From: Synechococcus sp.
Lineage (GTDB): Bacteria; Cyanobacteriota; Cyanobacteriia; PCC-6307; Cyanobiaceae
Direction: 5' to 3'
Assembly: GCA_047285535.1 (NCBI GenBank)
Contig: JBJBDC010000001.1
Coordinates: 2,272,136 to 2,336,135 of the forward strand
Length of the DNA stretch: 64,000 nt
The notes below the pieces were generated by a model. The model was not told where the DNA came from and did no database searches. It saw only the letters and a list, made by a program, of their open reading frames with translations. The first letter of the stretch is position 1; the number at the start of each line of letters is the position of its first letter. The translations under genes were made by a program, and so were the position numbers. Below are positions 1 to 64,000 of the stretch, in pieces.

Positions 1-336
1 GAAGTCACGGAAGAAAAACTCGATTGTTTGCGCGATGCCGATCTGATCGTCCGCGAGGAGGTGAGTGCTGCTGGGCTTTATCACGACATTTGGCAGGCGT
101 TTGCTGTTCTTCTCCCCGTGCGCTCGGTGGGTGTCATGGGTGACAAGCGCACCTACGCCTGGCCAATCGTGCTGCGCTGCGTTTCCAGTGAAGACGGTAT
201 GACCGCGGATTGGTCCAGGCTTCCCTATGACCTGATGGAAACCATTTCCAATCGGATCGTGAATGAGGTGAAAGGAGTCAATCGCGTGGTGATGGACATC
301 ACCAGTAAGCCTCCTGGAACAATTGAGTGGGAATAG
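1..336 (+). CDS. guaA: GMP synthase (glutamine-hydrolysing), 3' part; gene starts before the window
   Basis: Frame is open from base 1 ([14 protein letters not shown]). Contains [22 protein letters not shown] and the C-terminal [13 protein letters not shown] signature. Confidence 0.98.
322..336 (+). repeat. Left attachment-site core (ATTGAGTGGGAATAG, last codons of guaA)
   Basis: 13 of 15 nt identical to 6402-6416; GAGTGGGAATA is exact. Confidence 0.8.
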
Positions 337-438
337 TTCAGGGGGTCAAATCCCATCTGATACTAAAAAATTAGGTTCCACCTTGCACCTTGTCACCTTC
401 TCTATCGAGAAGTCGTTGACCAGAGGTTTTCTCTACAC

Positions 439-864
439 GTGGGAATCAAGAACAATCGAGGCAACAATCAACGGACCTATGCCCTCTTTGAGGAACTCAG
501 GCACTTGAGGGTGTTTCCTCAAGCAGAGGTCCCTTACATCTACAGGCGTCTTGATCGTCAGCAGGATTTGCTCGTGGAAGAGCGGGCGTATCAAGTTCGT
601 GTTCCTGTGCCAATGGAGAAAGGCGTCAGGAAATCCCTGAGGACTTCAGACAGGACCACTGCCATTGAGCGAGCAGAGGACTTAGTGCTTGAACTCAAGA
701 GTGCCCTGAGAGCGGGAGGTAATGCCTCCAGGGTTACTGCTGAGGATTTAGTCAGTCGCTTCCTCAAGACCAAGCGTGCTCGTGCTCTTTTTCAATCAAT
801 TTCAATCAATCGCCCACAAAGACCGAAGGACTCATCTGCGTCCACTCTCGATTTAGTCCTTTGA
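439..864 (+). pseudogene. Truncated N-terminal (arm/core-binding) part of a phage-type tyrosine integrase
   Basis: YQVRVPVPMEKGVRKSLRTSDRTTAIERAE resembles integrase N-terminal domains. It lies directly after the att core, has no catalytic domain, and turns to junk sequence after about 790. Confidence 0.65.
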
Positions 865-910
865 CAAGAAGTCTACGTAATTTTGTGACTGAATTGGTCT
901 TTCATGCACC

Positions 911-1077
911 TCTTCTCACTCTTTTCGTAGGACATAACAGACTGAGTTGTATCGTGAAGGGTGTTCATTAAGAGAAATTCAGCACATTTCTGGTAGCAAA
1001 TCCCCTCAGTCTTCCAGGAGTATCTGGAAATTGAAAAAGAAGAGATTGTTGAAAAGTTCCATCAAAAATGGCGCTAG
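911..1077 (+). pseudogene. Broken C-terminal catalytic fragment of a tyrosine recombinase
   Basis: Manual translation gives SSHSFRRT*QTELYREGCSLREIQHISGSKS, then after a frameshift FQEYLEIEKEEIVEKFHQKWR*. This has the HxxR motif and the catalytic Tyr codon (1021-1023), with an internal TAA at 935-937. Confidence 0.8.
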
Positions 1078-1256
1078 AACTAGCTTAATCTTTAATTGCT
1101 GACACTAAGGGAAGTCTGTTGAGGGCTTAAATTGTCTGAGCAGATGTGGCGATGGGTTTTATATCATTCAAATCTCACAGGCAATTGCTTTGTTTAAAGG
1201 GAATAAGCTTGGGTTTAATATAAAACGAAATCGTGTCTTGTTGATGTGATAGCAAA

Positions 1257-2357
1257 TCAGTTGCTTATTGCGCCAGATGCTTGTATGTATGAACCAATCT
1301 TTTTGCTGCCACTAGGATTTGTGTGGATGAAGTCGTATACGTCTTCTGGGCCAAGAATATTTTTAAGATACATGGGTAAGACAACTACTTTCTCTGTTGA
1401 GGGAAGTGTTTTTAGCGCTTCATCTTGAGTGGCATATATAGTAGCGAGTTTGTTGCATATGGTACCAGTAGAATCTCTGTTGGGATGAATATCTGTCCCG
1501 TAATATTTGGATTTGAATATGCATCCAGGCGCTTGCTGCTGAACAAGTATAATTTTTGCCCTCGGAAAATTATTCCTTGTCTGCGTAATTAATTCAAAGA
1601 AAATTTGCTTGTAATTGGAATAATTAATTGAGAAATCTCCTGAGAATTTCTTTCCGTCGTTAGGGCTTAAAAAGTTGGAACTTGTCCTTCCATGCATTGC
1701 AAGTGATACTTTCTTTCTCTCTTCATTCGTTTTGAACATTCTTGAAGTTGATTTATATATATTTAAGAGTCGTGGGTAGAAAAAGGAATATGTAGACAGG
1801 AATCCTTTGATGAAACTTGAAATATTCTGAGGTTTGTCATAAGCATTTAAGTCGTCCTCTAGAAGTCTTGGATCGTTGACCCCGAGATAAAAAATAATCA
1901 TGCTGACCATTTCCTGGTTCAGAGATGTTGAGTGCCAAGAATTAATTGAGGCAAGGTGTCCATATGTCGACTGACCATCCACTCCTCCGTTGATGAAATC
2001 ATAAGAGGGAAATTCTTTGTCCAAATAATCTTGCCAAGTCTCACCATCAGTGATGTAGCGCTGGTCAGTAGTAGAACCTCCTATCGTTAAAATTATTTTT
2101 TTTCTTGAATTCTTATCTTTGCCCCTGTATCCATCTTTGTCACGAGTATATGAAATTTTAACTGGATTACTGGATCCATATAGGTTGCGGGCATCGTAAT
2201 GAATGGTTTTATCTTTGATTAAACCTGGAATGGTTGCCGGTGGGTTTCTACGAGTCACTAGGTTTTTCCAGTCGCCAATAAACAATTCAATTAGTGCCAA
2301 TAATAACGCAAAGAAAAGAATGTTCAGCGAAAGGACTTTAGTGTGTGCTGATTTCAT
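1257..2357 (-). CDS. Membrane-anchored SGNH/GDSL-family protein (SxtL-like position)
   Basis: N-terminal hydrophobic helix. SGNH blocks GGSTT, NGGVDG, LGVND and DFIH. Confidence 0.85.
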   Translation of the reverse strand: MKSAHTKVLSLNILFFALLLALIELFIGDWKNLVTRRNPPATIPGLIKDKTIHYDARNLYGSSNPVKISYTRDKDGYRGKDKNSRKKIILTIGGSTTDQRYITDGETWQDYLDKEFPSYDFINGGVDGQSTYGHLASINSWHSTSLNQEMVSMIIFYLGVNDPRLLEDDLNAYDKPQNISSFIKGFLSTYSFFYPRLLNIYKSTSRMFKTNEERKKVSLAMHGRTSSNFLSPNDGKKFSGDFSINYSNYKQIFFELITQTRNNFPRAKIILVQQQAPGCIFKSKYYGTDIHPNRDSTGTICNKLATIYATQDEALKTLPSTEKVVVLPMYLKNILGPEDVYDFIHTNPSGSKKIGSYIQASGAISN

Positions 2358-2361
2358 TTGC

Positions 2362-2523
2362 TTAAAAAATCGAATAAATGAATGGCGCTACAACTGATCC
2401 CTGGGTAAACACTATGAGCGCTCCCATAAGGAGAATTGTGATGATCAAGGGTGCCAACCAGTACTTTTTGCGAACTTTCAGAAAGTCCCAGATCTCTTTG
2501 ATGAGATCAAGAAATGCTTCCAT
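2362..2523 (-). CDS. 53-aa membrane micropeptide, DUF5989/SxtK-like; not in the ORF track
   Basis: MEAFLDLIKEIWDFLKVRKKYWLAPLIITILLMGALIVFTQGSVVAPFIYSIF. ATG at 2523, stop at 2362-2364, 3-4 bp from both neighbouring genes. Confidence 0.9.
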   Translation of the reverse strand: MEAFLDLIKEIWDFLKVRKKYWLAPLIITILLMGALIVFTQGSVVAPFIYSIF

Positions 2524-2526
2524 GGT

Positions 2527-2919
2527 TCAAAAGGTGCGGGTGAGGTCAGTGCGATGGTCTTGGCAGTTTTCTCTGTAAGTTTTCTCACCTTTTCGCCGTC
2601 TTCTTAATGGGTCATATCCAGTAAGGCGCATGACATAAGCGATGGGTTGAAGAACAACAATGAACACAAGACCCAGGATGACGTGACTGTTAACCCATCC
2701 AAGAGCGTGTCCTAGTGACATCCAAACCTTATAAGGGTAGTGAAGTAGGCGGGGTTCTGTAAGGCCAAGGATCAATCCTGGAATCCCTACCCATACAGTC
2801 CATGCTCTGAATTCATGTCCGAAGAGTGAAGGGAGTAACCAACCGATAAGGATGGGGAATCCAAATCCGATAAGCAGTCCGAACTCGCGAAGTTGTTTTC
2901 GGGAAATTGTTTCTTTCAT
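2527..2919 (-). CDS. SxtJ-family membrane protein
   Basis: KQLREFGLLIG, WMSLGHALGWVNSHVILG and GYDPL motifs, several hydrophobic segments, and position directly after a carbamoyltransferase. ATG at 2919; alternative TTG at 2925. Confidence 0.85.
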   Translation of the reverse strand: MKETISRKQLREFGLLIGFGFPILIGWLLPSLFGHEFRAWTVWVGIPGLILGLTEPRLLHYPYKVWMSLGHALGWVNSHVILGLVFIVVLQPIAYVMRLTGYDPLRRRRKGEKTYRENCQDHRTDLTRTF

Positions 2920-2921
2920 GA

Positions 2922-4775
2922 TCAATCGAGTTCAAACTCCTCCATCCAGGTCTCATCTTTTTCAACTTTTGGTTGTTCGCTTTTGAAAAGGATCTGGTTT
3001 TGGAGAACCAGGACATCCATTTCTGTCCTCATGAAGCATCTATAAGCATCTCGAGGTGTACAGACAATAGGTTCACCTCTCACATTGAAGGAAGTATTGA
3101 CGATGGTAGGACAACCAGTCTTTCGCTTGAAGGCACTGATTAAATTGTAATAACGGGGATTCGTTGTCTTGCTAACTGTTTGAACCCTTGCTGAATAGTC
3201 CACATGAGTGATTGCAGGCAGTGAAGATCGCGGGATATTCAGTTTTTCGATACCAAAGAGTTTGTCTTCTTCCTCTGTCATTTGCTTGCAGAGTTCTTTT
3301 TTGACTGGAGCAACCAGAAGCATGTAGGGACTCTTGGCATTCATTTCAAACTGATTGCTGACATCTTCTTCCAGAACCGATGGAGCAAAGGGACGGAAAC
3401 TCTCTCGGTACTTGATTTTGAGGTTCATCACGCTCTGCATCTTCTGATTACGCGGGTCCCCAATGATGGAGCGACCACCTAGTGCTCTTGGTCCAAACTC
3501 CATAGGACCGTTGAACCAACCAATCACATGACCTTTCTCAAGTTCTTCTGCTAGACGCTCAAATAACTCTGGATCAATATGAGTGTGGAATGGCGCATTA
3601 ATCTGTTTAAGATAGTTACTGATGTCATCGTTGCTGAACTCAGGACCCAAGTAGGTTCCTTTCATTGAGTCGTTCATGTTGACGACTCTTTCCTGTTCTT
3701 GATGTTGATGCCATCCCACCAAGGCGGCACCCAGTGCTGAACCCGCATCACCGCTGGCAGGTTGAATCCAGATGTCGTCAAAGATTTTCTCTTGAAGCAA
3801 TTTCCCATTTGCAACGCAATTCAGAGCGACGCCACCAGCAAGACAGAGATTCTTGATTCCTGTCTCTTTCCTAAGTGATCTTGCCAGTTTGAGGATGATC
3901 TCTTCTGTGACGACCTGGATCGATGCCGCCAGGTCCATGTGGAACTGGGTGAGTTCTGTTTCTCCCTTGCGTGGTGGTCTACCAAAAAGTTTGTGGAACT
4001 TCCGTCCTGTCATGCGGAATCCACGATGGTATTTGAAGTAACTAATGTCGAGGTGGAAGGTCCCGTCCTCTTTGATATCAATCAGGTTGTCCTTGATCTG
4101 ATCGACATAGTTGGGTTCTCCGTAGGGAGCAAGACCCATGAGTTTATATTCACCAGAATTCACCTTGAACCCGCAGTAGTAGGTGAATGCTGAGTAAAGA
4201 AGACCCAGGGAGTGAGGAAAACTGATTTCCCAAAGGGGTTCGATGTTCTTACCCTTACCAATCCAGGCAGAGGTGGTTGCCCACTCACCAACGCCATCCA
4301 TACAGAGGACGACTGATTCTTCCAATGGACTTGGATAAAAGGCAGCAGCAGCGTGTGAAAGATGATGTTCTGAAAAAAGCAGGTTTGGAATATGGGTTGA
4401 ATTAGTGCCGAATGATTCTTGAACTTCTTTGAGGTTCTTCTTGAGTTCATTCTTTAAAAAGAGTTTTTCCTTTAACCAGACTTGCATCGCCGCTACAAAG
4501 GATCTGCTTCCTCTTGGTGCTGCACCCAGATAAGTCTCTAGAAGACGTTCAAAGGTCAATAGAGGTTTTTCGTAGTAAACGACCTCCTTGAGGTCTGAAA
4601 GATTGATGTCCTGTGATTTCAGGCAATATGAAACGGCATTCTTTGGAAATCGTGAATCGTGCTTTTTTCTGGAGAATCGTTCTTCTTGTGCTGCTGCAAT
4701 GATTTCGCCGTTTTTTAAAAGTGCGGCAGCGCTGTCGTGGTAATAACAAGATAGTCCAAGAATATATTCATCCAT
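2922..4775 (-). CDS. O-carbamoyltransferase (NodU/CmcH/TobZ/SxtI family)
   Basis: YHDSAAAL, EERFSRKKH, EHHLSHA, DGVGE, GEYKLMGLAPYG, GGVALNC, EFGPRALG, RESFRPFAP and NTSFNVRGEP motifs. Confidence 0.96.
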   Translation of the reverse strand: MDEYILGLSCYYHDSAAALLKNGEIIAAAQEERFSRKKHDSRFPKNAVSYCLKSQDINLSDLKEVVYYEKPLLTFERLLETYLGAAPRGSRSFVAAMQVWLKEKLFLKNELKKNLKEVQESFGTNSTHIPNLLFSEHHLSHAAAAFYPSPLEESVVLCMDGVGEWATTSAWIGKGKNIEPLWEISFPHSLGLLYSAFTYYCGFKVNSGEYKLMGLAPYGEPNYVDQIKDNLIDIKEDGTFHLDISYFKYHRGFRMTGRKFHKLFGRPPRKGETELTQFHMDLAASIQVVTEEIILKLARSLRKETGIKNLCLAGGVALNCVANGKLLQEKIFDDIWIQPASGDAGSALGAALVGWHQHQEQERVVNMNDSMKGTYLGPEFSNDDISNYLKQINAPFHTHIDPELFERLAEELEKGHVIGWFNGPMEFGPRALGGRSIIGDPRNQKMQSVMNLKIKYRESFRPFAPSVLEEDVSNQFEMNAKSPYMLLVAPVKKELCKQMTEEEDKLFGIEKLNIPRSSLPAITHVDYSARVQTVSKTTNPRYYNLISAFKRKTGCPTIVNTSFNVRGEPIVCTPRDAYRCFMRTEMDVLVLQNQILFKSEQPKVEKDETWMEEFELD

Positions 4776-5398
4776 TTAAAAAGGTATGAGTGAATATGCT
4801 TGAGGTGCTTGAGATTATACCTTGAAAACTGCTCCCAAACTCTTTGAGACCGCCTCAACAACCATTGTGATTCCTAGATTGGTCAAGGTTTATTCGTTGC
4901 ACGCATAGTCTCAAGTCTTGCTAGGAGTTCTTCAAATCATGGTCGAAATCCTCTTCTTGAGTTCATTGTTCTTGAATAATTTTCAATTTTACTCGTTGGA
5001 TGCGTTGCTCTAGTCGATGACATCTTTGCTATCAGGGCCTGGATACCAACCCTTGTTTTTCTTCTTCAGACCGAAGATGAGCATTCCCAGAGAGATGCCA
5101 TGACCACAACGCTTCAGGAACATCTCTCCTTCTTCTGCCAACTCCTCTTGAGTCAACGCGTTGGAGACAGCAGTGATTATGTCTAACTCCGACTAAGTAC
5201 GCTACAGACTTTTAGTTCAGCGTTGGACCTCTCGTTTAGTCAATTATGAGGGACATGACTTCTAGAAAGGGTATTAAAATTGCCGCAGTAGAACTGGTTG
5301 AGAGATTTGTGAGTGATTCTGGTTCCCTTTGAGTCGTGGACGTATGGATCTCGCATCCAGTCGCTCCTTTGAGTTGTCCTCGTCAAGACGCGAGTGCA

Positions 5399-6165
5399 TC
5401 AATCAGTCGCTCTCTTTACATCGTAGTGGAAGTAGTGCTCTTTCACATACTGGATGCTTGTATCGTAGTTGTTGCCAACTGTCGCGATCGGAACACCGCT
5501 CTCTTCAGATCCCAAGAGTTTTGACCATCCGTGAGACCAAAGATGGATGAAATTGGTACCACGTTCTCTTTTCATCCCAGAAGTGTTTAGTACGTTGCAG
5601 ATTCCACCCAATGACATTTCTTGGGATCTGAGGGGAATGAGAAGGTGGGAGATCTTCTGGTAGTTCTGACGATTTTTCTCCTTCTTCGCTTTTACTAGAC
5701 GATCAAGGTTCCATTGAGGGGTTCCTAACTTGACCCCTCTGTACTTTAGAGACAGGAGACCTGACTTTGATCTCTGACTAATGGAGTCTTTCTCCTGCTC
5801 AGACAGATAGGAATAGATATGGAGTTGAAATTTGGTTGAGTGTGGTAGTGAGGAGACCACCAGTTCCTAATCCTTGTCCTCCATTAGTTTTGAGACAAAA
5901 CTGACTTTTCTGGATATACGGTCGAGTTTGGAAACGATCAGGATTCCCTTTATTTGCTTGACCAGTTCAATCGACTTCAGGAGTTAAGGACGTGAGTCGT
6001 CAGAACCCGAATGAACTTCTGCGAATCTCCCAACCACCTCATAGGGAGTCTCCTGGTGGTAGGTCTCTAGGTAGTGGTTGATATCCTTCTCTTGTCCCTC
6101 TCACCCCAAACCTGGTCTACCCTGTCCCGAGTCGAGACGCGGAGGTGCTTCGAATGTTTCTTCAT
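5399..6165 (-). pseudogene. Small serine recombinase (resolvase/invertase family) pseudogene
   Basis: From ATG 6165 (AGGAGAGG upstream): LRVST, a frameshift, EVHSGSDDSRP*LLKSIE, LIVSKLDRISRKV, KD*ELVV, EQEKDSISQRSKSGL, RGVKLG. Stops at 5984-5986 and 5867-5869. The 3' end is approximate. Confidence 0.88.
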
Positions 6166-6401
6166 TGGTTCTCCTCTCCTGAAATGAAACGACCGTATTA
6201 AATAGGACAAAGATACGTTTTCTCTGCGTAGAGAACCTGTAGAGGTCGTTCAGGCTCTTCAATTGTCACAGTTTTACGAGATCTCTATGCTCCGACTCGT
6301 TTTTTGCCGTCTGTCCCCACTGCAACTGGAATTCCTCAGTTTCACTTGATCTGACCTTCTTCCGGTCTCCTTTTCCTCGCTAGACCCAGGAGATCCAATC
6401 C

Positions 6402-6416
6402 ATCGAGTGGGAATAA
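6402..6416 (+). repeat. Right attachment-site core (ATCGAGTGGGAATAA, displaced copy of the guaA IEWE-stop end)
   Basis: Encodes I-E-W-E-stop like the guaA end; differs only at two synonymous positions. Confidence 0.8.
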
Positions 6417-6891
6417 CAGCTGAGGCTATGAGCTGAAAAGGCGTGCTTTTGTTTGCCAGCTTTGATTAGTTTTTGTGCCTTCAGTGCACCTTTGCTTGCT
6501 AATCTGTCTGTTTAAGTGGTGGATTGAACGGGGCATGAGTATTGATCAGTTACGGCTTCTTCTTCACCTAATCAAACTCCTTGATCAGCAGCCTTGAAAA
6601 AGTGAATGGAAATGAGTGCGTTTTGATGCTTCTGGTTAAGTGTTAGGAAAGAAGGTGGTGTTTGGGATAAGGCGTTAGCGATGTAATGCAAGAACTTCTG
6701 CTGTCAGATAAGTTACTTGATCATTTGGTTGTGATCTGTGTGCATAAACTGGTTCAATCTATGACCACCAAGGTATAAAATATGTAGATTTGATGATCAG
6801 TTTCTTTCCGCCGAGTCAAGCAATCCCAAGCTCCATGGCTAAGAGATAAGCCCATAAGGTTTGGAAGGTTAAAGATTAAAATCTACTTTTT

Positions 6892-7707
6892 CTATGCCCC
6901 AAGTCCTATCAATTCTACAAGTCTCAAATTGCATCCACTTTTGCAAAATACATAATTTTCGCCGCATATATAGGAGCTGCCCCAGATATCCATCGCGGAC
7001 AAATGCGTCATAATCCTTTGGAATGAGCCTGCTCGGTCGTTGTCAGGCATTTCCATGATAAACACATTTACATAGTTCAACCATTGAGTATCTCCTTGGG
7101 TAAATATAAATTCTTCTGCCCCTTCTATGTCAATTTTGAAAACGTCAATCTGCATGCCAAGCAATCCAAATTTCTTCATCAAATCAACAACGGTGTAGGC
7201 TGATACAAATACATTATTGCTTTGCTTGAAAGAATCGCTGTTCTTTGATTTGTCAACATAAAACGATTCAAAGTTTGATCCTGATAAAAGTTTAATTGAT
7301 CCAGTTTCGTGCCAAAGCGCTCCATGAACCAAGTCAACAGAGTCGTCTCCTGAAAAGTTTTCACTTAAAAGCTTGTAGTTTCTCGCAGAGGCTTCCACTG
7401 CAACAATGCGAGCTTTTGGGTTGAAGTGACGAAATCTCAAGGTCTCGTCGCCGATATTTGCTCCTATGTCAAAGATTAATTTGACATCACCTATTATTTT
7501 ATACCCAGGCTTATACATATGGCTTATGACACCTTTGTCGGATCGAGGATAAAAATAAAAAAATCTTCCATGCACAAATATGTGTTTTTTGGTGTCAGTC
7601 TTGGATAGTAAATATGAGAAGATTTTTATAGTATTAGTAATTCCTGTTTGGTTGACGCACTCAAGAAAGCGGTCGCAAAGCCGTATCGCTCTGTTGATGC
7701 GATTCAT
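6892..7707 (-). CDS. FkbM-family SAM-dependent methyltransferase
   Basis: FDIGANIGD, VAVEAS and KIDIEGAE motifs; strongly AT-rich. Confidence 0.88.
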   Translation of the reverse strand: MNRINRAIRLCDRFLECVNQTGITNTIKIFSYLLSKTDTKKHIFVHGRFFYFYPRSDKGVISHMYKPGYKIIGDVKLIFDIGANIGDETLRFRHFNPKARIVAVEASARNYKLLSENFSGDDSVDLVHGALWHETGSIKLLSGSNFESFYVDKSKNSDSFKQSNNVFVSAYTVVDLMKKFGLLGMQIDVFKIDIEGAEEFIFTQGDTQWLNYVNVFIMEMPDNDRAGSFQRIMTHLSAMDIWGSSYICGENYVFCKSGCNLRLVELIGLGA

Positions 7708-8601
7708 TGGAGATAAATTTTATAATTAATTATTGCATGTGCTTAATTCAAAATCAAGTGTAAAAGCTGATCTTGGCAATTGATCTTCATGCCTTTAAGC
7801 CTTGTCTTGGCTTTAATTGGCAATCCCTGGTCGTATTTCTAGGTATTTTGTTTCAATTCCTTGTCAGAGTTGTTGTCGTTTTTGTGTAAAGGTGCCGAAT
7901 AGTGGAACTCCCCTTCGGAGTGTCTTTAGAGAAGGTCTATTTTTCTGCGGTGGAGAGTGGGACCTCTTATTCAGGAATCTTTATCATTCACGTCAAGTCC
8001 CCCGGTTCTTCTGTTGATGCTAGAGAACAGTGGGTCTTCCGCTGAACCATTAGCAAGGCGCCTCATGCTTTTGCTGAGTATGAGGTTTTCCATGAGTTTT
8101 GATCACTGTGCCACATTCATTTAAGGCACGATTGGGTGTTGGTTGGGCCGTTTGATTCTGTTTTCCAGTAGTTCAAGAATTGGTTGAAGCATGCAGGAAG
8201 AATCTTGCTTTGCAGGAGCTGCTTGATTCATGAGAAAGGCATGGAGCAATCGTCCAGTGTCCTCTTCTCCTTTGATGGTCAATGAGCAGTCTTTTGCCAT
8301 GAATCTTCTGGTTCAGTCGTTAGCAACCTTGGGGAGGCTCCAGTGGAGTCGGCAGACCCTGGGGGCGTAGACAACGACCTCTCTCAGTTATGGGTGTCGT
8401 TATTGGTCTTGATCAGTGACTTCGCTTGGCAACACGTGGTTTCACGTGAAAACTTATCTCAAGTTAAATCTTGAGAAGTGTCTCTATGACTGGGTTTCTG
8501 TTCAAACTCCGTCTGGGATCTAATCCAGTAGGAATGAGGTTGATTGAGGGGCTGGTGGATGAGCCTCAACGTCGATATCCTTAGCGCCCGGCTGCAAACC
8601 C

Positions 8602-9213
8602 TTGACCGCTGCTCAAGAGCAGGACATCCAGCTTCAGCGCCGCCTTCAGCAGGACAGCATTTTGCTTGCTGGGAAAACGATCTACATCAATCCATTCCTG
8701 TATTGGCGTCGTTTCGACAGCAATACAGATCGTTGGCTACGAGAACCAGGTCAGCTCTCTGAGGAGCAGATCGCGACCAATCGCGGTCGGTTTTATCCAG
8801 AGCTTGATTGGACATCTCTTAAGGACTCCGATCGGGAGATTAAGGATGGAGCTGTGGAGATGTTCCTCAAGAGCCTTGAGCTCATCGGGACGTTTCATCC
8901 TGAGCTCAGCTCCGGACACCTGCTTGAGGTGGAGCGGAAGATGGCGATCACCAAGAAGCGATCGTTCGAGCGCTGGGTTGAAAAGTCATACCGGCGTCGT
9001 GCCAAGCAGGAGACGCGGGAGCGACGTCGCTTTGTGCGTGACCGTTTTTGGCGGTCCTGGGGCGAGTGGCTTGCTTTAGAAGCCACTCACCACGCTTTGG
9101 CTCCAGCGGTGGCGTTATTGGTGCTTACGGGCGTTGGTGGTTGGTGGCTCGGGTCGTCAAATTCCAGTTGTCCAACACTTTTGCCTCCTACGGAGCAGAC
9201 TGGAGTTCGCTGA
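8602..9213 (+). CDS. Conserved picocyanobacterial hypothetical protein with C-terminal TM segment
   Basis: 203-aa ORF with backbone-like composition; first gene of the run leading to mrdA. Confidence 0.8.
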   Translation: MTAAQEQDIQLQRRLQQDSILLAGKTIYINPFLYWRRFDSNTDRWLREPGQLSEEQIATNRGRFYPELDWTSLKDSDREIKDGAVEMFLKSLELIGTFHPELSSGHLLEVERKMAITKKRSFERWVEKSYRRRAKQETRERRRFVRDRFWRSWGEWLALEATHHALAPAVALLVLTGVGGWWLGSSNSSCPTLLPPTEQTGVR

Positions 9214-9227
9214 ATTCGGTTCTGCTC

Positions 9228-9623
9228 ATGGCTGAGAGTCAACCGTTTGACACCTTGCGATTGACGTTGATGCAGGACGTATTACCCGTTGGGCTCGCTT
9301 TGGTTGAAAGAGTCCGTGCAGGTGGCCCAGGCAAGGTTATGGAAACGTTCACTTCGGGTGCGTCCGATCCTTTGCGCGAGTTGCGACATGAGGGTGAACC
9401 CGCGGCGAAAGATGTGCGTGAACGACTCGATCACTTGAGCCCAGGACTCGGTAATCCTGTGATGCCGGTGCAAGTTGCTGTGGAGGAGCCTTCATCGGAG
9501 GTACGAGATGTTCTTGACGAAGGCCGGTCTCCTGAGCAGGACGAACAGCAGTTGCATGAGGTCCTGGAGAGGATTACGCAGCGCCTTGAGGCCTTAGAGG
9601 CTCAGCTTGAGGAAGAGAGCTAA
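9228..9623 (+). CDS. Conserved hypothetical protein with coiled-coil C-terminus
   Basis: ATG 9228 (MAESQPFDTLRLTLMQDVLPVG), PGLGNPV motif; ends 5 bp before mrdA. Confidence 0.75.
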   Translation: MAESQPFDTLRLTLMQDVLPVGLALVERVRAGGPGKVMETFTSGASDPLRELRHEGEPAAKDVRERLDHLSPGLGNPVMPVQVAVEEPSSEVRDVLDEGRSPEQDEQQLHEVLERITQRLEALEAQLEEES

Positions 9624-9628
9624 AGGGT

Positions 9629-11434
9629 ATGACCCGCTCGGCTACGCCTCAGAGGGACAGTCAGCGTCAAAGCGGATCGCGTCAGCAGCCCTTGGTGTTG
9701 TTTGGATTGGTGCTGTTGTTTTGTGGCGCGATGGTGGCGCGGTTGGTATGGCTCCAGTTGTTGGAGGGGCCTCGCTATCGACAGTTGGCGGATGAAAATC
9801 GGATTCGTCTGGTACCCAGATCACCAACGCGAGGTCGTCTGCTGGATCGCAAAGGAAGGGTTTTAGCCTCCAGCAAGCTCACCTATTCGCTGTATGTGGA
9901 GCCGCGATTGGTGGATGACGCAGCGTGGCCTGAGTTGCGCGACCGCTTATCCAGTCTTTTAAATCTTGATTCCGTCACCTTGGATCAGCGCCGCCAGTCG
10001 GCTCCTGATCGCAACGGCTATCGCATCAATTTGGCAACAGAACTCACCCCCGAGCAGGTGCTGCGCTTCCGTGAGCAGTCCCTCGGCCTCAAAGGAGCCC
10101 AAGTGGATGTGGATATTCTTCGCTTGTATCCCCATGGGACACTCGCAGCCCATGCTCTGGGCTACACCCAGCCAATTACGGAGGAGGAATACAAAGCCCT
10201 TGCCGATCGCGGTTACGAGATTCGCGACCGCATCGGCCGGATCGGTGTAGAGGCTGCCTATGAGTCGCATTTGCGTGGTCAGTGGGGTGGGCAAATGCTC
10301 GAAGTGAATGCGATGGGTGAGGTGCAGAGGCATCTTGGTGATCGCCCCTCTGTGGCCGGTAAGGATCTAACGCTCACTCTTGATCTCGATCTGCAGAAGA
10401 CAGCTGAGAAAGCTTTGGCTGACAAACCTGGGGGCGCAATCGTGGCCATGGACCCTCGTAATGGAGCGATCTTGGCCTTAGCGAGTAAGCCCAATTTTGA
10501 CCCTAATTTTTTCTCCAAGCTGGTGACGACCCAGAAGGAGTACGACGCTCTGTTCTCCAATCCGCGCAAGCCTTTGTTGAGCCGAGCGATGAATGCTTAT
10601 GACCCTGGCAGCACGTGGAAGCCTGTGACGGCGATGGCTGGGATGGCGACTGGAAAATTTCCTCCTGAGGTGAAGTTGAACACGACTGCTTGCATCACGT
10701 ATGGAGGGCACTGCTTCCCGGATCACAATGGTGCCGGATTTGGACGGATTGGTTATGCCGATGCCTTGCGCTTCTCCAGCAATACATTTTTCTATCAAGT
10801 CGGAGTTGGTGCAGGTTCTTTAGCTCTCAAAAAGGCTGCTACCCAGCTTGGTTTTGGACGTAAGACGGGCATTGAGATCGGTTGGGAAGAGAACGTTGGT
10901 CTTGTGGGAGATGAAGACTGGGCTGCGGCAGGGCGGGGCTGGGCAAAACCTGGTTCCACACCCTGGATCCCAGAGGACATGGCCTCTGCTTCGATTGGGC
11001 AGTCGGTGGTGCAGATCACCCCTCTTCAATTGGCGCGGGCTTATTCCGTGTTTGCGAATGGTGGGTGGCTGGTGACTCCTCATCTGGCCGATCAAGGTTT
11101 GGATTGGACGGCTCCATCCCGGCGTACCAAGGTGCCGATCAAGCCATCAACCTTGGCCAAAATCCGTGAAGGATTGCGCAAGGTGGTGGAGGACGGCACC
11201 GGTTACGGCCTCAATGGGGAGGGGATTCCTCCTGCGGCTGGTAAGACCGGCACAGCGGAAGACAGCACGGGCGGTCCGGATCATGCCTGGTTTGCCAGTT
11301 ATGCCCCGTACCCGAATGGCGAAATTGTGGTGGTTGCTTTTGCTCAGAACACGCCTGGGGGAGGTTCCGTGCATGCACTTCCGATGGCCAAGAAAGTGAT
11401 TGAGGTGTGGAACCGCAATCGCAAGCAGAATTGA
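9629..11434 (+). CDS. mrdA: Penicillin-binding protein 2
   Basis: N-terminal TM, RGRLLDRKG, PGSTWK (SxxK), SSN (SxN) and KTGTAE. Confidence 0.95.
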   Translation: MTRSATPQRDSQRQSGSRQQPLVLFGLVLLFCGAMVARLVWLQLLEGPRYRQLADENRIRLVPRSPTRGRLLDRKGRVLASSKLTYSLYVEPRLVDDAAWPELRDRLSSLLNLDSVTLDQRRQSAPDRNGYRINLATELTPEQVLRFREQSLGLKGAQVDVDILRLYPHGTLAAHALGYTQPITEEEYKALADRGYEIRDRIGRIGVEAAYESHLRGQWGGQMLEVNAMGEVQRHLGDRPSVAGKDLTLTLDLDLQKTAEKALADKPGGAIVAMDPRNGAILALASKPNFDPNFFSKLVTTQKEYDALFSNPRKPLLSRAMNAYDPGSTWKPVTAMAGMATGKFPPEVKLNTTACITYGGHCFPDHNGAGFGRIGYADALRFSSNTFFYQVGVGAGSLALKKAATQLGFGRKTGIEIGWEENVGLVGDEDWAAAGRGWAKPGSTPWIPEDMASASIGQSVVQITPLQLARAYSVFANGGWLVTPHLADQGLDWTAPSRRTKVPIKPSTLAKIREGLRKVVEDGTGYGLNGEGIPPAAGKTGTAEDSTGGPDHAWFASYAPYPNGEIVVVAFAQNTPGGGSVHALPMAKKVIEVWNRNRKQN

Positions 11435-11435
11435 T

Positions 11436-12611
11436 TTATGCCGCCGAGCTGATGTCTGAGGAGAGCACTTGGCGGTAATAGCCGCGTAGCTGTTCCGTGG
11501 CCCCAGCCCATCCCCAACGTTCGGCTTCCGAGCGGGCGGCATTGCGGAGGGCTTGCCGCTCGAGGTCATTGCCAAGCAGTTTTCCGGTGGCTTCGATCAA
11601 GCTGGCAGCACCTGCATCGTCTCCATCCGGTTCGTAGAGACACCCGTTCACACCATCGGTGATGATGTCTGGAATCCCGCCCCGATTGGCGCCCACGACT
11701 GGGCAACCTGCTGCCATCGCTTCAAGCAAAACAAGACCAAGGGTTTCGGTGCTGGAAGGGAAGAGGAACGCATCACCGCTGGCGTAGGCACCGGCTAGTT
11801 CTTCGCCGGCGAGATATCCCACGAAGGTGGTGGCGGTTCCTTCGAAATGTTTTTCAAGCTGCTGCCGGTGGGGACCGTCACCTACGAGCGCAAGCCGAGT
11901 GTCGGGCAAAGCCTCGAGGACTGGACGGATTCGCTCGATTTGCTTTTCTGCAGAGAGCCGACCTACATAAAGCAGAAGAGCATCGCGGTCGTCGTATTCA
12001 CCATGCAGGCGTTTACGGAGTTCTGAGCTACGCAACTCCGGTCGGAATAGTTCTGTGTCTACGCCTCGCTGCCAGAGGGCGGTGTGCTGGATGCCCTTAT
12101 CGCTGAGTTCCTTCACCATTGCGGTGGAGGTGCACAGATTCAGCACAGCTTGGTTATGAGCCGCTTTCAGGAGCTCCCAGAGCAAGGGTTCGAGCATCCC
12201 CATGCCGTAGTGCTCGAGATACTTCGGAAGATGGGTGTGGTAGCTGGCCATCAGGGGGATGGCCTTGGTCTTGGCGAGCCAGATGCCTCCTAATCCAAGG
12301 ACTGCTGGATTGACAACGTGGATCAGGTCTGGATGAAATTGATCAATAGCATCGGAGACAGCCGGACGGGGTAAGGCCAGCTTGAGCTCTGGGTACAGCG
12401 GCAAGGGCATGGCGGGAACGCCAACGACTTTGGCCCCCATGTAGTGATTGGGTGCGCCTTCCGGGCAGAACACCACCACCTCATCTCCCCCATCGACCAG
12501 ATGCTTCACCGTTTTCGTAAGCCGAGTGACGATGCCGTCGACTTTGGGCAGAAACGTTTCGGTAAAGAAGGCGATTTTCAAAGGTTCGTCCCGATTAGGA
12601 GGCGTTGCCAA
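11436..12611 (-). CDS. sqdX: GT4 glycosyltransferase, sulfoquinovosyldiacylglycerol synthase
   Basis: KIAFFTETFLPKVDGIV and ETLGLVLLEAMAAG; directly downstream of sqdB. Start uncertain. Confidence 0.88.
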   Translation of the reverse strand: MATPPNRDEPLKIAFFTETFLPKVDGIVTRLTKTVKHLVDGGDEVVVFCPEGAPNHYMGAKVVGVPAMPLPLYPELKLALPRPAVSDAIDQFHPDLIHVVNPAVLGLGGIWLAKTKAIPLMASYHTHLPKYLEHYGMGMLEPLLWELLKAAHNQAVLNLCTSTAMVKELSDKGIQHTALWQRGVDTELFRPELRSSELRKRLHGEYDDRDALLLYVGRLSAEKQIERIRPVLEALPDTRLALVGDGPHRQQLEKHFEGTATTFVGYLAGEELAGAYASGDAFLFPSSTETLGLVLLEAMAAGCPVVGANRGGIPDIITDGVNGCLYEPDGDDAGAASLIEATGKLLGNDLERQALRNAARSEAERWGWAGATEQLRGYYRQVLSSDISSAA

Positions 12612-13791
12612 TGGCTTGAGCTTGCGTTTTGGTCCAGGCGGATGTGCAGAGGATACGATCGCGATCGCAACGATCAGCGAAGCGGGTGGCGATTTCCACC
12701 ACTTCTTTCAAGAGACCGTCATCGAGGGTTGTGGGGTTGAGCCCTAGCTCAATGAAACAACGGTTGTCGACAATCAGGTCGTTTTCAACGGCTTCATTGC
12801 GGGGGTTGGGCAGATGATTCACCTTGGTTCCTGTGAGGGCTGCCACCTTCTTGGCCAGTTCGCCCACCTGATGGCTTTCGGTCATCTGATTGAAGATCTT
12901 GACTCGTTCGCCTTGCTCTGGGGGGTTGTCCAGGGCCAGCTGGACGCAGCGCACTGAATCGCGGATGTGAATGAAGGCACGGGTCTGGCCGCCAGTGCCG
13001 TGTACGGTCAGCGGGTAGCCAATCGCTGCCTGCATGAGGAAGCGGTTGAGCACGGTGCCGTAGTCACCGTCGTAATCAAAACGGTTGGTCAGCCGTGGGT
13101 CGCGATCCGTTGCTTCTGTATTCGTGCCCCAGACGATGCCCTGGTGGAGGTCGGTGATTCTGACCTTGTCGTTTTTGTTGTAGTAAAGGAAGAGCAGCTG
13201 ATCCAGCGTCTTGGTCATGTGATAGACGCTGCCAGGGCTGGCTGGGTGAAGGATCTCCTCCTCGAAGCGACTGCCGTCAGGTTGGGGTACTTCCACTTTG
13301 AGATAGCCCTCGGGAATGGTGGCGCCACGGTGGGAGCCATACCCGTACACACCCATGGTGCCGAGGTGCACCACATGGATGTCTCGCCCGGATTCCACGA
13401 TCGCTGCAAGCAGGTTGTGGGTGCCGTTCACATTGTTGTCAACGGTGTAGCGCTTGGTGGAGCTGCTCTTCATCGAGTAGGGAGCTGCGCGCTGCTCGGC
13501 GAAGTGGACGATCGAATCGGGTTGTTCCTCGATGATCAGATCCAGAAGACGTTGGTATTCGTGCGCAATGTCCATGTGCACGAAGCGCATGGGCCTACCG
13601 CCAGTGCTTTTCCATGCATTGAGGCGCTCGCCGATGCTCACGATCGGCGTAAGTGATTCCACCTCAAGGTCGATGTCGATCTTGCGTCGGCTGAGGTTGT
13701 CCACGATCACAACGTCGTGACCCTGGTCCGCCAAATTCACCGCACAAGGCCAACCGCAGAAGCCGTCACCACCTAAAACGAGAACTTTCAC
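12595..13791 (-). CDS. sqdB: UDP-sulfoquinovose synthase
   Basis: GGDGFCGW, HFAEQRAAPYSM, HLGTMGVYG and YHMTK; GTG start at 13791. Confidence 0.95.
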   Translation of the reverse strand: MKVLVLGGDGFCGWPCAVNLADQGHDVVIVDNLSRRKIDIDLEVESLTPIVSIGERLNAWKSTGGRPMRFVHMDIAHEYQRLLDLIIEEQPDSIVHFAEQRAAPYSMKSSSTKRYTVDNNVNGTHNLLAAIVESGRDIHVVHLGTMGVYGYGSHRGATIPEGYLKVEVPQPDGSRFEEEILHPASPGSVYHMTKTLDQLLFLYYNKNDKVRITDLHQGIVWGTNTEATDRDPRLTNRFDYDGDYGTVLNRFLMQAAIGYPLTVHGTGGQTRAFIHIRDSVRCVQLALDNPPEQGERVKIFNQMTESHQVGELAKKVAALTGTKVNHLPNPRNEAVENDLIVDNRCFIELGLNPTTLDDGLLKEVVEIATRFADRCDRDRILCTSAWTKTQAQAIGNAS

Positions 13792-13848
13792 CCAAACTCC
13801 TGCTGAAGCGAGCAAGCCGCTGATTTCTGGCAAGCTACTACAGGGTTT

Positions 13849-14016
13849 TCAGCTCACGGCCACAGACAGAGCCATCAGAGCGACAACCAGCACTGCTCCG
13901 GCGATGACCAGGAGCCGAGAGCTGGTGCTGCGAGAGGCTTCTTCGCTGATCACTTCCATGCGAGGTTCCTTTGCGAAGGCGTTCAGACGGCCGCCATCTT
14001 CTTTAGTGACCTGCAT
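13849..14016 (-). CDS. psb34: Ssl1498/Psb34-family PSII assembly small protein
   Basis: EDGGRLNAFAKEPRM motif followed by one C-terminal TM helix. Confidence 0.75.
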   Translation of the reverse strand: MQVTKEDGGRLNAFAKEPRMEVISEEASRSTSSRLLVIAGAVLVVALMALSVAVS

Positions 14017-14125
14017 GGATCGCACTACAACTGAACGGGACCTTATGGATTTAATCGTTGTTGCGCTCACACTCCTTTACGTCTCGAGACATGCTGTTAC
14101 AAGTTGGTGTCCGTATTGAGTGCCT

Positions 14126-14938
14126 CTAGGCGTTGATGCGTCCGCTGATGGGGGAGCTGGGAGAAGCATCTGTGCGGGGCGGCAGCCGACCTGCCAGCAA
14201 GGCCTGACGTCCTGCCTGCACGGCAGCAGCCATCGCTTCTGCCATCAGAGGAGGTTGTCCTGCAAGGGCGATGGCGCTGTTGATGAGAACGGCATCAGCG
14301 CCCATTTCCAACGCTTGGGCGGCATCGCTTGGTACGCCGATGCCTGCATCCACCACCACCGGCACGCAGGCATTTTCAATGATCAGGCCAATATTGGCGG
14401 CATTGCGTAAGCCTTGCCCTGAGCCTATCGGTGATCCCAGCGGCATCACAGTGGCGCAGCCAACGTCTTCTAAGCGTTTGGCGAGTAACGGATCGGCATT
14501 GATGTATGGCAGCACGGTGAAGCCTTCTTGAACCAGTGTTTCTGCTGCTTCCAGCGTTCCAAACGGATCGGGCAGCAAGTGATGGCTGTCAGGGATCACT
14601 TCTAATTTGACAAAAGTGTTGTTTTCCTGACCAGCCAGTTTCGCTAGTTCCCGGCCAAGCCTGGCGACGCGCACAGCTTCTTCCGCGTTGGTGCAGCCCG
14701 CTGTGTTGGGGAGCATCCAGATTCGGGTCCAGTCAATCGCTTGCATCAGGCCTTCATGCCCCTCAGCGACAGCCTGAACCCGTCTCACGGCGACGGTGAC
14801 CATATCGCAGCCTGATTTCTCCAGGCTGTTTTTCATTGTTTCCAGGCTTGGGTATTTGCCTGTTCCCGTGATCAGCCTGCTTTGAAAACTGCGCCCTCCA
14901 ATCAGGAGTGCATCGTCGTGAAAGTGGGTCGAATCCAT
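14126..14938 (-). CDS. thiG: Thiazole synthase
   Basis: [34 protein letters not shown] and VVVDAGIG. Confidence 0.97.
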
Positions 14939-15031
14939 AGTGGTCAGTTGCGGTTTGGTTGGAGAACCGGATCTTTATGTGGTCAAGCAGGCCGCAACCG
15001 CTCTACCGTGCGCCCATCATCTATTCCATCC

Positions 15032-15571
15032 ATGCCCGTTCCTCCTGTCATGGACGTACCGGTCGATATTCAAGTGCCGGTCAATATTCAGGCACCGTTT
15101 GAGGCTCCACCGCCATTTGACAGTTCACAACCGGTGCTTCCTCTGGTTCTTGACGAATCGGTTGAAAGGTTTGATCCGGTTGCACGAGCGTCTTATCTTG
15201 CCGAAACATTGCCCAAGCAATGGTGCGGAAATTACACCGCATTTGATTCGAATTCCACCGTGGATGTGGAGTTGACGCTTGCCAGCGTGAAACCCATGGG
15301 TCAGATGGTTGATTTGCGTGGTGATATGCGTATTGGTTCGATTTCAACGGCTGTGCAGGGGAACCTCAATGCTAAGTCTGATCAGCTTGATCTTCTTCCC
15401 TTGTCTCCAGTGCTTACGAATGACTTGGAGATTGGCGGAAGGTTTCTAGGAATGCAGGGTTTCTCTCTCGCTGGTTGGGAGGCCCCAAGATTAACCAATA
15501 CTGGTGGCAGGCTTGACCTTTCCTCCAGCTGTACCAGCTTAGAATCCGCGCCCATCAGAGCTCTTTGGTGA
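15032..15571 (+). CDS. Conserved hypothetical protein
   Basis: Long ORF with VQGNLNAKSDQLDLLPL and TGGRLDL segments; start uncertain. Confidence 0.65.
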   Translation: MPVPPVMDVPVDIQVPVNIQAPFEAPPPFDSSQPVLPLVLDESVERFDPVARASYLAETLPKQWCGNYTAFDSNSTVDVELTLASVKPMGQMVDLRGDMRIGSISTAVQGNLNAKSDQLDLLPLSPVLTNDLEIGGRFLGMQGFSLAGWEAPRLTNTGGRLDLSSSCTSLESAPIRALW

Positions 15572-16114
15572 AGCCTTGAGAGAGCTATTACCTTTTGAGC
15601 CGGCGCGTTCCAAACGTTTTAATCGCTTGCTTGCCGTTTTGTTGTTTGGATCAAGAGCAAGCACTTGGCGATAAAGGGAACAAGCTTCTTCCTTTTCTAA
15701 AAGACGTTCTTGAGCAAAGGCAAGGTTATTAATAGCGACTGGATAATCCTCTTTTGCTCGTAGTGCAGCTTTGTAATGGCGTACTGCAGTACTGAAGTCT
15801 TTCTCGGCAGCTAAGGCATAGCCCAAGGCATTCTGAATGAGAGCGCGTGCTTCATCTGGCTCTTCGTTGAGGCTTTTAAGGGCTTGGCGCAACGTAATAA
15901 TTGCCTGAGGGTAAAGACGCTTGCGCAACTGCACTGATGCGAGTTCGTATAAAGCACTTGCGTCTTTTGAGGATGCAATTTTGTTTTGCTCCATTGTGCG
16001 CAAGCTTTGTTCATCGCGACGAACGCGAAAAAACTGACGACCCGCGACAACCGCAACGATCGCCAAAAGGCCAATCAGGCCCAGTAAATAGGTCTGCGGC
16101 AAAAGAGCGTTCAT
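15539..16114 (-). CDS. TPR protein with N-terminal TM (Ycf37-like)
   Basis: TPR helices LYELASVQLRKRLY, NALGYALA and AINNLAFA; lies downstream of rplT. Confidence 0.8.
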   Translation of the reverse strand: MNALLPQTYLLGLIGLLAIVAVVAGRQFFRVRRDEQSLRTMEQNKIASSKDASALYELASVQLRKRLYPQAIITLRQALKSLNEEPDEARALIQNALGYALAAEKDFSTAVRHYKAALRAKEDYPVAINNLAFAQERLLEKEEACSLYRQVLALDPNNKTASKRLKRLERAGSKGNSSLKASPKSSDGRGF

Positions 16115-16150
16115 TTCAGTGCCAAGAAACGTCCGATTAAGGACTGGTCA

Positions 16151-16498
16151 TTACCCCTGAGTGGCGTTGACGACGGAGGCAAAACTTGCGGGATCCACCA
16201 CTGCCATCTGAGCCAACATTTTTCGGTTGATGCGCACATCGGCTTTTTTAAGACCACCGATCAAACGGCTGTAACTCACGCCATTGATTCGTGCTGCAGC
16301 ATTGATCCTTGCAATCCATAGGCGACGGAAATCACGCTTGCGACGACGTCGGTCGCGGTAGGCATTGCAAAGCGCTTTCATCACGCGTTGGTTAGCCGTG
16401 CGGAAGAGTGTTCCGTTGCTGCCCTGGAATCCACGGGCTAAACGAAGAATTTTATTGCGACGTTTACGGGCAACATTGCCTCTCTTGACGCGAGCCAT
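16151..16498 (-). CDS. rplT: 50S ribosomal protein L20
   Basis: [14 protein letters not shown] and [17 protein letters not shown]. Confidence 0.99.
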
Positions 16499-16573
16499 GA
16501 ATCAGATGTGGAGAAATTAAACGGGAAAAAAGGTCCTGCATTGTGGACGACCTAGCAGGAATGAACGCAGAGC

Positions 16574-16771
16574 CTAGGCGTAGGGCATCATCAGAGTGAC
16601 GCGTTCCTCATCGGTTCGGTCAACAACTGCTTTCGTCTTGAGATGACGTTTCTGCTTTGGCGATTTGTGGTCGAGAAGGTGATTGTGGAAGGCCCTGCGA
16701 CGCATAAACTTGCCAGTGCCAGTTGCTTTGAACCGCTTGGCGGCTGCTTTGCGGGTCTTGAGCTTGGGCAT
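16574..16771 (-). CDS. rpmI: 50S ribosomal protein L35
   Basis: [21 protein letters not shown]; 65 aa from ATG 16771. Confidence 0.98.
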
Positions 16772-16871
16772 GGGTCTGGCTGCACGTGGCATAAGCGACA
16801 ACCATAGAACGTTGCCTTCCGTTCGGCCAATCGTTTCTGGCCACGTCATGCTGAATTGAGTTGCAGCGCAA

Positions 16872-18464
16872 GTGTCCTTGACTCCTCTCTCTGGCTGGCC
16901 GAAGCGTCAGGTTTTCGTGCCGCTGATTTTGGTCAGTGCGATCGCCTGCAGTTGTCGTGCTCAAGAGACGTCGCTTGAGCCTGGACTTCCTCCTGCTATC
17001 GCGACCCACCGATCGGTGCCTCGACCCCCCAATGTTGATGAGGCGCCTTTGTGGGTGGCATTGGCTGACCATCTTGGACGTGGCACCAAGACCCAGCGAT
17101 CCGCTCCTTTGCTGACTTTGAATGCGGCTGGCCAGGAGCCCTTGCGCTTGAGGGATGGATCCGGCGCCGATGTTGCTGAGGGAAGGACGTTGCGCCTCAG
17201 TTGGCGACTGGCTCCCCTGGAGTCACCTCTGGAGATTGCCCGTCAGATTGCGGGTCCTTTTGCCAGCTTTGAATCAGCTGATCGTGTTGCGGGTCAATGG
17301 CGTGATCGTGGTGTCGCCGCTCGTGTGGCTCACCCTGGTGAGTGGGAGGTTTGGGCGCCTTTTGATGCAGAGCTTCTGGATGGGGTTTCCGTTCGGCCTT
17401 GGCTTCGCACCTTGACCACTGAGATCAAAGCCGTGCTTGAGGGTCCCACTGGTGGTCGAACCCTACAGGGTCCGCTGACGCTCGAGGCGCCGAATGGTCT
17501 GCTTTGGCAAGGAGGGGTTTTACAAGGACCATTTCGTCTTCAGCAAGATGCCTATGGCACTTGGACGTTGTTGGAACAAGTCCCCCTAGAGCGTTACTTA
17601 GAGGGTGTGGTTCCCCATGAAATTGGCGCTGGGTCTCCGACAGCGGCGCTGCAGGCGCAAGCGGTCCTTGCTCGCACCTGGGCGCTGGCTAACAGCCATC
17701 GTTTTGCCATTGATGGATATCACCTATGCAGTGATACACAGTGCCAGGTTTACAGCGATCCTCGTCAAGCGAGTGTTGCGGTACGTGAGGCCATTCGTGC
17801 CACAGCTGGAAAGGTGCTGACGTGGAATGACGAGCCCATCCAAGCTTGGTATCACGCTAGCAATGGGGGTGTGATGGCCGGAGGAGAGGAGGCCTGGGCT
17901 ATGGATTCACTGCCTTACGTACAGGCCCGTGCGGATGGTTCAGAGGCATGGACGAGTGGCGTGACTTTGCCACTTCAGGACGCCTCCGCTTTGAGTTCCA
18001 TCCTTTTAAGAAGCGATGGTGCCTATGGCACGAGTCATCCTCGTTTTCGTTGGACTCGGATCTACAGCTCTGCGCAGATCGCACAGGCCTTGCGTGCTGC
18101 TGGTCTGTCTACTGGAGATCCCAGTGCCATAAGGGTGCAGGAGCGTGGAGCCAGTGGAAGGGTGCTGGCTCTTGACGTCGAGATGGGTCGTGACGGTGAT
18201 GCCGTCAGGTTGCGACTTGATGGCATCCGTCGGACCCTGCGCCGCCTGCCCAGCACATTGTTTGTGGTTGAGAAGCTGGGCGCTGATCGTTGGCGATTTC
18301 AGGGTGGAGGATTTGGCCATGGAGTAGGCCTGTCCCAGGCTGGTGCCATTGACCTAGCGGTTCGTGGTTGGAGCGCTGAGCAGATCCTCAGCCACTACTA
18401 CCCCGGGACAACATTGACCACAGTCCAGCGTTCTGAGAGTTCTCTGTCTGACAAGGCCCCTTAA
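16872..18464 (+). CDS. SpoIID/LytB-domain protein
   Basis: [44 protein letters not shown] and ILSHYYPG. Confidence 0.92.
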
Positions 18465-18467
18465 AAT

Positions 18468-19856
18468 TTGATGCATTCGAACGTTGAGAGGGTTGTGGCC
18501 GCAGGGACAGGCGATCGCCGACGCGGCAAGACAGCCTTGTTTGTGGTGGCTTGCGGTTGTGTGGGTGCTGCTCCTCACTGGCTGGATCCCTCTAGGAGCC
18601 TGATTCCATCCATCACCCTGGCAATTGTGCTCGGTGGATATTCCCTAAGTACGGCGCTACGCGGCTCTGGTGAGAGCAGCTTCTCCAGCATCAGTACTTC
18701 TGCAAAGGATGGGGATGAAGCCTCCGGGTTGGACCCTGCTCTCGTTGACAGCTTCACCGCTTGGCCGAACGTGGATGTGGTAGTTGCCGCAAGGGATGAG
18801 GAAGCCGTGGTGACGCGTCTTATGGAACGTCTCGGGGCGCTGCGCTACCCAGCTGATCGACTCACGACCTGGATCGTGGATGACGGCAGCCAAGACAAAA
18901 CACCAGATCTACTGAATGAACTGAAGCCTCGATACCCCAACTTGAATGTGATTCGCCGTCAACGCAATGAAGGAGGTGGCAAGTCTGGTGCTTTGAATGC
19001 TGCGTTGGCTCAAAGCAGTGGGGAATGGATTCTTGTGCTTGATGCCGATGGTCAAATCAGTGACGATCAGCTGGAACGTTTGATCCCGATCGCCGTACTG
19101 GGCGATTGGTCAGCGTTGCAGATGCGCAAGGCGGTCACAAACGCGGACACTAATCTCCTCACGCGGGCGCAGGCCATGGAGATGGCTTTTGATGCGCTGA
19201 TTCAGCAGGGCAGGCTTTTGGGTGGAGGCGTCGCTGAACTGCGTGGCAATGGTCAGTTGCTGCGCCGGGATGTGTTGGAAGCCTGCGGCGGCTTCAATGA
19301 GGACACCGTCACCGACGATCTCGACCTGAGTTTTCGTTTTCTGCTTCAGGGTGCTAGCACGGTCGTTCTTTGGAATCCACCGGTGAGAGAAGAAGCGGTG
19401 GAAACGGTTTCGGCGCTTTGGAAGCAGAGACAGCGTTGGGCGGAAGGAGGGTTGCAGCGCTTTTTTGATTACTGGCCAGGGCTGTTGTCAGATCGGCTGA
19501 CGCCCAGTCAACGCCGCGACCTGGTTTGTTTTTTCTTGCTTCAGTACGCCTTGCCCGTGCTCTCCTTGGCTGACTTGATCACCAGTGCATTCATGAGAAC
19601 AACTCCCGCGTATTGGCCATTGTCGATCGCGGCATTCAGTGTCTCCGGCCTGGCCTATTGGAGAGGGTGCAGGCGCTTCAGTGAGGGTCCTGACCTGCCC
19701 AAACCCAATCCCTTGTCATTGCTTTTGGGTATTGCCTACCTCGGTCATTGGTTCTTGGTGATTCCATGGGTCACCCTGCGAATGGCGCTACTGCCGAAGA
19801 GTTTGGTCTGGGCAAAAACGAGTCATCGTGGCAGTGAGGAGACGGTGGAAGTCTGA
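18468..19856 (+). CDS. GT2 glycosyltransferase, possibly monoglucosyldiacylglycerol synthase (MgdA-like)
   Basis: DDGS, GGKSGALN, DAD, TDDLD and QRQRWAEGG motifs; TM segments. Confidence 0.85.
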   Translation: MMHSNVERVVAAGTGDRRRGKTALFVVACGCVGAAPHWLDPSRSLIPSITLAIVLGGYSLSTALRGSGESSFSSISTSAKDGDEASGLDPALVDSFTAWPNVDVVVAARDEEAVVTRLMERLGALRYPADRLTTWIVDDGSQDKTPDLLNELKPRYPNLNVIRRQRNEGGGKSGALNAALAQSSGEWILVLDADGQISDDQLERLIPIAVLGDWSALQMRKAVTNADTNLLTRAQAMEMAFDALIQQGRLLGGGVAELRGNGQLLRRDVLEACGGFNEDTVTDDLDLSFRFLLQGASTVVLWNPPVREEAVETVSALWKQRQRWAEGGLQRFFDYWPGLLSDRLTPSQRRDLVCFFLLQYALPVLSLADLITSAFMRTTPAYWPLSIAAFSVSGLAYWRGCRRFSEGPDLPKPNPLSLLLGIAYLGHWFLVIPWVTLRMALLPKSLVWAKTSHRGSEETVEV

Positions 19857-19896
19857 AGCACCACTGTTTAAATCTCCAAAACCCTTTCCGGTGCAA

Positions 19897-21765
19897 CTAG
19901 TTGTCCAGCTCCACATCCAACACCTGACCGTTAAAAAAATCGGCAAATCGCTTCACCTTCTCATCCATGATTGAGGGTTCGCTTTCGTCTGCAGATGCAA
20001 GCGGGGTAGAAACCTTTGCCTGCTCTGCGGCCGCTTCTTTGGTGTCTGTTGAGACAACGGGTTGCTGAAGCGCAATGGGTCTTGGAGTTGCAGCTGGCGG
20101 TGAGGGTGCAGCAGGGATTGCTGTTGGAGATGGAGATGCTGTTGGTTTTGTTTCAGAAGGCTTTGGATTGGCAATGGGCTTGGTTGGTGTGGAAGGTGGG
20201 GTTGAGGCCATAGGTGCCACACCGCCATGGTTTTCCAGGACGAGTTGTCGATTCCCACCGACAGCACGCTTGATGGCTTGCTCCAGCAAGCTCGCCCTGC
20301 TTTGCACCATCCCCATCCAATTCCCGGCGACTTGCACTACTGCTCGATGGGGATCAAGCCGGACCAGTTGGGCCTGCTGTGACAGAAGCATTCGGGTGGA
20401 TGGGAGCTCGAGACTGGCCAGAATCTGTTGCCATAGTTCAGGCAGATTGTTGGTCTCAGGTGCTGTGGCTGGTTCTGGGGTTGATGCCGCGGAAAGCTCT
20501 GCCTTGACGACGGGTTGTGGATCCGTGTTGGGAAGGCTGATCGATGCTGCCACTGCCTCAACTGTGGATGCCCCCGCTGAGCGGGAGGGGGCAGCTGCAG
20601 GGACTGAGGGCGCACTGGTGCTTGATGCAGTGACTTGTTGAGTGCTGACTGGCGACACAACTTTGGTCTGGGCTTCGGCGAGTAGACCCAGCAGCAGCAC
20701 TTCCAGCCACAGCCTTGGCTGGACGCTTTGACGTAGTTGTTGCTCGGTGCCTTTGAGTTGTGCCTGCCAGTGCAGCAGTCGCTGACGACCAAGGCGTTTT
20801 GCTAGGGGAGGCAATTGATCCCGAAATTGTGGTGAGACCCCGGTGAGTTCCGGACGATCTGGTGCGGCGGTCATTAACACCAGATCGCGAAGAATGCCTG
20901 CAAGGCCCTGAAGCACAGCGCCTGGGTCTCGACCACGATCCAAGAGGCGTCTGCTCGCTTCCAGAAGGGTGAGGGGTTCTCCCTCTGCAAGCGATTCAGC
21001 CAGGTTGATCAACTCCTGTTCCGGAACAGCTCCCAATAGGTCCCAGACGGAATCAGCTTCGATTGGACCTGGAAGAAGGCTGAGCTGATCCAGAAGGCTT
21101 TCGGCATCGCGCAGTCCGCCTTGGGCGCGCTGGGCGATCACATGCAACGCTTCTTCTTCGATGGGAATGGATTCCTGTTCGGCAATCCAGGCCAAGTGCT
21201 TGTTCAGGGCTTCGAGAGGAATTCGCCTGAAATCAAACCGCTGGCAGCGGCTGAGGATCGTGGGTAGCACCCGTTGTGGGTCGGTCGTGGCCAAGACGAA
21301 CACCACTTGTGGTGGTGGTTCTTCCAGCGTTTTGAGCAGTGCATTAAATGCGGCTGTGGAGAGCATGTGGCACTCATCCACCACGTAAACCTTCCAGCGC
21401 CCTTGGACGGGTGCAAATCGAGAGCGTTCGATCAGATCACGAATGTTGTCAACACCGGTGTTGGAGGCGGCATCGATCTCGATGACATCGAGCGCGGTGC
21501 CTCGAGCAATCGTGGTGCAGAGCTCACAGGTACCGCAGGGTTGAGGTGTGGGGCCGTCATGGCTGAGACAATTGAGTGAGCGGGCCAGGATCCTGGCACT
21601 GGAGGTTTTTCCCGTGCCGCGTGGACCACTGAAGAGATAAGCGGGGGCAATCCTTCCAGATGAAAGCGCATGGCCGAGTGTGGTGGCAATCGCTTCCTGG
21701 CCCACCAGCTGGTCAAACCGTTGAGGACGGTATTTGTGATGCAGCGGCTGATAGGCCTGACTCAT
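19897..21765 (-). CDS. dnaX: DNA polymerase III subunit gamma/tau
   Basis: KYRPQRF, GPRGTGKT, EIDAASN, DECHML and SRCQ. Confidence 0.97.
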   Translation of the reverse strand: MSQAYQPLHHKYRPQRFDQLVGQEAIATTLGHALSSGRIAPAYLFSGPRGTGKTSSARILARSLNCLSHDGPTPQPCGTCELCTTIARGTALDVIEIDAASNTGVDNIRDLIERSRFAPVQGRWKVYVVDECHMLSTAAFNALLKTLEEPPPQVVFVLATTDPQRVLPTILSRCQRFDFRRIPLEALNKHLAWIAEQESIPIEEEALHVIAQRAQGGLRDAESLLDQLSLLPGPIEADSVWDLLGAVPEQELINLAESLAEGEPLTLLEASRRLLDRGRDPGAVLQGLAGILRDLVLMTAAPDRPELTGVSPQFRDQLPPLAKRLGRQRLLHWQAQLKGTEQQLRQSVQPRLWLEVLLLGLLAEAQTKVVSPVSTQQVTASSTSAPSVPAAAPSRSAGASTVEAVAASISLPNTDPQPVVKAELSAASTPEPATAPETNNLPELWQQILASLELPSTRMLLSQQAQLVRLDPHRAVVQVAGNWMGMVQSRASLLEQAIKRAVGGNRQLVLENHGGVAPMASTPPSTPTKPIANPKPSETKPTASPSPTAIPAAPSPPAATPRPIALQQPVVSTDTKEAAAEQAKVSTPLASADESEPSIMDEKVKRFADFFNGQVLDVELDN

Positions 21766-21788
21766 GCACGACCCGCGATACCGTGAGG

Positions 21789-22484
21789 CTACTCAGCTGC
21801 ATCGCTGGTGGAACCCTCATGGCGGTCGTTGAGTAAATTGCTGATGCGTTGTTCGAGCTCTTCAACGGCAGCCAGCTCATCAGCCAGGCTTTGGCCAGCT
21901 TGAATTAGCTTCAAGCTCTTTCCGCTGTAGCGATTGGTTGCGCCATTGTTGGGCCCCCCACGAATCCAGCCTTCAGCTTGTTCAAGAGTTCCTTCCAATT
22001 GTTCGAGCAAGGTCTGACGAAGCTCCTTCAGCTGGATTAGGCCGCGACGAGCGCGGGCCCGTGATTGTTCATTGACTAAACCTCGCTTCAGCAGCAGCCG
22101 GAGTCCTGTGAGAAGAGCAGCAGGCATGAGCTGGCCCAAGGCCAAAGCGCCGAGGCTGGTGGTATGCAGTAAGTTCTCAACTTGTCCACTTTGATGACGG
22201 CCAGTTTTGCACCAGCTGGCAAAGTGTTCGCAGTTGTTGAACAGCAGGTTGTAGCGCTGTTCGCCGATGCGGCTCATGGCTCGTCGAAGGGTGACGCCTA
22301 CGGGTGATGGATGGTCATGCTCAACGACACTGATCTCAAGCCCGCGTTTGAAGTCTGCCAACGGACTACGCAAAATTTCTCGCCCTTCGAGGTAGTGGGC
22401 AATGGTTCCATCGCCTAGATCGATGCCGTGATGCAAGAAAAGACCGTGCTGGCGAGGAACAGAAAGGTGGTCAGCGGCGGACAT
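21789..22484 (-). CDS. LRAT/NC-domain family protein
   Basis: HHGIDLGDG and YNLLFNNCEHFA. Confidence 0.88.
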   Translation of the reverse strand: MSAADHLSVPRQHGLFLHHGIDLGDGTIAHYLEGREILRSPLADFKRGLEISVVEHDHPSPVGVTLRRAMSRIGEQRYNLLFNNCEHFASWCKTGRHQSGQVENLLHTTSLGALALGQLMPAALLTGLRLLLKRGLVNEQSRARARRGLIQLKELRQTLLEQLEGTLEQAEGWIRGGPNNGATNRYSGKSLKLIQAGQSLADELAAVEELEQRISNLLNDRHEGSTSDAAE

Positions 22485-22496
22485 TCACGTTGAAGC

Positions 22497-23852
22497 TCAG
22501 GCTGATTCTTTGTGCTGGTTGTTGCCGGGCAGGGGAAGAACTTTGCCACCTGTGTTCTCTTCGACCATCGCTTTGGTAATGGTGAAGTTGGTAATGGTTT
22601 GATCGGAAGGCAGCTCGTACATCACATCGAGCATCAACTCCTCAACGATGCCGCGCAAGGCGCGCGCGCCGGTTTTACGTCGGTGGGCTTCTTTGGCAAT
22701 CGCTTCAACAGCTTGGGCTTCGAAGTCCAACTGCACGTTGTCCATGCTCAGCAGGGTCCTGAATTGCTTCACTAGCGCATCACGCGGTTCGGTCAGGATT
22801 GATTCGAGAGCACGTTCATCTAAAGGTTCGAGCACAGCGCTGACGGGCATGCGTCCGATGAACTCCGGGATCAGTCCATACTTCACTAGATCATCCGGTT
22901 CGAGGTGACGGAGCACTTGCGCCGCTTGAATATCACGGGTGGCGCGGTTGCGGCCCCGTCCATCGTTGGGCACAAAGCCGATGGCATTGCGCCCCATACG
23001 CTTTTGCACCACGTCATCAAGCCCAACAAAGGCTCCACCGCAAATGAAGAGGATTTGACTTGTGTCGATCTGGATGCAGTCCTGATAGGGGTGCTTGCGG
23101 CCGCCTTGGGGCGGCACGTTGGCCACAGTGCCTTCGAGCATTTTCAGGAGGGCCTGTTGCACGCCTTCGCCTGATACGTCACGGGTGATCGAAGGGTTTT
23201 CGCTTTTCCGAGCGATCTTGTCGATTTCATCGATATAAATAATTCCCCGCTGGGCTTGGTCAACATCCATATCTGCTTTCTGCAGGAGCCGTAGAAGAAT
23301 ATTTTCAACGTCTTCACCGACGTAGCCAGCCTCTGTGAGGGTTGTGGCATCGGCAACGGCGAAGGGCACATCGAGCATTTCTGCCAGGGTTTGGGCCAGC
23401 AGGGTCTTGCCACATCCCGTAGGACCAATCAGCAGGATATTGCTCTTGTGCAGGCGGGTGGCCGTTTGTGCCGTTTCTCCTTCTCCATCACCTTGCCAAG
23501 CCAGACGTTTGTAATGGTTGTAAACGGCAACAGACATCACCTTTTTGGCCGCTTCCTGGCCCACCACCTGTTCGTCGAGGAAACTCTTGATGTGCTGAGG
23601 CTTTGGAATCGTGGCCAGCGTTGGAGCAGGTTTACTGGGTTTGCTAGTTCCTCCTGCAGCAGCTTTTTTGGAGGGTTCAGTCCCGTGACGGGGGTTCCCC
23701 TGAGCATCGATCAGTTCTTCATCAAGGATCTCGTTGCAGAGATCAATGCACTCATCACAGATATAGACCCCAGGACCGGCGATCAGTTTTCGAACTTGCT
23801 CCTGGGACTTTCCGCAGAAGGAGCACTTCAGATGGGCGTCGAATTTGGCCAT
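22497..23852 (-). CDS. clpX: ATP-dependent Clp protease ATP-binding subunit ClpX
   Basis: CSFCGKS zinc finger, [16 protein letters not shown] and [13 protein letters not shown]. Confidence 0.98.
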
Positions 23853-23940
23853 CGGGCTCTGGTCACGTCAAACGGAAAGACAGAACCGGTCGGAGTGGGA
23901 TCGGACTGAGTACGTAGGATCGTTGAGAAAGTGGGCTCTG

Positions 23941-24630
23941 TCAGCCCCCCGTAATGATTCCTTCGCTCCCAAGGTTGTCCACCACGCGATCGATCAAACC
24001 GTATTCAACCGCTTCTGCGGGAGAAAGAAAGTAGTCCCTCTCTGTATCTTCAGTGATTTTGGCGAGTGGTTGGCCCGTATGTTCTGCCATTAGGCCGTTA
24101 AGGGTTTCTTTAAGAAATAAGATTTCCTGAGCCATGATTTCAATGTCGACGGCCTGTCCTTGAGCACCGCCAAGGGGCTGATGAATCATGATCCTCGCGT
24201 TAGGAAGGGCTAATCGTTTGCCTTTGCATCCTCCGCTGAGCAAAAACGCTCCCATGGAAGCAGCTAGGCCGTAGCAGATCGTGACAACGTCTGGTGCTAC
24301 TTGCTGCATGGTGTCGTAGATCGCCAAACCAGCTGTAATCGATCCACCTGGTGAGTTGATGTAGACCTGAATGTCTTTTTCGGGATCTTCTGCTTCCAAA
24401 AAAAGCAGTTGTGCTACCAGGGCATCAGCCATTTGGTCATTGACGTCTGTCCCGAGAAAAATGATTCTCTCCCTGAGGAGACGGGAGTAAATGTCAAAGG
24501 AGCGTTCACCTCGCCCGGATTGCTCCACAACAGTGGGAACTCCAGGAGAAGCGGATGGGGTGTGAACTGAAACAGGAAGAGTTCCCTGCCAGCGATTCTG
24601 TATCGGATGTTGGCTGCAGGCGTTGATCAC
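23941..24630 (-). CDS. clpP: Clp protease proteolytic subunit
   Basis: [26 protein letters not shown] and MIHQP. Confidence 0.97.
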
Positions 24631-24676
24631 GCGGCGGCGGGCGGGGGAAATGATGGAATCAATCTATGGCCGAAGA

Positions 24677-26026
24677 TCAGGCATCGGTGGAACTTGGCTT
24701 CTGCTGTTCAGGAGCTTTTTCGCTCACGGTGCAGTTTTCTTCGAGCCAACCCAGCAGTTTCTCTTGCAGAAGATCCTCAATGACAGCTTGACGAAGGCGC
24801 TTGGGATCGATGTCACGCTCTCCTGAGAGTTGGCCTTTGACCTCCTTCACTTTCGCGTCAATCTCGGGGTCCTCAAGCTTCAGGCTTTCGGCTTCCGCCA
24901 GGGCAGAGAGGGCGAGGCTGCGGCGCAAGCGCTCTTCTGCTTCAGGGCGTGAAGATTCCATCAGATTGCGGACCAGCTCTGGTGTGAAAAGGGATTTGAC
25001 ATCCATTCCCTGCTGTGAGAACTGAGCTGCGGTTTGTTCCACAAGGTTGCGAATCTCCTGTTGCACCAGGGTCTCGGGAAGTTCAACTTCGAGTTCCTTC
25101 ACCAGTGCGGCAAGCAGGGCGTCGCGACGGTTGCTGGTGGTGCGACGCTCAGCGTCATCCTTCAAGCGCTTCTCTAGGTCGGCACGGAGTTCGGCCAGAG
25201 TCTCCTGCTCGCTGGCTTGTTTTGCGAAGTCATCATCTAGGTCAGGGAGTTCTCTCGTCTTTAGATCCTTGAGTTCGATCTCGAAGCTGGCCTTGCGTCC
25301 GCGGGCGTCTTCTTTTGGGTAATCCTCAGGAAAGTTGCAGGCAACGGTTTTGCTATCGCCAATCTGCATCCCCACCACACCCTCAATGAAGCCTGGGATC
25401 ATGCGGCCATGCTCGAGGTCTACATCCATCGAATCGGAGGTGCCACCTTCGATCTCACTACCGTCATCGCTGTAGGTGCCCTTAAAGCCAACCACTGCGA
25501 TATCGCCTGCCTCAGCCTTGCGGCCTTCTACCGGGACCACAGTGGCGAGTTGACGACGGGACTGTTCCAACATTTCGTCGACTTTGGCGGCATCAAAACT
25601 GACGCTCTCCGCTTCAGCTTTGAGGCCTTTCGTGGCCTTCAGTGTCGGTGTGGGAGCCACATCGGCTTCAAAAGTGACCGACAGGGGCTTTCCAGGTTCA
25701 AAGGACTCCAGCAAGGCTTCGTAGCCGCCATCGACCTCGGGTTGGCTTAGCGCTTCAATCGTTTCCTGCTTGATGGTGTCACGCCAGATGCCGTCAACGA
25801 GATTCTCGAGCGCGGTTGCGCGAATGCGCAGTCCGCCAAGTTGTTGCACCAGAACTGAGCGTGGCACTTTTCCTTTGCGGAATCCAGGCAAATTCACGCT
25901 GCGGCTGAGCTGTGAGATCGCCGCTTCGTAACTGGCCTTACTGCGTTCGGCTGGAATCTCTACTTCAACGGACAGTCGGCTGCCTGGGCGGGCTTTGGAG
26001 GTGACCTTCAGGCTGGCGGCACTCAT
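24677..26026 (-). CDS. tig: Trigger factor
   Basis: PGFRKGKVP motif and FKBP-like MIPGFIEG / FPEDY. Confidence 0.97.
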
Positions 26027-26200
26027 CGGCGTCGGTTAAAAGCAGAATTAACACTTTAATTAAGTGCCTGTCCGATGCCATCCGCGTAGGCTGGATACAA
26101 CGCCTAGGCAGTTCCCTTCGTCTTTACAACGGCAGGAATTGATGCAGTGGGTGGCAAGTAGCCACCACTAACTCCAGATTTTTGTTCCGGTTTCATTCGC

Positions 26201-27232
26201 TTGATTTCCGCCGCACTATTTCCCAATCGACCGCTCACCGTTGCTGTGCTTGGTGCCAGTGGTGCTGTAGGGCAGGAGCTCCTTCAGCTTCTGGAGGAAA
26301 GGACCTTTCCTGTGGCTGAACTGAGGCTTCTTGCTTCAGCTCGTTCGGCTGGAAGTTCCTATCAATGGAAGGGCCAGAAGCTCACCGTTCAAGAAACCAG
26401 AGAAGAGGCTTTTGAGGGTGTGGATTTGGTCCTCGCCTCTGCAGGCGGCTCCGTTTCAAAGGCTTGGCGTGAGGTGATTGTGGCTTCAGGAGCCGTAATG
26501 GTCGACAACTCCAGTGCTTTCCGTATGGAGGAGGGTGTACCTCTTGTGGTGCCAGAGGTGAATCCCACTGCGGTGCAGGAGCACCATGGCGTCATCGCTA
26601 ATCCAAACTGCACCACGATTTTGCTCAGTTTGGCGTTGGCACCATTAGCGGCGCGGCGGACTCTTCGCCGCGTGGTGGTCAGTACCTATCAATCGGCTAG
26701 CGGCGCCGGTGCCCGTGCCATGGATGAGCTCTGTGATCTTTCCCGTGTGGTGCTTGATGGTGGCACCCCCATCAGCGAGGTGTTGCCGCATTCGCTTGCT
26801 TTCAATCTCTTTTTGCACAATTCCCCTCTTCAGGCCAACGGATACTGCGAAGAGGAGTTGAAGATGGTTCATGAAACCCGCAAAATCATGGGCATTCCCG
26901 ATTTGCGTTTCACTGCAACTTGTGTGCGAGTTCCGGTTCTGCGCGCTCATTCAGAAGCGGTGAATGTGGAATTCCATGAGCCCTTTTCTGTAGAGGAGGC
27001 TCGTTCACTCCTTGCGGCTGCTCCTGGTCTTGAGGTACTCGAAGATATCGATCACAATCGTTTTCCAATGCCCACCGATGTGACTGGTCGAGATCCGGTG
27101 ATGGTGGGGCGTATTCGCCAGGACATCAGTGAGGAGAACGCTCTCGAGTTTTGGTTATGTGGCGATCAGATCCGTAAAGGGGCCGCTCTGAATGCCATCC
27201 AAATTGCTGAACTGCTTCTTCCCTCAGGCTGA
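26201..27232 (+). CDS. asd: Aspartate-semialdehyde dehydrogenase
   Basis: [31 protein letters not shown] and KGAALNA. Confidence 0.97.
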
Positions 27233-27237
27233 TTTAT

Positions 27238-28146
27238 ATGAGTCTCGCTGCTGAACTTTCTCCGACTCCCTTTGGCCGTTTGTTAACGGCCATGGTGACT
27301 CCCTTTGATTCAAACGGACGCCTGGATCTGGCCTTGGCGGGTCGGCTGGCTCGACATCTTGTGGATGAAGGCTCCGATGGCATTGTCGTCTGCGGCACTA
27401 CAGGCGAATCGCCTACGCTGACCTGGCAGGAACAAGTCAAGATGTTGGAGGCGGTCCGTCAAGCGGTGGGCCCTGACGTGAATGTATTGGCAGGCACCGG
27501 AAGCAACAGCACGAGTGAAGCGGTAAAGGCCACGCGAGAAGCGGAGGCTGCTGGCGCTGATGGAGCACTTGTCGTTGTTCCCTATTACAACAAGCCCCCG
27601 CAAGAAGGCTTGGAAGCTCATTTTCGAGCCATCGCCACGTCGGCCCCTGAACTGCCGCTGATGCTTTACAACGTGCCTGGTCGAACTGGATCGAACATGG
27701 CTGCAAGCACGGCTGCTCAACTGATGGATTGCGCCAATGTGGTGAGCTTCAAAGCCGCCAGTGGTTCGATCGAGGAAGTGACCAACTTGCGTCTGGCCTG
27801 TGGACCTCATCTGGCTGTCTACAGCGGCGATGATGGCTTGCTTCTTCCGATGTTGTCTGCTGGTGCTGTGGGTGTGGTGAGTGTGGCCAGTCATGTCGTT
27901 GGCAAGCGTTTGCGCCACATGATTGATGCGTTTTTCAATGGTCAGAATGCCGTTGCTCTTGGTCAGCACGAGCAGTTGACGCCGCTGTTCAAGGCTCTTT
28001 TTGCCACCTCCAACCCCATCCCTGTGAAAGCTGCTCTCGAGCTGAGTGGATGGCCTGTGGGTGCTCCTCGTCTTCCTTTACTACCTCTTAATTCAGCCAT
28101 GCGCGATTCCTTAGCCGACCTGCTCACTGCCCTGCGTCAAACCTGA
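27238..28146 (+). CDS. dapA: 4-hydroxy-tetrahydrodipicolinate synthase
   Basis: [21 protein letters not shown] and NPIPVK. Confidence 0.97.
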
Positions 28147-28198
28147 CGTTCCGGCTGCTGATTCAGATTTTTCTTTTTTAAATCCTTCGCGACATTGA

Positions 28199-30247
28199 TT
28201 GATGACATCCACCGTTTCCAAAACCAAGCAGGCCAGCCTTCGTGTGATTCCACTGGGTGGTTTGCATGAGATCGGCAAGAACACTTGTGTGTTCGAGTAC
28301 GGCAATGATCTGATGCTGGTGGATGCCGGTTTGGCGTTTCCCAGTGATGGCATGCACGGAGTGAACGTGGTGCTGCCCGACACCAGCTTCCTGCGTGAAA
28401 ACCAGAGTCGGATTAGGGGAATGATCGTGACTCACGGTCACGAAGATCACATCGGTGGGATTGCTCATCATCTCAAGCATTTCAATATCCCCGTTATCTA
28501 TGGGCCCCGTTTGGCCCTGTCCATGCTCACCGGAAAGATGGATGAGGCTGGCGTGACCGACCGCACCACCCTCCAAACGGTGGGTCCCAGAGACGTGGTG
28601 AAGGTGGGACAGCACTTCTCGGTGGAGTTCATTCGCAACACCCACTCGATGGCTGACAGCTTTTCGCTGGCGATCAGCACCCCGGTGGGAACTGTGATTT
28701 TCACCGGTGACTTCAAGTTTGATCACACCCCAGTCGATGGTGAGCACTTCGACCTGGCCCGTCTTGCCCATCACGGTGATCAGGGTGTCCTTTGCCTGTT
28801 CAGTGATTCCACAAATGCTGAGGTGCCTGGCTTCTGTCCGCCTGAGCGTTCGGTGTTTCCCAACTTGGATCGCCATATCGCGGAAGCGGAAGGGCGGGTG
28901 ATCATCACCACCTTCGCCAGCTCGATTCATCGCGTTTCGATGATTCTGGAGTTAGCACTTAAAAATGGCCGCAAAGTGGGGCTGCTTGGGCGCTCGATGC
29001 TGAATGTGATCGCGAAGGCCCGTGAACTTGGCTACATGCGTGCACCAGATGAATTATTCGTGCCGATCAAGCAGATCAATGATGTGCCAGATCGCGAGAC
29101 ACTCTTACTGATGACTGGCAGCCAGGGGGAACCCTTGGCCGCTTTGAGCCGGATCTCCCGTGGTGATCACCCTCAAGTGAAGGTCAAAACCACAGACACG
29201 ATCATTTTCTCTGCGAGCCCGATTCCAGGCAACACCATTTCGGTGGTGAACACGATCGACAAGTTAATGATGCTGGGCGCCAAGGTGGTGTACGGCAAGG
29301 GCGAAGGCATCCATGTTTCTGGGCATGGTTTCCAAGAAGATCAGAAGCTGATGTTGGCGTTGACCCGTCCGAAGTATTTCGTGCCCGTGCATGGTGAGCA
29401 CCGCATGCTGGTGAAACATGCCCGCACCGGCCATTCGATGGGCGTGCCTGAAAACAACACGCTGATTATCAACAACGGTGATGTCGTTGAACTCACTCCA
29501 GATTCGATTCGGAAAGGGGATCCGGTCAAAGCAGGCATTGAGCTGCTCGATCAGTCCCGCAATGGAATCGTTGATGCCCGTGTTCTGAAGGAGCGTCAGC
29601 AGCTCGCCGAAGACGGCATCGTGACAATCTTGGCTGCAATTAGCACTGATGGGGCGATGGTGGCTCCACCCCGCGTCAACTTGCGAGGAGTTGTCACCAC
29701 AGCGGATGCGCGAAAGATGTCCCTTTGGACCGAGCGGGAAATCAAATGGGTGCTGGAAAATCGCTGGAAGCAGCTCTGCCGCCAGCTCGATGGATCGTCG
29801 CCTGAAGTGGATTGGATGGGCGTGCAGCGTGAGGTGGAGGTGGGCTTAGGGCGACGCATGCGCCGCGAAATGCAGGTGGAGCCCTTGATCCTTTGTCTTG
29901 TGCAGCCTGCACCTGGTGGCACACCGGTTTACAAAGGTCGGGCAGATTCGGAGCCTGATACCAGGCCTGTATCCCGCGGTCGCGGTGGACGACATGGCGG
30001 TCATGGCAATGGTCAGGTCCGTCGTGATCGGAATGCGACCCCGGCTCGCGTCGTGCCTTCCCGTGTCGTTGGAACACCGGCTCCAGCACCGGCACCGGCA
30101 ACCTCTGCTCCACCAGTGACGCCAGCAACCTCTACAACTGCAATGAAAGAACCGGTTGCAGCTTCCGCAGCTGTGGATGTCACTCCTTCTCCAGAGCAGG
30201 AGATGCCTGCTGGCCGCACCCGTCGACGCCGTTCAGCTGCGGCGTAG
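28199..30247 (+). CDS. rnj: Ribonuclease J
   Basis: GGLHEIGKN, THGHEDHIG, GSQGEP, HVSGH and PVHGE; low-complexity C-terminal tail. Confidence 0.96.
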   Translation: MMTSTVSKTKQASLRVIPLGGLHEIGKNTCVFEYGNDLMLVDAGLAFPSDGMHGVNVVLPDTSFLRENQSRIRGMIVTHGHEDHIGGIAHHLKHFNIPVIYGPRLALSMLTGKMDEAGVTDRTTLQTVGPRDVVKVGQHFSVEFIRNTHSMADSFSLAISTPVGTVIFTGDFKFDHTPVDGEHFDLARLAHHGDQGVLCLFSDSTNAEVPGFCPPERSVFPNLDRHIAEAEGRVIITTFASSIHRVSMILELALKNGRKVGLLGRSMLNVIAKARELGYMRAPDELFVPIKQINDVPDRETLLLMTGSQGEPLAALSRISRGDHPQVKVKTTDTIIFSASPIPGNTISVVNTIDKLMMLGAKVVYGKGEGIHVSGHGFQEDQKLMLALTRPKYFVPVHGEHRMLVKHARTGHSMGVPENNTLIINNGDVVELTPDSIRKGDPVKAGIELLDQSRNGIVDARVLKERQQLAEDGIVTILAAISTDGAMVAPPRVNLRGVVTTADARKMSLWTEREIKWVLENRWKQLCRQLDGSSPEVDWMGVQREVEVGLGRRMRREMQVEPLILCLVQPAPGGTPVYKGRADSEPDTRPVSRGRGGRHGGHGNGQVRRDRNATPARVVPSRVVGTPAPAPAPATSAPPVTPATSTTAMKEPVAASAAVDVTPSPEQEMPAGRTRRRRSAAA

Positions 30248-31000
30248 GGAACGCCAAGCCAACCCCAGTCTCTTGTGCCACCGAGGTTGAGGTTTTTGGT
30301 TGTCCATAGCCGATCGTGTCGGAGTCGATTCGAGGTCTTGGGTGCCCTTCAAGGTTACGCGCAGTAGCCCTGCTTCCAATCGAGTGGGGTCGATCTCAAA
30401 CTGGCGATCGACCGATGCGGGTGAAGTCTCTTGAGGGATTCGTACCAAGGGGTCTTCAGCATGCTGTTTTGCTTTGTTGAGTTGTCTTGGTTCATCAGCT
30501 TCTTTCTTCAGCCAAGGGATAGCGGTGTTCGTCTCTTCAGCGCCGCGTCCTCCCGAGGTTGCATGCGTTGAGCTGGAGTTCAAAAATGGATCACGAATCA
30601 GATCATTACTCGCTGGTTGCTTCGCTGCCTCGTTTGATTGAGCTGATTCATCTTCAGCAGCAGCAGAAACAGAAACATCAACGACAGGTGATCGCTCTAG
30701 GGCTTCGTTGAGGCCTTGTTGGGCAAGCTCTCTGAGGGTGTCTTGCGGTTCGCTGGCCAGCACGAGCCTGTAAAACTCTGTCCCCTGGCTGACATCGTCC
30801 TTTCCATAGAGGTGGATGTGGCCGAGCAGCAGTGCCACAAAGGCACGCCAGGCCAGGGTGGCCTCCCGTTCAGCTCCTGAGGACGGCAGAGGGTCCAGCT
30901 TCCCTAGCAGTTGTCGTGCCACATCTTCTGCTTTGCTGAAATCGCCGGCGCTGTAGGCCTGCTCAGCGATGACGTATTGCTCTTGAAAGTCAGCGTCCAA
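30233..31000 (-). CDS. Hypothetical protein with TPR-like N-terminus
   Basis: 255-aa ORF with a helical N-terminal region (AEQAYSAGDF, ALLLGHIHLYG). Confidence 0.7.
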   Translation of the reverse strand: MDADFQEQYVIAEQAYSAGDFSKAEDVARQLLGKLDPLPSSGAEREATLAWRAFVALLLGHIHLYGKDDVSQGTEFYRLVLASEPQDTLRELAQQGLNEALERSPVVDVSVSAAAEDESAQSNEAAKQPASNDLIRDPFLNSSSTHATSGGRGAEETNTAIPWLKKEADEPRQLNKAKQHAEDPLVRIPQETSPASVDRQFEIDPTRLEAGLLRVTLKGTQDLESTPTRSAMDNQKPQPRWHKRLGLAWRSLRRS

Positions 31001-31009
31001 GCTTGTTTG

Positions 31010-32005
31010 TTATTGCTTGCCTTCCAGTTGTACTGAGTCTCGGGTCCATTGCAGAGTCATTTGCTCTGGCAAGGAGCGGCTGCCGGGGGGGCGGCCAGGG
31101 CCGATTGCCAGGCTCAATGCCTCCAGTTGGCGGAAGGAGAGTGTGCGAATGCCCTGTTGCTGAAACCAATGATGCAGCAGGAGTCTCCGAGTGGCTTCTG
31201 GGAAAGCCATGAGCCCGGAGCGTCTCAAACCGCGCTCACAGCGCAACTGTTCAAGGGCCAGTGTTGCGAGGATCCTTTGGGTCTCCTCCACTTGGGACAG
31301 GCCTTCACTGAGTTGGGCGATTCGTTGGCTGCAGCCGGGGTGCAAGTCCTCCAGCACCGGAAGAACCTCGTTGCGAATGCGGTTGCGGCTCAATGTTGGA
31401 TTGGCATTGGAAGGATCCAGCCAAACAGGCAGTTGCAGGTCTTGGCAGATTTGGGCTGTGTCCTTTCGGCTGAAGTTCAGCAGGGGTCTCACTAAACTTG
31501 GACTGGTTCGGTCCTTGTTCTGGAGCAGTCTGATCGGCCGCAGGCTGCAGAGGCCGGCAAGATGCGTCCCTCTGGCGAGTTGAAGCAGCAATGTTTCTGC
31601 TTGGTCGCTTGCGGTATGCGCAGTCAGCACACTTTGGCAGTGCAGATGTTGGCTCAGAGCGGCTAGTTCTTGGTACCGCCAGGTTCGGGCGCTGGCTTCT
31701 GTGCCAGTGGTCTTCGGGGTGCTGGTGCTGATGTGCAGGCGTAGGTTTTGCTCTTTGCACCACGCTGCCAATTCAGCGGCAATCGCTTCTGATTGATTGT
31801 GCCAGCCATGGTCACCATGCCAAAGCTGGAGGTGCCAGTGGTGTAGATGCTGCAGCCCCATGAGCAGGCCAAGTAAGGCCATGGAGTCCTGACCACCGGA
31901 GATGGCCAACAGCAACGTTGCCCCATTGGGAAGCAGGTCCTGCTGCCTCAGCAGTTGGCGGTGCAGTTTGTCGTGCCAGTGCAACCAGGATTTGCAGGCA
32001 GCCAT
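31010..32005 (-). CDS. tilS: tRNA(Ile)-lysidine synthetase
   Basis: SGGQDS, EASARTWRY, TAHTASDQAET, RPLL, DPSN and RNRIR. Confidence 0.95.
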   Translation of the reverse strand: MAACKSWLHWHDKLHRQLLRQQDLLPNGATLLLAISGGQDSMALLGLLMGLQHLHHWHLQLWHGDHGWHNQSEAIAAELAAWCKEQNLRLHISTSTPKTTGTEASARTWRYQELAALSQHLHCQSVLTAHTASDQAETLLLQLARGTHLAGLCSLRPIRLLQNKDRTSPSLVRPLLNFSRKDTAQICQDLQLPVWLDPSNANPTLSRNRIRNEVLPVLEDLHPGCSQRIAQLSEGLSQVEETQRILATLALEQLRCERGLRRSGLMAFPEATRRLLLHHWFQQQGIRTLSFRQLEALSLAIGPGRPPGSRSLPEQMTLQWTRDSVQLEGKQ

Positions 32006-32104
32006 TGCGAGGCCATCATGTAGAACGGCAGGGCATTGATCTTGCCTCTTCTCAGGCTTCATCACGCATGTGGTGTGAGAATGATGGAATCTGATTTCGC
32101 TGGG

Positions 32105-32878
32105 ATGTCCCGCCTTTCTCTGCTGCCTGCTGAGCTCCGCCGCAGCCTGGAACAGCGTTCCGCACTCAAGGTGATCGCCGGTCTGATGAATTTCGATCCC
32201 ACCAATGTGGCGATGGTGGCTTCTGCCGCAGGTCGTGGTGGTGCTGATTTGATTGATTTGGCCTGTGATTCGGAGCTGGTCAAGTTGGCCATCAAGGCCT
32301 CAGGTGGTGTGCCGGTTTGTGTGTCTGCAGTGGACCCTGAGTTGTTTCCTGCCGCTGTGGATGCTGGTGCAGTGATGGTGGAGATTGGCAATTACGACGC
32401 CTTCTACCCCCAAGGGCGAATCTTTGATGCTGCTGAAGTGTTGGCGCTGACCTGCAGGACACGTGAGCTACTGCCCAAGGTGGTGATGAGTGTCACGGTG
32501 CCTCACGTTCTGCCGATGGACCAACAAGAACTTCTTGCTGTTGATTTGGTCGCAGCCGGTGCTGATTTGATTCAAACAGAGGGGGGTACCAGTGCGAAGC
32601 CATCCAGCCCAGGCAGCCTTGGTTTGATTGAGAAAGCAGCTCCCACTTTGGCTGCGGCTCACAGCATCAGTGCCGCTTTGAAGCAATCAAAGTGCGTTGT
32701 GCCCGTACTGTGTGCGTCTGGCTTGTCTGCCGTCACCGTACCGATGGCCGTTGCTGCTGGCGCTGCTGGTGTGGGGGTGGGATCGGCGGTGAATCGTCTT
32801 TCCGATGAACTGGCGATGACAGCAGTGGTGTGCGCCCTTCGCGAAGCTCTTGGCAAGTCAGTCACCAGCTGCGTTTGA
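32105..32878 (+). CDS. DUF561 / Ycf23-family protein
   Basis: LKVIAGLMNFD, EIGNYDAFY and IQTEGG. Confidence 0.85.
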   Translation: MSRLSLLPAELRRSLEQRSALKVIAGLMNFDPTNVAMVASAAGRGGADLIDLACDSELVKLAIKASGGVPVCVSAVDPELFPAAVDAGAVMVEIGNYDAFYPQGRIFDAAEVLALTCRTRELLPKVVMSVTVPHVLPMDQQELLAVDLVAAGADLIQTEGGTSAKPSSPGSLGLIEKAAPTLAAAHSISAALKQSKCVVPVLCASGLSAVTVPMAVAAGAAGVGVGSAVNRLSDELAMTAVVCALREALGKSVTSCV

Positions 32879-33029
32879 GCTGGCCGCCTTGGCAACGTCG
32901 GCCTTGGGCTCCTCAGCGCCGAGCTCTTTCATGAAGAAATCAATATGGAATTAAAGAGAACTCCCTGATCAGCGTGATTGCTCATGGGCAGTGCCTCCTG
33001 TTGATTCCTAATTTGAGCTCAGTAAAGGT

Positions 33030-33461
33030 TTGATCGTGATGGGACCTCTTGGCTGGTTGCTGCAGTGGCCGATTCGGGGGCTTGTTTTGCTTGTGGTTGC
33101 TGCGCTGCCCCTTGGTGTGGAGCTGGCCAGTTTTGGTACGGCGCTTTGGGCAGCGGTCTTGATTGGCTTCTTGGGCACTCTTTTGATCGTTCCGCTCAAA
33201 TTAGTGTTCGGTCCCGTGTGGGCCATCACTTCATTAGGCGGATTGATCTCGCCGGTGTCGTTTTTGTTCAATTGGATGATCACGGTCATCTTGTTTGGAT
33301 TGGCCGCTTGGTTGATTCAGGGTTTTCGTCTTAAGAACGGTTTGATCAGCGCCATTTTTGGTGCCGTTGTGTACAGCGTGATCAGTGCCATTGTGTTGCG
33401 CGCTCTTGGTCTGGCCGATGTGGATTTCACGAGGGCAGCCTTGAGTGGATCGGTGGCCTAG
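33030..33461 (+). CDS. Four-TM membrane protein ('phage holin family', superfamily IV/YvlD-like)
   Basis: Four hydrophobic segments; FGTALWAAVLIG and GFRLKNG pattern. Confidence 0.7.
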   Translation: MIVMGPLGWLLQWPIRGLVLLVVAALPLGVELASFGTALWAAVLIGFLGTLLIVPLKLVFGPVWAITSLGGLISPVSFLFNWMITVILFGLAAWLIQGFRLKNGLISAIFGAVVYSVISAIVLRALGLADVDFTRAALSGSVA

Positions 33462-33572
33462 AGGCTCCTTGTTGGGTCTGCTCCTTGTTGACTTCAGCTG
33501 CTGCGGAGTCACCGGATCTTCGGGAATCGCCGTAGCCTGAGGAGCCTTCCCATAGGCGTACGCCCCCTGAAC

Positions 33573-35612
33573 ATGCCCGCCTACGAGCTATCGGCGCCTT
33601 ACACCCCTAAAGGGGATCAACCTTCGGCTATTGCCCAATTGGTGGAGGGTGTGAATCGTGGAAAGCGTTATCAAACTCTTCTGGGTGCAACGGGTACGGG
33701 TAAGACGTTCACAATGGCCAATGTGATCGCCCAGACAGGACGCCCGGCTCTTGTACTAGCTCACAACAAGACGTTGGCCGCTCAGCTTTGCAATGAGTTG
33801 AGAGAGTTCTTTCCTCATAACGCTGTTGAATATTTTATTTCTTACTACGATTACTACCAGCCGGAAGCCTATGTTCCGGTGAGTGATACTTATATAGCCA
33901 AGACGGCATCGATCAATGAAGAGATCGATATGTTGCGTCATTCAGCGACGCGCTCACTATTCGAGCGCCGCGACGTCATTGTGGTGGCCTCGATCAGTTG
34001 TATTTACGGGCTTGGAATTCCAAGTGAATACCTCAAAGCTTCTGTCCCTTTCCAGGTTGGTGAGACTGTGGATTTGCGTAGATCGTTGCGCGAGTTGGTC
34101 AATAATCAGTACAACCGTAATGACACAGAGGCTGGCCGTGGTCGTTTTCGTGTAAAGGGAGATGTGCTCGAGATTGGTCCGGCCTATGACGATCGGCTAG
34201 TAAGAATAGAGCTGTTTGGTGATGAGATCGAAGCAATCCGCTATGTCGATCCAATCACGGGAGAAATTCTTCAAAGTTTGGATGCAATCAGTATTTATCC
34301 GGCCAAACATTTTGTGACCCCTAAAGAGCGGCTCAATGATGCAGTAAGGGCTATTCGTAGTGAGCTTAAGGATCAATTGGAGTTTCTGAATGGTGAGGGC
34401 AAATTGCTTGAGGCGCAACGCTTGGAACAACGCGCCAAGTATGACCTGGAAATGCTGCAACAAATTGGATATTGCAATGGAGTTGAGAACTACGCGCGTC
34501 ACTTAGCCGGTCGTGAGCCTGGATCAGCACCGGAATGCCTGATTGATTACTTCCCTGACGACTGGTTGTTGATCGTCGATGAAAGTCATGTGACCTGCTC
34601 CCAGCTGCATGCGATGTACAACGGCGATCAGGCACGCAAGAAAGTGCTGATTGACCATGGCTTCCGCTTGCCCAGCGCCGCTGATAACCGACCACTCAAA
34701 TCAGAAGAGTTTTGGAGTAAAGCCAGGCAAACCGTGTTTGTGAGTGCCACTCCAGGCAATTGGGAGATGGAGGTCAGTGAAGGGCAAGTGGCCGAACAGG
34801 TCATTCGACCCACAGGAGTGCTTGATCCGATCGTTGAAGTGCGACCAACAACCGGACAGGTTGATGACCTGCTTGGCGAAATTCGTGATCGTGCTTCAAA
34901 GCAGCAGCGTGTGTTGGTGACGACCCTCACCAAGCGGATGGCCGAGGACCTAACCGATTACTTGGCAGAGAACAAAGTACGTGTGCGCTATTTGCACTCT
35001 GAGATTCACTCAATCGAGCGGATCGAGATCATTCAAGATCTACGACTAGGTGAATACGATGTTCTTGTTGGTGTGAATTTGTTACGGGAAGGTCTTGATC
35101 TTCCAGAAGTCTCCTTGGTGGCAATTCTGGATGCAGATAAAGAAGGGTTCTTGCGGGCCCAGCGATCACTGATTCAAACGATCGGTCGTGCAGCGCGTCA
35201 TGTGGAGGGGAAGGCGTTGCTCTACGCGGAGACCATGACGGACTCGATGGCTAAGGCGATTGAAGAAACAGAAAGACGGCGCAAGATTCAGCACACCTAC
35301 AATGAAAGGCACGGAATTGTTCCTAAAGCCGCTGGCAAGAAGGCCAGTAATTCAATTCTTAATTTTCTGGAATTGTCGCGCAAACTCAAAACGGACGGCC
35401 CGGACGCTGACTTGGTCAAAGTGGCAGGTAAAGCTGTTCAAGCTTTAGAAGAGGAAAGTGACGGAATGGCTCTGGATGCTTTGCCGGAACTCATCGATCA
35501 GCTTGAGATGAAGATGAAGGAATCTGCTAAGAAGCTTGATTTCGAGGAAGCGGCAAATTTGCGTGACCGGATTAAGAAATTGCGTCAGAAGTTGGTTGGC
35601 AGTGGCAGATGA
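33573..35612 (+). CDS. uvrB: Excinuclease ABC subunit B
   Basis: [22 protein letters not shown] and QTIGRAAR; C-terminal UVR domain. Confidence 0.98.
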
Positions 35613-37415
35613 TTAGTCCTTTAAAGGTGATTCTGTTCCTTGCGCTTCATGGCATTCAAAGCCACCGAGTTGAAAGCCTGCGTGAACAGCTTGAAGGGCT
35701 TTGATGCCATCGGTTTCTGCGACGACACAGCTGGTGCGTATTTCGCTGGTCGCGATCAGTTCGATGTTCACACCGGCTTCGGCGAGAAAACGGAACATTC
35801 GTCCTGCCGTCCCAGCGGTGGCAGGCATTCCCGCACCGATCGCGCTGATGCGTGCAATTGCATGCCCATCCTCCAGAACGGCACCAGGCCATTGGGCTAG
35901 CAGTGGCGCCAAGGCTTGATCAGAAGCTGCTCGATCCTCACGCTTCACCACGAAACTGATGTCGCGGCTGCCATTGGCGTGCTGTCGTTCGGATTGGACG
36001 ATCGCTTCAAGGCTGATGCCGGCATCGGCGAGAGCTGAACAGAGTGAACCTGCCGTGCCAGGCCGGTCAGGAACTTGGCGCACGCTCACTTGAGCCTGGT
36101 CCCGATCCAAGGCCACGCCTCTCACTTCAGGTTCCCCTTCTCCGCTGACTGGAGGGTTGATGTGTTGCTGCTCCGGGCTGAGCTCGAAGGCTTGTTGAGC
36201 GGCTTGCAAGGCCTTGCCGCCCATCGACGCCTCCACCACGCAGCTCACTTTGACTTCGCTGGTGGCAATCAGGCGCACGTTGATTCCCTCTCGTGAGAGC
36301 GTGTCGAATAGCCCAGCGGCGATGCCTGGACGGCCCATAATCCCTGCACCTCGGATGCTCAGCTTGCTCATTCCTCCGTCAGCGCTGAGCTTCCCTCCCA
36401 GGCTGTCAACCAGCCTGGTGCAGATGCTATTGGCCTGGGCAAGGTCCGCTTCCGCAACGGTGAAGGTGATGTCGTTGCTGTTGCCTTCATGGGTGGCCTG
36501 AATGATGAGGTCGACGTTCACACCTCCTGCGGACAGGCTTTCGAACAGTCGGGCCGCGACCCCAGGCTGATCGGGCACATGAGACAGGGCGAGGACCGCT
36601 TGCTTCTCGATGAGTTCCACGCCGTCGACAGGGCGCCCGAGTTCCAGGCCGTCGCGGCCGATTGGTCTGGGATTGCGACTGGTGAGCTTGGTGCCTGGTT
36701 CATTGCTCCAGCTGGAGCGCACCACCAGGTTCACTCCGTAGTTTCGGGCAATTTCGACGGCACGGGGATGGAGCACGGCTGCGCCTAGGCTCGCCAATTC
36801 GAGCATTTCATCGCAGCTGACCTGGGGCATCAGCTGAGCATTGGCGACTTTGCGGGGGTCCGTGGTCAGCACCCCTGGCACATCAGTGAAAATCTCGCAG
36901 CTATCGGCACCCAGGGCTGCGGCTAACGCGACAGCTGAGGTATCAGATCCTCCCCTGCCGAGGGTGGTGATTTCGGCGGTGCCTCCACGGCTCAGACTGG
37001 TGCCCTGGAAGCCAGCTACCACCACAACTTGGCCTTCTGCAAGCCTGGCGCGTAGGCGGTCGGTCCGCACATCAAGGATTCGGGCTCGGCCATGGGCGGA
37101 TTCAGTCACGATTCCCACCTGGGCACCGGTCATCGAGACTGCTGGCACCCCTAGCTCATGTAAGGCCATCGCAAGGAGGGCGATTGAGACCTGTTCCCCA
37201 GTGGAGAGCAGCATGTCCATCTCCCGTTGGGGGGGAGCTGAGCTGATGGCTTTTGCCTTGGCGGTCAGCTCATCGGTGGTGTGGCCCATGGCCGACACCA
37301 CAATCACCAAATCATTGCCTTCTTCTTTGCAAGCGGCGATGCGCTGGGCAACGGCCTGCAGGCGTTCAACATTGCCGACGGACGTACCGCCGAACTTCTG
37401 AACCAGCAGGGCCAT
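35613..37415 (-). CDS. lysC: Aspartate kinase (cyanobacterial type, multiple ACT domains)
   Basis: VQKFGGTSV, TLGRGGSDTSA and DVPGVLTTDPR. Confidence 0.96.
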   Translation of the reverse strand: MALLVQKFGGTSVGNVERLQAVAQRIAACKEEGNDLVIVVSAMGHTTDELTAKAKAISSAPPQREMDMLLSTGEQVSIALLAMALHELGVPAVSMTGAQVGIVTESAHGRARILDVRTDRLRARLAEGQVVVVAGFQGTSLSRGGTAEITTLGRGGSDTSAVALAAALGADSCEIFTDVPGVLTTDPRKVANAQLMPQVSCDEMLELASLGAAVLHPRAVEIARNYGVNLVVRSSWSNEPGTKLTSRNPRPIGRDGLELGRPVDGVELIEKQAVLALSHVPDQPGVAARLFESLSAGGVNVDLIIQATHEGNSNDITFTVAEADLAQANSICTRLVDSLGGKLSADGGMSKLSIRGAGIMGRPGIAAGLFDTLSREGINVRLIATSEVKVSCVVEASMGGKALQAAQQAFELSPEQQHINPPVSGEGEPEVRGVALDRDQAQVSVRQVPDRPGTAGSLCSALADAGISLEAIVQSERQHANGSRDISFVVKREDRAASDQALAPLLAQWPGAVLEDGHAIARISAIGAGMPATAGTAGRMFRFLAEAGVNIELIATSEIRTSCVVAETDGIKALQAVHAGFQLGGFECHEAQGTESPLKD

Positions 37416-37540
37416 CAACGCCGTCTCCAATAGAAAGGGATTTTCTCATTGCGGCTGTTTTGGGCGTTGCCATCGATGACGTTTCGCCCACCGGCATTGG
37501 TTTGGTTGCAAAGCAAGACCACCATGATTGAGCACCGATA

Positions 37541-38137
37541 ATGCAGTGTTGTCATGAAGGCACTAGGTTCTGCGCTTCTTTTCTTTGTCCTCTCTTAATC
37601 GGCTTTGGATTTGTTGGTTCTGCTCCATCAATTTCAGGGCCCACTGTGTCTCAAGTGAGTGATTTTGAAAATAATGTGAAAACGCAGCAGTCTGGAAGTG
37701 GTATGAGGTTTTTAGGGTTTGGAGGATTTAATAATGTTGCTGAAAATAAATCTTATGTATCGCTTGATCTGCTAATTATTGATACAACAGCTGGCGAGGT
37801 TTTTGGTTATACAACTGTTGAAGGAAGGTCTGTCAATACAGCCAAGATTAAAGCTTCTGGTGGTTCTTTATTGCTTCTCGCTGGTTTGATTGGAGGGTTG
37901 ATAGGGGCCAGTGGTTTAGGTGCCTAGGGACTTGCAGCTGCTGGAGCTTTGAGTTTCAATGAATCGTCTAGTGAAACAAAAAATGTGCCCGTGGCGAAAG
38001 CTGTTCGCGCAGCACTTATTGCGGCGTCAAATTATGTGGCATGTGTTTTAGTTCGCAAAGATCAGTGTCTTGTTGGTTATGTAAAGAGTAATTCTCGGCG
38101 CCGCCAAAATACATTGGATGTGCTCAAGATGGATTAG
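37541..38137 (+). pseudogene. CsgG/HfaB-like protein pseudogene
   Basis: ORFs 37541-37927 and 37949-38137 are in the same frame, split by TAG at 37925-37927. YVSLDLLIIDTTAGEV..TVEG resembles the CsgG DLRvvdttTGEV motif. AT-rich. Confidence 0.65.
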
Positions 38138-38186
38138 TGGAAAGTGGATTTGATTGTTCCTTGAAAATGGTTCATCAAGCAGCGTT

Positions 38187-39152
38187 TCAGCTCAAGAGTC
38201 CGTCGCGAAATGCATGGCTTGGTAATGCGCCTCGTTTGAGTCTTGCCTCTACTTCCAACAACCGTCCTAATAGGGATAAAAAGCGTTTAGGTTGTCTTCC
38301 TTGTAACTGCTTGCGCATCACATAAATCCGTTTTGGATTGCCAATTCCGGCGGCTTTGGCAATCACCGCAACATCCCGTTCGCCCTGTTGCTCCAGCATG
38401 CTCACCCAGAGCCAACCGCGGATCTGACCTGTCAGAGTGGCAAGGATGCGTAGGGCAGGTTCGCCTGCATTGATAAGGGCGTCCCAGCGGGCAATGGCTT
38501 CTCCTGGATCGCCATCCAAGAGGGCATCCCCAACCGCGAGGGCATTCGTTGCTCTTCCTGTCACCAGCTCTTTGACGAGCTCGGCGTTGATCGTCGAGGT
38601 GCGTAGGGAAAGTTTGCGAAGTTCCGATTCCAGTCGGGAGCTATCGGTTCCTATGGCCTCTAGAAGGGCGTCGATAGCATCTGGATCCAGCGTGAGCGAG
38701 AGCGCTTCGGCGGTGCGCTTTACTAGCAGGCGCTGTCCATTGCCGTCCCAGGCTGTTGGCAGGGGGAAGCCCTTCTCCAAGTCTAAACCTTGTTTGATCC
38801 GCTTTTGCAGTTTTTTGGTCGTGCGCAGTCGTCCGTCTGGTTTCGCTGGGTTGCTGAGTATTAAGTGGGTGCTTGCTGGGATCAGTTCGAGGATGGCTTC
38901 AAAGCGATCGGCCAGGTCGCTCGGGCAAGCGTTGCAGAACGGTGAGCGTTGAAGCAGAACCACGCGCATGCCTCCGCCGAAGGGAGGGGTGCGTGCTTCT
39001 TCAAGGGCCTGTTGGGCTTGGCCAGCTTCGCTGCCATCGAGGCGGCTGAGATTGATGCTGCTCCATGTGGGATCGATGGCTTCCTCGATCAAGGCTGCGA
39101 TGGCGCGATCGCGGGCAGCACTGTCGTCACCCCAGAGAAGATGGATGGGCAT
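38187..39152 (-). CDS. holA: DNA polymerase III subunit delta
   Basis: MPIHLLWGDD, ARTPPFG, KPDGRL and GIGNPKRIY. Confidence 0.92.
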   Translation of the reverse strand: MPIHLLWGDDSAARDRAIAALIEEAIDPTWSSINLSRLDGSEAGQAQQALEEARTPPFGGGMRVVLLQRSPFCNACPSDLADRFEAILELIPASTHLILSNPAKPDGRLRTTKKLQKRIKQGLDLEKGFPLPTAWDGNGQRLLVKRTAEALSLTLDPDAIDALLEAIGTDSSRLESELRKLSLRTSTINAELVKELVTGRATNALAVGDALLDGDPGEAIARWDALINAGEPALRILATLTGQIRGWLWVSMLEQQGERDVAVIAKAAGIGNPKRIYVMRKQLQGRQPKRFLSLLGRLLEVEARLKRGALPSHAFRDGLLS

Positions 39153-39192
39153 GAAGGAGGTGGGGAGCGAGGACAAGGTTCGGTGTGCGTTG

Positions 39193-39852
39193 ATGATGCC
39201 GGAATTGCTTCTTGATCCTCTGAACAGCGATCATCCAATCTTTAGCGAAAGCATCCGTCGCATCCGGGCCCTGTTGGGAGCTACCGGTCTGGAACCTTTG
39301 CAGCAACAAGTCTTAGAGAGGGTTGTCCACAGCAGTGGTGATCCATCACTGCAGAGCCTGCTGGCATTCACTCCTGGTGCTTGTGAAGCCGGGATTCAGG
39401 CTTTAACAGCAGGGGCTTTGATCTTGACGGATACGGCGATGGCGGCGGCAGCGGTTCGGCCAATGGCAGAGCGCACCTTGGGAAATAAGGTGCGCTGCCT
39501 TCTTGATTGGGCCCCGGCCAAGGCGCCGCAAGGCTCCACCCGATCGGCGATGGCAATGGCTCGCGCTTGGCCGGAGCTCATTAGGGTCGCTGAGGACGCA
39601 GAGCAGCCCTTACCCCTTGTATTAATTGGCAGTGCTCCAACGGCTTTGGAGCAACTTCTGGATCAACTGGATGGCGGGGCTCAGAGCCCCAGCCTGATGA
39701 TTGGTATGCCGGTGGGGTTTGTGGGAGTGCCGGAGAGCAAACGTCGCTTGGCTGGTACAACCCTGGATCAGATCCGCTTGGACGGCACCCGTGGTGGTGC
39801 AGGGCTGGTCGCAGCCGCTGTGAATGCTCTGTTAAGTCAGGCGGCAAGTTGA
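39193..39852 (+). CDS. cobH: Precorrin-8X methylmutase
   Basis: [27 protein letters not shown] and [13 protein letters not shown]. Confidence 0.92.
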
Positions 39853-42611
39853 TCGAGGACTTGCTGCGCCCTTTGCACCACAGGTTGGGGCACCCCCGCT
39901 AATCGAGCTGCTTCAATGCCATAGCTGCGGCTGGCGCCTCCGGCCGCAACCCTGTGGAGAAACACCAGATCGCTGCCAGTTTCTTCAACAAGGACTTGGT
40001 AGTTGGCCACATTGGTTCGTTCGCCTGCAAGGGCATTGAGCTCGTGATAATGGGTGGCAAAGACGGTGCGCGCTTTGAGATCGCCGGCCAGATGTTCGCT
40101 GACGGCCCAGGCGATCGACAACCCATCAAAGGTGGCGGTGCCCCGCCCGATCTCGTCGAGGAGTACGAGTGAGCGTTCGCTGGCGTGATGCAGGATGTTG
40201 GCGGTTTCTGCCATCTCCACCATGAAAGTGGATTGGCCGGCGGCGAGATCATCCACCGCCCCCACGCGGGTGAAGATCCGATCGGCGATACCGATCCGAG
40301 CCACCTGTGCTGGAACCCAACTGCCCACCTGAGCCAGGAGCTGGATCAGGCCGATTTGGCGGAGGTAGCAGCTTTTGCCGCTGGCATTCGGCCCAGTTAG
40401 CACCATTAAATCGATGCCTGTTCCCAGGTCACTGTCATTCGGGGTGAATGCTTCTTCCACCAGCAGTTGCTCGACCACTGGATGACGGCCCTGGTTGATG
40501 ACCAAGCTTCGATCTAACGTGATCTCAGGTGGACACCAGCCTCCAGTGCTTGCTGTTTCAGCAAGGCTGGTCATGGCATCGAGACCAGCGATAGCGCGCG
40601 CGGATCGGCGAATCGCTTCTGCGTGATCCCCTACTTTCACGCGCAGTTGACAGAACAGTTCGTATTCGCGTTGCGAGGCTCGAGCTCGCATCTGAAAGAT
40701 CAGCCCCTCTCTGGCTTTGAGGTCAGGTGTGATGAAGCGTTCTTCATTCGTCAGGGTTTGGCGCCGGATCCAGTGATCTGGCACGGTGCCGGAGCGCGCC
40801 CGACTCACAGACAGGAAATAACCAAAGGTCCGGTGATATTGAAGTTTGAGGTTGCTGTTGTTGCTGCGCTGACGTTCCAGTTGCTCTTGTTCGGCCAGCC
40901 ACCGTTCCTGGTCATCGAGCTGATTGCGTAAGCCATCCAGGATGGGATCGACACCGTCGTGAATCAGGCCTCCCTCGCTGAGGCTGAGAGGTGGGCTATC
41001 GACCAGTTGATGGCGGATGTTGACTCCGAGCGCCGATAAAACTGGATTAGGTGCAAGGACATCCTTCAGCCAAGTAGGACCGCCATCGAGCTGGCTGCCG
41101 ATCAGATTGGCGAGCTTGGGTAGTCGCTCTAGGCCATCGGCGATCGCCACGAGATCTCTGGCTCCTGCATGGCCAGCCCCGGCGCGTCCAGCGAGTCGTT
41201 CCAGGTCACCCATGGGGCGTAGTAAGCGGCGCAAAGCCTGACGCAAAGGCCTCTTGCTCACCAATTGGCTCACGCTTGCTTGGCGGGCTTGAATGAGGGA
41301 GGCATCCATCAGTGGGGCAACAACCCAGCGACGCAGGCAACGGGCGCCCATGGCGGTGAGGGTGCGATCAATCGCCCACAGCAATGAGCCTTGAAATTGG
41401 CTATCACGCTGGGTGGCGGTTAGCTCGAGATTGCGGCGGGTTTGGGCATCTAGGACGAGGGCGTCGCCTGGGAAACAGGTGATCGGTCGCTCCAGGGGCG
41501 GAGGTGTGATCCCGTCGTCGTCAAGTGGGCAGGTGTCACCCAAATAGGCGAGTAGTCCGCCGGCGGCACGCATGGCGAGGGGAACATTGTGTAGCCCTAG
41601 GCCGTCGAGGGTTTGCAACCGGAATCGCTCCAAGAGCAGCGCTTCTGCTTCCGGTTGGCTGAAGGCTGTGCTGCCGAGTTCGCAGCGTTGCACGTGCTCC
41701 GGACACCAGCTGGGTGCAACATTGTCTTGGCTGTGGTGGATCAGTTCCGCCGGATCGAGCCGCGAAAGCTCTTGATGCAGAGAGGCGCTGGTGTCTTGTT
41801 CGCGAACCAAAAATTCTCCTGTGCTCACATCGGCGCAGGCCAGCCCCCAGCGGAAGGGGTTTCGGCCGCGGGCCGGTTCAACCACCACGGCTGCAAGCCA
41901 GTTGTTACGGCGAGCGCTGAGCAGGCCTTCTTCCAGGACGGTGCCAGGTGTTAACACTCTGGTGATGTCACGCCGCAACAAGGTTCCTTTAGTGGACCCA
42001 CTGGCAGGGGCGGTTTCGAGCTGGTCGCACAAGGCCACACTGAGGCCCTGGCGAATCAGTTCTGAGCAGTACCGCTCAGCGGCGTGATGAGGGATGCCTG
42101 CCATCGGCACCCGTCCAATCTTTTTGCCGGCTTCTTTCCCCGTGAGGGTGAGTTCCAGCAGGCGGGACAGCTTGATGGCATCTTCGAAAAAGCATTCGAA
42201 GAAATCGCCGAGTCGGTAGAGCAATACCCGATCGGGATGGGCTGCTTTGAGCTCCACGTAGTGGCGGAGCATCGGGGTGAGCTGCTCCAGTTTGACCTGA
42301 CTGTGGTGTGACCAAGGAGGAAGATCGTCGTCGCTATTGGCGTTAGAAGTAATTTCTGAAGTTGCTGCCTCGTTGTCGAGGCTCGTTGAGGGATCCGATT
42401 GCTGGCGTCGGCGTGGGCGCAGTTTGGCGTCTTCGGTGAGCTCTTTGTCATCCAGCTGACTGTGGTCAGCCTTCTTCTGCTGGTTTTGGATCGGAATTGA
42501 GTTGGTGGGTTCCGCATCCCCAAAAAGGTTGCCCTGCAGGGCCAGGTCCGGTTGGGGCACGGGAGGCACTGCAACAAGAGGATCGTAAGACTCGCTCCAA
42601 CGGATCACCAC
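39837..42611 (-). CDS. mutS: DNA mismatch repair protein MutS
   Basis: [37 protein letters not shown] and SYGIEAA. Start uncertain. Confidence 0.97.
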
Positions 42612-42698
42612 AAGCTGTGAAGGTTGATTCCAAGGTGCGCAACCGTTCCACGTGCGTGTGAGAATCTTTATTCACCGACCTGGTGTCGAACCAAATCC

Positions 42699-42887
42699 AT
42701 GCAGATCCTCAACACTCTCACCGTGCTGGCCCTGGTGGTGATGTCGTTTGCCCTTATCGTGGCGGTTCCTGTGCTGTATGCATCCAGTCAGGACAGCGGA
42801 CGCTCCAACCGTCTGATTCTGCTAGGAAGCATCGCTTGGGTTGTCTTAGTGCTGCTCAACTGGGGTGTGAGCTACTTCGTGGTCTGA
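42699..42887 (+). CDS. psbZ: Photosystem II protein PsbZ
   Basis: 62 aa with two TM helices (SFALIVAVPVLYAS); upstream of ribH. Confidence 0.93.
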   Translation: MQILNTLTVLALVVMSFALIVAVPVLYASSQDSGRSNRLILLGSIAWVVLVLLNWGVSYFVV

Positions 42888-42950
42888 ATCCATTGCAAAG
42901 TGATTCGGCTCTCCTTGATGGGAGCATGGTCTGAATTGCTCTGCCATTTC

Positions 42951-43433
42951 ATGGCTACGTTTGAAGGAAGGTTCACTGATTTAGCCCAGGTTCGCATCGC
43001 TGTCGTTGTGGCCCGTTTTAACGATCTCGTCACTGGAAAACTGTTGAGCGGTTGTCTGGATTGCTTGTCTCGTCATGGCGTTGATGTCAATGCAGATAGC
43101 AGTCAGCTCGATGTGGCCTGGGTGCCGGGATCGTTTGAGCTGCCTTTGGTGGCTCAAAACCTCGCGCGCTGCGGTCGCTATCAGGTTGTGATCACCCTTG
43201 GCGCGGTGATTCGTGGCGATACGCCCCATTTCGATGTAGTCGTTGCGGAAGCCAGTAAAGGCATTGCCAGCGTTGCGCGAGACACGGGCGTACCCGTCAT
43301 TTTTGGGGTTTTGACCACAGACACCATGCAGCAGGCTCTGGAGCGTGCGGGCATTAAAAGCAATCTTGGTTGGAGCTATGGATTGCAAGCCTTGGAAATG
43401 GCTTCTCTTATGAAGGCTTTACCGGGTCATTGA
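42951..43433 (+). CDS. ribH: 6,7-dimethyl-8-ribityllumazine synthase
   Basis: [21 protein letters not shown] and FGVLT. Confidence 0.97.
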
Positions 43434-43497
43434 CCAAGGGCACCTTTGTGCTGCATGCTGCACGGGTCGTCATGAACCAACGGTTCAGATCGTCTTT

Positions 43498-43569
43498 GCG
43501 GATGTAGCTCAGTGGTAGAGCATCTCCTTGCCAAGGAGAGGGTCGAGAGTTCGAATCTCTTCATCCGCT
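43498..43569 (+). tRNA. tRNA-Gly (anticodon GCC); CCA not encoded
   Basis: Acceptor stem GCGGATG/CATCCGC, D-arm AGCTCAGTGGTAGAGC, anticodon arm TCTCC-TTGCCAA-GGAGA and T-loop TTCGAAT. Confidence 0.98.
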
Positions 43570-43578
43570 TGATGTTGA

Positions 43579-44034
43579 TCATTGTCTCCGTACCAGCAGG
43601 TGCTGCTTGTCAACGGTTTGGAATCCGAGTTGCTGATAAAACCCAGAGCTGTTTGTAGTCATTAAGTACACCCGTTCAGCGTCACGGATCGCTTTGGCGT
43701 TCAACAGTGCTTCCACCACTCTTCGGCCAAGGCCACGGCCTTGGAGATCGCCAGCGACGACCACATCCCAGAGCACTGCACGATGGATACCGTCGCTGGT
43801 GGCCCGCCCAAAGCCAACCATCCGTTTGCCGCGCCAGAGGCTCACGACCACGGTACTTCCAGCGAGCATCGCTTTCAGATCAGGGAGATTGCGTTGTTTG
43901 GCCCAGAAGGCGTGTTTATGAAGCAAACGGCGAAGTTTGAGCAGGCCGCGGCTTGGTTTCAGATCCGGACCGATCCCAAACCAACGCAGGCCTGGAGCAC
44001 CTGTGGCATGTTGCACGAGTCGGATGCGGGCCAT
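43579..44034 (-). CDS. GNAT-family N-acetyltransferase
   Basis: VGFGRATSDG and DVVVAGDLQGRGLG (motif A); FYQQLGF. Confidence 0.9.
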   Translation of the reverse strand: MARIRLVQHATGAPGLRWFGIGPDLKPSRGLLKLRRLLHKHAFWAKQRNLPDLKAMLAGSTVVVSLWRGKRMVGFGRATSDGIHRAVLWDVVVAGDLQGRGLGRRVVEALLNAKAIRDAERVYLMTTNSSGFYQQLGFQTVDKQHLLVRRQ

Positions 44035-44142
44035 GGCGGATCGCTTGGGGCACCATCATCGGCTAGTGCAGAACTGCACTTGCACTCAGCTTGGCTGAGA
44101 AGATGAGATCAGCTCATCCCAGTGCGTGATCGCTGCTGAGTC

Positions 44143-45252
44143 ATGGAATCTCCTTATCAGCTGATGCGTGAATGGCCTCCTGGCTACGGCGGAGTGGAGC
44201 GGGTGGCCCATGAATTGGCTAATGAGTGGGGAGGAACGGTTTATAGCTTTGATGCTCAATCTCGCAGTACGGATGAAGTCGATGCCTTAAAGGTTGCCTA
44301 CCTGCGCATCGTGTTGCCTACCGCTCCACCCCTCGGTCGCTTAGTGCTTCCACTGCCATCACATGCGCTGTGGAGGTTGTTGCGTTCGCGTCGTCCTCTG
44401 TATGGACACTTGCCCTCACCAGGAGTTCTTTTGGTCTTGCTTTTGGCCCGTTTGCTGCAACCGGGCCGGGCCGTGTTCGCTCATTGGCACTGCTTTGTGG
44501 CCCCTGAGCCGGGATCGAAAGCGAGGTTGTTTGCTCTTTACCAGTGGTTAGCCCTTCGTGTCGTCCCCTATATGACGAAGGTCATCACTACATCACCTGT
44601 GGTGGCTAAGGAGTTGATTCGTTGTGGTTGTCAGTCCTCTCGTGTTGCTGTGTTGCCCTGCTGTCTGAATGCGGAGCAAGAAAAGATCCTGTTGGCGTTG
44701 CCATCAAAACCGGTAACGGCAACACCATTGCGGGTGTTATTTATCGGGCGGCTTGACAGTTACAAGCGATTGGATTGGCTTTTGGAAGCATTGGCTTTGC
44801 AGAAACAGCCGTGGTCTTTGGCCGTGGTGGGCGATGGTCCTCGCCGGCTTGCCTTCGAGGAGCTCAGTTGTCAGTTGTTTGGGGCGGGGTCTGCCGTGAA
44901 CTTTTTAGGCCGTTTGGATGAAGAGGCGAAGGTGGCAGAACTCGCCTCTGCAGATGTACTGGTGCTCCCCTCAGATCGTTCTACAGAAGCGTTTGGGATC
45001 GTTCAGTTAGAGGCCATGGCGGCGGGACTGCCTTCACTTGCTTTTCAACATCGTCGCTCTGGGATGGGCTGGGTCGGCCAGCTCTCAGGATTGCATTGGT
45101 CGCAACAGCCTGATCAGCTGTCGATCGTGCTCAATCAGTTGGCGACTTCTCCTCCACTGCGCAAAGCGTTGGGAGTCGAGGCGCGTGAACGCTATCTGAA
45201 TTTGTTTGCGCGTCAGGTTTGGTTGGAATGTCTGCAATCTGTTCTCTTGTAA
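44143..45252 (+). CDS. GT4-family glycosyltransferase
   Basis: GGVERV, FIGRLDSYK, VGDGP and EAFGIVQLEAMAAG. Confidence 0.9.
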   Translation: MESPYQLMREWPPGYGGVERVAHELANEWGGTVYSFDAQSRSTDEVDALKVAYLRIVLPTAPPLGRLVLPLPSHALWRLLRSRRPLYGHLPSPGVLLVLLLARLLQPGRAVFAHWHCFVAPEPGSKARLFALYQWLALRVVPYMTKVITTSPVVAKELIRCGCQSSRVAVLPCCLNAEQEKILLALPSKPVTATPLRVLFIGRLDSYKRLDWLLEALALQKQPWSLAVVGDGPRRLAFEELSCQLFGAGSAVNFLGRLDEEAKVAELASADVLVLPSDRSTEAFGIVQLEAMAAGLPSLAFQHRRSGMGWVGQLSGLHWSQQPDQLSIVLNQLATSPPLRKALGVEARERYLNLFARQVWLECLQSVLL

Positions 45253-45356
45253 GTGTCGATTGATCAAGGGGGCTGGTTGGCCAGATTTTTTCTCGTCATA
45301 GCTATCCCATCAAGGAGGCCTCAGTAGGCTGTCCTGCAGACGATTTGGCTGTTCTC

Positions 45357-48206
45357 ATGCTCAAGCTCCTGCTGGGTGATCCCAATGCCCGCAAGCTGAA
45401 GCGCTACCAGCCGATCGTGTCTGACATCAATCTGCTGGAAGAAGACATTGCGCCCCTGAGTGATGACGAATTAAGAGCTCGTACCGTTGAGTTTCGTCAG
45501 CGCTTAGCCAACGCTGGCTCCTTAGAGAAACAGAGGCCACTGCTTGATGAGCTGTTGCCGGAGGCCTTCGCAGTGGTTCGCGAAGCTGGCAAGCGGGTTC
45601 TCGGCATGCGTCATTTCGATGTGCAAATGGTCGGAGGCATGGTGCTTCACGAAGGCCAGATTGCTGAGATGAAAACAGGCGAGGGCAAGACCCTCGTCGC
45701 CACTCTTCCTAGCTATCTCAATGCGCTCACCGGTCGAGGCGTTCATGTTGTGACGGTGAACGATTATCTGGCCCGCCGCGATGCGGAATGGATGGGTCAG
45801 GTTCATCGTTTTTTGGGGCTTTCCGTTGGTTTGATTCAGCAGGACATGACGCCTGCTGAACGTCGGATCAATTACGGCTGTGACATCACCTATGCCACAA
45901 ATTCAGAGCTCGGGTTCGATTATTTACGCGACAACATGGCCGCCGATATTAATGAGGTCGTACAGCGCGAGTTTCAGTTTTGCGTGATCGATGAAGTCGA
46001 CTCAATCCTGATCGACGAAGCACGCACTCCTTTGATCATTTCCGGCCAGGTGGAACGGCCTCAAGAAAAATACAAGAAAGCAGCGGAAGTCGCTCAGGCT
46101 CTTGAACGGGCAGCCGAAATGGGCAAAGACGGTATTGACCCAGAAGGTGATTACGAGGTGGATGAAAAGCAACGAAGCTCAACGCTCACCGATGAAGGGT
46201 TCTCTAAAGCTGAGGGACTCATTGGTGTGGCTGATCTCTATGACCCTAAGGATCCCTGGGCTCATTACATCACGAATGCGCTCAAGGCCAAAGAGCTGTT
46301 TATTCGGGATGTCAATTACATCGTTCGCGATGGAGAGGCGGTCATCGTTGATGAATTCACGGGTCGTGTAATGCCAGGACGGCGTTGGAGTGATGGCCAG
46401 CACCAGGCGATTGAGGCCAAGGAGGGTCTGACGATTCAGCCGGAAACGCAGACATTGGCCTCCATCACATACCAGAACTTCTTTCTGCTCTATCCCCGTT
46501 TGGCAGGCATGACTGGAACCGCCAAAACCGAGGAAGTGGAATTTGAAAAAACGTATACCTTGCAGACCACAATCGTTCCTACCAATCGGGTTCGCGCACG
46601 TCAGGACTGGGTTGATCAGGTCTATAAAACTGAGCAGGCCAAATGGCGTGCTGTCGCCAAAGAAACAGCTGAGGTGCACAAGCAGGGTCGCCCTGTTCTT
46701 GTGGGGACCACCAGTGTTGAGAAGAGTGAGCTGCTAAGCGCCTTGTTGGCGGAGCAGGACATTCCTCATAACTTGCTCAATGCAAAACCTGAAAACGTGG
46801 AGCGCGAGGCTGAAATCGTTGCCCAGGCGGGTCGGGCCGGGTCTGTGACGATCGCCACCAACATGGCGGGCCGCGGCACCGACATCATTCTTGGTGGCAA
46901 CAGCGACTACATGGCGCGGCTCAAGTTGCGTGAAGTGCTGTTGCCTCGGTTGGTGCGCCCAGAGGACGGCCATCGCCCACCTGTTCCCCTGCAGCGCACA
47001 GCTAAAGGCGGTGGCGGTTTCTCTGAGACGGCCCCAGAAACGGGTGCTCATGGCAATGCGCCTAGTGAAGCTAAGGCGATTGGCAATCTTTATCCCTGCG
47101 AGCTCACTGAAGAAACGAATCAGGCTTTGGTTGTGCTGGCCAAGCAACTGGTCAAGACTTGGGGTGATCGGAGTCTCAATGTGATCGAACTGGAAGATCG
47201 CATCGCTACAGCGGCAGAAAAAGCACCCACAGCTGACCCTGAGATCGCCCAATTGCGTGCCTCGATCAATGCAGTCAAAGCCGAATATGACGTGGTGGTG
47301 AAGCAGGAGGAAATGGGCGTGCGTGAGGCTGGAGGCCTCCACGTTATTGGCACCGAGCGTCACGAATCACGTCGGGTCGACAACCAGCTCCGAGGTCGCG
47401 CGGGTCGTCAAGGTGACCCAGGCAGCTCCAGATTCTTTCTGTCTTTGGGCGATAACCTCCTACGCATTTTTGGAGGAGAGCGCGTGGCTGGGCTGATGAA
47501 TGCTTTCCGTGTAGAAGAAGATATGCCGATCGAATCCGGCATGCTGACGCGCTCTCTTGAAGGTGCCCAAAAGAAAGTTGAAACGTACTACTACGACATG
47601 CGTAAGCAAGTGTTTGAGTACGACGAGGTGATGAATAACCAGCGCAAAGCTGTTTATACCGAAAGACGTCGTGTCCTTGACGGCCGTGAACTCAAAAAGC
47701 AGGTGATTGGTTATGGCGAGCGCACGATGAATGAAATCGTGGAGGCTTATGTGAATCCTGATCTTCCGCCTGAAGAATGGGATGTGTCGCAGTTGGTGAG
47801 CAAGGTACAAGAGTTCGTCTATCTGTTGGCAGATCTCAAGGCTGAGCAACTGCAGGGGTTGTCAATGGATGAACTCAAGGTGTTTCTTCAGGAGCAACTG
47901 CGTAATGCCTATGACCTGAAGGAAGGCCAGATCGAGGAGGTGCGTCCTGGGCTGATGCGAGAAGCAGAGCGTTTTTTCATCCTTCAACAGATTGATACCC
48001 TCTGGCGTGAGCATCTTCAAGCGATGGATGCATTGCGCGAATCTGTGGGGCTAAGGGGCTATGGCCAAAAAGACCCCCTGATTGAATATAAAAATGAGGG
48101 TTACGATATGTTTCTCGAGATGATGACGAACATGCGCCGTAATGTGATCTATTCAATGTTTATGTTCCAGCCGGCGCCACCGGCGGCGCAGACTACTACT
48201 GCTTGA
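45357..48206 (+). CDS. secA: Preprotein translocase subunit SecA
   Basis: [38 protein letters not shown] and [13 protein letters not shown]. Confidence 0.99.
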
Positions 48207-48957
48207 AGGGTGGTGAATTTTGCTCTCCCAAAAACTCAATGATTTCTCGATCCTTGAGGTTTTGGGATTTACCGGCGCAGACTTCACGAATCGGACGCCC
48301 AGCTGCCACTGCTTGTAGGCATGCCTGCAGCTCGCCTACTTGATTTTCCAACTGATCAATGCGTTCCATCAGGTTGCGGATCACATTGGCCTCAGCATCA
48401 GGAAGGGCGGAGTGGGCGAGGGGATTGATGCGTACTCCGCTCTGATGGATGACGCGACCAGGAACCCCGACCACGGTGCAGTTTTGCTCGACATCTCTGA
48501 CCACGACAGAACCAGCTCCAATTCTGGTGTTGGTTCCCACGTTGATGGCTCCCAGCACCTTGGCTCCTGCCCCTACGACAACGTTGTTGGCCAGTGTTGG
48601 GTGACGCTTGCCATGGTCTTTGCCTGTTCCGCCCAGGGTGACCCCCTGATATAGCAAGCAGCGGTCTCCGATTCGGCTTGTTTCGCCGATCACCACACCC
48701 ATTCCGTGATCAATGAAGACGCCATGGCCGATCTTGGCGCCTGGATGAATTTCTATGCCAGTCAGCCCACGTCCCAGTTGGCTCAACAGGCGTGCCGCCA
48801 GCTTCAGGGGTAATCGCGAACGCCAGAGGCGGTGGCTGAGCCTGTGCAGACTGATGGCTTGAAACCCTGGATAGCAGAGCAGGATCTCAAGGGGTCCACG
48901 CGCTGCAGGATCTCGTTCACGGATGATCGCTAAGTCTGCCCGGAACTGGTTAAGCAT
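48196..48957 (-). CDS. cysE: Serine O-acetyltransferase
   Basis: [27 protein letters not shown] and GKRHP. Confidence 0.96.
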
Positions 48958-49026
48958 GACCTTGCTGCCTTAAGCCTTTCGCTAGTCCTGGCATCATCTC
49001 TTGCGGGCATTCCTCATCGTTGTGAT

Positions 49027-50016
49027 TTAGCTGTTGATCAGGCCAATTTCCTTGCGTAAAAGTTCAATCGTGTCACTGCTTAGATAGCTCTCGGCGCAGT
49101 GCACTTGGGGCATGCGCATCAGCTGGGAGCGATTCTGACGCAGACACTGCTCCACAAGCGGCATGCTTGGACGATCGCAGAGAACGTGACTAGAAGCGCG
49201 GAGAAGTGCTAAGAGGCGGCTACCAATATCCGGTGTGGCGGTCATCAGCAACAGGTCATTGCCGCGCATGCTGTGCAGGATCACCTCAGCCGCCCGCAGG
49301 ATGCCTGGGCTAATGCTCACCAGGCCCACGCAGCTGCCCTGACGGAGCTCTTTCAACATCGCCAGTTCTGCGCGGAAGTCGTTGAGATCGACAGCAACGG
49401 CACGCACGCCGTGTTTCTTCGCCAGTTCTTCTACAGGCTGGAGGAAATAACGACTGGTCACGACAGTGCCATTGCTGGCGTTTTCGAGCACGCTTTCCAG
49501 CTCTTCCATGGGCACCACTTCTACGGGCACGTTGATGTTCGGTTCAAGTTCTTCGGCGATCAGCATCGAAGCACCGATGTCTTCCCGCGGGGTACTCACC
49601 AGCACGCGAGCGCCGCAACGCAGGCGCCAATCGATTTCCCTTGTGAGAAGTTCACGAGTTTGTTGCAGTGTGCAGCCGGCATTCAGAAGTCCATCAACGC
49701 ATTTGCGCACCTCTCGATCGAGATCGGTGACGCCTCGATTGCGGATGTGGGGAGGTGTTTTGATTTCCCTCGGCTTCTGCTGATCGCGCACATAGATCCC
49801 TGAACCGGCCATGGCTTCGACGACACCATCTGTTTCCAGCTGGCGGTAAACCTTGCTGATGGTGTTGCGATGCAGACCGGTCTGCATCGCAAGCTGCCTT
49901 GTGCTGGGGAGACGATGCCCTGGAGGGTAGTGCCGGGCAGCAATAGCGAAACAGATCTGGTTGTAGAGCTGAGTCGATGCCGGAATGTCGCTTTCCTGTT
50001 GGATGTGGAATCGCAC
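49027..50016 (-). CDS. GntR-family regulator (cyanobacterial PlmA-like)
   Basis: RLPSTRQLA and HRNTISKVYRQLE winged HTH; probable GTG start. Confidence 0.9.
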   Translation of the reverse strand: MRFHIQQESDIPASTQLYNQICFAIAARHYPPGHRLPSTRQLAMQTGLHRNTISKVYRQLETDGVVEAMAGSGIYVRDQQKPREIKTPPHIRNRGVTDLDREVRKCVDGLLNAGCTLQQTRELLTREIDWRLRCGARVLVSTPREDIGASMLIAEELEPNINVPVEVVPMEELESVLENASNGTVVTSRYFLQPVEELAKKHGVRAVAVDLNDFRAELAMLKELRQGSCVGLVSISPGILRAAEVILHSMRGNDLLLMTATPDIGSRLLALLRASSHVLCDRPSMPLVEQCLRQNRSQLMRMPQVHCAESYLSSDTIELLRKEIGLINS

Positions 50017-50796
50017 GCCGGTGGTCCGGATCGGAATGCGGCCACCTTAAGGACTGGATCGCCTTGTGACAATCGCTGAGATGATCCTTGCCCTGATCTG
50101 AAGCTTCCTTTTCACGCATTGATGTCAATGCCTCTCTGCCTTTCTCAGCCTTGGCGCACAATCTGAGTCAGGGTGAAAATTGGTCCTTGGCCGTGGCTTG
50201 GTCCGTCGGTTCTGCGCCAAATAGCCGAGGAAAAGGGGCTTGGTGCTCTGCGCCTCTTGGCCGAGATCTTTGGAGGGAATGCGTGGGTGTTTGGACTGGT
50301 CGAGTATTGATCTGTTGCTGGCATTCCTTCGCCAGCGATGCCGCCATAGGCGCAAATCCCCTGAGACTTGAGTTCAGCCATGGCACCAGGCCACCTTCAA
50401 GGTCTGCGGTGCGAGGATTCATGAGTCAGAACTCCTCAAGGATGTTCAATCCTCGATGGAATGATCAGGCAGGCTGTCTCGCTTGATGATCAGTCCTTTC
50501 ATCAAGCTGGTGCGTCAGTGCTTAGGCGGTTATTAGGTCTCTCTTGTCTGCGACCCTTGCTGACGTTGATGTCAGTTTGAATTTTGACGAGACGAGGACA
50601 GCCTCGGGCGCCGAGTGCGATAAGCCCCCTGTTTGAAGTGGTTGCAGCAGCTGAAGAAGAGAGAGATCCATGGTCTTGTCGGCAGCTATTGATAGCCGAG
50701 CGATGTTGCGACTGACGAACCAACTTGATGGGTGAGATCAGTGATTCGTCTCAAGAGGTCTGTGATCAAGGACTGGAAGCTGCTTTCAGAGAAGGC

Positions 50797-51435
50797 TCAG
50801 GGTTGAGTGATGTTTCGACGAGCCGGAGAGGGGATGGTTCTCACTGCTTTGTTCACACTTTCGTCATCTTTGTCTTTTTTCACCAGCGGCGTTTTGCGTG
50901 GTGTGAGGAACATGATCATGTTCCGGCCTTCGCGCTTTGGAGGCTGTTGGACCTCAGCAGGCTCCTCCAGATCCTTGGCCATACGTCGTAGCAACACCTC
51001 AGCCAACGCAGTGTGTTGAATCTCACGGCCTCGGAAAATGACCGTGCATTTCACTTTGTCACCCGCCTTCAAGAAGCGCTGAGCTTGACCAATCCTGACG
51101 TCGTAATCGTGTTGATCGATCTTGTAACGCATCTTGACTTCTTTGACTTCGGTCTGGTGCGATTTTTTCTTGGCTTCTTTGGCCTTTTTTTCTTGTTCGA
51201 ATTTGAATTTGCCGTAATCCATGATCCGGCAGACCGGCGGATCAGCTTTCTCGCTTACCAAGACGAGGTCAAGTTCCCGGTCACGGGCAACTTCTAATGC
51301 CTTCTCTCGGTCAATCACTCCGAGTTGTTCTCCGTCTGCGTCAACAACCCTCAGCTGGGGATAGTTGATGCGGTCATTGATGTTGGGGAGCTCCCTGACT
51401 GGAGCGCGACGGTCAAAGCGAGGACGTGGAGGCAT
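50797..51435 (-). CDS. infC: Translation initiation factor IF-3
   Basis: [21 protein letters not shown] and [14 protein letters not shown]. Confidence 0.97.
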
Positions 51436-51489
51436 TCAGTGTTGTGAAGAACTGCTGATTGGTAGTTGTTTTCAGCAGAGTTATGGTGT

Positions 51490-52368
51490 TCAGCCTAAAC
51501 CCGCTTCGATCAGATCTCTCGCTTCGCTTAAGGCATCCTGACCACTGAGCCAGTGAGGGCTGTGTTGTCGTCGAAACCAAGTTCTCTGGCGCTTCGCAAA
51601 TTGCTGTGTGCGTCGGGTGGTGATTTCGATCGCTTTGGATTTGTCGAGACCTCCTTTTAGGACCGCTAGAGCTTCGCCGTAGCCGATGGTCTGCAGCATG
51701 GGGAGATCGGATCCATAGCGTTGGCTCAGTTGTTCCGTCTCTGCAATCAAACCCTTTCGGTAGATCTGATCGGTTCTATCCTCGATACGTGATCGCAGCT
51801 CCCTGGGATTCAGACCTAGCTCGAGCACACGCCAGAGAGGTGGGTTGGTTGATTGTTGCTGACTCATCGGTTTGCCACTGCAATACAGCACTTCCAGAGC
51901 TCTCTGCGTGCGAACAGCATCCGCTGGAGCGATCTTGGCCGCTGCTTGAGGATCTGCCTGTTGAAGAAGTTGATGGCAGTTGCTTTGACCGAGTTCGCTG
52001 AGCTGATGACGCAGTTTGGTTTGAGGAGGGACGGCTGGGGGCTGCAAGCCTTGGGTTAGGGCTTTTAAGTAAAGGCCGCTGCCTCCCGCCAGAAAGGCCA
52101 CTCCCCGTGCCTGGAGTACGTGGTTGATCGCCTCTGTTGCTTCTTGCTGGAACTCCTGGAGGTTGATGGGCTGATCGGGGGAACGGAGGTCCAGGAGGTG
52201 ATGTTTGACGCGCTGCTGTTGCTCTGGCGTGGGTTTGGCCGTGCCGATGTCCATCTCGCGGTAGAGCTGGCGCGAATCAATGTTGAGGATGTCCAGTTGG
52301 AAGTGTTCTGCGAGTTCCAGGGCGAGAGCGGTTTTGCCGCTCGCGGTTGGGCCAAGCAAAATCACCAC
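51490..52368 (-). CDS. miaA: tRNA dimethylallyltransferase
   Basis: [27 protein letters not shown] and AKRQRTWF. Start approximate. Confidence 0.96.
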
Positions 52369-52506
52369 TAAGGGAGCTTCTGCGCTGGCTGTGGTCCTTA
52401 AGTCTGGCCTGACCTGATTGATCGAATAAATGATGGGTGTACCCCCTTTGAAAATGACGCGTGAGAGGCTTCTGCAAGCGCCTCTGGAATACCGGTGGTA
52501 AATTAG

Positions 52507-54506
<2,000 letters not shown>

Positions 54507-54507
<1 letters not shown>

Positions 54508-54845
54508 TGAGCATGTCTACCGGAGCTGTTTTGCGTTGGGGCTGGCTACTTGGCGTTGCCCTGATGGCGCCAGCTGCCCTGCCCGCCGGTGGGGCCCAGC
54601 GCCGGCTTCCCCCTGTTCGCCGACAGGAGGGTAAGAGCCCGCTTCTCAGTGGAGATGGCTGCATGTTGCTTTCTAGTCCCATGGTCGAGGCCCCAGTGCT
54701 GCGCAGGCTTGAACTGGGTACGCCTCTTAAGATGTTGCGTCACTGGCGAGGAGAAGACGGCCGCGATTGGATTCAGGTGCAAGTGTCTTCGGGCCAAGGT
54801 TTGCCATCAGGTTTCCAATCGATCCGCGGTTGGCTGCATGGCTGA
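54507..54845 (+). CDS. Small secreted SH3-like domain protein
   Basis: Signal-like N-terminus, [14 protein letters not shown] and RGW; overlaps gyrB and crcB. Confidence 0.7.
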
Positions 54846-55248
54846 TTCACTCATACCTGGCCAGTTTGTTTTGGTTGGAATTGGTGCAATCCCAGGGGCT
54901 TGGCTGCGTTTGCGGATTGTCAATCATTTTGATCCGATGGTTCCCCGAAAGCATTGGGGCACATTCGCTGTGAACCTCACGGCAGCTTTTGCCTTGGGTT
55001 TGGTGCTCGGACTTCAAGTCAATGATCCCTGTACTGCTACTAGGGGAGTCTCTGGATTGACTTTATTGGTTGCAGTTGGTTTTTTCGGCAGTCTCAGCAC
55101 CTTCTCTACGTTTGCTGTCGAGTTGTTCACAACTTTGAAGCAAGGGCATTGGCTTGAATCTGTTCTGCTCGGAATTGGTTCGATCTTGGGCGGGTTGGCT
55201 TTGGCTGGGCTTGGTTATGGCATCGGGTTAGCCGAGGGAATCTCCTGA
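54838..55248 (+). CDS. crcB: Fluoride channel Fluc/CrcB, copy 1
   Basis: [15 protein letters not shown] and [15 protein letters not shown] 54838. Confidence 0.9.
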
Positions 55249-55643
55249 TGTCGGATCGTGCTGCCACCGCGCCTAAGCAGCTGTCTCTCCGACAGGAACT
55301 GACCGAGCTCTTCCTCGTGGCGGTTGGTGCGGTTCCTGGTGCGTTGATGCGCTGGCAGATTGGTGTTCACCTTCACGACAACGCCCTTGTTGTGAACGTG
55401 CTCGGTGCTTTCGTTTTGGGTTGGTTGGTTGGGCTTCCCTTACGCCCTAGGCGGCAGCTATTGGTTGGTATTGGTTTCTGTGGTTCGCTCACCACCTTCA
55501 GCAGTTGGATGGTGTACTGCGTCACTTATATCGCTCAGGGCGACTGGCGTTCAGCCTTGGGTTTGATCGGTTTCACCCTCGGGCTGGGCCTAGGTGCCGC
55601 AGCCCTTGGAGTGATGCTGGGTCGCGCTTGGTCTAGGCGCTGA
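55248..55643 (+). CDS. crcB: Fluoride channel Fluc/CrcB, copy 2
   Basis: GAVPGALMR, VNVLGAF and GFCGSLTTFSSW. Confidence 0.9.
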   Translation: MSDRAATAPKQLSLRQELTELFLVAVGAVPGALMRWQIGVHLHDNALVVNVLGAFVLGWLVGLPLRPRRQLLVGIGFCGSLTTFSSWMVYCVTYIAQGDWRSALGLIGFTLGLGLGAAALGVMLGRAWSRR

Positions 55644-56112
55644 GTGCGGATTCAATGGCGCCCTTCAGTTCATCCGAATCGGGTTCAACACCACTTTTGA
55701 ATCGAGCAATCACAGTGCCGTCCTTGCCCACGAGGAACTTTTCAAAGTTCCATGCCACATCGCCTGAGGGTTCTGTCTGATTGAGGGTCGTGTAGGGCTC
55801 GGTGGTGCTGCCGGTGGCATGCACTTTGTTGAACAGTTCAAAATTGGCGTTGTAAGTGGTGGCGCAAAAGTTTTTGATTTCGTCCAGAGTGCCTGGCTCT
55901 TGCCCGCCGAAATCGTTGCAGGGGAAGCCCAACACCTGGAGTCCTTTGGAGCCGTAATTGTCTTGCAGCGCTTGCAGACCACTGTATTGGCGAGTGAAAC
56001 CACAGTGACTGGCTACGTTCACGATCAGCAGGACCTTGCCGGCGTAGGAACCGAGGGATTTTTCTGTTCCATCGGGAGTAGTGACGGACACATTACTGAT
56101 GTTGGGGGCCAT
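55633..56112 (-). CDS. Glutathione peroxidase-family protein (Cys type)
   Basis: VNVASHCGFT, GFPCNDFGGQEPG and WNFEKFL. Confidence 0.95.
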   Translation of the reverse strand: MAPNISNVSVTTPDGTEKSLGSYAGKVLLIVNVASHCGFTRQYSGLQALQDNYGSKGLQVLGFPCNDFGGQEPGTLDEIKNFCATTYNANFELFNKVHATGSTTEPYTTLNQTEPSGDVAWNFEKFLVGKDGTVIARFKSGVEPDSDELKGAIESALSA

Positions 56113-56189
56113 TACGGTTTCAGGTGACATTGGCGCAGACGATAACCGGCCGCAGATCGACTTACACTTCAAATGACTGGGTGGAGAGC

Positions 56190-57650
56190 ATGGATGAAGC
56201 CCAGGGCAGCAGCGGCGTGAGCATTGCTAATGACCTGGTTGCTGAGGTCGTCACTCAGCAACTTGAGTCCATGTTGTCTGTCGGCAACTATGACGGCGTC
56301 AAATTGCTCTTGGCTCCTGTTCAGCCCGTGGATGCGGCGGAAGCGATTGGGTATCTACCGCGAACGATGCAGGCACTTGCTTTCCGATTGCTCGGAAAAG
56401 ATGAAGCGATTGAGGTCTATGAATACCTTGAGCCAGCCGTTCAGCAAAGCTTGTTGGAACGGCTGCGTTCGGGTGAAGTCCTGGAGCTCGTGGAAGAGAT
56501 GTCGCCTGACGATCGGGTGCGCCTTTTCGACGAGCTCCCGGCCAAGGTGGTTCGCCGCCTCTTAGTGGAGCTCAGCCCTGCGGAGCGACGTGTCACCGCC
56601 CAACTCTTGGGCTATGCGCCTGAAACGGCTGGCCGTTTGATGACGACTGAGTACATCGATCTTAAGGAATTTCATAGTGCCGCACAGGCTCTCACCATTG
56701 TTCGCCGCCGTGCAAGAGAAACCGAAACGATCTACAGCCTCTACGTCACCGATGGACAGCGACATCTTTCTGGAATTTTGTCTCTGCGGGATTTGGTCAC
56801 CGCCGACCCCACCGATTGCATTGGCGAGGTGATGACGCGGGAGGTTGTGAGCGTTGGCACCGATACCGATCAGGAGGAGGTGGCCAGGGCGATCCAGCGT
56901 TATGACTTTCTTGCCGTGCCCGTTGTGGACCGGGAACGTCGTCTTGTTGGGATCGTCACAGTGGATGATGTCATCGACGTCATCGAGCAGGAAGCAACTC
57001 GCGACATCTATGCGGCGGGTGCTGTGCAGGCCGGCGATGAAGATGATTATTTTCAGAGCAATCTTTTTACCGTTGCGCGTCGGCGGGTGGTTTGGCTGTT
57101 GGTCTTGGTGATTGCCAATATTTTCACCACCCAGGTGATCGCGATCAATGATGGGGTTTTACGTGAGGTGGTGATGCTCGCGGCCTTCATCCCTTTGCTG
57201 ATCGGTACAGGTGGGAATGTGGGTGCTCAGAGTTCCACGGTGGTGATTCGCGGTCTGAGCACCCAACGCATTCAGGCGCTGGGTCCATGGCGTGCTGTTT
57301 TCCGTGAAGCAGTGGCGGGAGCTTTGCTGGGACTTTTGATGCTTGTCGTTGTAGTGCCTTTTGCCTGGTGGCGGGGAGATGGCCCCTTAGTAGGAATGGC
57401 AGTGGGCATCAGCCTGATGGCGATCACCACTCTGGCGGCTACTGCTGGTGCGTCGCTTCCTTTGCTGTTTAACCGTATGGGCTTGGATCCAGCACTGATG
57501 TCAGCCCCATTTATTACCACCGCAACAGATGTGGCAGGAGTTTTCATTTATCTCAAGACAGCTGAGTGGTTGCTGCTGCGTGCTCCCCAGCTGCTTGAGA
57601 CCACTAGAACGAGTATTTTTACTCAATTAGCAGCTGCGCTCGCTTTCTGA
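56190..57650 (+). CDS. mgtE: Magnesium transporter MgtE
   Basis: TAGRLMT, CBS pair, GGNVGAQ and DPALMSAPFITT. Confidence 0.95.
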   Translation: MDEAQGSSGVSIANDLVAEVVTQQLESMLSVGNYDGVKLLLAPVQPVDAAEAIGYLPRTMQALAFRLLGKDEAIEVYEYLEPAVQQSLLERLRSGEVLELVEEMSPDDRVRLFDELPAKVVRRLLVELSPAERRVTAQLLGYAPETAGRLMTTEYIDLKEFHSAAQALTIVRRRARETETIYSLYVTDGQRHLSGILSLRDLVTADPTDCIGEVMTREVVSVGTDTDQEEVARAIQRYDFLAVPVVDRERRLVGIVTVDDVIDVIEQEATRDIYAAGAVQAGDEDDYFQSNLFTVARRRVVWLLVLVIANIFTTQVIAINDGVLREVVMLAAFIPLLIGTGGNVGAQSSTVVIRGLSTQRIQALGPWRAVFREAVAGALLGLLMLVVVVPFAWWRGDGPLVGMAVGISLMAITTLAATAGASLPLLFNRMGLDPALMSAPFITTATDVAGVFIYLKTAEWLLLRAPQLLETTRTSIFTQLAAALAF

Positions 57651-57702
57651 GAGTTCGTTTACGTTTCTTAGGGTTATTCTTTACACAACTCAATGAAGCG
57701 TC

Positions 57703-58710
57703 ATGGCCCCTGCTGCAGCTCTTGCTTCACGCCCAGCCTCTGCCTCCACGGGTCGAGGCTCCGGCGCTGAAGTTGACCTTGTGCGTTCGTATTTGCGTGA
57801 TATTGGCCGAGTGCCGTTGTTGAGCCATCAACAGGAAATCACGCTGGGTCGCCAGGTGCAGGAGTTGATGGAACTTGAGTTGTTAGAAGCGGAATTGAAG
57901 GATCAATGTGGGGGTGAGGAGGTGCCACGAGAGGTGGTGGCCAAAGCTGCTGGAGTGAGTGCAGCGCAACTGAAGCGAAAACTGCAAGTGGGTCGACGTG
58001 CGAAAGAGCGGATGGTGGCGGCGAACCTGAGGCTGGTGGTGAGCGTGGCTAAGAAATACACGAAGAGAAATATGGAGCTGCTGGATTTAATCCAGGAGGG
58101 AACCATTGGTTTAGTGCGTGGTGTGGAGAAATTTGACCCCACGCGTGGGTACAAATTCAGCACCTATGCGTATTGGTGGATTCGTCAGGGAATCACGCGT
58201 GCGATTGCGGAGAAGAGCCGAACGATTCGCTTGCCGATTCACATCACAGAGATGTTGAACAAGCTGAAGAAAGGACAGCGTGAATTGAGTCAGGAGCTGG
58301 GACGAACACCATCGGTGACGGAACTGGCGTCGTTTGTGGAACTTCCAGAAGAGGAGGTGAAAGAACTGATGTGCCGTGCGCGCCAGCCGGTGAGTTTGGA
58401 GATGAAGGTGGGTGATGGAGACGACACGGAATTGTTGGAGTTGCTGTCAGGAGATGCAGCACTGCCGTCGGAACAGGTGGAAGGGGAATGCTTAAAGGGA
58501 GATCTGGGAGATCTGTTGTGTCAGCTGCCTGAGTTGCAAGGGAAAGTGCTGCGGATGCGTTACGGGATGGACGGCGAGGAGCCGATGAGCCTCACAGGAA
58601 TTGGTCGCATCATTGGCATTAGTCGTGACCGCGTGCGCAATCTTGAGCGTGATGGTCTGGCTGGTTTGCGTCGCCTGAGTGATCAAGTAGAGGCTTACGT
58701 TGCTAGTTGA
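57703..58710 (+). CDS. RpoD-like sigma-70 factor, probably group 2
   Basis: YLRDIGRVPLL, ANLRLVVSVAKKY, DLIQEG and KFSTYAYWWIRQ. Confidence 0.93.
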   Translation: MAPAAALASRPASASTGRGSGAEVDLVRSYLRDIGRVPLLSHQQEITLGRQVQELMELELLEAELKDQCGGEEVPREVVAKAAGVSAAQLKRKLQVGRRAKERMVAANLRLVVSVAKKYTKRNMELLDLIQEGTIGLVRGVEKFDPTRGYKFSTYAYWWIRQGITRAIAEKSRTIRLPIHITEMLNKLKKGQRELSQELGRTPSVTELASFVELPEEEVKELMCRARQPVSLEMKVGDGDDTELLELLSGDAALPSEQVEGECLKGDLGDLLCQLPELQGKVLRMRYGMDGEEPMSLTGIGRIIGISRDRVRNLERDGLAGLRRLSDQVEAYVAS

Positions 58711-59645
58711 TTGATGATGAATAGCAATTGTTGATTGACAGCTTCTGGTGATTCGTCGTGCGGGCAGTGACCCGCATGAGGAATCACCAAAAATGACTTG
58801 ATGCAATCAAATTGTTGTTCCCATCGCTGGGCCTCATTGAGCGGTTCCCAGGGATCAAGTTCGCCCCAAATTAGATGTACTGGAACGGCAAGATTGATGA
58901 GTAATTCAGGTGCCAAGTGATCATCAAACAGGTTGATGAATCCTCGGAACGCTTCTGTTGCCCCATCTCTTTGACTCGGCTCAAATAGCAGAGACACCAG
59001 CTCCTCATCGACATTATTGCCGCTGGGATAGGCCTGGGTTAAGACACTTTTAATCAGTGCTGGCCTTGCAGCGTTGCGAAACAAGGCGGTACTCAGCCAT
59101 CGCTGACGAACCAACGTTTTGAGCAGTGGACGGATCCAGGTCATCCAGGCGGGTTGCCTGGCCAATTGTTTGTCATCCATCTGCCTCTGTGCACAGTCGA
59201 TTAGCACGACGTTTTTGCAATGGTCGGAGCCAAGGAGTTGGGCTGTTCTTAGTGCTACAACCCCACCGATTGAATTGCCAACGAGTACTACGGGGCGGTC
59301 AATGACGTCGAAGCAAAAATCGGCAACTTGTTGGGCCCAGAGATCAAAACCGTACTGAACGGTTAACGCTTGTGTGGATTGATCTTCGGTGGATTCATGC
59401 TTCAGCTGAGCCCTGGGCTGATCACTCCTCCCGAAGCCCAGCAGGTCGATGGCATAGGTGGGAGCGAATTCGGCGAGAACAGGTTGATTGAAGCGCCAAT
59501 GATTCGTGTTGGCTCCGAAACCGTGGATCAGAAGCACTGCTGTCGGTGCCGATCGATCTCCAATCAGCGTCCAGCCAATTTGGTGGGACTTCCACGTCCA
59601 GAGAGCCTGTTTCGGAGAAGGAGTGAGCTCCATCCGATGAGTCAA
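58695..59645 (-). CDS. Alpha/beta-fold hydrolase
   Basis: HGFGA, DLLGFG, GNSIGG nucleophile elbow and GHCPHDE. Confidence 0.92.
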   Translation of the reverse strand: MTHRMELTPSPKQALWTWKSHQIGWTLIGDRSAPTAVLLIHGFGANTNHWRFNQPVLAEFAPTYAIDLLGFGRSDQPRAQLKHESTEDQSTQALTVQYGFDLWAQQVADFCFDVIDRPVVLVGNSIGGVVALRTAQLLGSDHCKNVVLIDCAQRQMDDKQLARQPAWMTWIRPLLKTLVRQRWLSTALFRNAARPALIKSVLTQAYPSGNNVDEELVSLLFEPSQRDGATEAFRGFINLFDDHLAPELLINLAVPVHLIWGELDPWEPLNEAQRWEQQFDCIKSFLVIPHAGHCPHDESPEAVNQQLLFIINQLAT

Positions 59646-62600
59646 ACCATTGTGGACTTCTCAGTGCTGCTGTTGCTTGGCGAGAAAAGCTTGCTCTCTA
59701 GGTTCTTGATCAGCACATAAAACGGGGGAACAACAACAAGAGAGAGCGCGGTGGCCACGATCAATCCTCCAAAGATGACGGTGCCAAGCGCCTGTTGCGC
59801 AGAAGCTCCGGCACCGTTGGCGACCACCAGCGGGAGAAAGCCGGCTAACGCTGCAACTGCAGTCATCAGGATTGGGCGAAGTCGCGATTCGGCTGATTCC
59901 ATCACAGCGTCAACGGTACTTTTTCCTTGCTTGAGCTTTTGTTCTGCGACCTCCACGATCAAGATTCCGTTCTTGGCGGCCAGACCAATCAGGGTGACCA
60001 AGCCAATTTGTGCATAGATGTTCAGATCGATGGAGCGGAACGCTAGAAACGCGAGAGCACCAAGCATGGCGAGGGGCACGGTTGCCAGAATGATGATTGG
60101 AGTGATGTAACTCTCGTACTGTGCTGAGAGAACGAGATACACAAAGAGAATCCCAAGTCCAAACACCAAGATGCTTGCGCTTCCAGCGGACAGTTGCAGC
60201 GCTGCGAGACCGGTGAAGGCTGAACCGATATTGGTGTAGTTCTGTGCAGTGAACAGTTGCTGGATTGTGGCCAAGGCCTGACCACTACTCTTCCCAATCG
60301 CTTGAGCGCCTTGGATCAGCACGGTGCGGCTCAAGTTGTAGTGGGCGATCACCGGTGGCGCGCTGCTGAGTTCGGCTTCGGCGAATTGCGAAACCTGGAC
60401 TAGGTCGCCATCTCTCGATGGAACATAGAAGCTAAGAATGTCGTCGATGTTCTCTCTCTCTTCAGGTGTGCCCTGAACATAGATGTTGCGCACCTGACCA
60501 CTTTCGTAGGTCAGCCCTGAGAAATTGCTACCCGCCAGAGCGGCAATGCTGTCCATCGCTGCCTTGTATTCGACGTTCAGGGCACCCATCACCTCTCGAT
60601 TCACTTTGAGGCCGATCGCTGGAGAGCTGGGGTTGAATTGGGTGTAAATGTTGGAAAAGTCACCACTTGCATTGGCCTTCTTGATCAGTTGGCCAGCCAA
60701 ATCAGAGAGTTCGTTGAAGGTGTAGGCCCCGTTGCTGAGATCGTTGAACTGGAAGTAGAAACCTCCTTGGGGGGAGAATCCAGGGACCGCTGGTGGGCCT
60801 GAAGCTCTAGCCAGGCCGTCGCTTAATTGGATTAACTTTGCATTGAGTCGATTCACAATGGCTTCTGAACTATGTTCAGCGCCTTTTCGTTCTTCCAAAG
60901 GCAGGAGGCCGAAGAAAAAGATGCCCTGATCAGGGCTGGAGCCGTTGAAGCCGGCTCCGGCGACAATTGACGCGTTGGCTACATCTTCTTCTTCACTCAG
61001 AACTTTGGCAATTTGAGCCCCGAGTTTTTTGGTCTCGACCAGTGAAGCCCCGTTTTGCAGTTGGAAGACTCCCATGCCATAGCCTTGATCCTGATCCGGG
61101 ATGAAGGCTGTAGGAAGGGTGGTAAATGCAAAGCCAGTCATCACGATGCCGATGACTAATCCAGTGAGTACCAAAGTGCGTGCTCGGATCACCCGTTTGA
61201 GGATGTTGGCGTAGGTGTTTTCGAGACGCTCGAAGTTGCGGTTAAAAACCCTGAAGACCAGGGGCAGGTTCGCTCCAACGAGGGCGCCGATCACAATGCC
61301 GGCGATATAAGTCCAGTTGCCGAAGGAAGCAGAACTGAAGCGTCCAAAGGCCAAGCCGACGATCACTCCTACAACAATCCAACTGCGTCCCTTTGGTTCC
61401 GGTGGTTTTGTCTTCGGAAGGATCAAACCGGAGAGCATTGGAGAAAACGTCAGCGCATTAAAGGCAGAAATGGCAACAGAAAAGGCGATCGTGAGTGCGA
61501 ACTGCTTGTAGATAATTCCGGTTCCACCGGGATAAAACGCAACGGGTACAAACACCGCCATTAAAACCAGGGCTGTGGCCAGCAGTGCACCGAAGAGCTC
61601 GCCCATACAAGCCAGGGCGGCCTCACGGGGTTTCATGCCGTTTTCGATATTGGTAGAGACGGCTTCGATCACCACGATGGCGTCATCGACAACGAGTCCT
61701 GTTGCTAGAACGAGACCCAGCAAGGTGAGTTGATTGATCGAAAAGCCGAAGATATTGAGGAATGCGAATGTTCCCACCAGAGAAATGGGAATGGCCAGGC
61801 TGGGTACAACGGTGGCTCGCCAGTTCTGGAGGAAAAGAAACAGGATGATCAGGACCAGCACGATGGCAAGACCAAGCGCATCAATGACGCCATCAACGGA
61901 TGATTTGATGAACTGGCCGATGTCATAAATTTGATTAACAGTGACCCCAGGAGGCACGGTTGTCTTGAATTGGTTGATTGTTTCCACGACCGCTTGAGAG
62001 ACGTCAAGGGCATTACTTGAGGGCGTCTGATAGACAGCTACGGTGAGTGCTTCTTGCCCCTTTTTGTTCATCGCTTGTACAGAGAAAGTGTTAGTGCCAT
62101 AGCGGACTTCTCCTACATCTTTCAGTTTGAGCAAATTACCCAAAGGCGAGCGATTTATGATCAGATTGTTGAAATCATCGATGGAAATAAGGTTGCCATT
62201 GTTCTCCACTACAATTGGATATGTGTAAGCCTGATCACCAGAGGCAGGAGGCCCTCCTACCAGGCCGCCAACAGCAATACTGTTTTGGGCCTTCACTGCA
62301 TTGATAACTTTTTCGGAGGTGAGTTTGTTGGCGGCGAGTTTGTTGGGATCGATAAAGAGCCAGAAGGCTGGATTGGCTCCTCCATAGACATTGACCGTGG
62401 CGACCCCTTCTACCCGTGACAGTGGGTAATACAGTTGTTCATAGATAAGTCCATTTAAGTAAGCAGCATCAAATTGCCCTTTGGTGGAACTGACCTCGTA
62501 GGCGAGAAGGATCGAGGGGTTGCTTTGCTTGACGGATACGCCTGTTTCAGTCACCTTTTGCGGCAGCTGGGGGTTGGCCAGACTCACCCGGTTTTGAACA

Positions 62601-62923
62601 TTGACCTGATCAATATCGATATCGGTTGTTTGGTCGAAATAGACATTGATTGTGCTGTTGCCCGTCATGTCTGTGTTGGAGGAGATGTAGCTGACCCCAG
62701 GGACTCCGTTGATCTGTTGTTCCAAGGGATTGGTGACCGCTTGTTCGGTTACTTCAGCGTTCGCACCTCCATAGTTCGCGACAACCTGGATTTCAGGATT
62801 AGCGATGTTTGGCAGATAGGCAATTGGCAGGATCGGGATTGAGATCACTCCGACCAGCACAATCAAAATGCTGCAGACAGTGGTTAGAACTGGCCGCTTG
62901 ATGAAATTGTCAGAGAAGGACAT
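59642..62923 (-). CDS. RND efflux permease (AcrB/HAE1 type)
   Basis: FIKRPV, GLVVDDAIVV, AKNGILIVE and RLRPILMT; ATG 62923. Confidence 0.96.
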   Translation of the reverse strand: MSFSDNFIKRPVLTTVCSILIVLVGVISIPILPIAYLPNIANPEIQVVANYGGANAEVTEQAVTNPLEQQINGVPGVSYISSNTDMTGNSTINVYFDQTTDIDIDQVNVQNRVSLANPQLPQKVTETGVSVKQSNPSILLAYEVSSTKGQFDAAYLNGLIYEQLYYPLSRVEGVATVNVYGGANPAFWLFIDPNKLAANKLTSEKVINAVKAQNSIAVGGLVGGPPASGDQAYTYPIVVENNGNLISIDDFNNLIINRSPLGNLLKLKDVGEVRYGTNTFSVQAMNKKGQEALTVAVYQTPSSNALDVSQAVVETINQFKTTVPPGVTVNQIYDIGQFIKSSVDGVIDALGLAIVLVLIILFLFLQNWRATVVPSLAIPISLVGTFAFLNIFGFSINQLTLLGLVLATGLVVDDAIVVIEAVSTNIENGMKPREAALACMGELFGALLATALVLMAVFVPVAFYPGGTGIIYKQFALTIAFSVAISAFNALTFSPMLSGLILPKTKPPEPKGRSWIVVGVIVGLAFGRFSSASFGNWTYIAGIVIGALVGANLPLVFRVFNRNFERLENTYANILKRVIRARTLVLTGLVIGIVMTGFAFTTLPTAFIPDQDQGYGMGVFQLQNGASLVETKKLGAQIAKVLSEEEDVANASIVAGAGFNGSSPDQGIFFFGLLPLEERKGAEHSSEAIVNRLNAKLIQLSDGLARASGPPAVPGFSPQGGFYFQFNDLSNGAYTFNELSDLAGQLIKKANASGDFSNIYTQFNPSSPAIGLKVNREVMGALNVEYKAAMDSIAALAGSNFSGLTYESGQVRNIYVQGTPEERENIDDILSFYVPSRDGDLVQVSQFAEAELSSAPPVIAHYNLSRTVLIQGAQAIGKSSGQALATIQQLFTAQNYTNIGSAFTGLAALQLSAGSASILVFGLGILFVYLVLSAQYESYITPIIILATVPLAMLGALAFLAFRSIDLNIYAQIGLVTLIGLAAKNGILIVEVAEQKLKQGKSTVDAVMESAESRLRPILMTAVAALAGFLPLVVANGAGASAQQALGTVIFGGLIVATALSLVVVPPFYVLIKNLESKLFSPSNSSTEKSTMV

Positions 62924-62927
62924 TGGC

Positions 62928-64000
62928 TCAGTTGGCTCCCGTTGCGACCTTGACCGGCATGCCACTGCGCAGGCGACTTGTATTGCTCACTGCCACCTTG
63001 TCCCCAGTCTTGAGTCCCGAAATCACGGGATAGAGGTTGTTCTGTAATGGTCCAAGCTTGACTGGGGTTTGAAACACCATCGGAGTGTTCCCAGGAAGCT
63101 TTTCCAGTTTTTTCAACTCTTGATCCGTCGTATTGGGTGAGCTTTTGATCTTCGGCAGTGCCTTGCTGATGGGCACAACCCTGTAAACGAAAGGTTGTTG
63201 AGCTTGCATCATCACGGCCTGCACTGGTACAGCCAGACTTTGACTCGTTCCCGTGATGATCGTGGAGGCCACGTACTGGCCAGTTTTTAATTGTCCGGTG
63301 AGATTGGGGAATTCCGCCTTCACCGTCATTGTGTTGGGTGGGTTGCCGTTTTGGCTGAATGCGAAGTAAGGAGATATAAAGGTGATTTTCCCTTCACCTG
63401 TGATCTGGGGGGTGGATTGGGATGCAACTTTCACAGTTTGCCCCACTTTGACTTGGGAGGCTTGGGATGACGGAATGTCCATCAATGTCCAGAGCGTGGA
63501 GTTGTCCACGATCCCTGTGATGGCTTGTCCAGTTGTGACGTAGTCCCCGAGCTTTACGGTATCGAGATCCCCGACCACACCATCAATTGGAGAGCGTACA
63601 AATTTATAGTTAAGAGTGGCTTTGTCAGCAATGGCCTGATCCCGTGCTTTGATCGCCTTTGTGGCATAGAAATCACGATCCATGGCCGAGGCGGCGCCTT
63701 GTTCGTAAAGGTATTGAAAACGCTCCGCATTCACAAAGCTGTTTCGAGCTGCTGATTGTGAAGTATTGAGCTGAGCGCTATCTTGCGTGTTATCGAGAAC
63801 AAGAATCACTTGCCCTGCTTGTACTCGATCTCCCTCCCTAACAAGCTTTTTGATTACTCGTCCATCGGTCTCAGGGCTTAACACCACATTGGTGGTGGAC
63901 TCGAGCGGGCTAATGGCTCTGATGCTTGGCGCGAAGGTGCTTTCGGAGATTGTCGCGGTCTTGATGGATAAAAAGGTATGACCGGCCTTTTTGCTTTGAC
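62928..64000 (-). CDS. RND periplasmic adaptor (membrane fusion protein); 5' end lies beyond the window
   Basis: VREGDRVQAGQ and VRSPIDGVV lipoyl-like halves; frame stays open to the window edge. Confidence 0.92.
   Translation of the reverse strand, partial: QSKKAGHTFLSIKTATISESTFAPSIRAISPLESTTNVVLSPETDGRVIKKLVREGDRVQAGQVILVLDNTQDSAQLNTSQSAARNSFVNAERFQYLYEQGAASAMDRDFYATKAIKARDQAIADKATLNYKFVRSPIDGVVGDLDTVKLGDYVTTGQAITGIVDNSTLWTLMDIPSSQASQVKVGQTVKVASQSTPQITGEGKITFISPYFAFSQNGNPPNTMTVKAEFPNLTGQLKTGQYVASTIITGTSQSLAVPVQAVMMQAQQPFVYRVVPISKALPKIKSSPNTTDQELKKLEKLPGNTPMVFQTPVKLGPLQNNLYPVISGLKTGDKVAVSNTSRLRSGMPVKVATGAN

Follow-up and report, generated by a model that had tools for sequence, protein, structure and literature searches.

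The window, a stretch of 64,000 nucleotides from Synechococcus sp., carries four open reading frames at 1257-4775 that are intact, tightly packed and all on the minus strand, as the first-pass annotation had described them with gaps of at most 4 bp. The gaps measure 2, 3 and 4 bp when the SxtJ gene starts at ATG (2527-2919), and the first becomes a 4-bp overlap with the stop codon of the carbamoyltransferase (CT) gene when it starts at TTG (2527-2925). The cassette lies in a low-GC islet with an integrase-like remnant (439-864, weak DUF6538 match) and a resolvase-like remnant (5399-5860, weak Resolvase match), and close relatives have the cassette at other sites or lack it (Table 1). An FkbM-family methyltransferase gene is low in GC, as is the SGNH gene, and is possibly a co-acquired tailoring gene with putative membership in the system. 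ORF and profile searches found no glycosyltransferase or glycan gene in the islet, and scans of the islet for promoters, terminators and repeats gave nothing exceeding chance. Other sxt genes (amidinotransferase, Rieske dioxygenases, MATE, sulfotransferase) were absent from positions 1-20000 and from the 15 kb upstream, and over this span the locus does not qualify as a saxitoxin cluster.

Table 1. Features of the cassette and its surroundings (positions in the window)
Feature	Position	Strand	Basis
Class III O-carbamoyltransferase (CT), SxtI clade, 617 aa	2922..4775	-	PF02543 E 2e-109, PF16861 E 3e-74
CT residues 72-109, two amphipathic helices contacting the peptide in the co-fold	4449..4562	-	predicted interface
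SxtJ membrane adaptor, 130-132 aa	2527..2925	-	PF19588 E 1e-54
DUF5989/SxtK microprotein, 53 aa	2362..2523	-	PF19451 E 3e-25
FIYSIF hexapeptide (FXYXXF) of the DUF5989 peptide, followed by stop	2365..2382	-	sequence
Tyr50 codon of the DUF5989 peptide, proposed carbamoyl carrier	2374-2376	-	sequence
N-anchored SGNH protein, 366 aa	1257..2357	-	PF00657 E 1.7e-5; N-terminal hydrophobic helix
SGNH catalytic residues Ser95, Asn161, Asp342, His345	Ser95 2073-2075; Asp342 1332-1334; His345 1323-1325	-	alignment of relatives
FkbM-family methyltransferase, same islet and strand as the cassette	6892..7707	-	PF05050, TIGR01444
Low-GC islet downstream of guaA, boundaries approximate	337..8100	.	composition

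Judged by its sequence, the CT is a class III O-carbamoyltransferase of the TobZ/GdmN type, with predicted activity dependent on ATP and carbamoyl phosphate. Enzymes of this family work in two steps: carbamoyl-AMP is first formed in the YrdC-like domain out of carbamoyl phosphate and ATP, and a hydroxyl is then carbamoylated by the Kae1-like one. The Kae1-like N-terminal and YrdC-like C-terminal domains are both present, and the fold matches GdmN, TobZ, NovN and VtdB with TM-scores of 0.76-0.81. An earlier label of NodU/TobZ type holds for the TobZ/GdmN part, with its Pfam and fold matches, and fails for NodU proper (140 bits, whereas the NF041651 cut-off is 1000). Residues H13, H137, H138, H141, D160, D343, K455 and S562 are invariant in all 57 module CTs; those other than His13 presumably serve in metal and nucleotide motifs. 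His13 aligns with His27 of GdmN, the general base, and residues 72-85 are the counterpart of GdmN helix 1, which forms one wall of the acceptor pocket (PMC9633730). Residues 72-109 have low pLDDT when the CT is folded alone, and the mean hydropathy of this segment is -0.02 in the 57 module CTs compared with -0.72 in 15 other CTs. That residues 71-109 are an insertion was ruled out, the other CTs having a segment of similar length that is only more polar. The window CT has the two-domain fold and catalytic motifs in common with TobZ, GdmN, NovN, VtdB, NodU and the putative WapO. The characterised enzymes are soluble monomers or dimers with cytoplasmic acceptors, whereas in the module clade the pocket-wall segment is hydrophobic and two membrane proteins are obligate partners.

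SxtJ is predicted, partly from a fusion model, to form a helical hairpin and a single 44-residue helix with a basic C-terminal tail; R12, F14, G15, L60, W67 and P93 are conserved. It has no clear match among solved folds. When the model of the SxtJ-peptide fusion was compared with known folds, the matches were unspecific helical hairpins only (best Z 7.5, rmsd 2.1 over 50 residues), and ESM Atlas searches returned only the query proteins' own families. Natural fusions join the CT to SxtJ and SxtJ to the peptide; fusions of the latter kind were accepted only in the P0347 clade (10 sequences) and P0366/P0370, most of the longer DUF5989 records being, by eye, gene calls that run through a frameshift or stop.

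The peptide consists of an amphipathic helix, a basic RKK patch, a single TM helix, a GS turn and a C-terminal tail, and the distance from W22 to the C-terminus is 32 residues in 57 of 57 peptides. Basic residues are found almost exclusively on the N-terminal side, giving clear positive-inside counts. The tail fits the FXYXXF acyl-shuttle motif of DltX and PatA, a motif reportedly defined by Schultz et al. in 2023. F48, Y50 and F53 are kept in 81/81 homologues of a set chosen partly by its tail. The 80 loci used for neighbourhood comparisons, the best 80 of 574 confirmed, were likewise partly selected by the tail pattern, and conservation was therefore re-tested with a tail-free profile. Tyrosine at position -4 was again found in all 86 intact distinct homologues, a recount that omits one frameshifted copy (L278) and combines sets of 38/38, 14/14 and 34/34, the last fetched through the SGNH and not the peptide. 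The terminal tyrosine on which the first-pass annotation had built is thus conserved. It is never Phe, whereas positions 14 and 21 exchange F, Y and W, and it is retained where the first Phe of the motif has been lost; the final F is replaced by I, L or N in six intact homologues. Four matches occur on viral contigs, one of them intact; two viral homologues are without the tail, and no CT relative was found on viral contigs. The host genome has the motif at the end of 2 of 39,643 stop-to-stop frames with 0.79 expected, the two being the DUF5989 peptide and the only MBOAT. The motif by itself is within chance for one genome; chance falls far short of explaining how it is conserved from phylum to phylum. 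Like shuttles of the Dlt/Pat type, the peptide is a membrane protein with a C-terminal FXYXXF and an invariant tyrosine.

The three families PF19588, PF19451 and the SxtI-clade CT, which together make up an SxtI/J/K module, are all present at the locus. In 301 genomes of the cyanobacterial phylum, the CT clade occurs in 50 of 51 that carry the peptide and in none of the other 250, even where the genes are unlinked. At five peptide loci the CT is not close by, and in every one of these cases it is encoded elsewhere in the genome; conversely, neither SxtJ nor the peptide is encoded near any of 15 loci of other CTs. The three proteins thus form a near-obligate module. A co-fold of the three scores 0.70 (best control 0.00) and falls to 0.00 when the CT is replaced; the co-fold mark is attained by 116 of 157 solved pairs and 2 of 215 mismatched pairs. 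Runs share at least 92% of contacts with partner pLDDT of at least 75, and the peptide is predicted to dock on the CT, on the helix that walls the acceptor pocket. The co-folding proposed with the earlier annotation, for these three proteins, gave the complex and not a docking of the tyrosine in the CT active site, as residues 49-53, including Tyr50, lie outside the confident contacts.

The SGNH protein keeps Ser95, Asn161 and Asp342-x-x-His345 in 38 of 38 aligned relatives, and the locus thereby has the membrane-anchored SGNH with intact Ser-His-Asp that is typical of Dlt and Pat systems. An SGNH adjoins the peptide in 46 of the 80 loci and in 28 of the 45 with at least 9 kb on both sides; the remaining 17 of these 45 have none within approximately 10 kb. 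At stricter E cut-offs, which were set after the data were seen, the protein is found in 36 of 54 peptide-positive alphaproteobacterial genomes (18 lack it) compared with 9 of 247 negative ones (E 1e-20, hand tally), and in one cyanobacterial family, where it is unlinked, in 12/12 compared with 0/6 (E 3e-46 or better). At E 1e-10 a related SGNH occurs also in 81 of 250 peptide-negative genomes of the cyanobacterial phylum. Genomes of family f33 were rejected as clean counter-examples: they miss E 1e-10 but carry several divergent N-anchored SGNH proteins. The peptide gene is present at 36 of 80 metagenome loci of relatives of the window SGNH, peptide-SGNH pairs occur away from CT and SxtJ, and a relative with a CT-SxtJ-peptide set 83% identical carries a different SGNH. 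The proposed linkage of DUF5989 to SGNH genes is therefore a strong enrichment and not a universal rule. The anchor is more positive on its N side in 43 of 69 proteins, with 14 reversed and 12 ties, which gives moderate support for an N-in/C-out orientation. The canonical block II Gly is kept in 56 of 71 aligned neighbour SGNHs and in the window protein, unlike the non-canonical oxyanion turn that marks the transferases PatB and OatA. By sequence, the best matches in the PDB are to esterases and designed proteins; AlgX and AlgJ rank lower.

No PF03062 MBOAT was found among 132, 107 and 42 neighbour proteins from the 80 loci (nearest genes and multi-TM ORFs), which agrees with the earlier description of the system as MBOAT-free. 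A glycan gene lies within approximately 10 kb at 19 of 45 loci and is absent at 26. Three or more flank 13 of 45 loci compared with 6 of 151 host-genome windows, a contrast inflated because the profiles were seeded from the same loci; without the seed loci the glycan count is 7/33, close to the background of 26/151. Recurrent neighbours are O-antigen ligase, flippase, Wzm/Wzt and GT genes, also in close relatives of the host genome, together with GT-C/PMT-like proteins that act at the outer face on proteins or lipids. Among other copies of the module, one shares an sxt-type cluster with a MATE exporter and another shares a plasmid cluster with a DMT exporter and a desaturase. The suggested link to LPS/EPS thus finds some backing in the glycan neighbourhoods and none in the islet itself, and some copies belong to small-molecule clusters.

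In our best reading, to which we assign a probability of roughly 0.55, the CT would load a carbamoyl group on the peptide tyrosine and the SGNH would unload it outside, a chemistry that we infer. CT, SxtJ and peptide would act as one membrane-bound donor unit. The YrdC-like domain would form carbamoyl-AMP and the Kae1-like domain would pass the group on to a hydroxyl, His13 serving as the base, as established for the family. The CT helices 72-109 are predicted to dock on the amphipathic and TM helices of the peptide and on SxtJ, and the acceptor pocket would therefore face the membrane. The peptide tail might fold back along the long SxtJ helix, a path read from contact lists of the co-fold and not from coordinates, so that Tyr50 could be O-carbamoylated and then brought to the outer face. 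By analogy with DltD and PatB, Ser95 of the SGNH would take the group and hand it on to an acceptor beyond the inner membrane. Because the donor unit is constant and the SGNH partners are variable, often several per genome, the SGNHs probably set acceptor specificity. The acceptor is likely most often a surface glycan and may in some clusters be a small exported molecule. The carbamoyl relay envisaged in the first-pass annotation hence stands in part: the module, the conserved tyrosine, the SGNH link and the lack of an MBOAT among the scanned neighbours favour it, and the LPS/EPS link is weaker. Of the four findings that the annotation named as fatal to the idea, none has come up, two of them (an SGNH that only hydrolyses, and carbamoylation that continues when the peptide is missing) being matters for experiment.

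For the relay, a tail of approximately 12 residues would have to reach the active site in the cytoplasm as well as an enzyme at the outer face, helped by no more than two small membrane proteins, and the canonical block II Gly and esterase-type PDB matches of the SGNHs speak against it. A PAPS-dependent sulfotransferase is proposed, in PMC2684587, to act on the carbamoyl group in saxitoxin clusters, which fits cytoplasmic carbamoylation better. SxtJ and the peptide might instead anchor the CT and form its pocket, the CT directly carbamoylating a cytoplasm-facing or lipid-linked acceptor, with a structural tail and the SGNH as a separate decarbamoylase or editing hydrolase. The co-fold supports such binding without placing the tyrosine, many loci have no SGNH nearby, the GdmN pocket is completed by a loop from the partner chain (PMC9633730), and cytoplasmic LPS carbamoylation is known with the putative WapO (PMC8005017). 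In the passages available, the literature describes SxtJ and SxtK as unknown, regulatory or acting with SxtI; it credits SxtI, SxtJ and SxtK together with carbamoylation and SxtL with decarbamoylation, those passages giving no experiment for it. L. wollei, however, makes decarbamoyl analogues without sxtL, and SxtL is therefore not needed for them. Anchoring also leaves unaccounted the free FXYXXF terminus with a tyrosine never replaced by Phe, the peptide-SGNH pairs apart from CT-SxtJ and the genome-wide co-occurrence with unlinked SGNHs, and we consider it rather unlikely.

It is improbable, to our judgement, that the relay is real and serves mainly exported small molecules, proteins or lipids, the surface-polymer part being wrong at this locus. 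The islet and the 26 loci without glycan genes would fit, as would the two clusters with exporters and the GT-C/PMT-like neighbours; the inflated excess of glycan-rich loci and the recurrent O-antigen ligase, flippase, Wzm/Wzt and GT genes point the other way. That the peptide is a DltX-like shuttle for an MBOAT encoded elsewhere, its link to the CT being secondary, appears very improbable. The one MBOAT of the genome, approximately 270 kb away, ends in its own fused tail (AAFIYFNF) and has its own downstream partner gene, and the peptide tracks the CT clade almost perfectly and loses its co-fold when the CT is replaced; the existence of that MBOAT, and AT3 acyltransferases near three loci, are what such a shuttle could draw on.

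As described in PMC12148441, the FXYXXF hexapeptide and an acyl-tyrosine relay belong to MBOAT-SGNH systems, and two cytoplasm-to-envelope routes of group transfer, MBOAT-SGNH and AT3-SGNH, are worked out. The module resembles Dlt (DltB, DltX, DltD) of that description in its separate single-TM microprotein with a basic N-terminal side and C-terminal FXYXXF, and in its N-anchored SGNH partner with Ser and His. It differs in lacking nearby genes for an MBOAT or a carrier protein, in having a soluble Kae1/YrdC carbamoyltransferase as donor enzyme, in the group to be transferred, which would be carbamoyl and not D-alanyl, and in its occurrence in diderm bacteria of many phyla, often with several SGNH paralogues. 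PatA shares the hexapeptide (FIYANF), and in PatA/PatB and other MBOAT-SGNH O-acetylation pairs shuttle and membrane component may be parts of one fused protein, like the natural SxtJ-peptide fusions. PatA has a transmembrane tunnel and a catalytic His, in contrast to the 130 residues of SxtJ with no clear solved-fold match, and block II of PatB is non-canonical whereas module SGNHs mostly keep the Gly. Pfam families and gene order match SxtI-SxtJ-SxtK-SxtL; the CT shares 64% identity with its counterpart in an sxt-type cluster, in which SxtK ends in APFIYTLF. The gene order noted in the earlier comparison with sxtI-J-K-L is thereby upheld. The window SGNH is not closely related to SxtL, having no significant pairwise similarity to the SGNH of that cluster.

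The FXYXXF tail on a CT-docked peptide, used here outside the MBOAT family, suggests an undescribed means of carbamoylating molecules outside the cell. A literature search, mostly of titles and abstract openings, gave no such proposal and no link between SxtK/DUF5989 and an acyl shuttle, and a full-text search for 'DUF5989' had no match. We tentatively propose, at somewhat below even odds, a third route outside the inner membrane without an MBOAT or AT3 channel, in which an SxtJ-docked soluble CT loads an aryl carbamate on the microprotein tyrosine and the group is carried across a locally thinned membrane to interchangeable SGNH transferases. If true, it would add a different donor chemistry without a channel-forming enzyme to the two known routes, assign functions to DUF5989 and SxtJ, two so far uncharacterised families, and recast SxtL-like proteins, now presumed to be decarbamoylases, as enzymes that transfer carbamoyl groups. 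SxtJ and SxtK, without a role since 2008, would have a candidate one. The module also leads one to expect, in abundant marine bacteria, O-carbamoylated surface molecules that have so far escaped notice, which might matter for recognition by phages and grazers. The module is common: of 301 genomes sampled from each group, 51 in the cyanobacterial phylum and 54 in the alphaproteobacteria carry it, and such a route would thus be found in roughly one genome in six. Its distribution extends far beyond that of the toxin; its homologues form 3,010 clusters at 50% identity, and Pelagibacteraceae, Prochlorococcus and Sinorhizobium are among the carriers.

The four genes described in the first-pass annotation as intact and tightly packed on the minus strand are confirmed, with all reading frames intact and gaps of 2, 3 and 4 bp. 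The host genome (3.03 Mb, a single contig) is picocyanobacterial with a Synechococcus-like gene content. The cassette lies in an islet of low GC directly after guaA, and the islet also holds an FkbM methyltransferase gene and what is left of an integrase-like and a resolvase-like gene. It is found at different sites in some relatives, and in one relative CT-SxtJ-peptide is 83% identical at the DNA level, yet the SGNH gene is different. A stretch by the resolvase remnant (window positions 5240-5550) recurs beside the cassette in one relative (G325) and elsewhere in two others with 75-78% identity, which suggests that the window and these relatives share a mobile element. Decayed copies consist of a broken CT accompanied by an SxtJ, where no peptide was detected (L176:10031-12056, genome G319) and a frameshifted peptide (L278:6329-6995, genome G518).

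Genes of the cassette, with positions in the window
Gene	Position	Strand	Length	State
CT (class III O-carbamoyltransferase, SxtI clade)	2922-4775	-	617 aa	intact
SxtJ (PF19588 membrane protein)	2527-2925	-		intact
Peptide (DUF5989/SxtK, PF19451)	2362-2523	-	53 aa	intact
SGNH protein	1257-2357	-	366 aa	intact

The module of CT, SxtJ and peptide is read here as most likely a Tyr-carbamate relay to SGNH partners, with a probability of roughly 0.55. It is very probable that the three proteins form a real and widespread membrane carbamoyltransferase module. CT is present within the fetched stretch in 72/80 loci and SxtJ in 73/80 (43/45 and 42/45, respectively, of the loci with at least 9 kb on either flank), and the genes come in four different orders. 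Sinorhizobium meliloti has its SGNH, SxtJ, peptide and CT genes in one cluster. Among 301 sampled genomes of the host phylum, 51 have the peptide above the Pfam cut-off, and a CT above 900 bits is found in 50 of these 51 versus none of the 250 peptide-negative genomes, using a profile that includes cyanobacterial module CTs. The remaining positive genome has a 589-bit CT adjoining the peptide, and 11 of the 250 negatives have CTs of another kind, none above 533 bits. The co-occurrence persists where both genes are far apart, and where a peptide locus has no CT close by (five cases), one is always encoded elsewhere in the genome. Neither SxtJ nor the peptide was found within about 4.5 kb of other, non-module CTs (0/15 loci). 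Natural fusions join CT to SxtJ (747 aa) and SxtJ to the peptide (195-199 aa in ten related sequences; a second pair was also found), and therefore both SxtJ termini and the peptide N-terminus are predicted to be on the CT side. Divergent CTs are found beside peptide genes at L150:5593-9343 (about 570 bits, hydrophobic docking segment kept, with a short SxtJ and an SGNH) and L044:8193-10144 (about 540 bits, no detectable SxtJ).

The CT model (pLDDT 85.9) matches GdmN, TobZ, NovN and VtdB in fold, with residues 71-100 poorly resolved when modelled alone. Co-folding of CT, SxtJ and peptide gave a score of 0.70 versus 0.00 for the best of three controls, with at least 92% contact agreement across runs and a partner pLDDT of at least 75. 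The mark used is reached by 116/157 solved pairs and 2/215 mismatched pairs, a calibration that is only approximate here, with three chains and with alignments made for this analysis. These models support binding between the three proteins. The peptide contacts CT residues 72-109 and SxtJ residues 13-21, 67-103 and 129-131. His13 of CT aligns with His27 of GdmN and CT residues 72-85 with GdmN helix 1, which are described in the part of PMC9633730 consulted as the general base and one wall of the acceptor pocket. The docking segment has a mean hydropathy of -0.02 in 57 module CTs versus -0.72 in 15 other CTs. Because of these contacts, the helix 1 alignment and the hydrophobic segment, the acceptor pocket of CT is predicted to face the membrane at the peptide site. 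Of the four-protein co-folding proposed earlier, meant to show whether the tail Tyr docks in an active site, the CT-SxtJ-peptide part yields a predicted complex in which peptide residues 40-48 have confident contacts and residues 49-53, including Tyr50, are not placed. The antiparallel register with the long SxtJ helix, taken from contact lists, suggests that the tail may turn back to the conserved SxtJ residues F14 and W67. A fold search with an SxtJ-peptide fusion model gave no clear match.

In the peptide, an amphipathic helix is followed by a basic RVRKK patch and one hydrophobic helix, after which come a GS turn and the tail VVAPFIYSIF-stop; W22 to the C-terminus is exactly 32 residues in 57/57 aligned homologues. 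These have 3-5 basic residues ahead of the hydrophobic helix and 0-1 behind it, and the peptide is therefore predicted to be N-in/C-out. According to the part of PMC12148441 consulted, the acyl shuttle is a C-terminal FXYXXF whose Tyr receives the acyl group from an MBOAT and is unloaded by an SGNH protein. Such an end is found in two of 39,643 frames in the host genome (0.79 expected by chance), namely the peptide and the sole MBOAT, which ends AAFIYFNF. It terminates the peptide in 80/80 GTDB loci, the best 80 of 574 confirmed; since one of the two search patterns included the tail, a tail-free profile (peptide residues 5-41 only) was built. With this profile the conservation expected of the terminal Tyr holds: it is fourth from the end in 38/38 distinct homologues from the cyanobacterial phylum, 14/14 intact alphaproteobacterial homologues (one frameshifted copy left out) and 34/34 metagenomic homologues retrieved via the SGNH neighbour. 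Among these 86 sequences, 7 vary at the first Phe and 6 at the last. Two viral-contig DUF5989 homologues lack the motif, which argues against a universal tail. They (L113:7740-8174, L114:7923-8186) keep the N-terminal helix and TM with a longer, different tail, and are possibly a decoy or repurposed form. Among 150 representatives of a 50%-identity library the motif is present but internal in 30 and absent in 14, which by eye appear to be mostly read-through or frameshifted gene calls. The tails of family f33 in the cyanobacterial phylum (L115-L118; peptide-SxtJ-CT just after a TPR gene) end in Ile, not Phe (SPFIYTII/VI).

The proposed linkage of DUF5989 to SGNH proteins is upheld by a locally built profile, with SGNH in 46/80 loci and 28/45 well-covered loci, mostly with one N-terminal anchor. 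Of 71 aligned sequences, 70 keep the Ser, 64 the Asn and 67 the His. In the reverse direction, starting from the window SGNH clade, 80 loci were examined, mostly short metagenome ones, and 36 of them carry the peptide gene. In the 301-genome phylum sample, searched with a profile that draws solely on non-cyanobacterial neighbours, a match at E 1e-10 is found in 46/51 peptide-positive versus 81/250 negative genomes, and below E 1e-40, a cut-off picked afterwards, in 24 versus 0. In family f8 of that phylum 12/12 positives versus 0/6 negatives have a best match of at least E 3e-46 strength, and in none of these 12 genomes does it adjoin the peptide. A hand tally of 301 alphaproteobacteria at E 1e-20 gave 36/54 versus 9/247, where the profile has alphaproteobacterial members and related genomes are not independent. 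Nine of ten genomes with no SGNH beside the module match elsewhere, seven at E 1e-38 or better. Several paralogues per genome are common, and peptide-SGNH pairs also occur with no adjoining CT-SxtJ. Such pairs, several with divergent peptides, are seen at L191, L192, L196, L202, L209 and L213, and also at L220:150-311, L271, L272, L275, L276 and L277; L275 has two tandem peptide copies, and L220 and L273 have two peptide genes each. Tandem arrays of 3-6 paralogues are found at L049:11060-20155 (six), at L042/L045/L053/L056 from 10131 and at L162. Oscillatoriales arrays alternate between two types, GDSF..GHWN and GGSV..CCHYN, and one genome has 22 matches.

The module would work like Dlt/Pat systems but is not a member of them because the MBOAT is absent. 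In line with the MBOAT-free system of the first-pass annotation, scans of 132, 107 and 42 neighbour proteins (nearest and multi-TM ORFs) detected none. The host MBOAT (G000:C1:2543242-2545858, outside the window; a 526-aa frame) lies inside a nucleotide-sugar cluster, followed by a 344-aa gene with a C-terminal stretch that is SGNH-like by eye, and the two make up an MBOAT-type system of the ordinary kind within this cell. Three points speak against a transferase role of these SGNH proteins: the block II Gly is mostly canonical, PDB sequence matches are topped by esterases, with AlgX and AlgJ lower, and the anchor orientation that the relay predicts has no more than moderate support (43/69). 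Serine hydrolases readily take up the carbamoyl group of aryl carbamates, which water releases slowly, and this chemistry makes it plausible that the tail folds back for O-carbamoylation of Tyr50 and that Ser95 of the SGNH protein takes the group and passes it on.

The sxtI-J-K(-L) genes are the same module as in the window. In a fetched sxt-type cluster CT is 64% identical to the window CT and the peptide ends APFIYTLF, and the SGNH protein gives no pairwise alignment to that of the window. In the parts of the saxitoxin literature consulted, SxtJ and SxtK are variously described as unknown, as hypothetical, as regulatory or as working together with SxtI, while a decarbamoylase role is proposed for SxtL. 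L. wollei, described there with a truncated sxtI, no sxtL and decarbamoyl analogues, fits a joint loss of the four-gene unit and equally its authors' own reading. PAPS-dependent sulfation of the carbamoyl group, as proposed in the part of PMC2684587 consulted, favours cytoplasmic carbamoylation in that pathway. In the main texts searched, the 2023 motif-defining paper apart, no paper found names DUF5989 or proposes a shuttle role for it.

A surface polymer is a plausible acceptor for the relay. The link to LPS/EPS first suggested is partial: a glycan gene lies within about 10 kb in 19/45 module loci versus 26/151 host-genome windows, and three or more in 13/45 versus 6/151, but the former count is 7/33 once the 12 seed loci are left out, and no glycosyltransferase was found in the cassette islet, where the FkbM methyltransferase is the only candidate co-gene. 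Recurring glycan neighbours are ligases, flippases, Wzm/Wzt, GT-C and GT2/GT4. Many module copies lie amid housekeeping genes and some in small-molecule clusters. On a Planktothrix plasmid (L268:6485-20162), SxtJ-peptide-SGNH, with no CT within 10 kb, is found with a sterol-desaturase-like gene, methyltransferase, DMT exporter, amidase, SDR and aminotransferase, an uncharacterised small-molecule cluster. An AMP-binding enzyme adjoins the module in two alphaproteobacteria (L267:3941-5700, plus a 79-aa gene, and L091:5929-7455), and a cytochrome bo3-type oxidase operon lies downstream of it in two unrelated alphaproteobacteria (L091 and L094).
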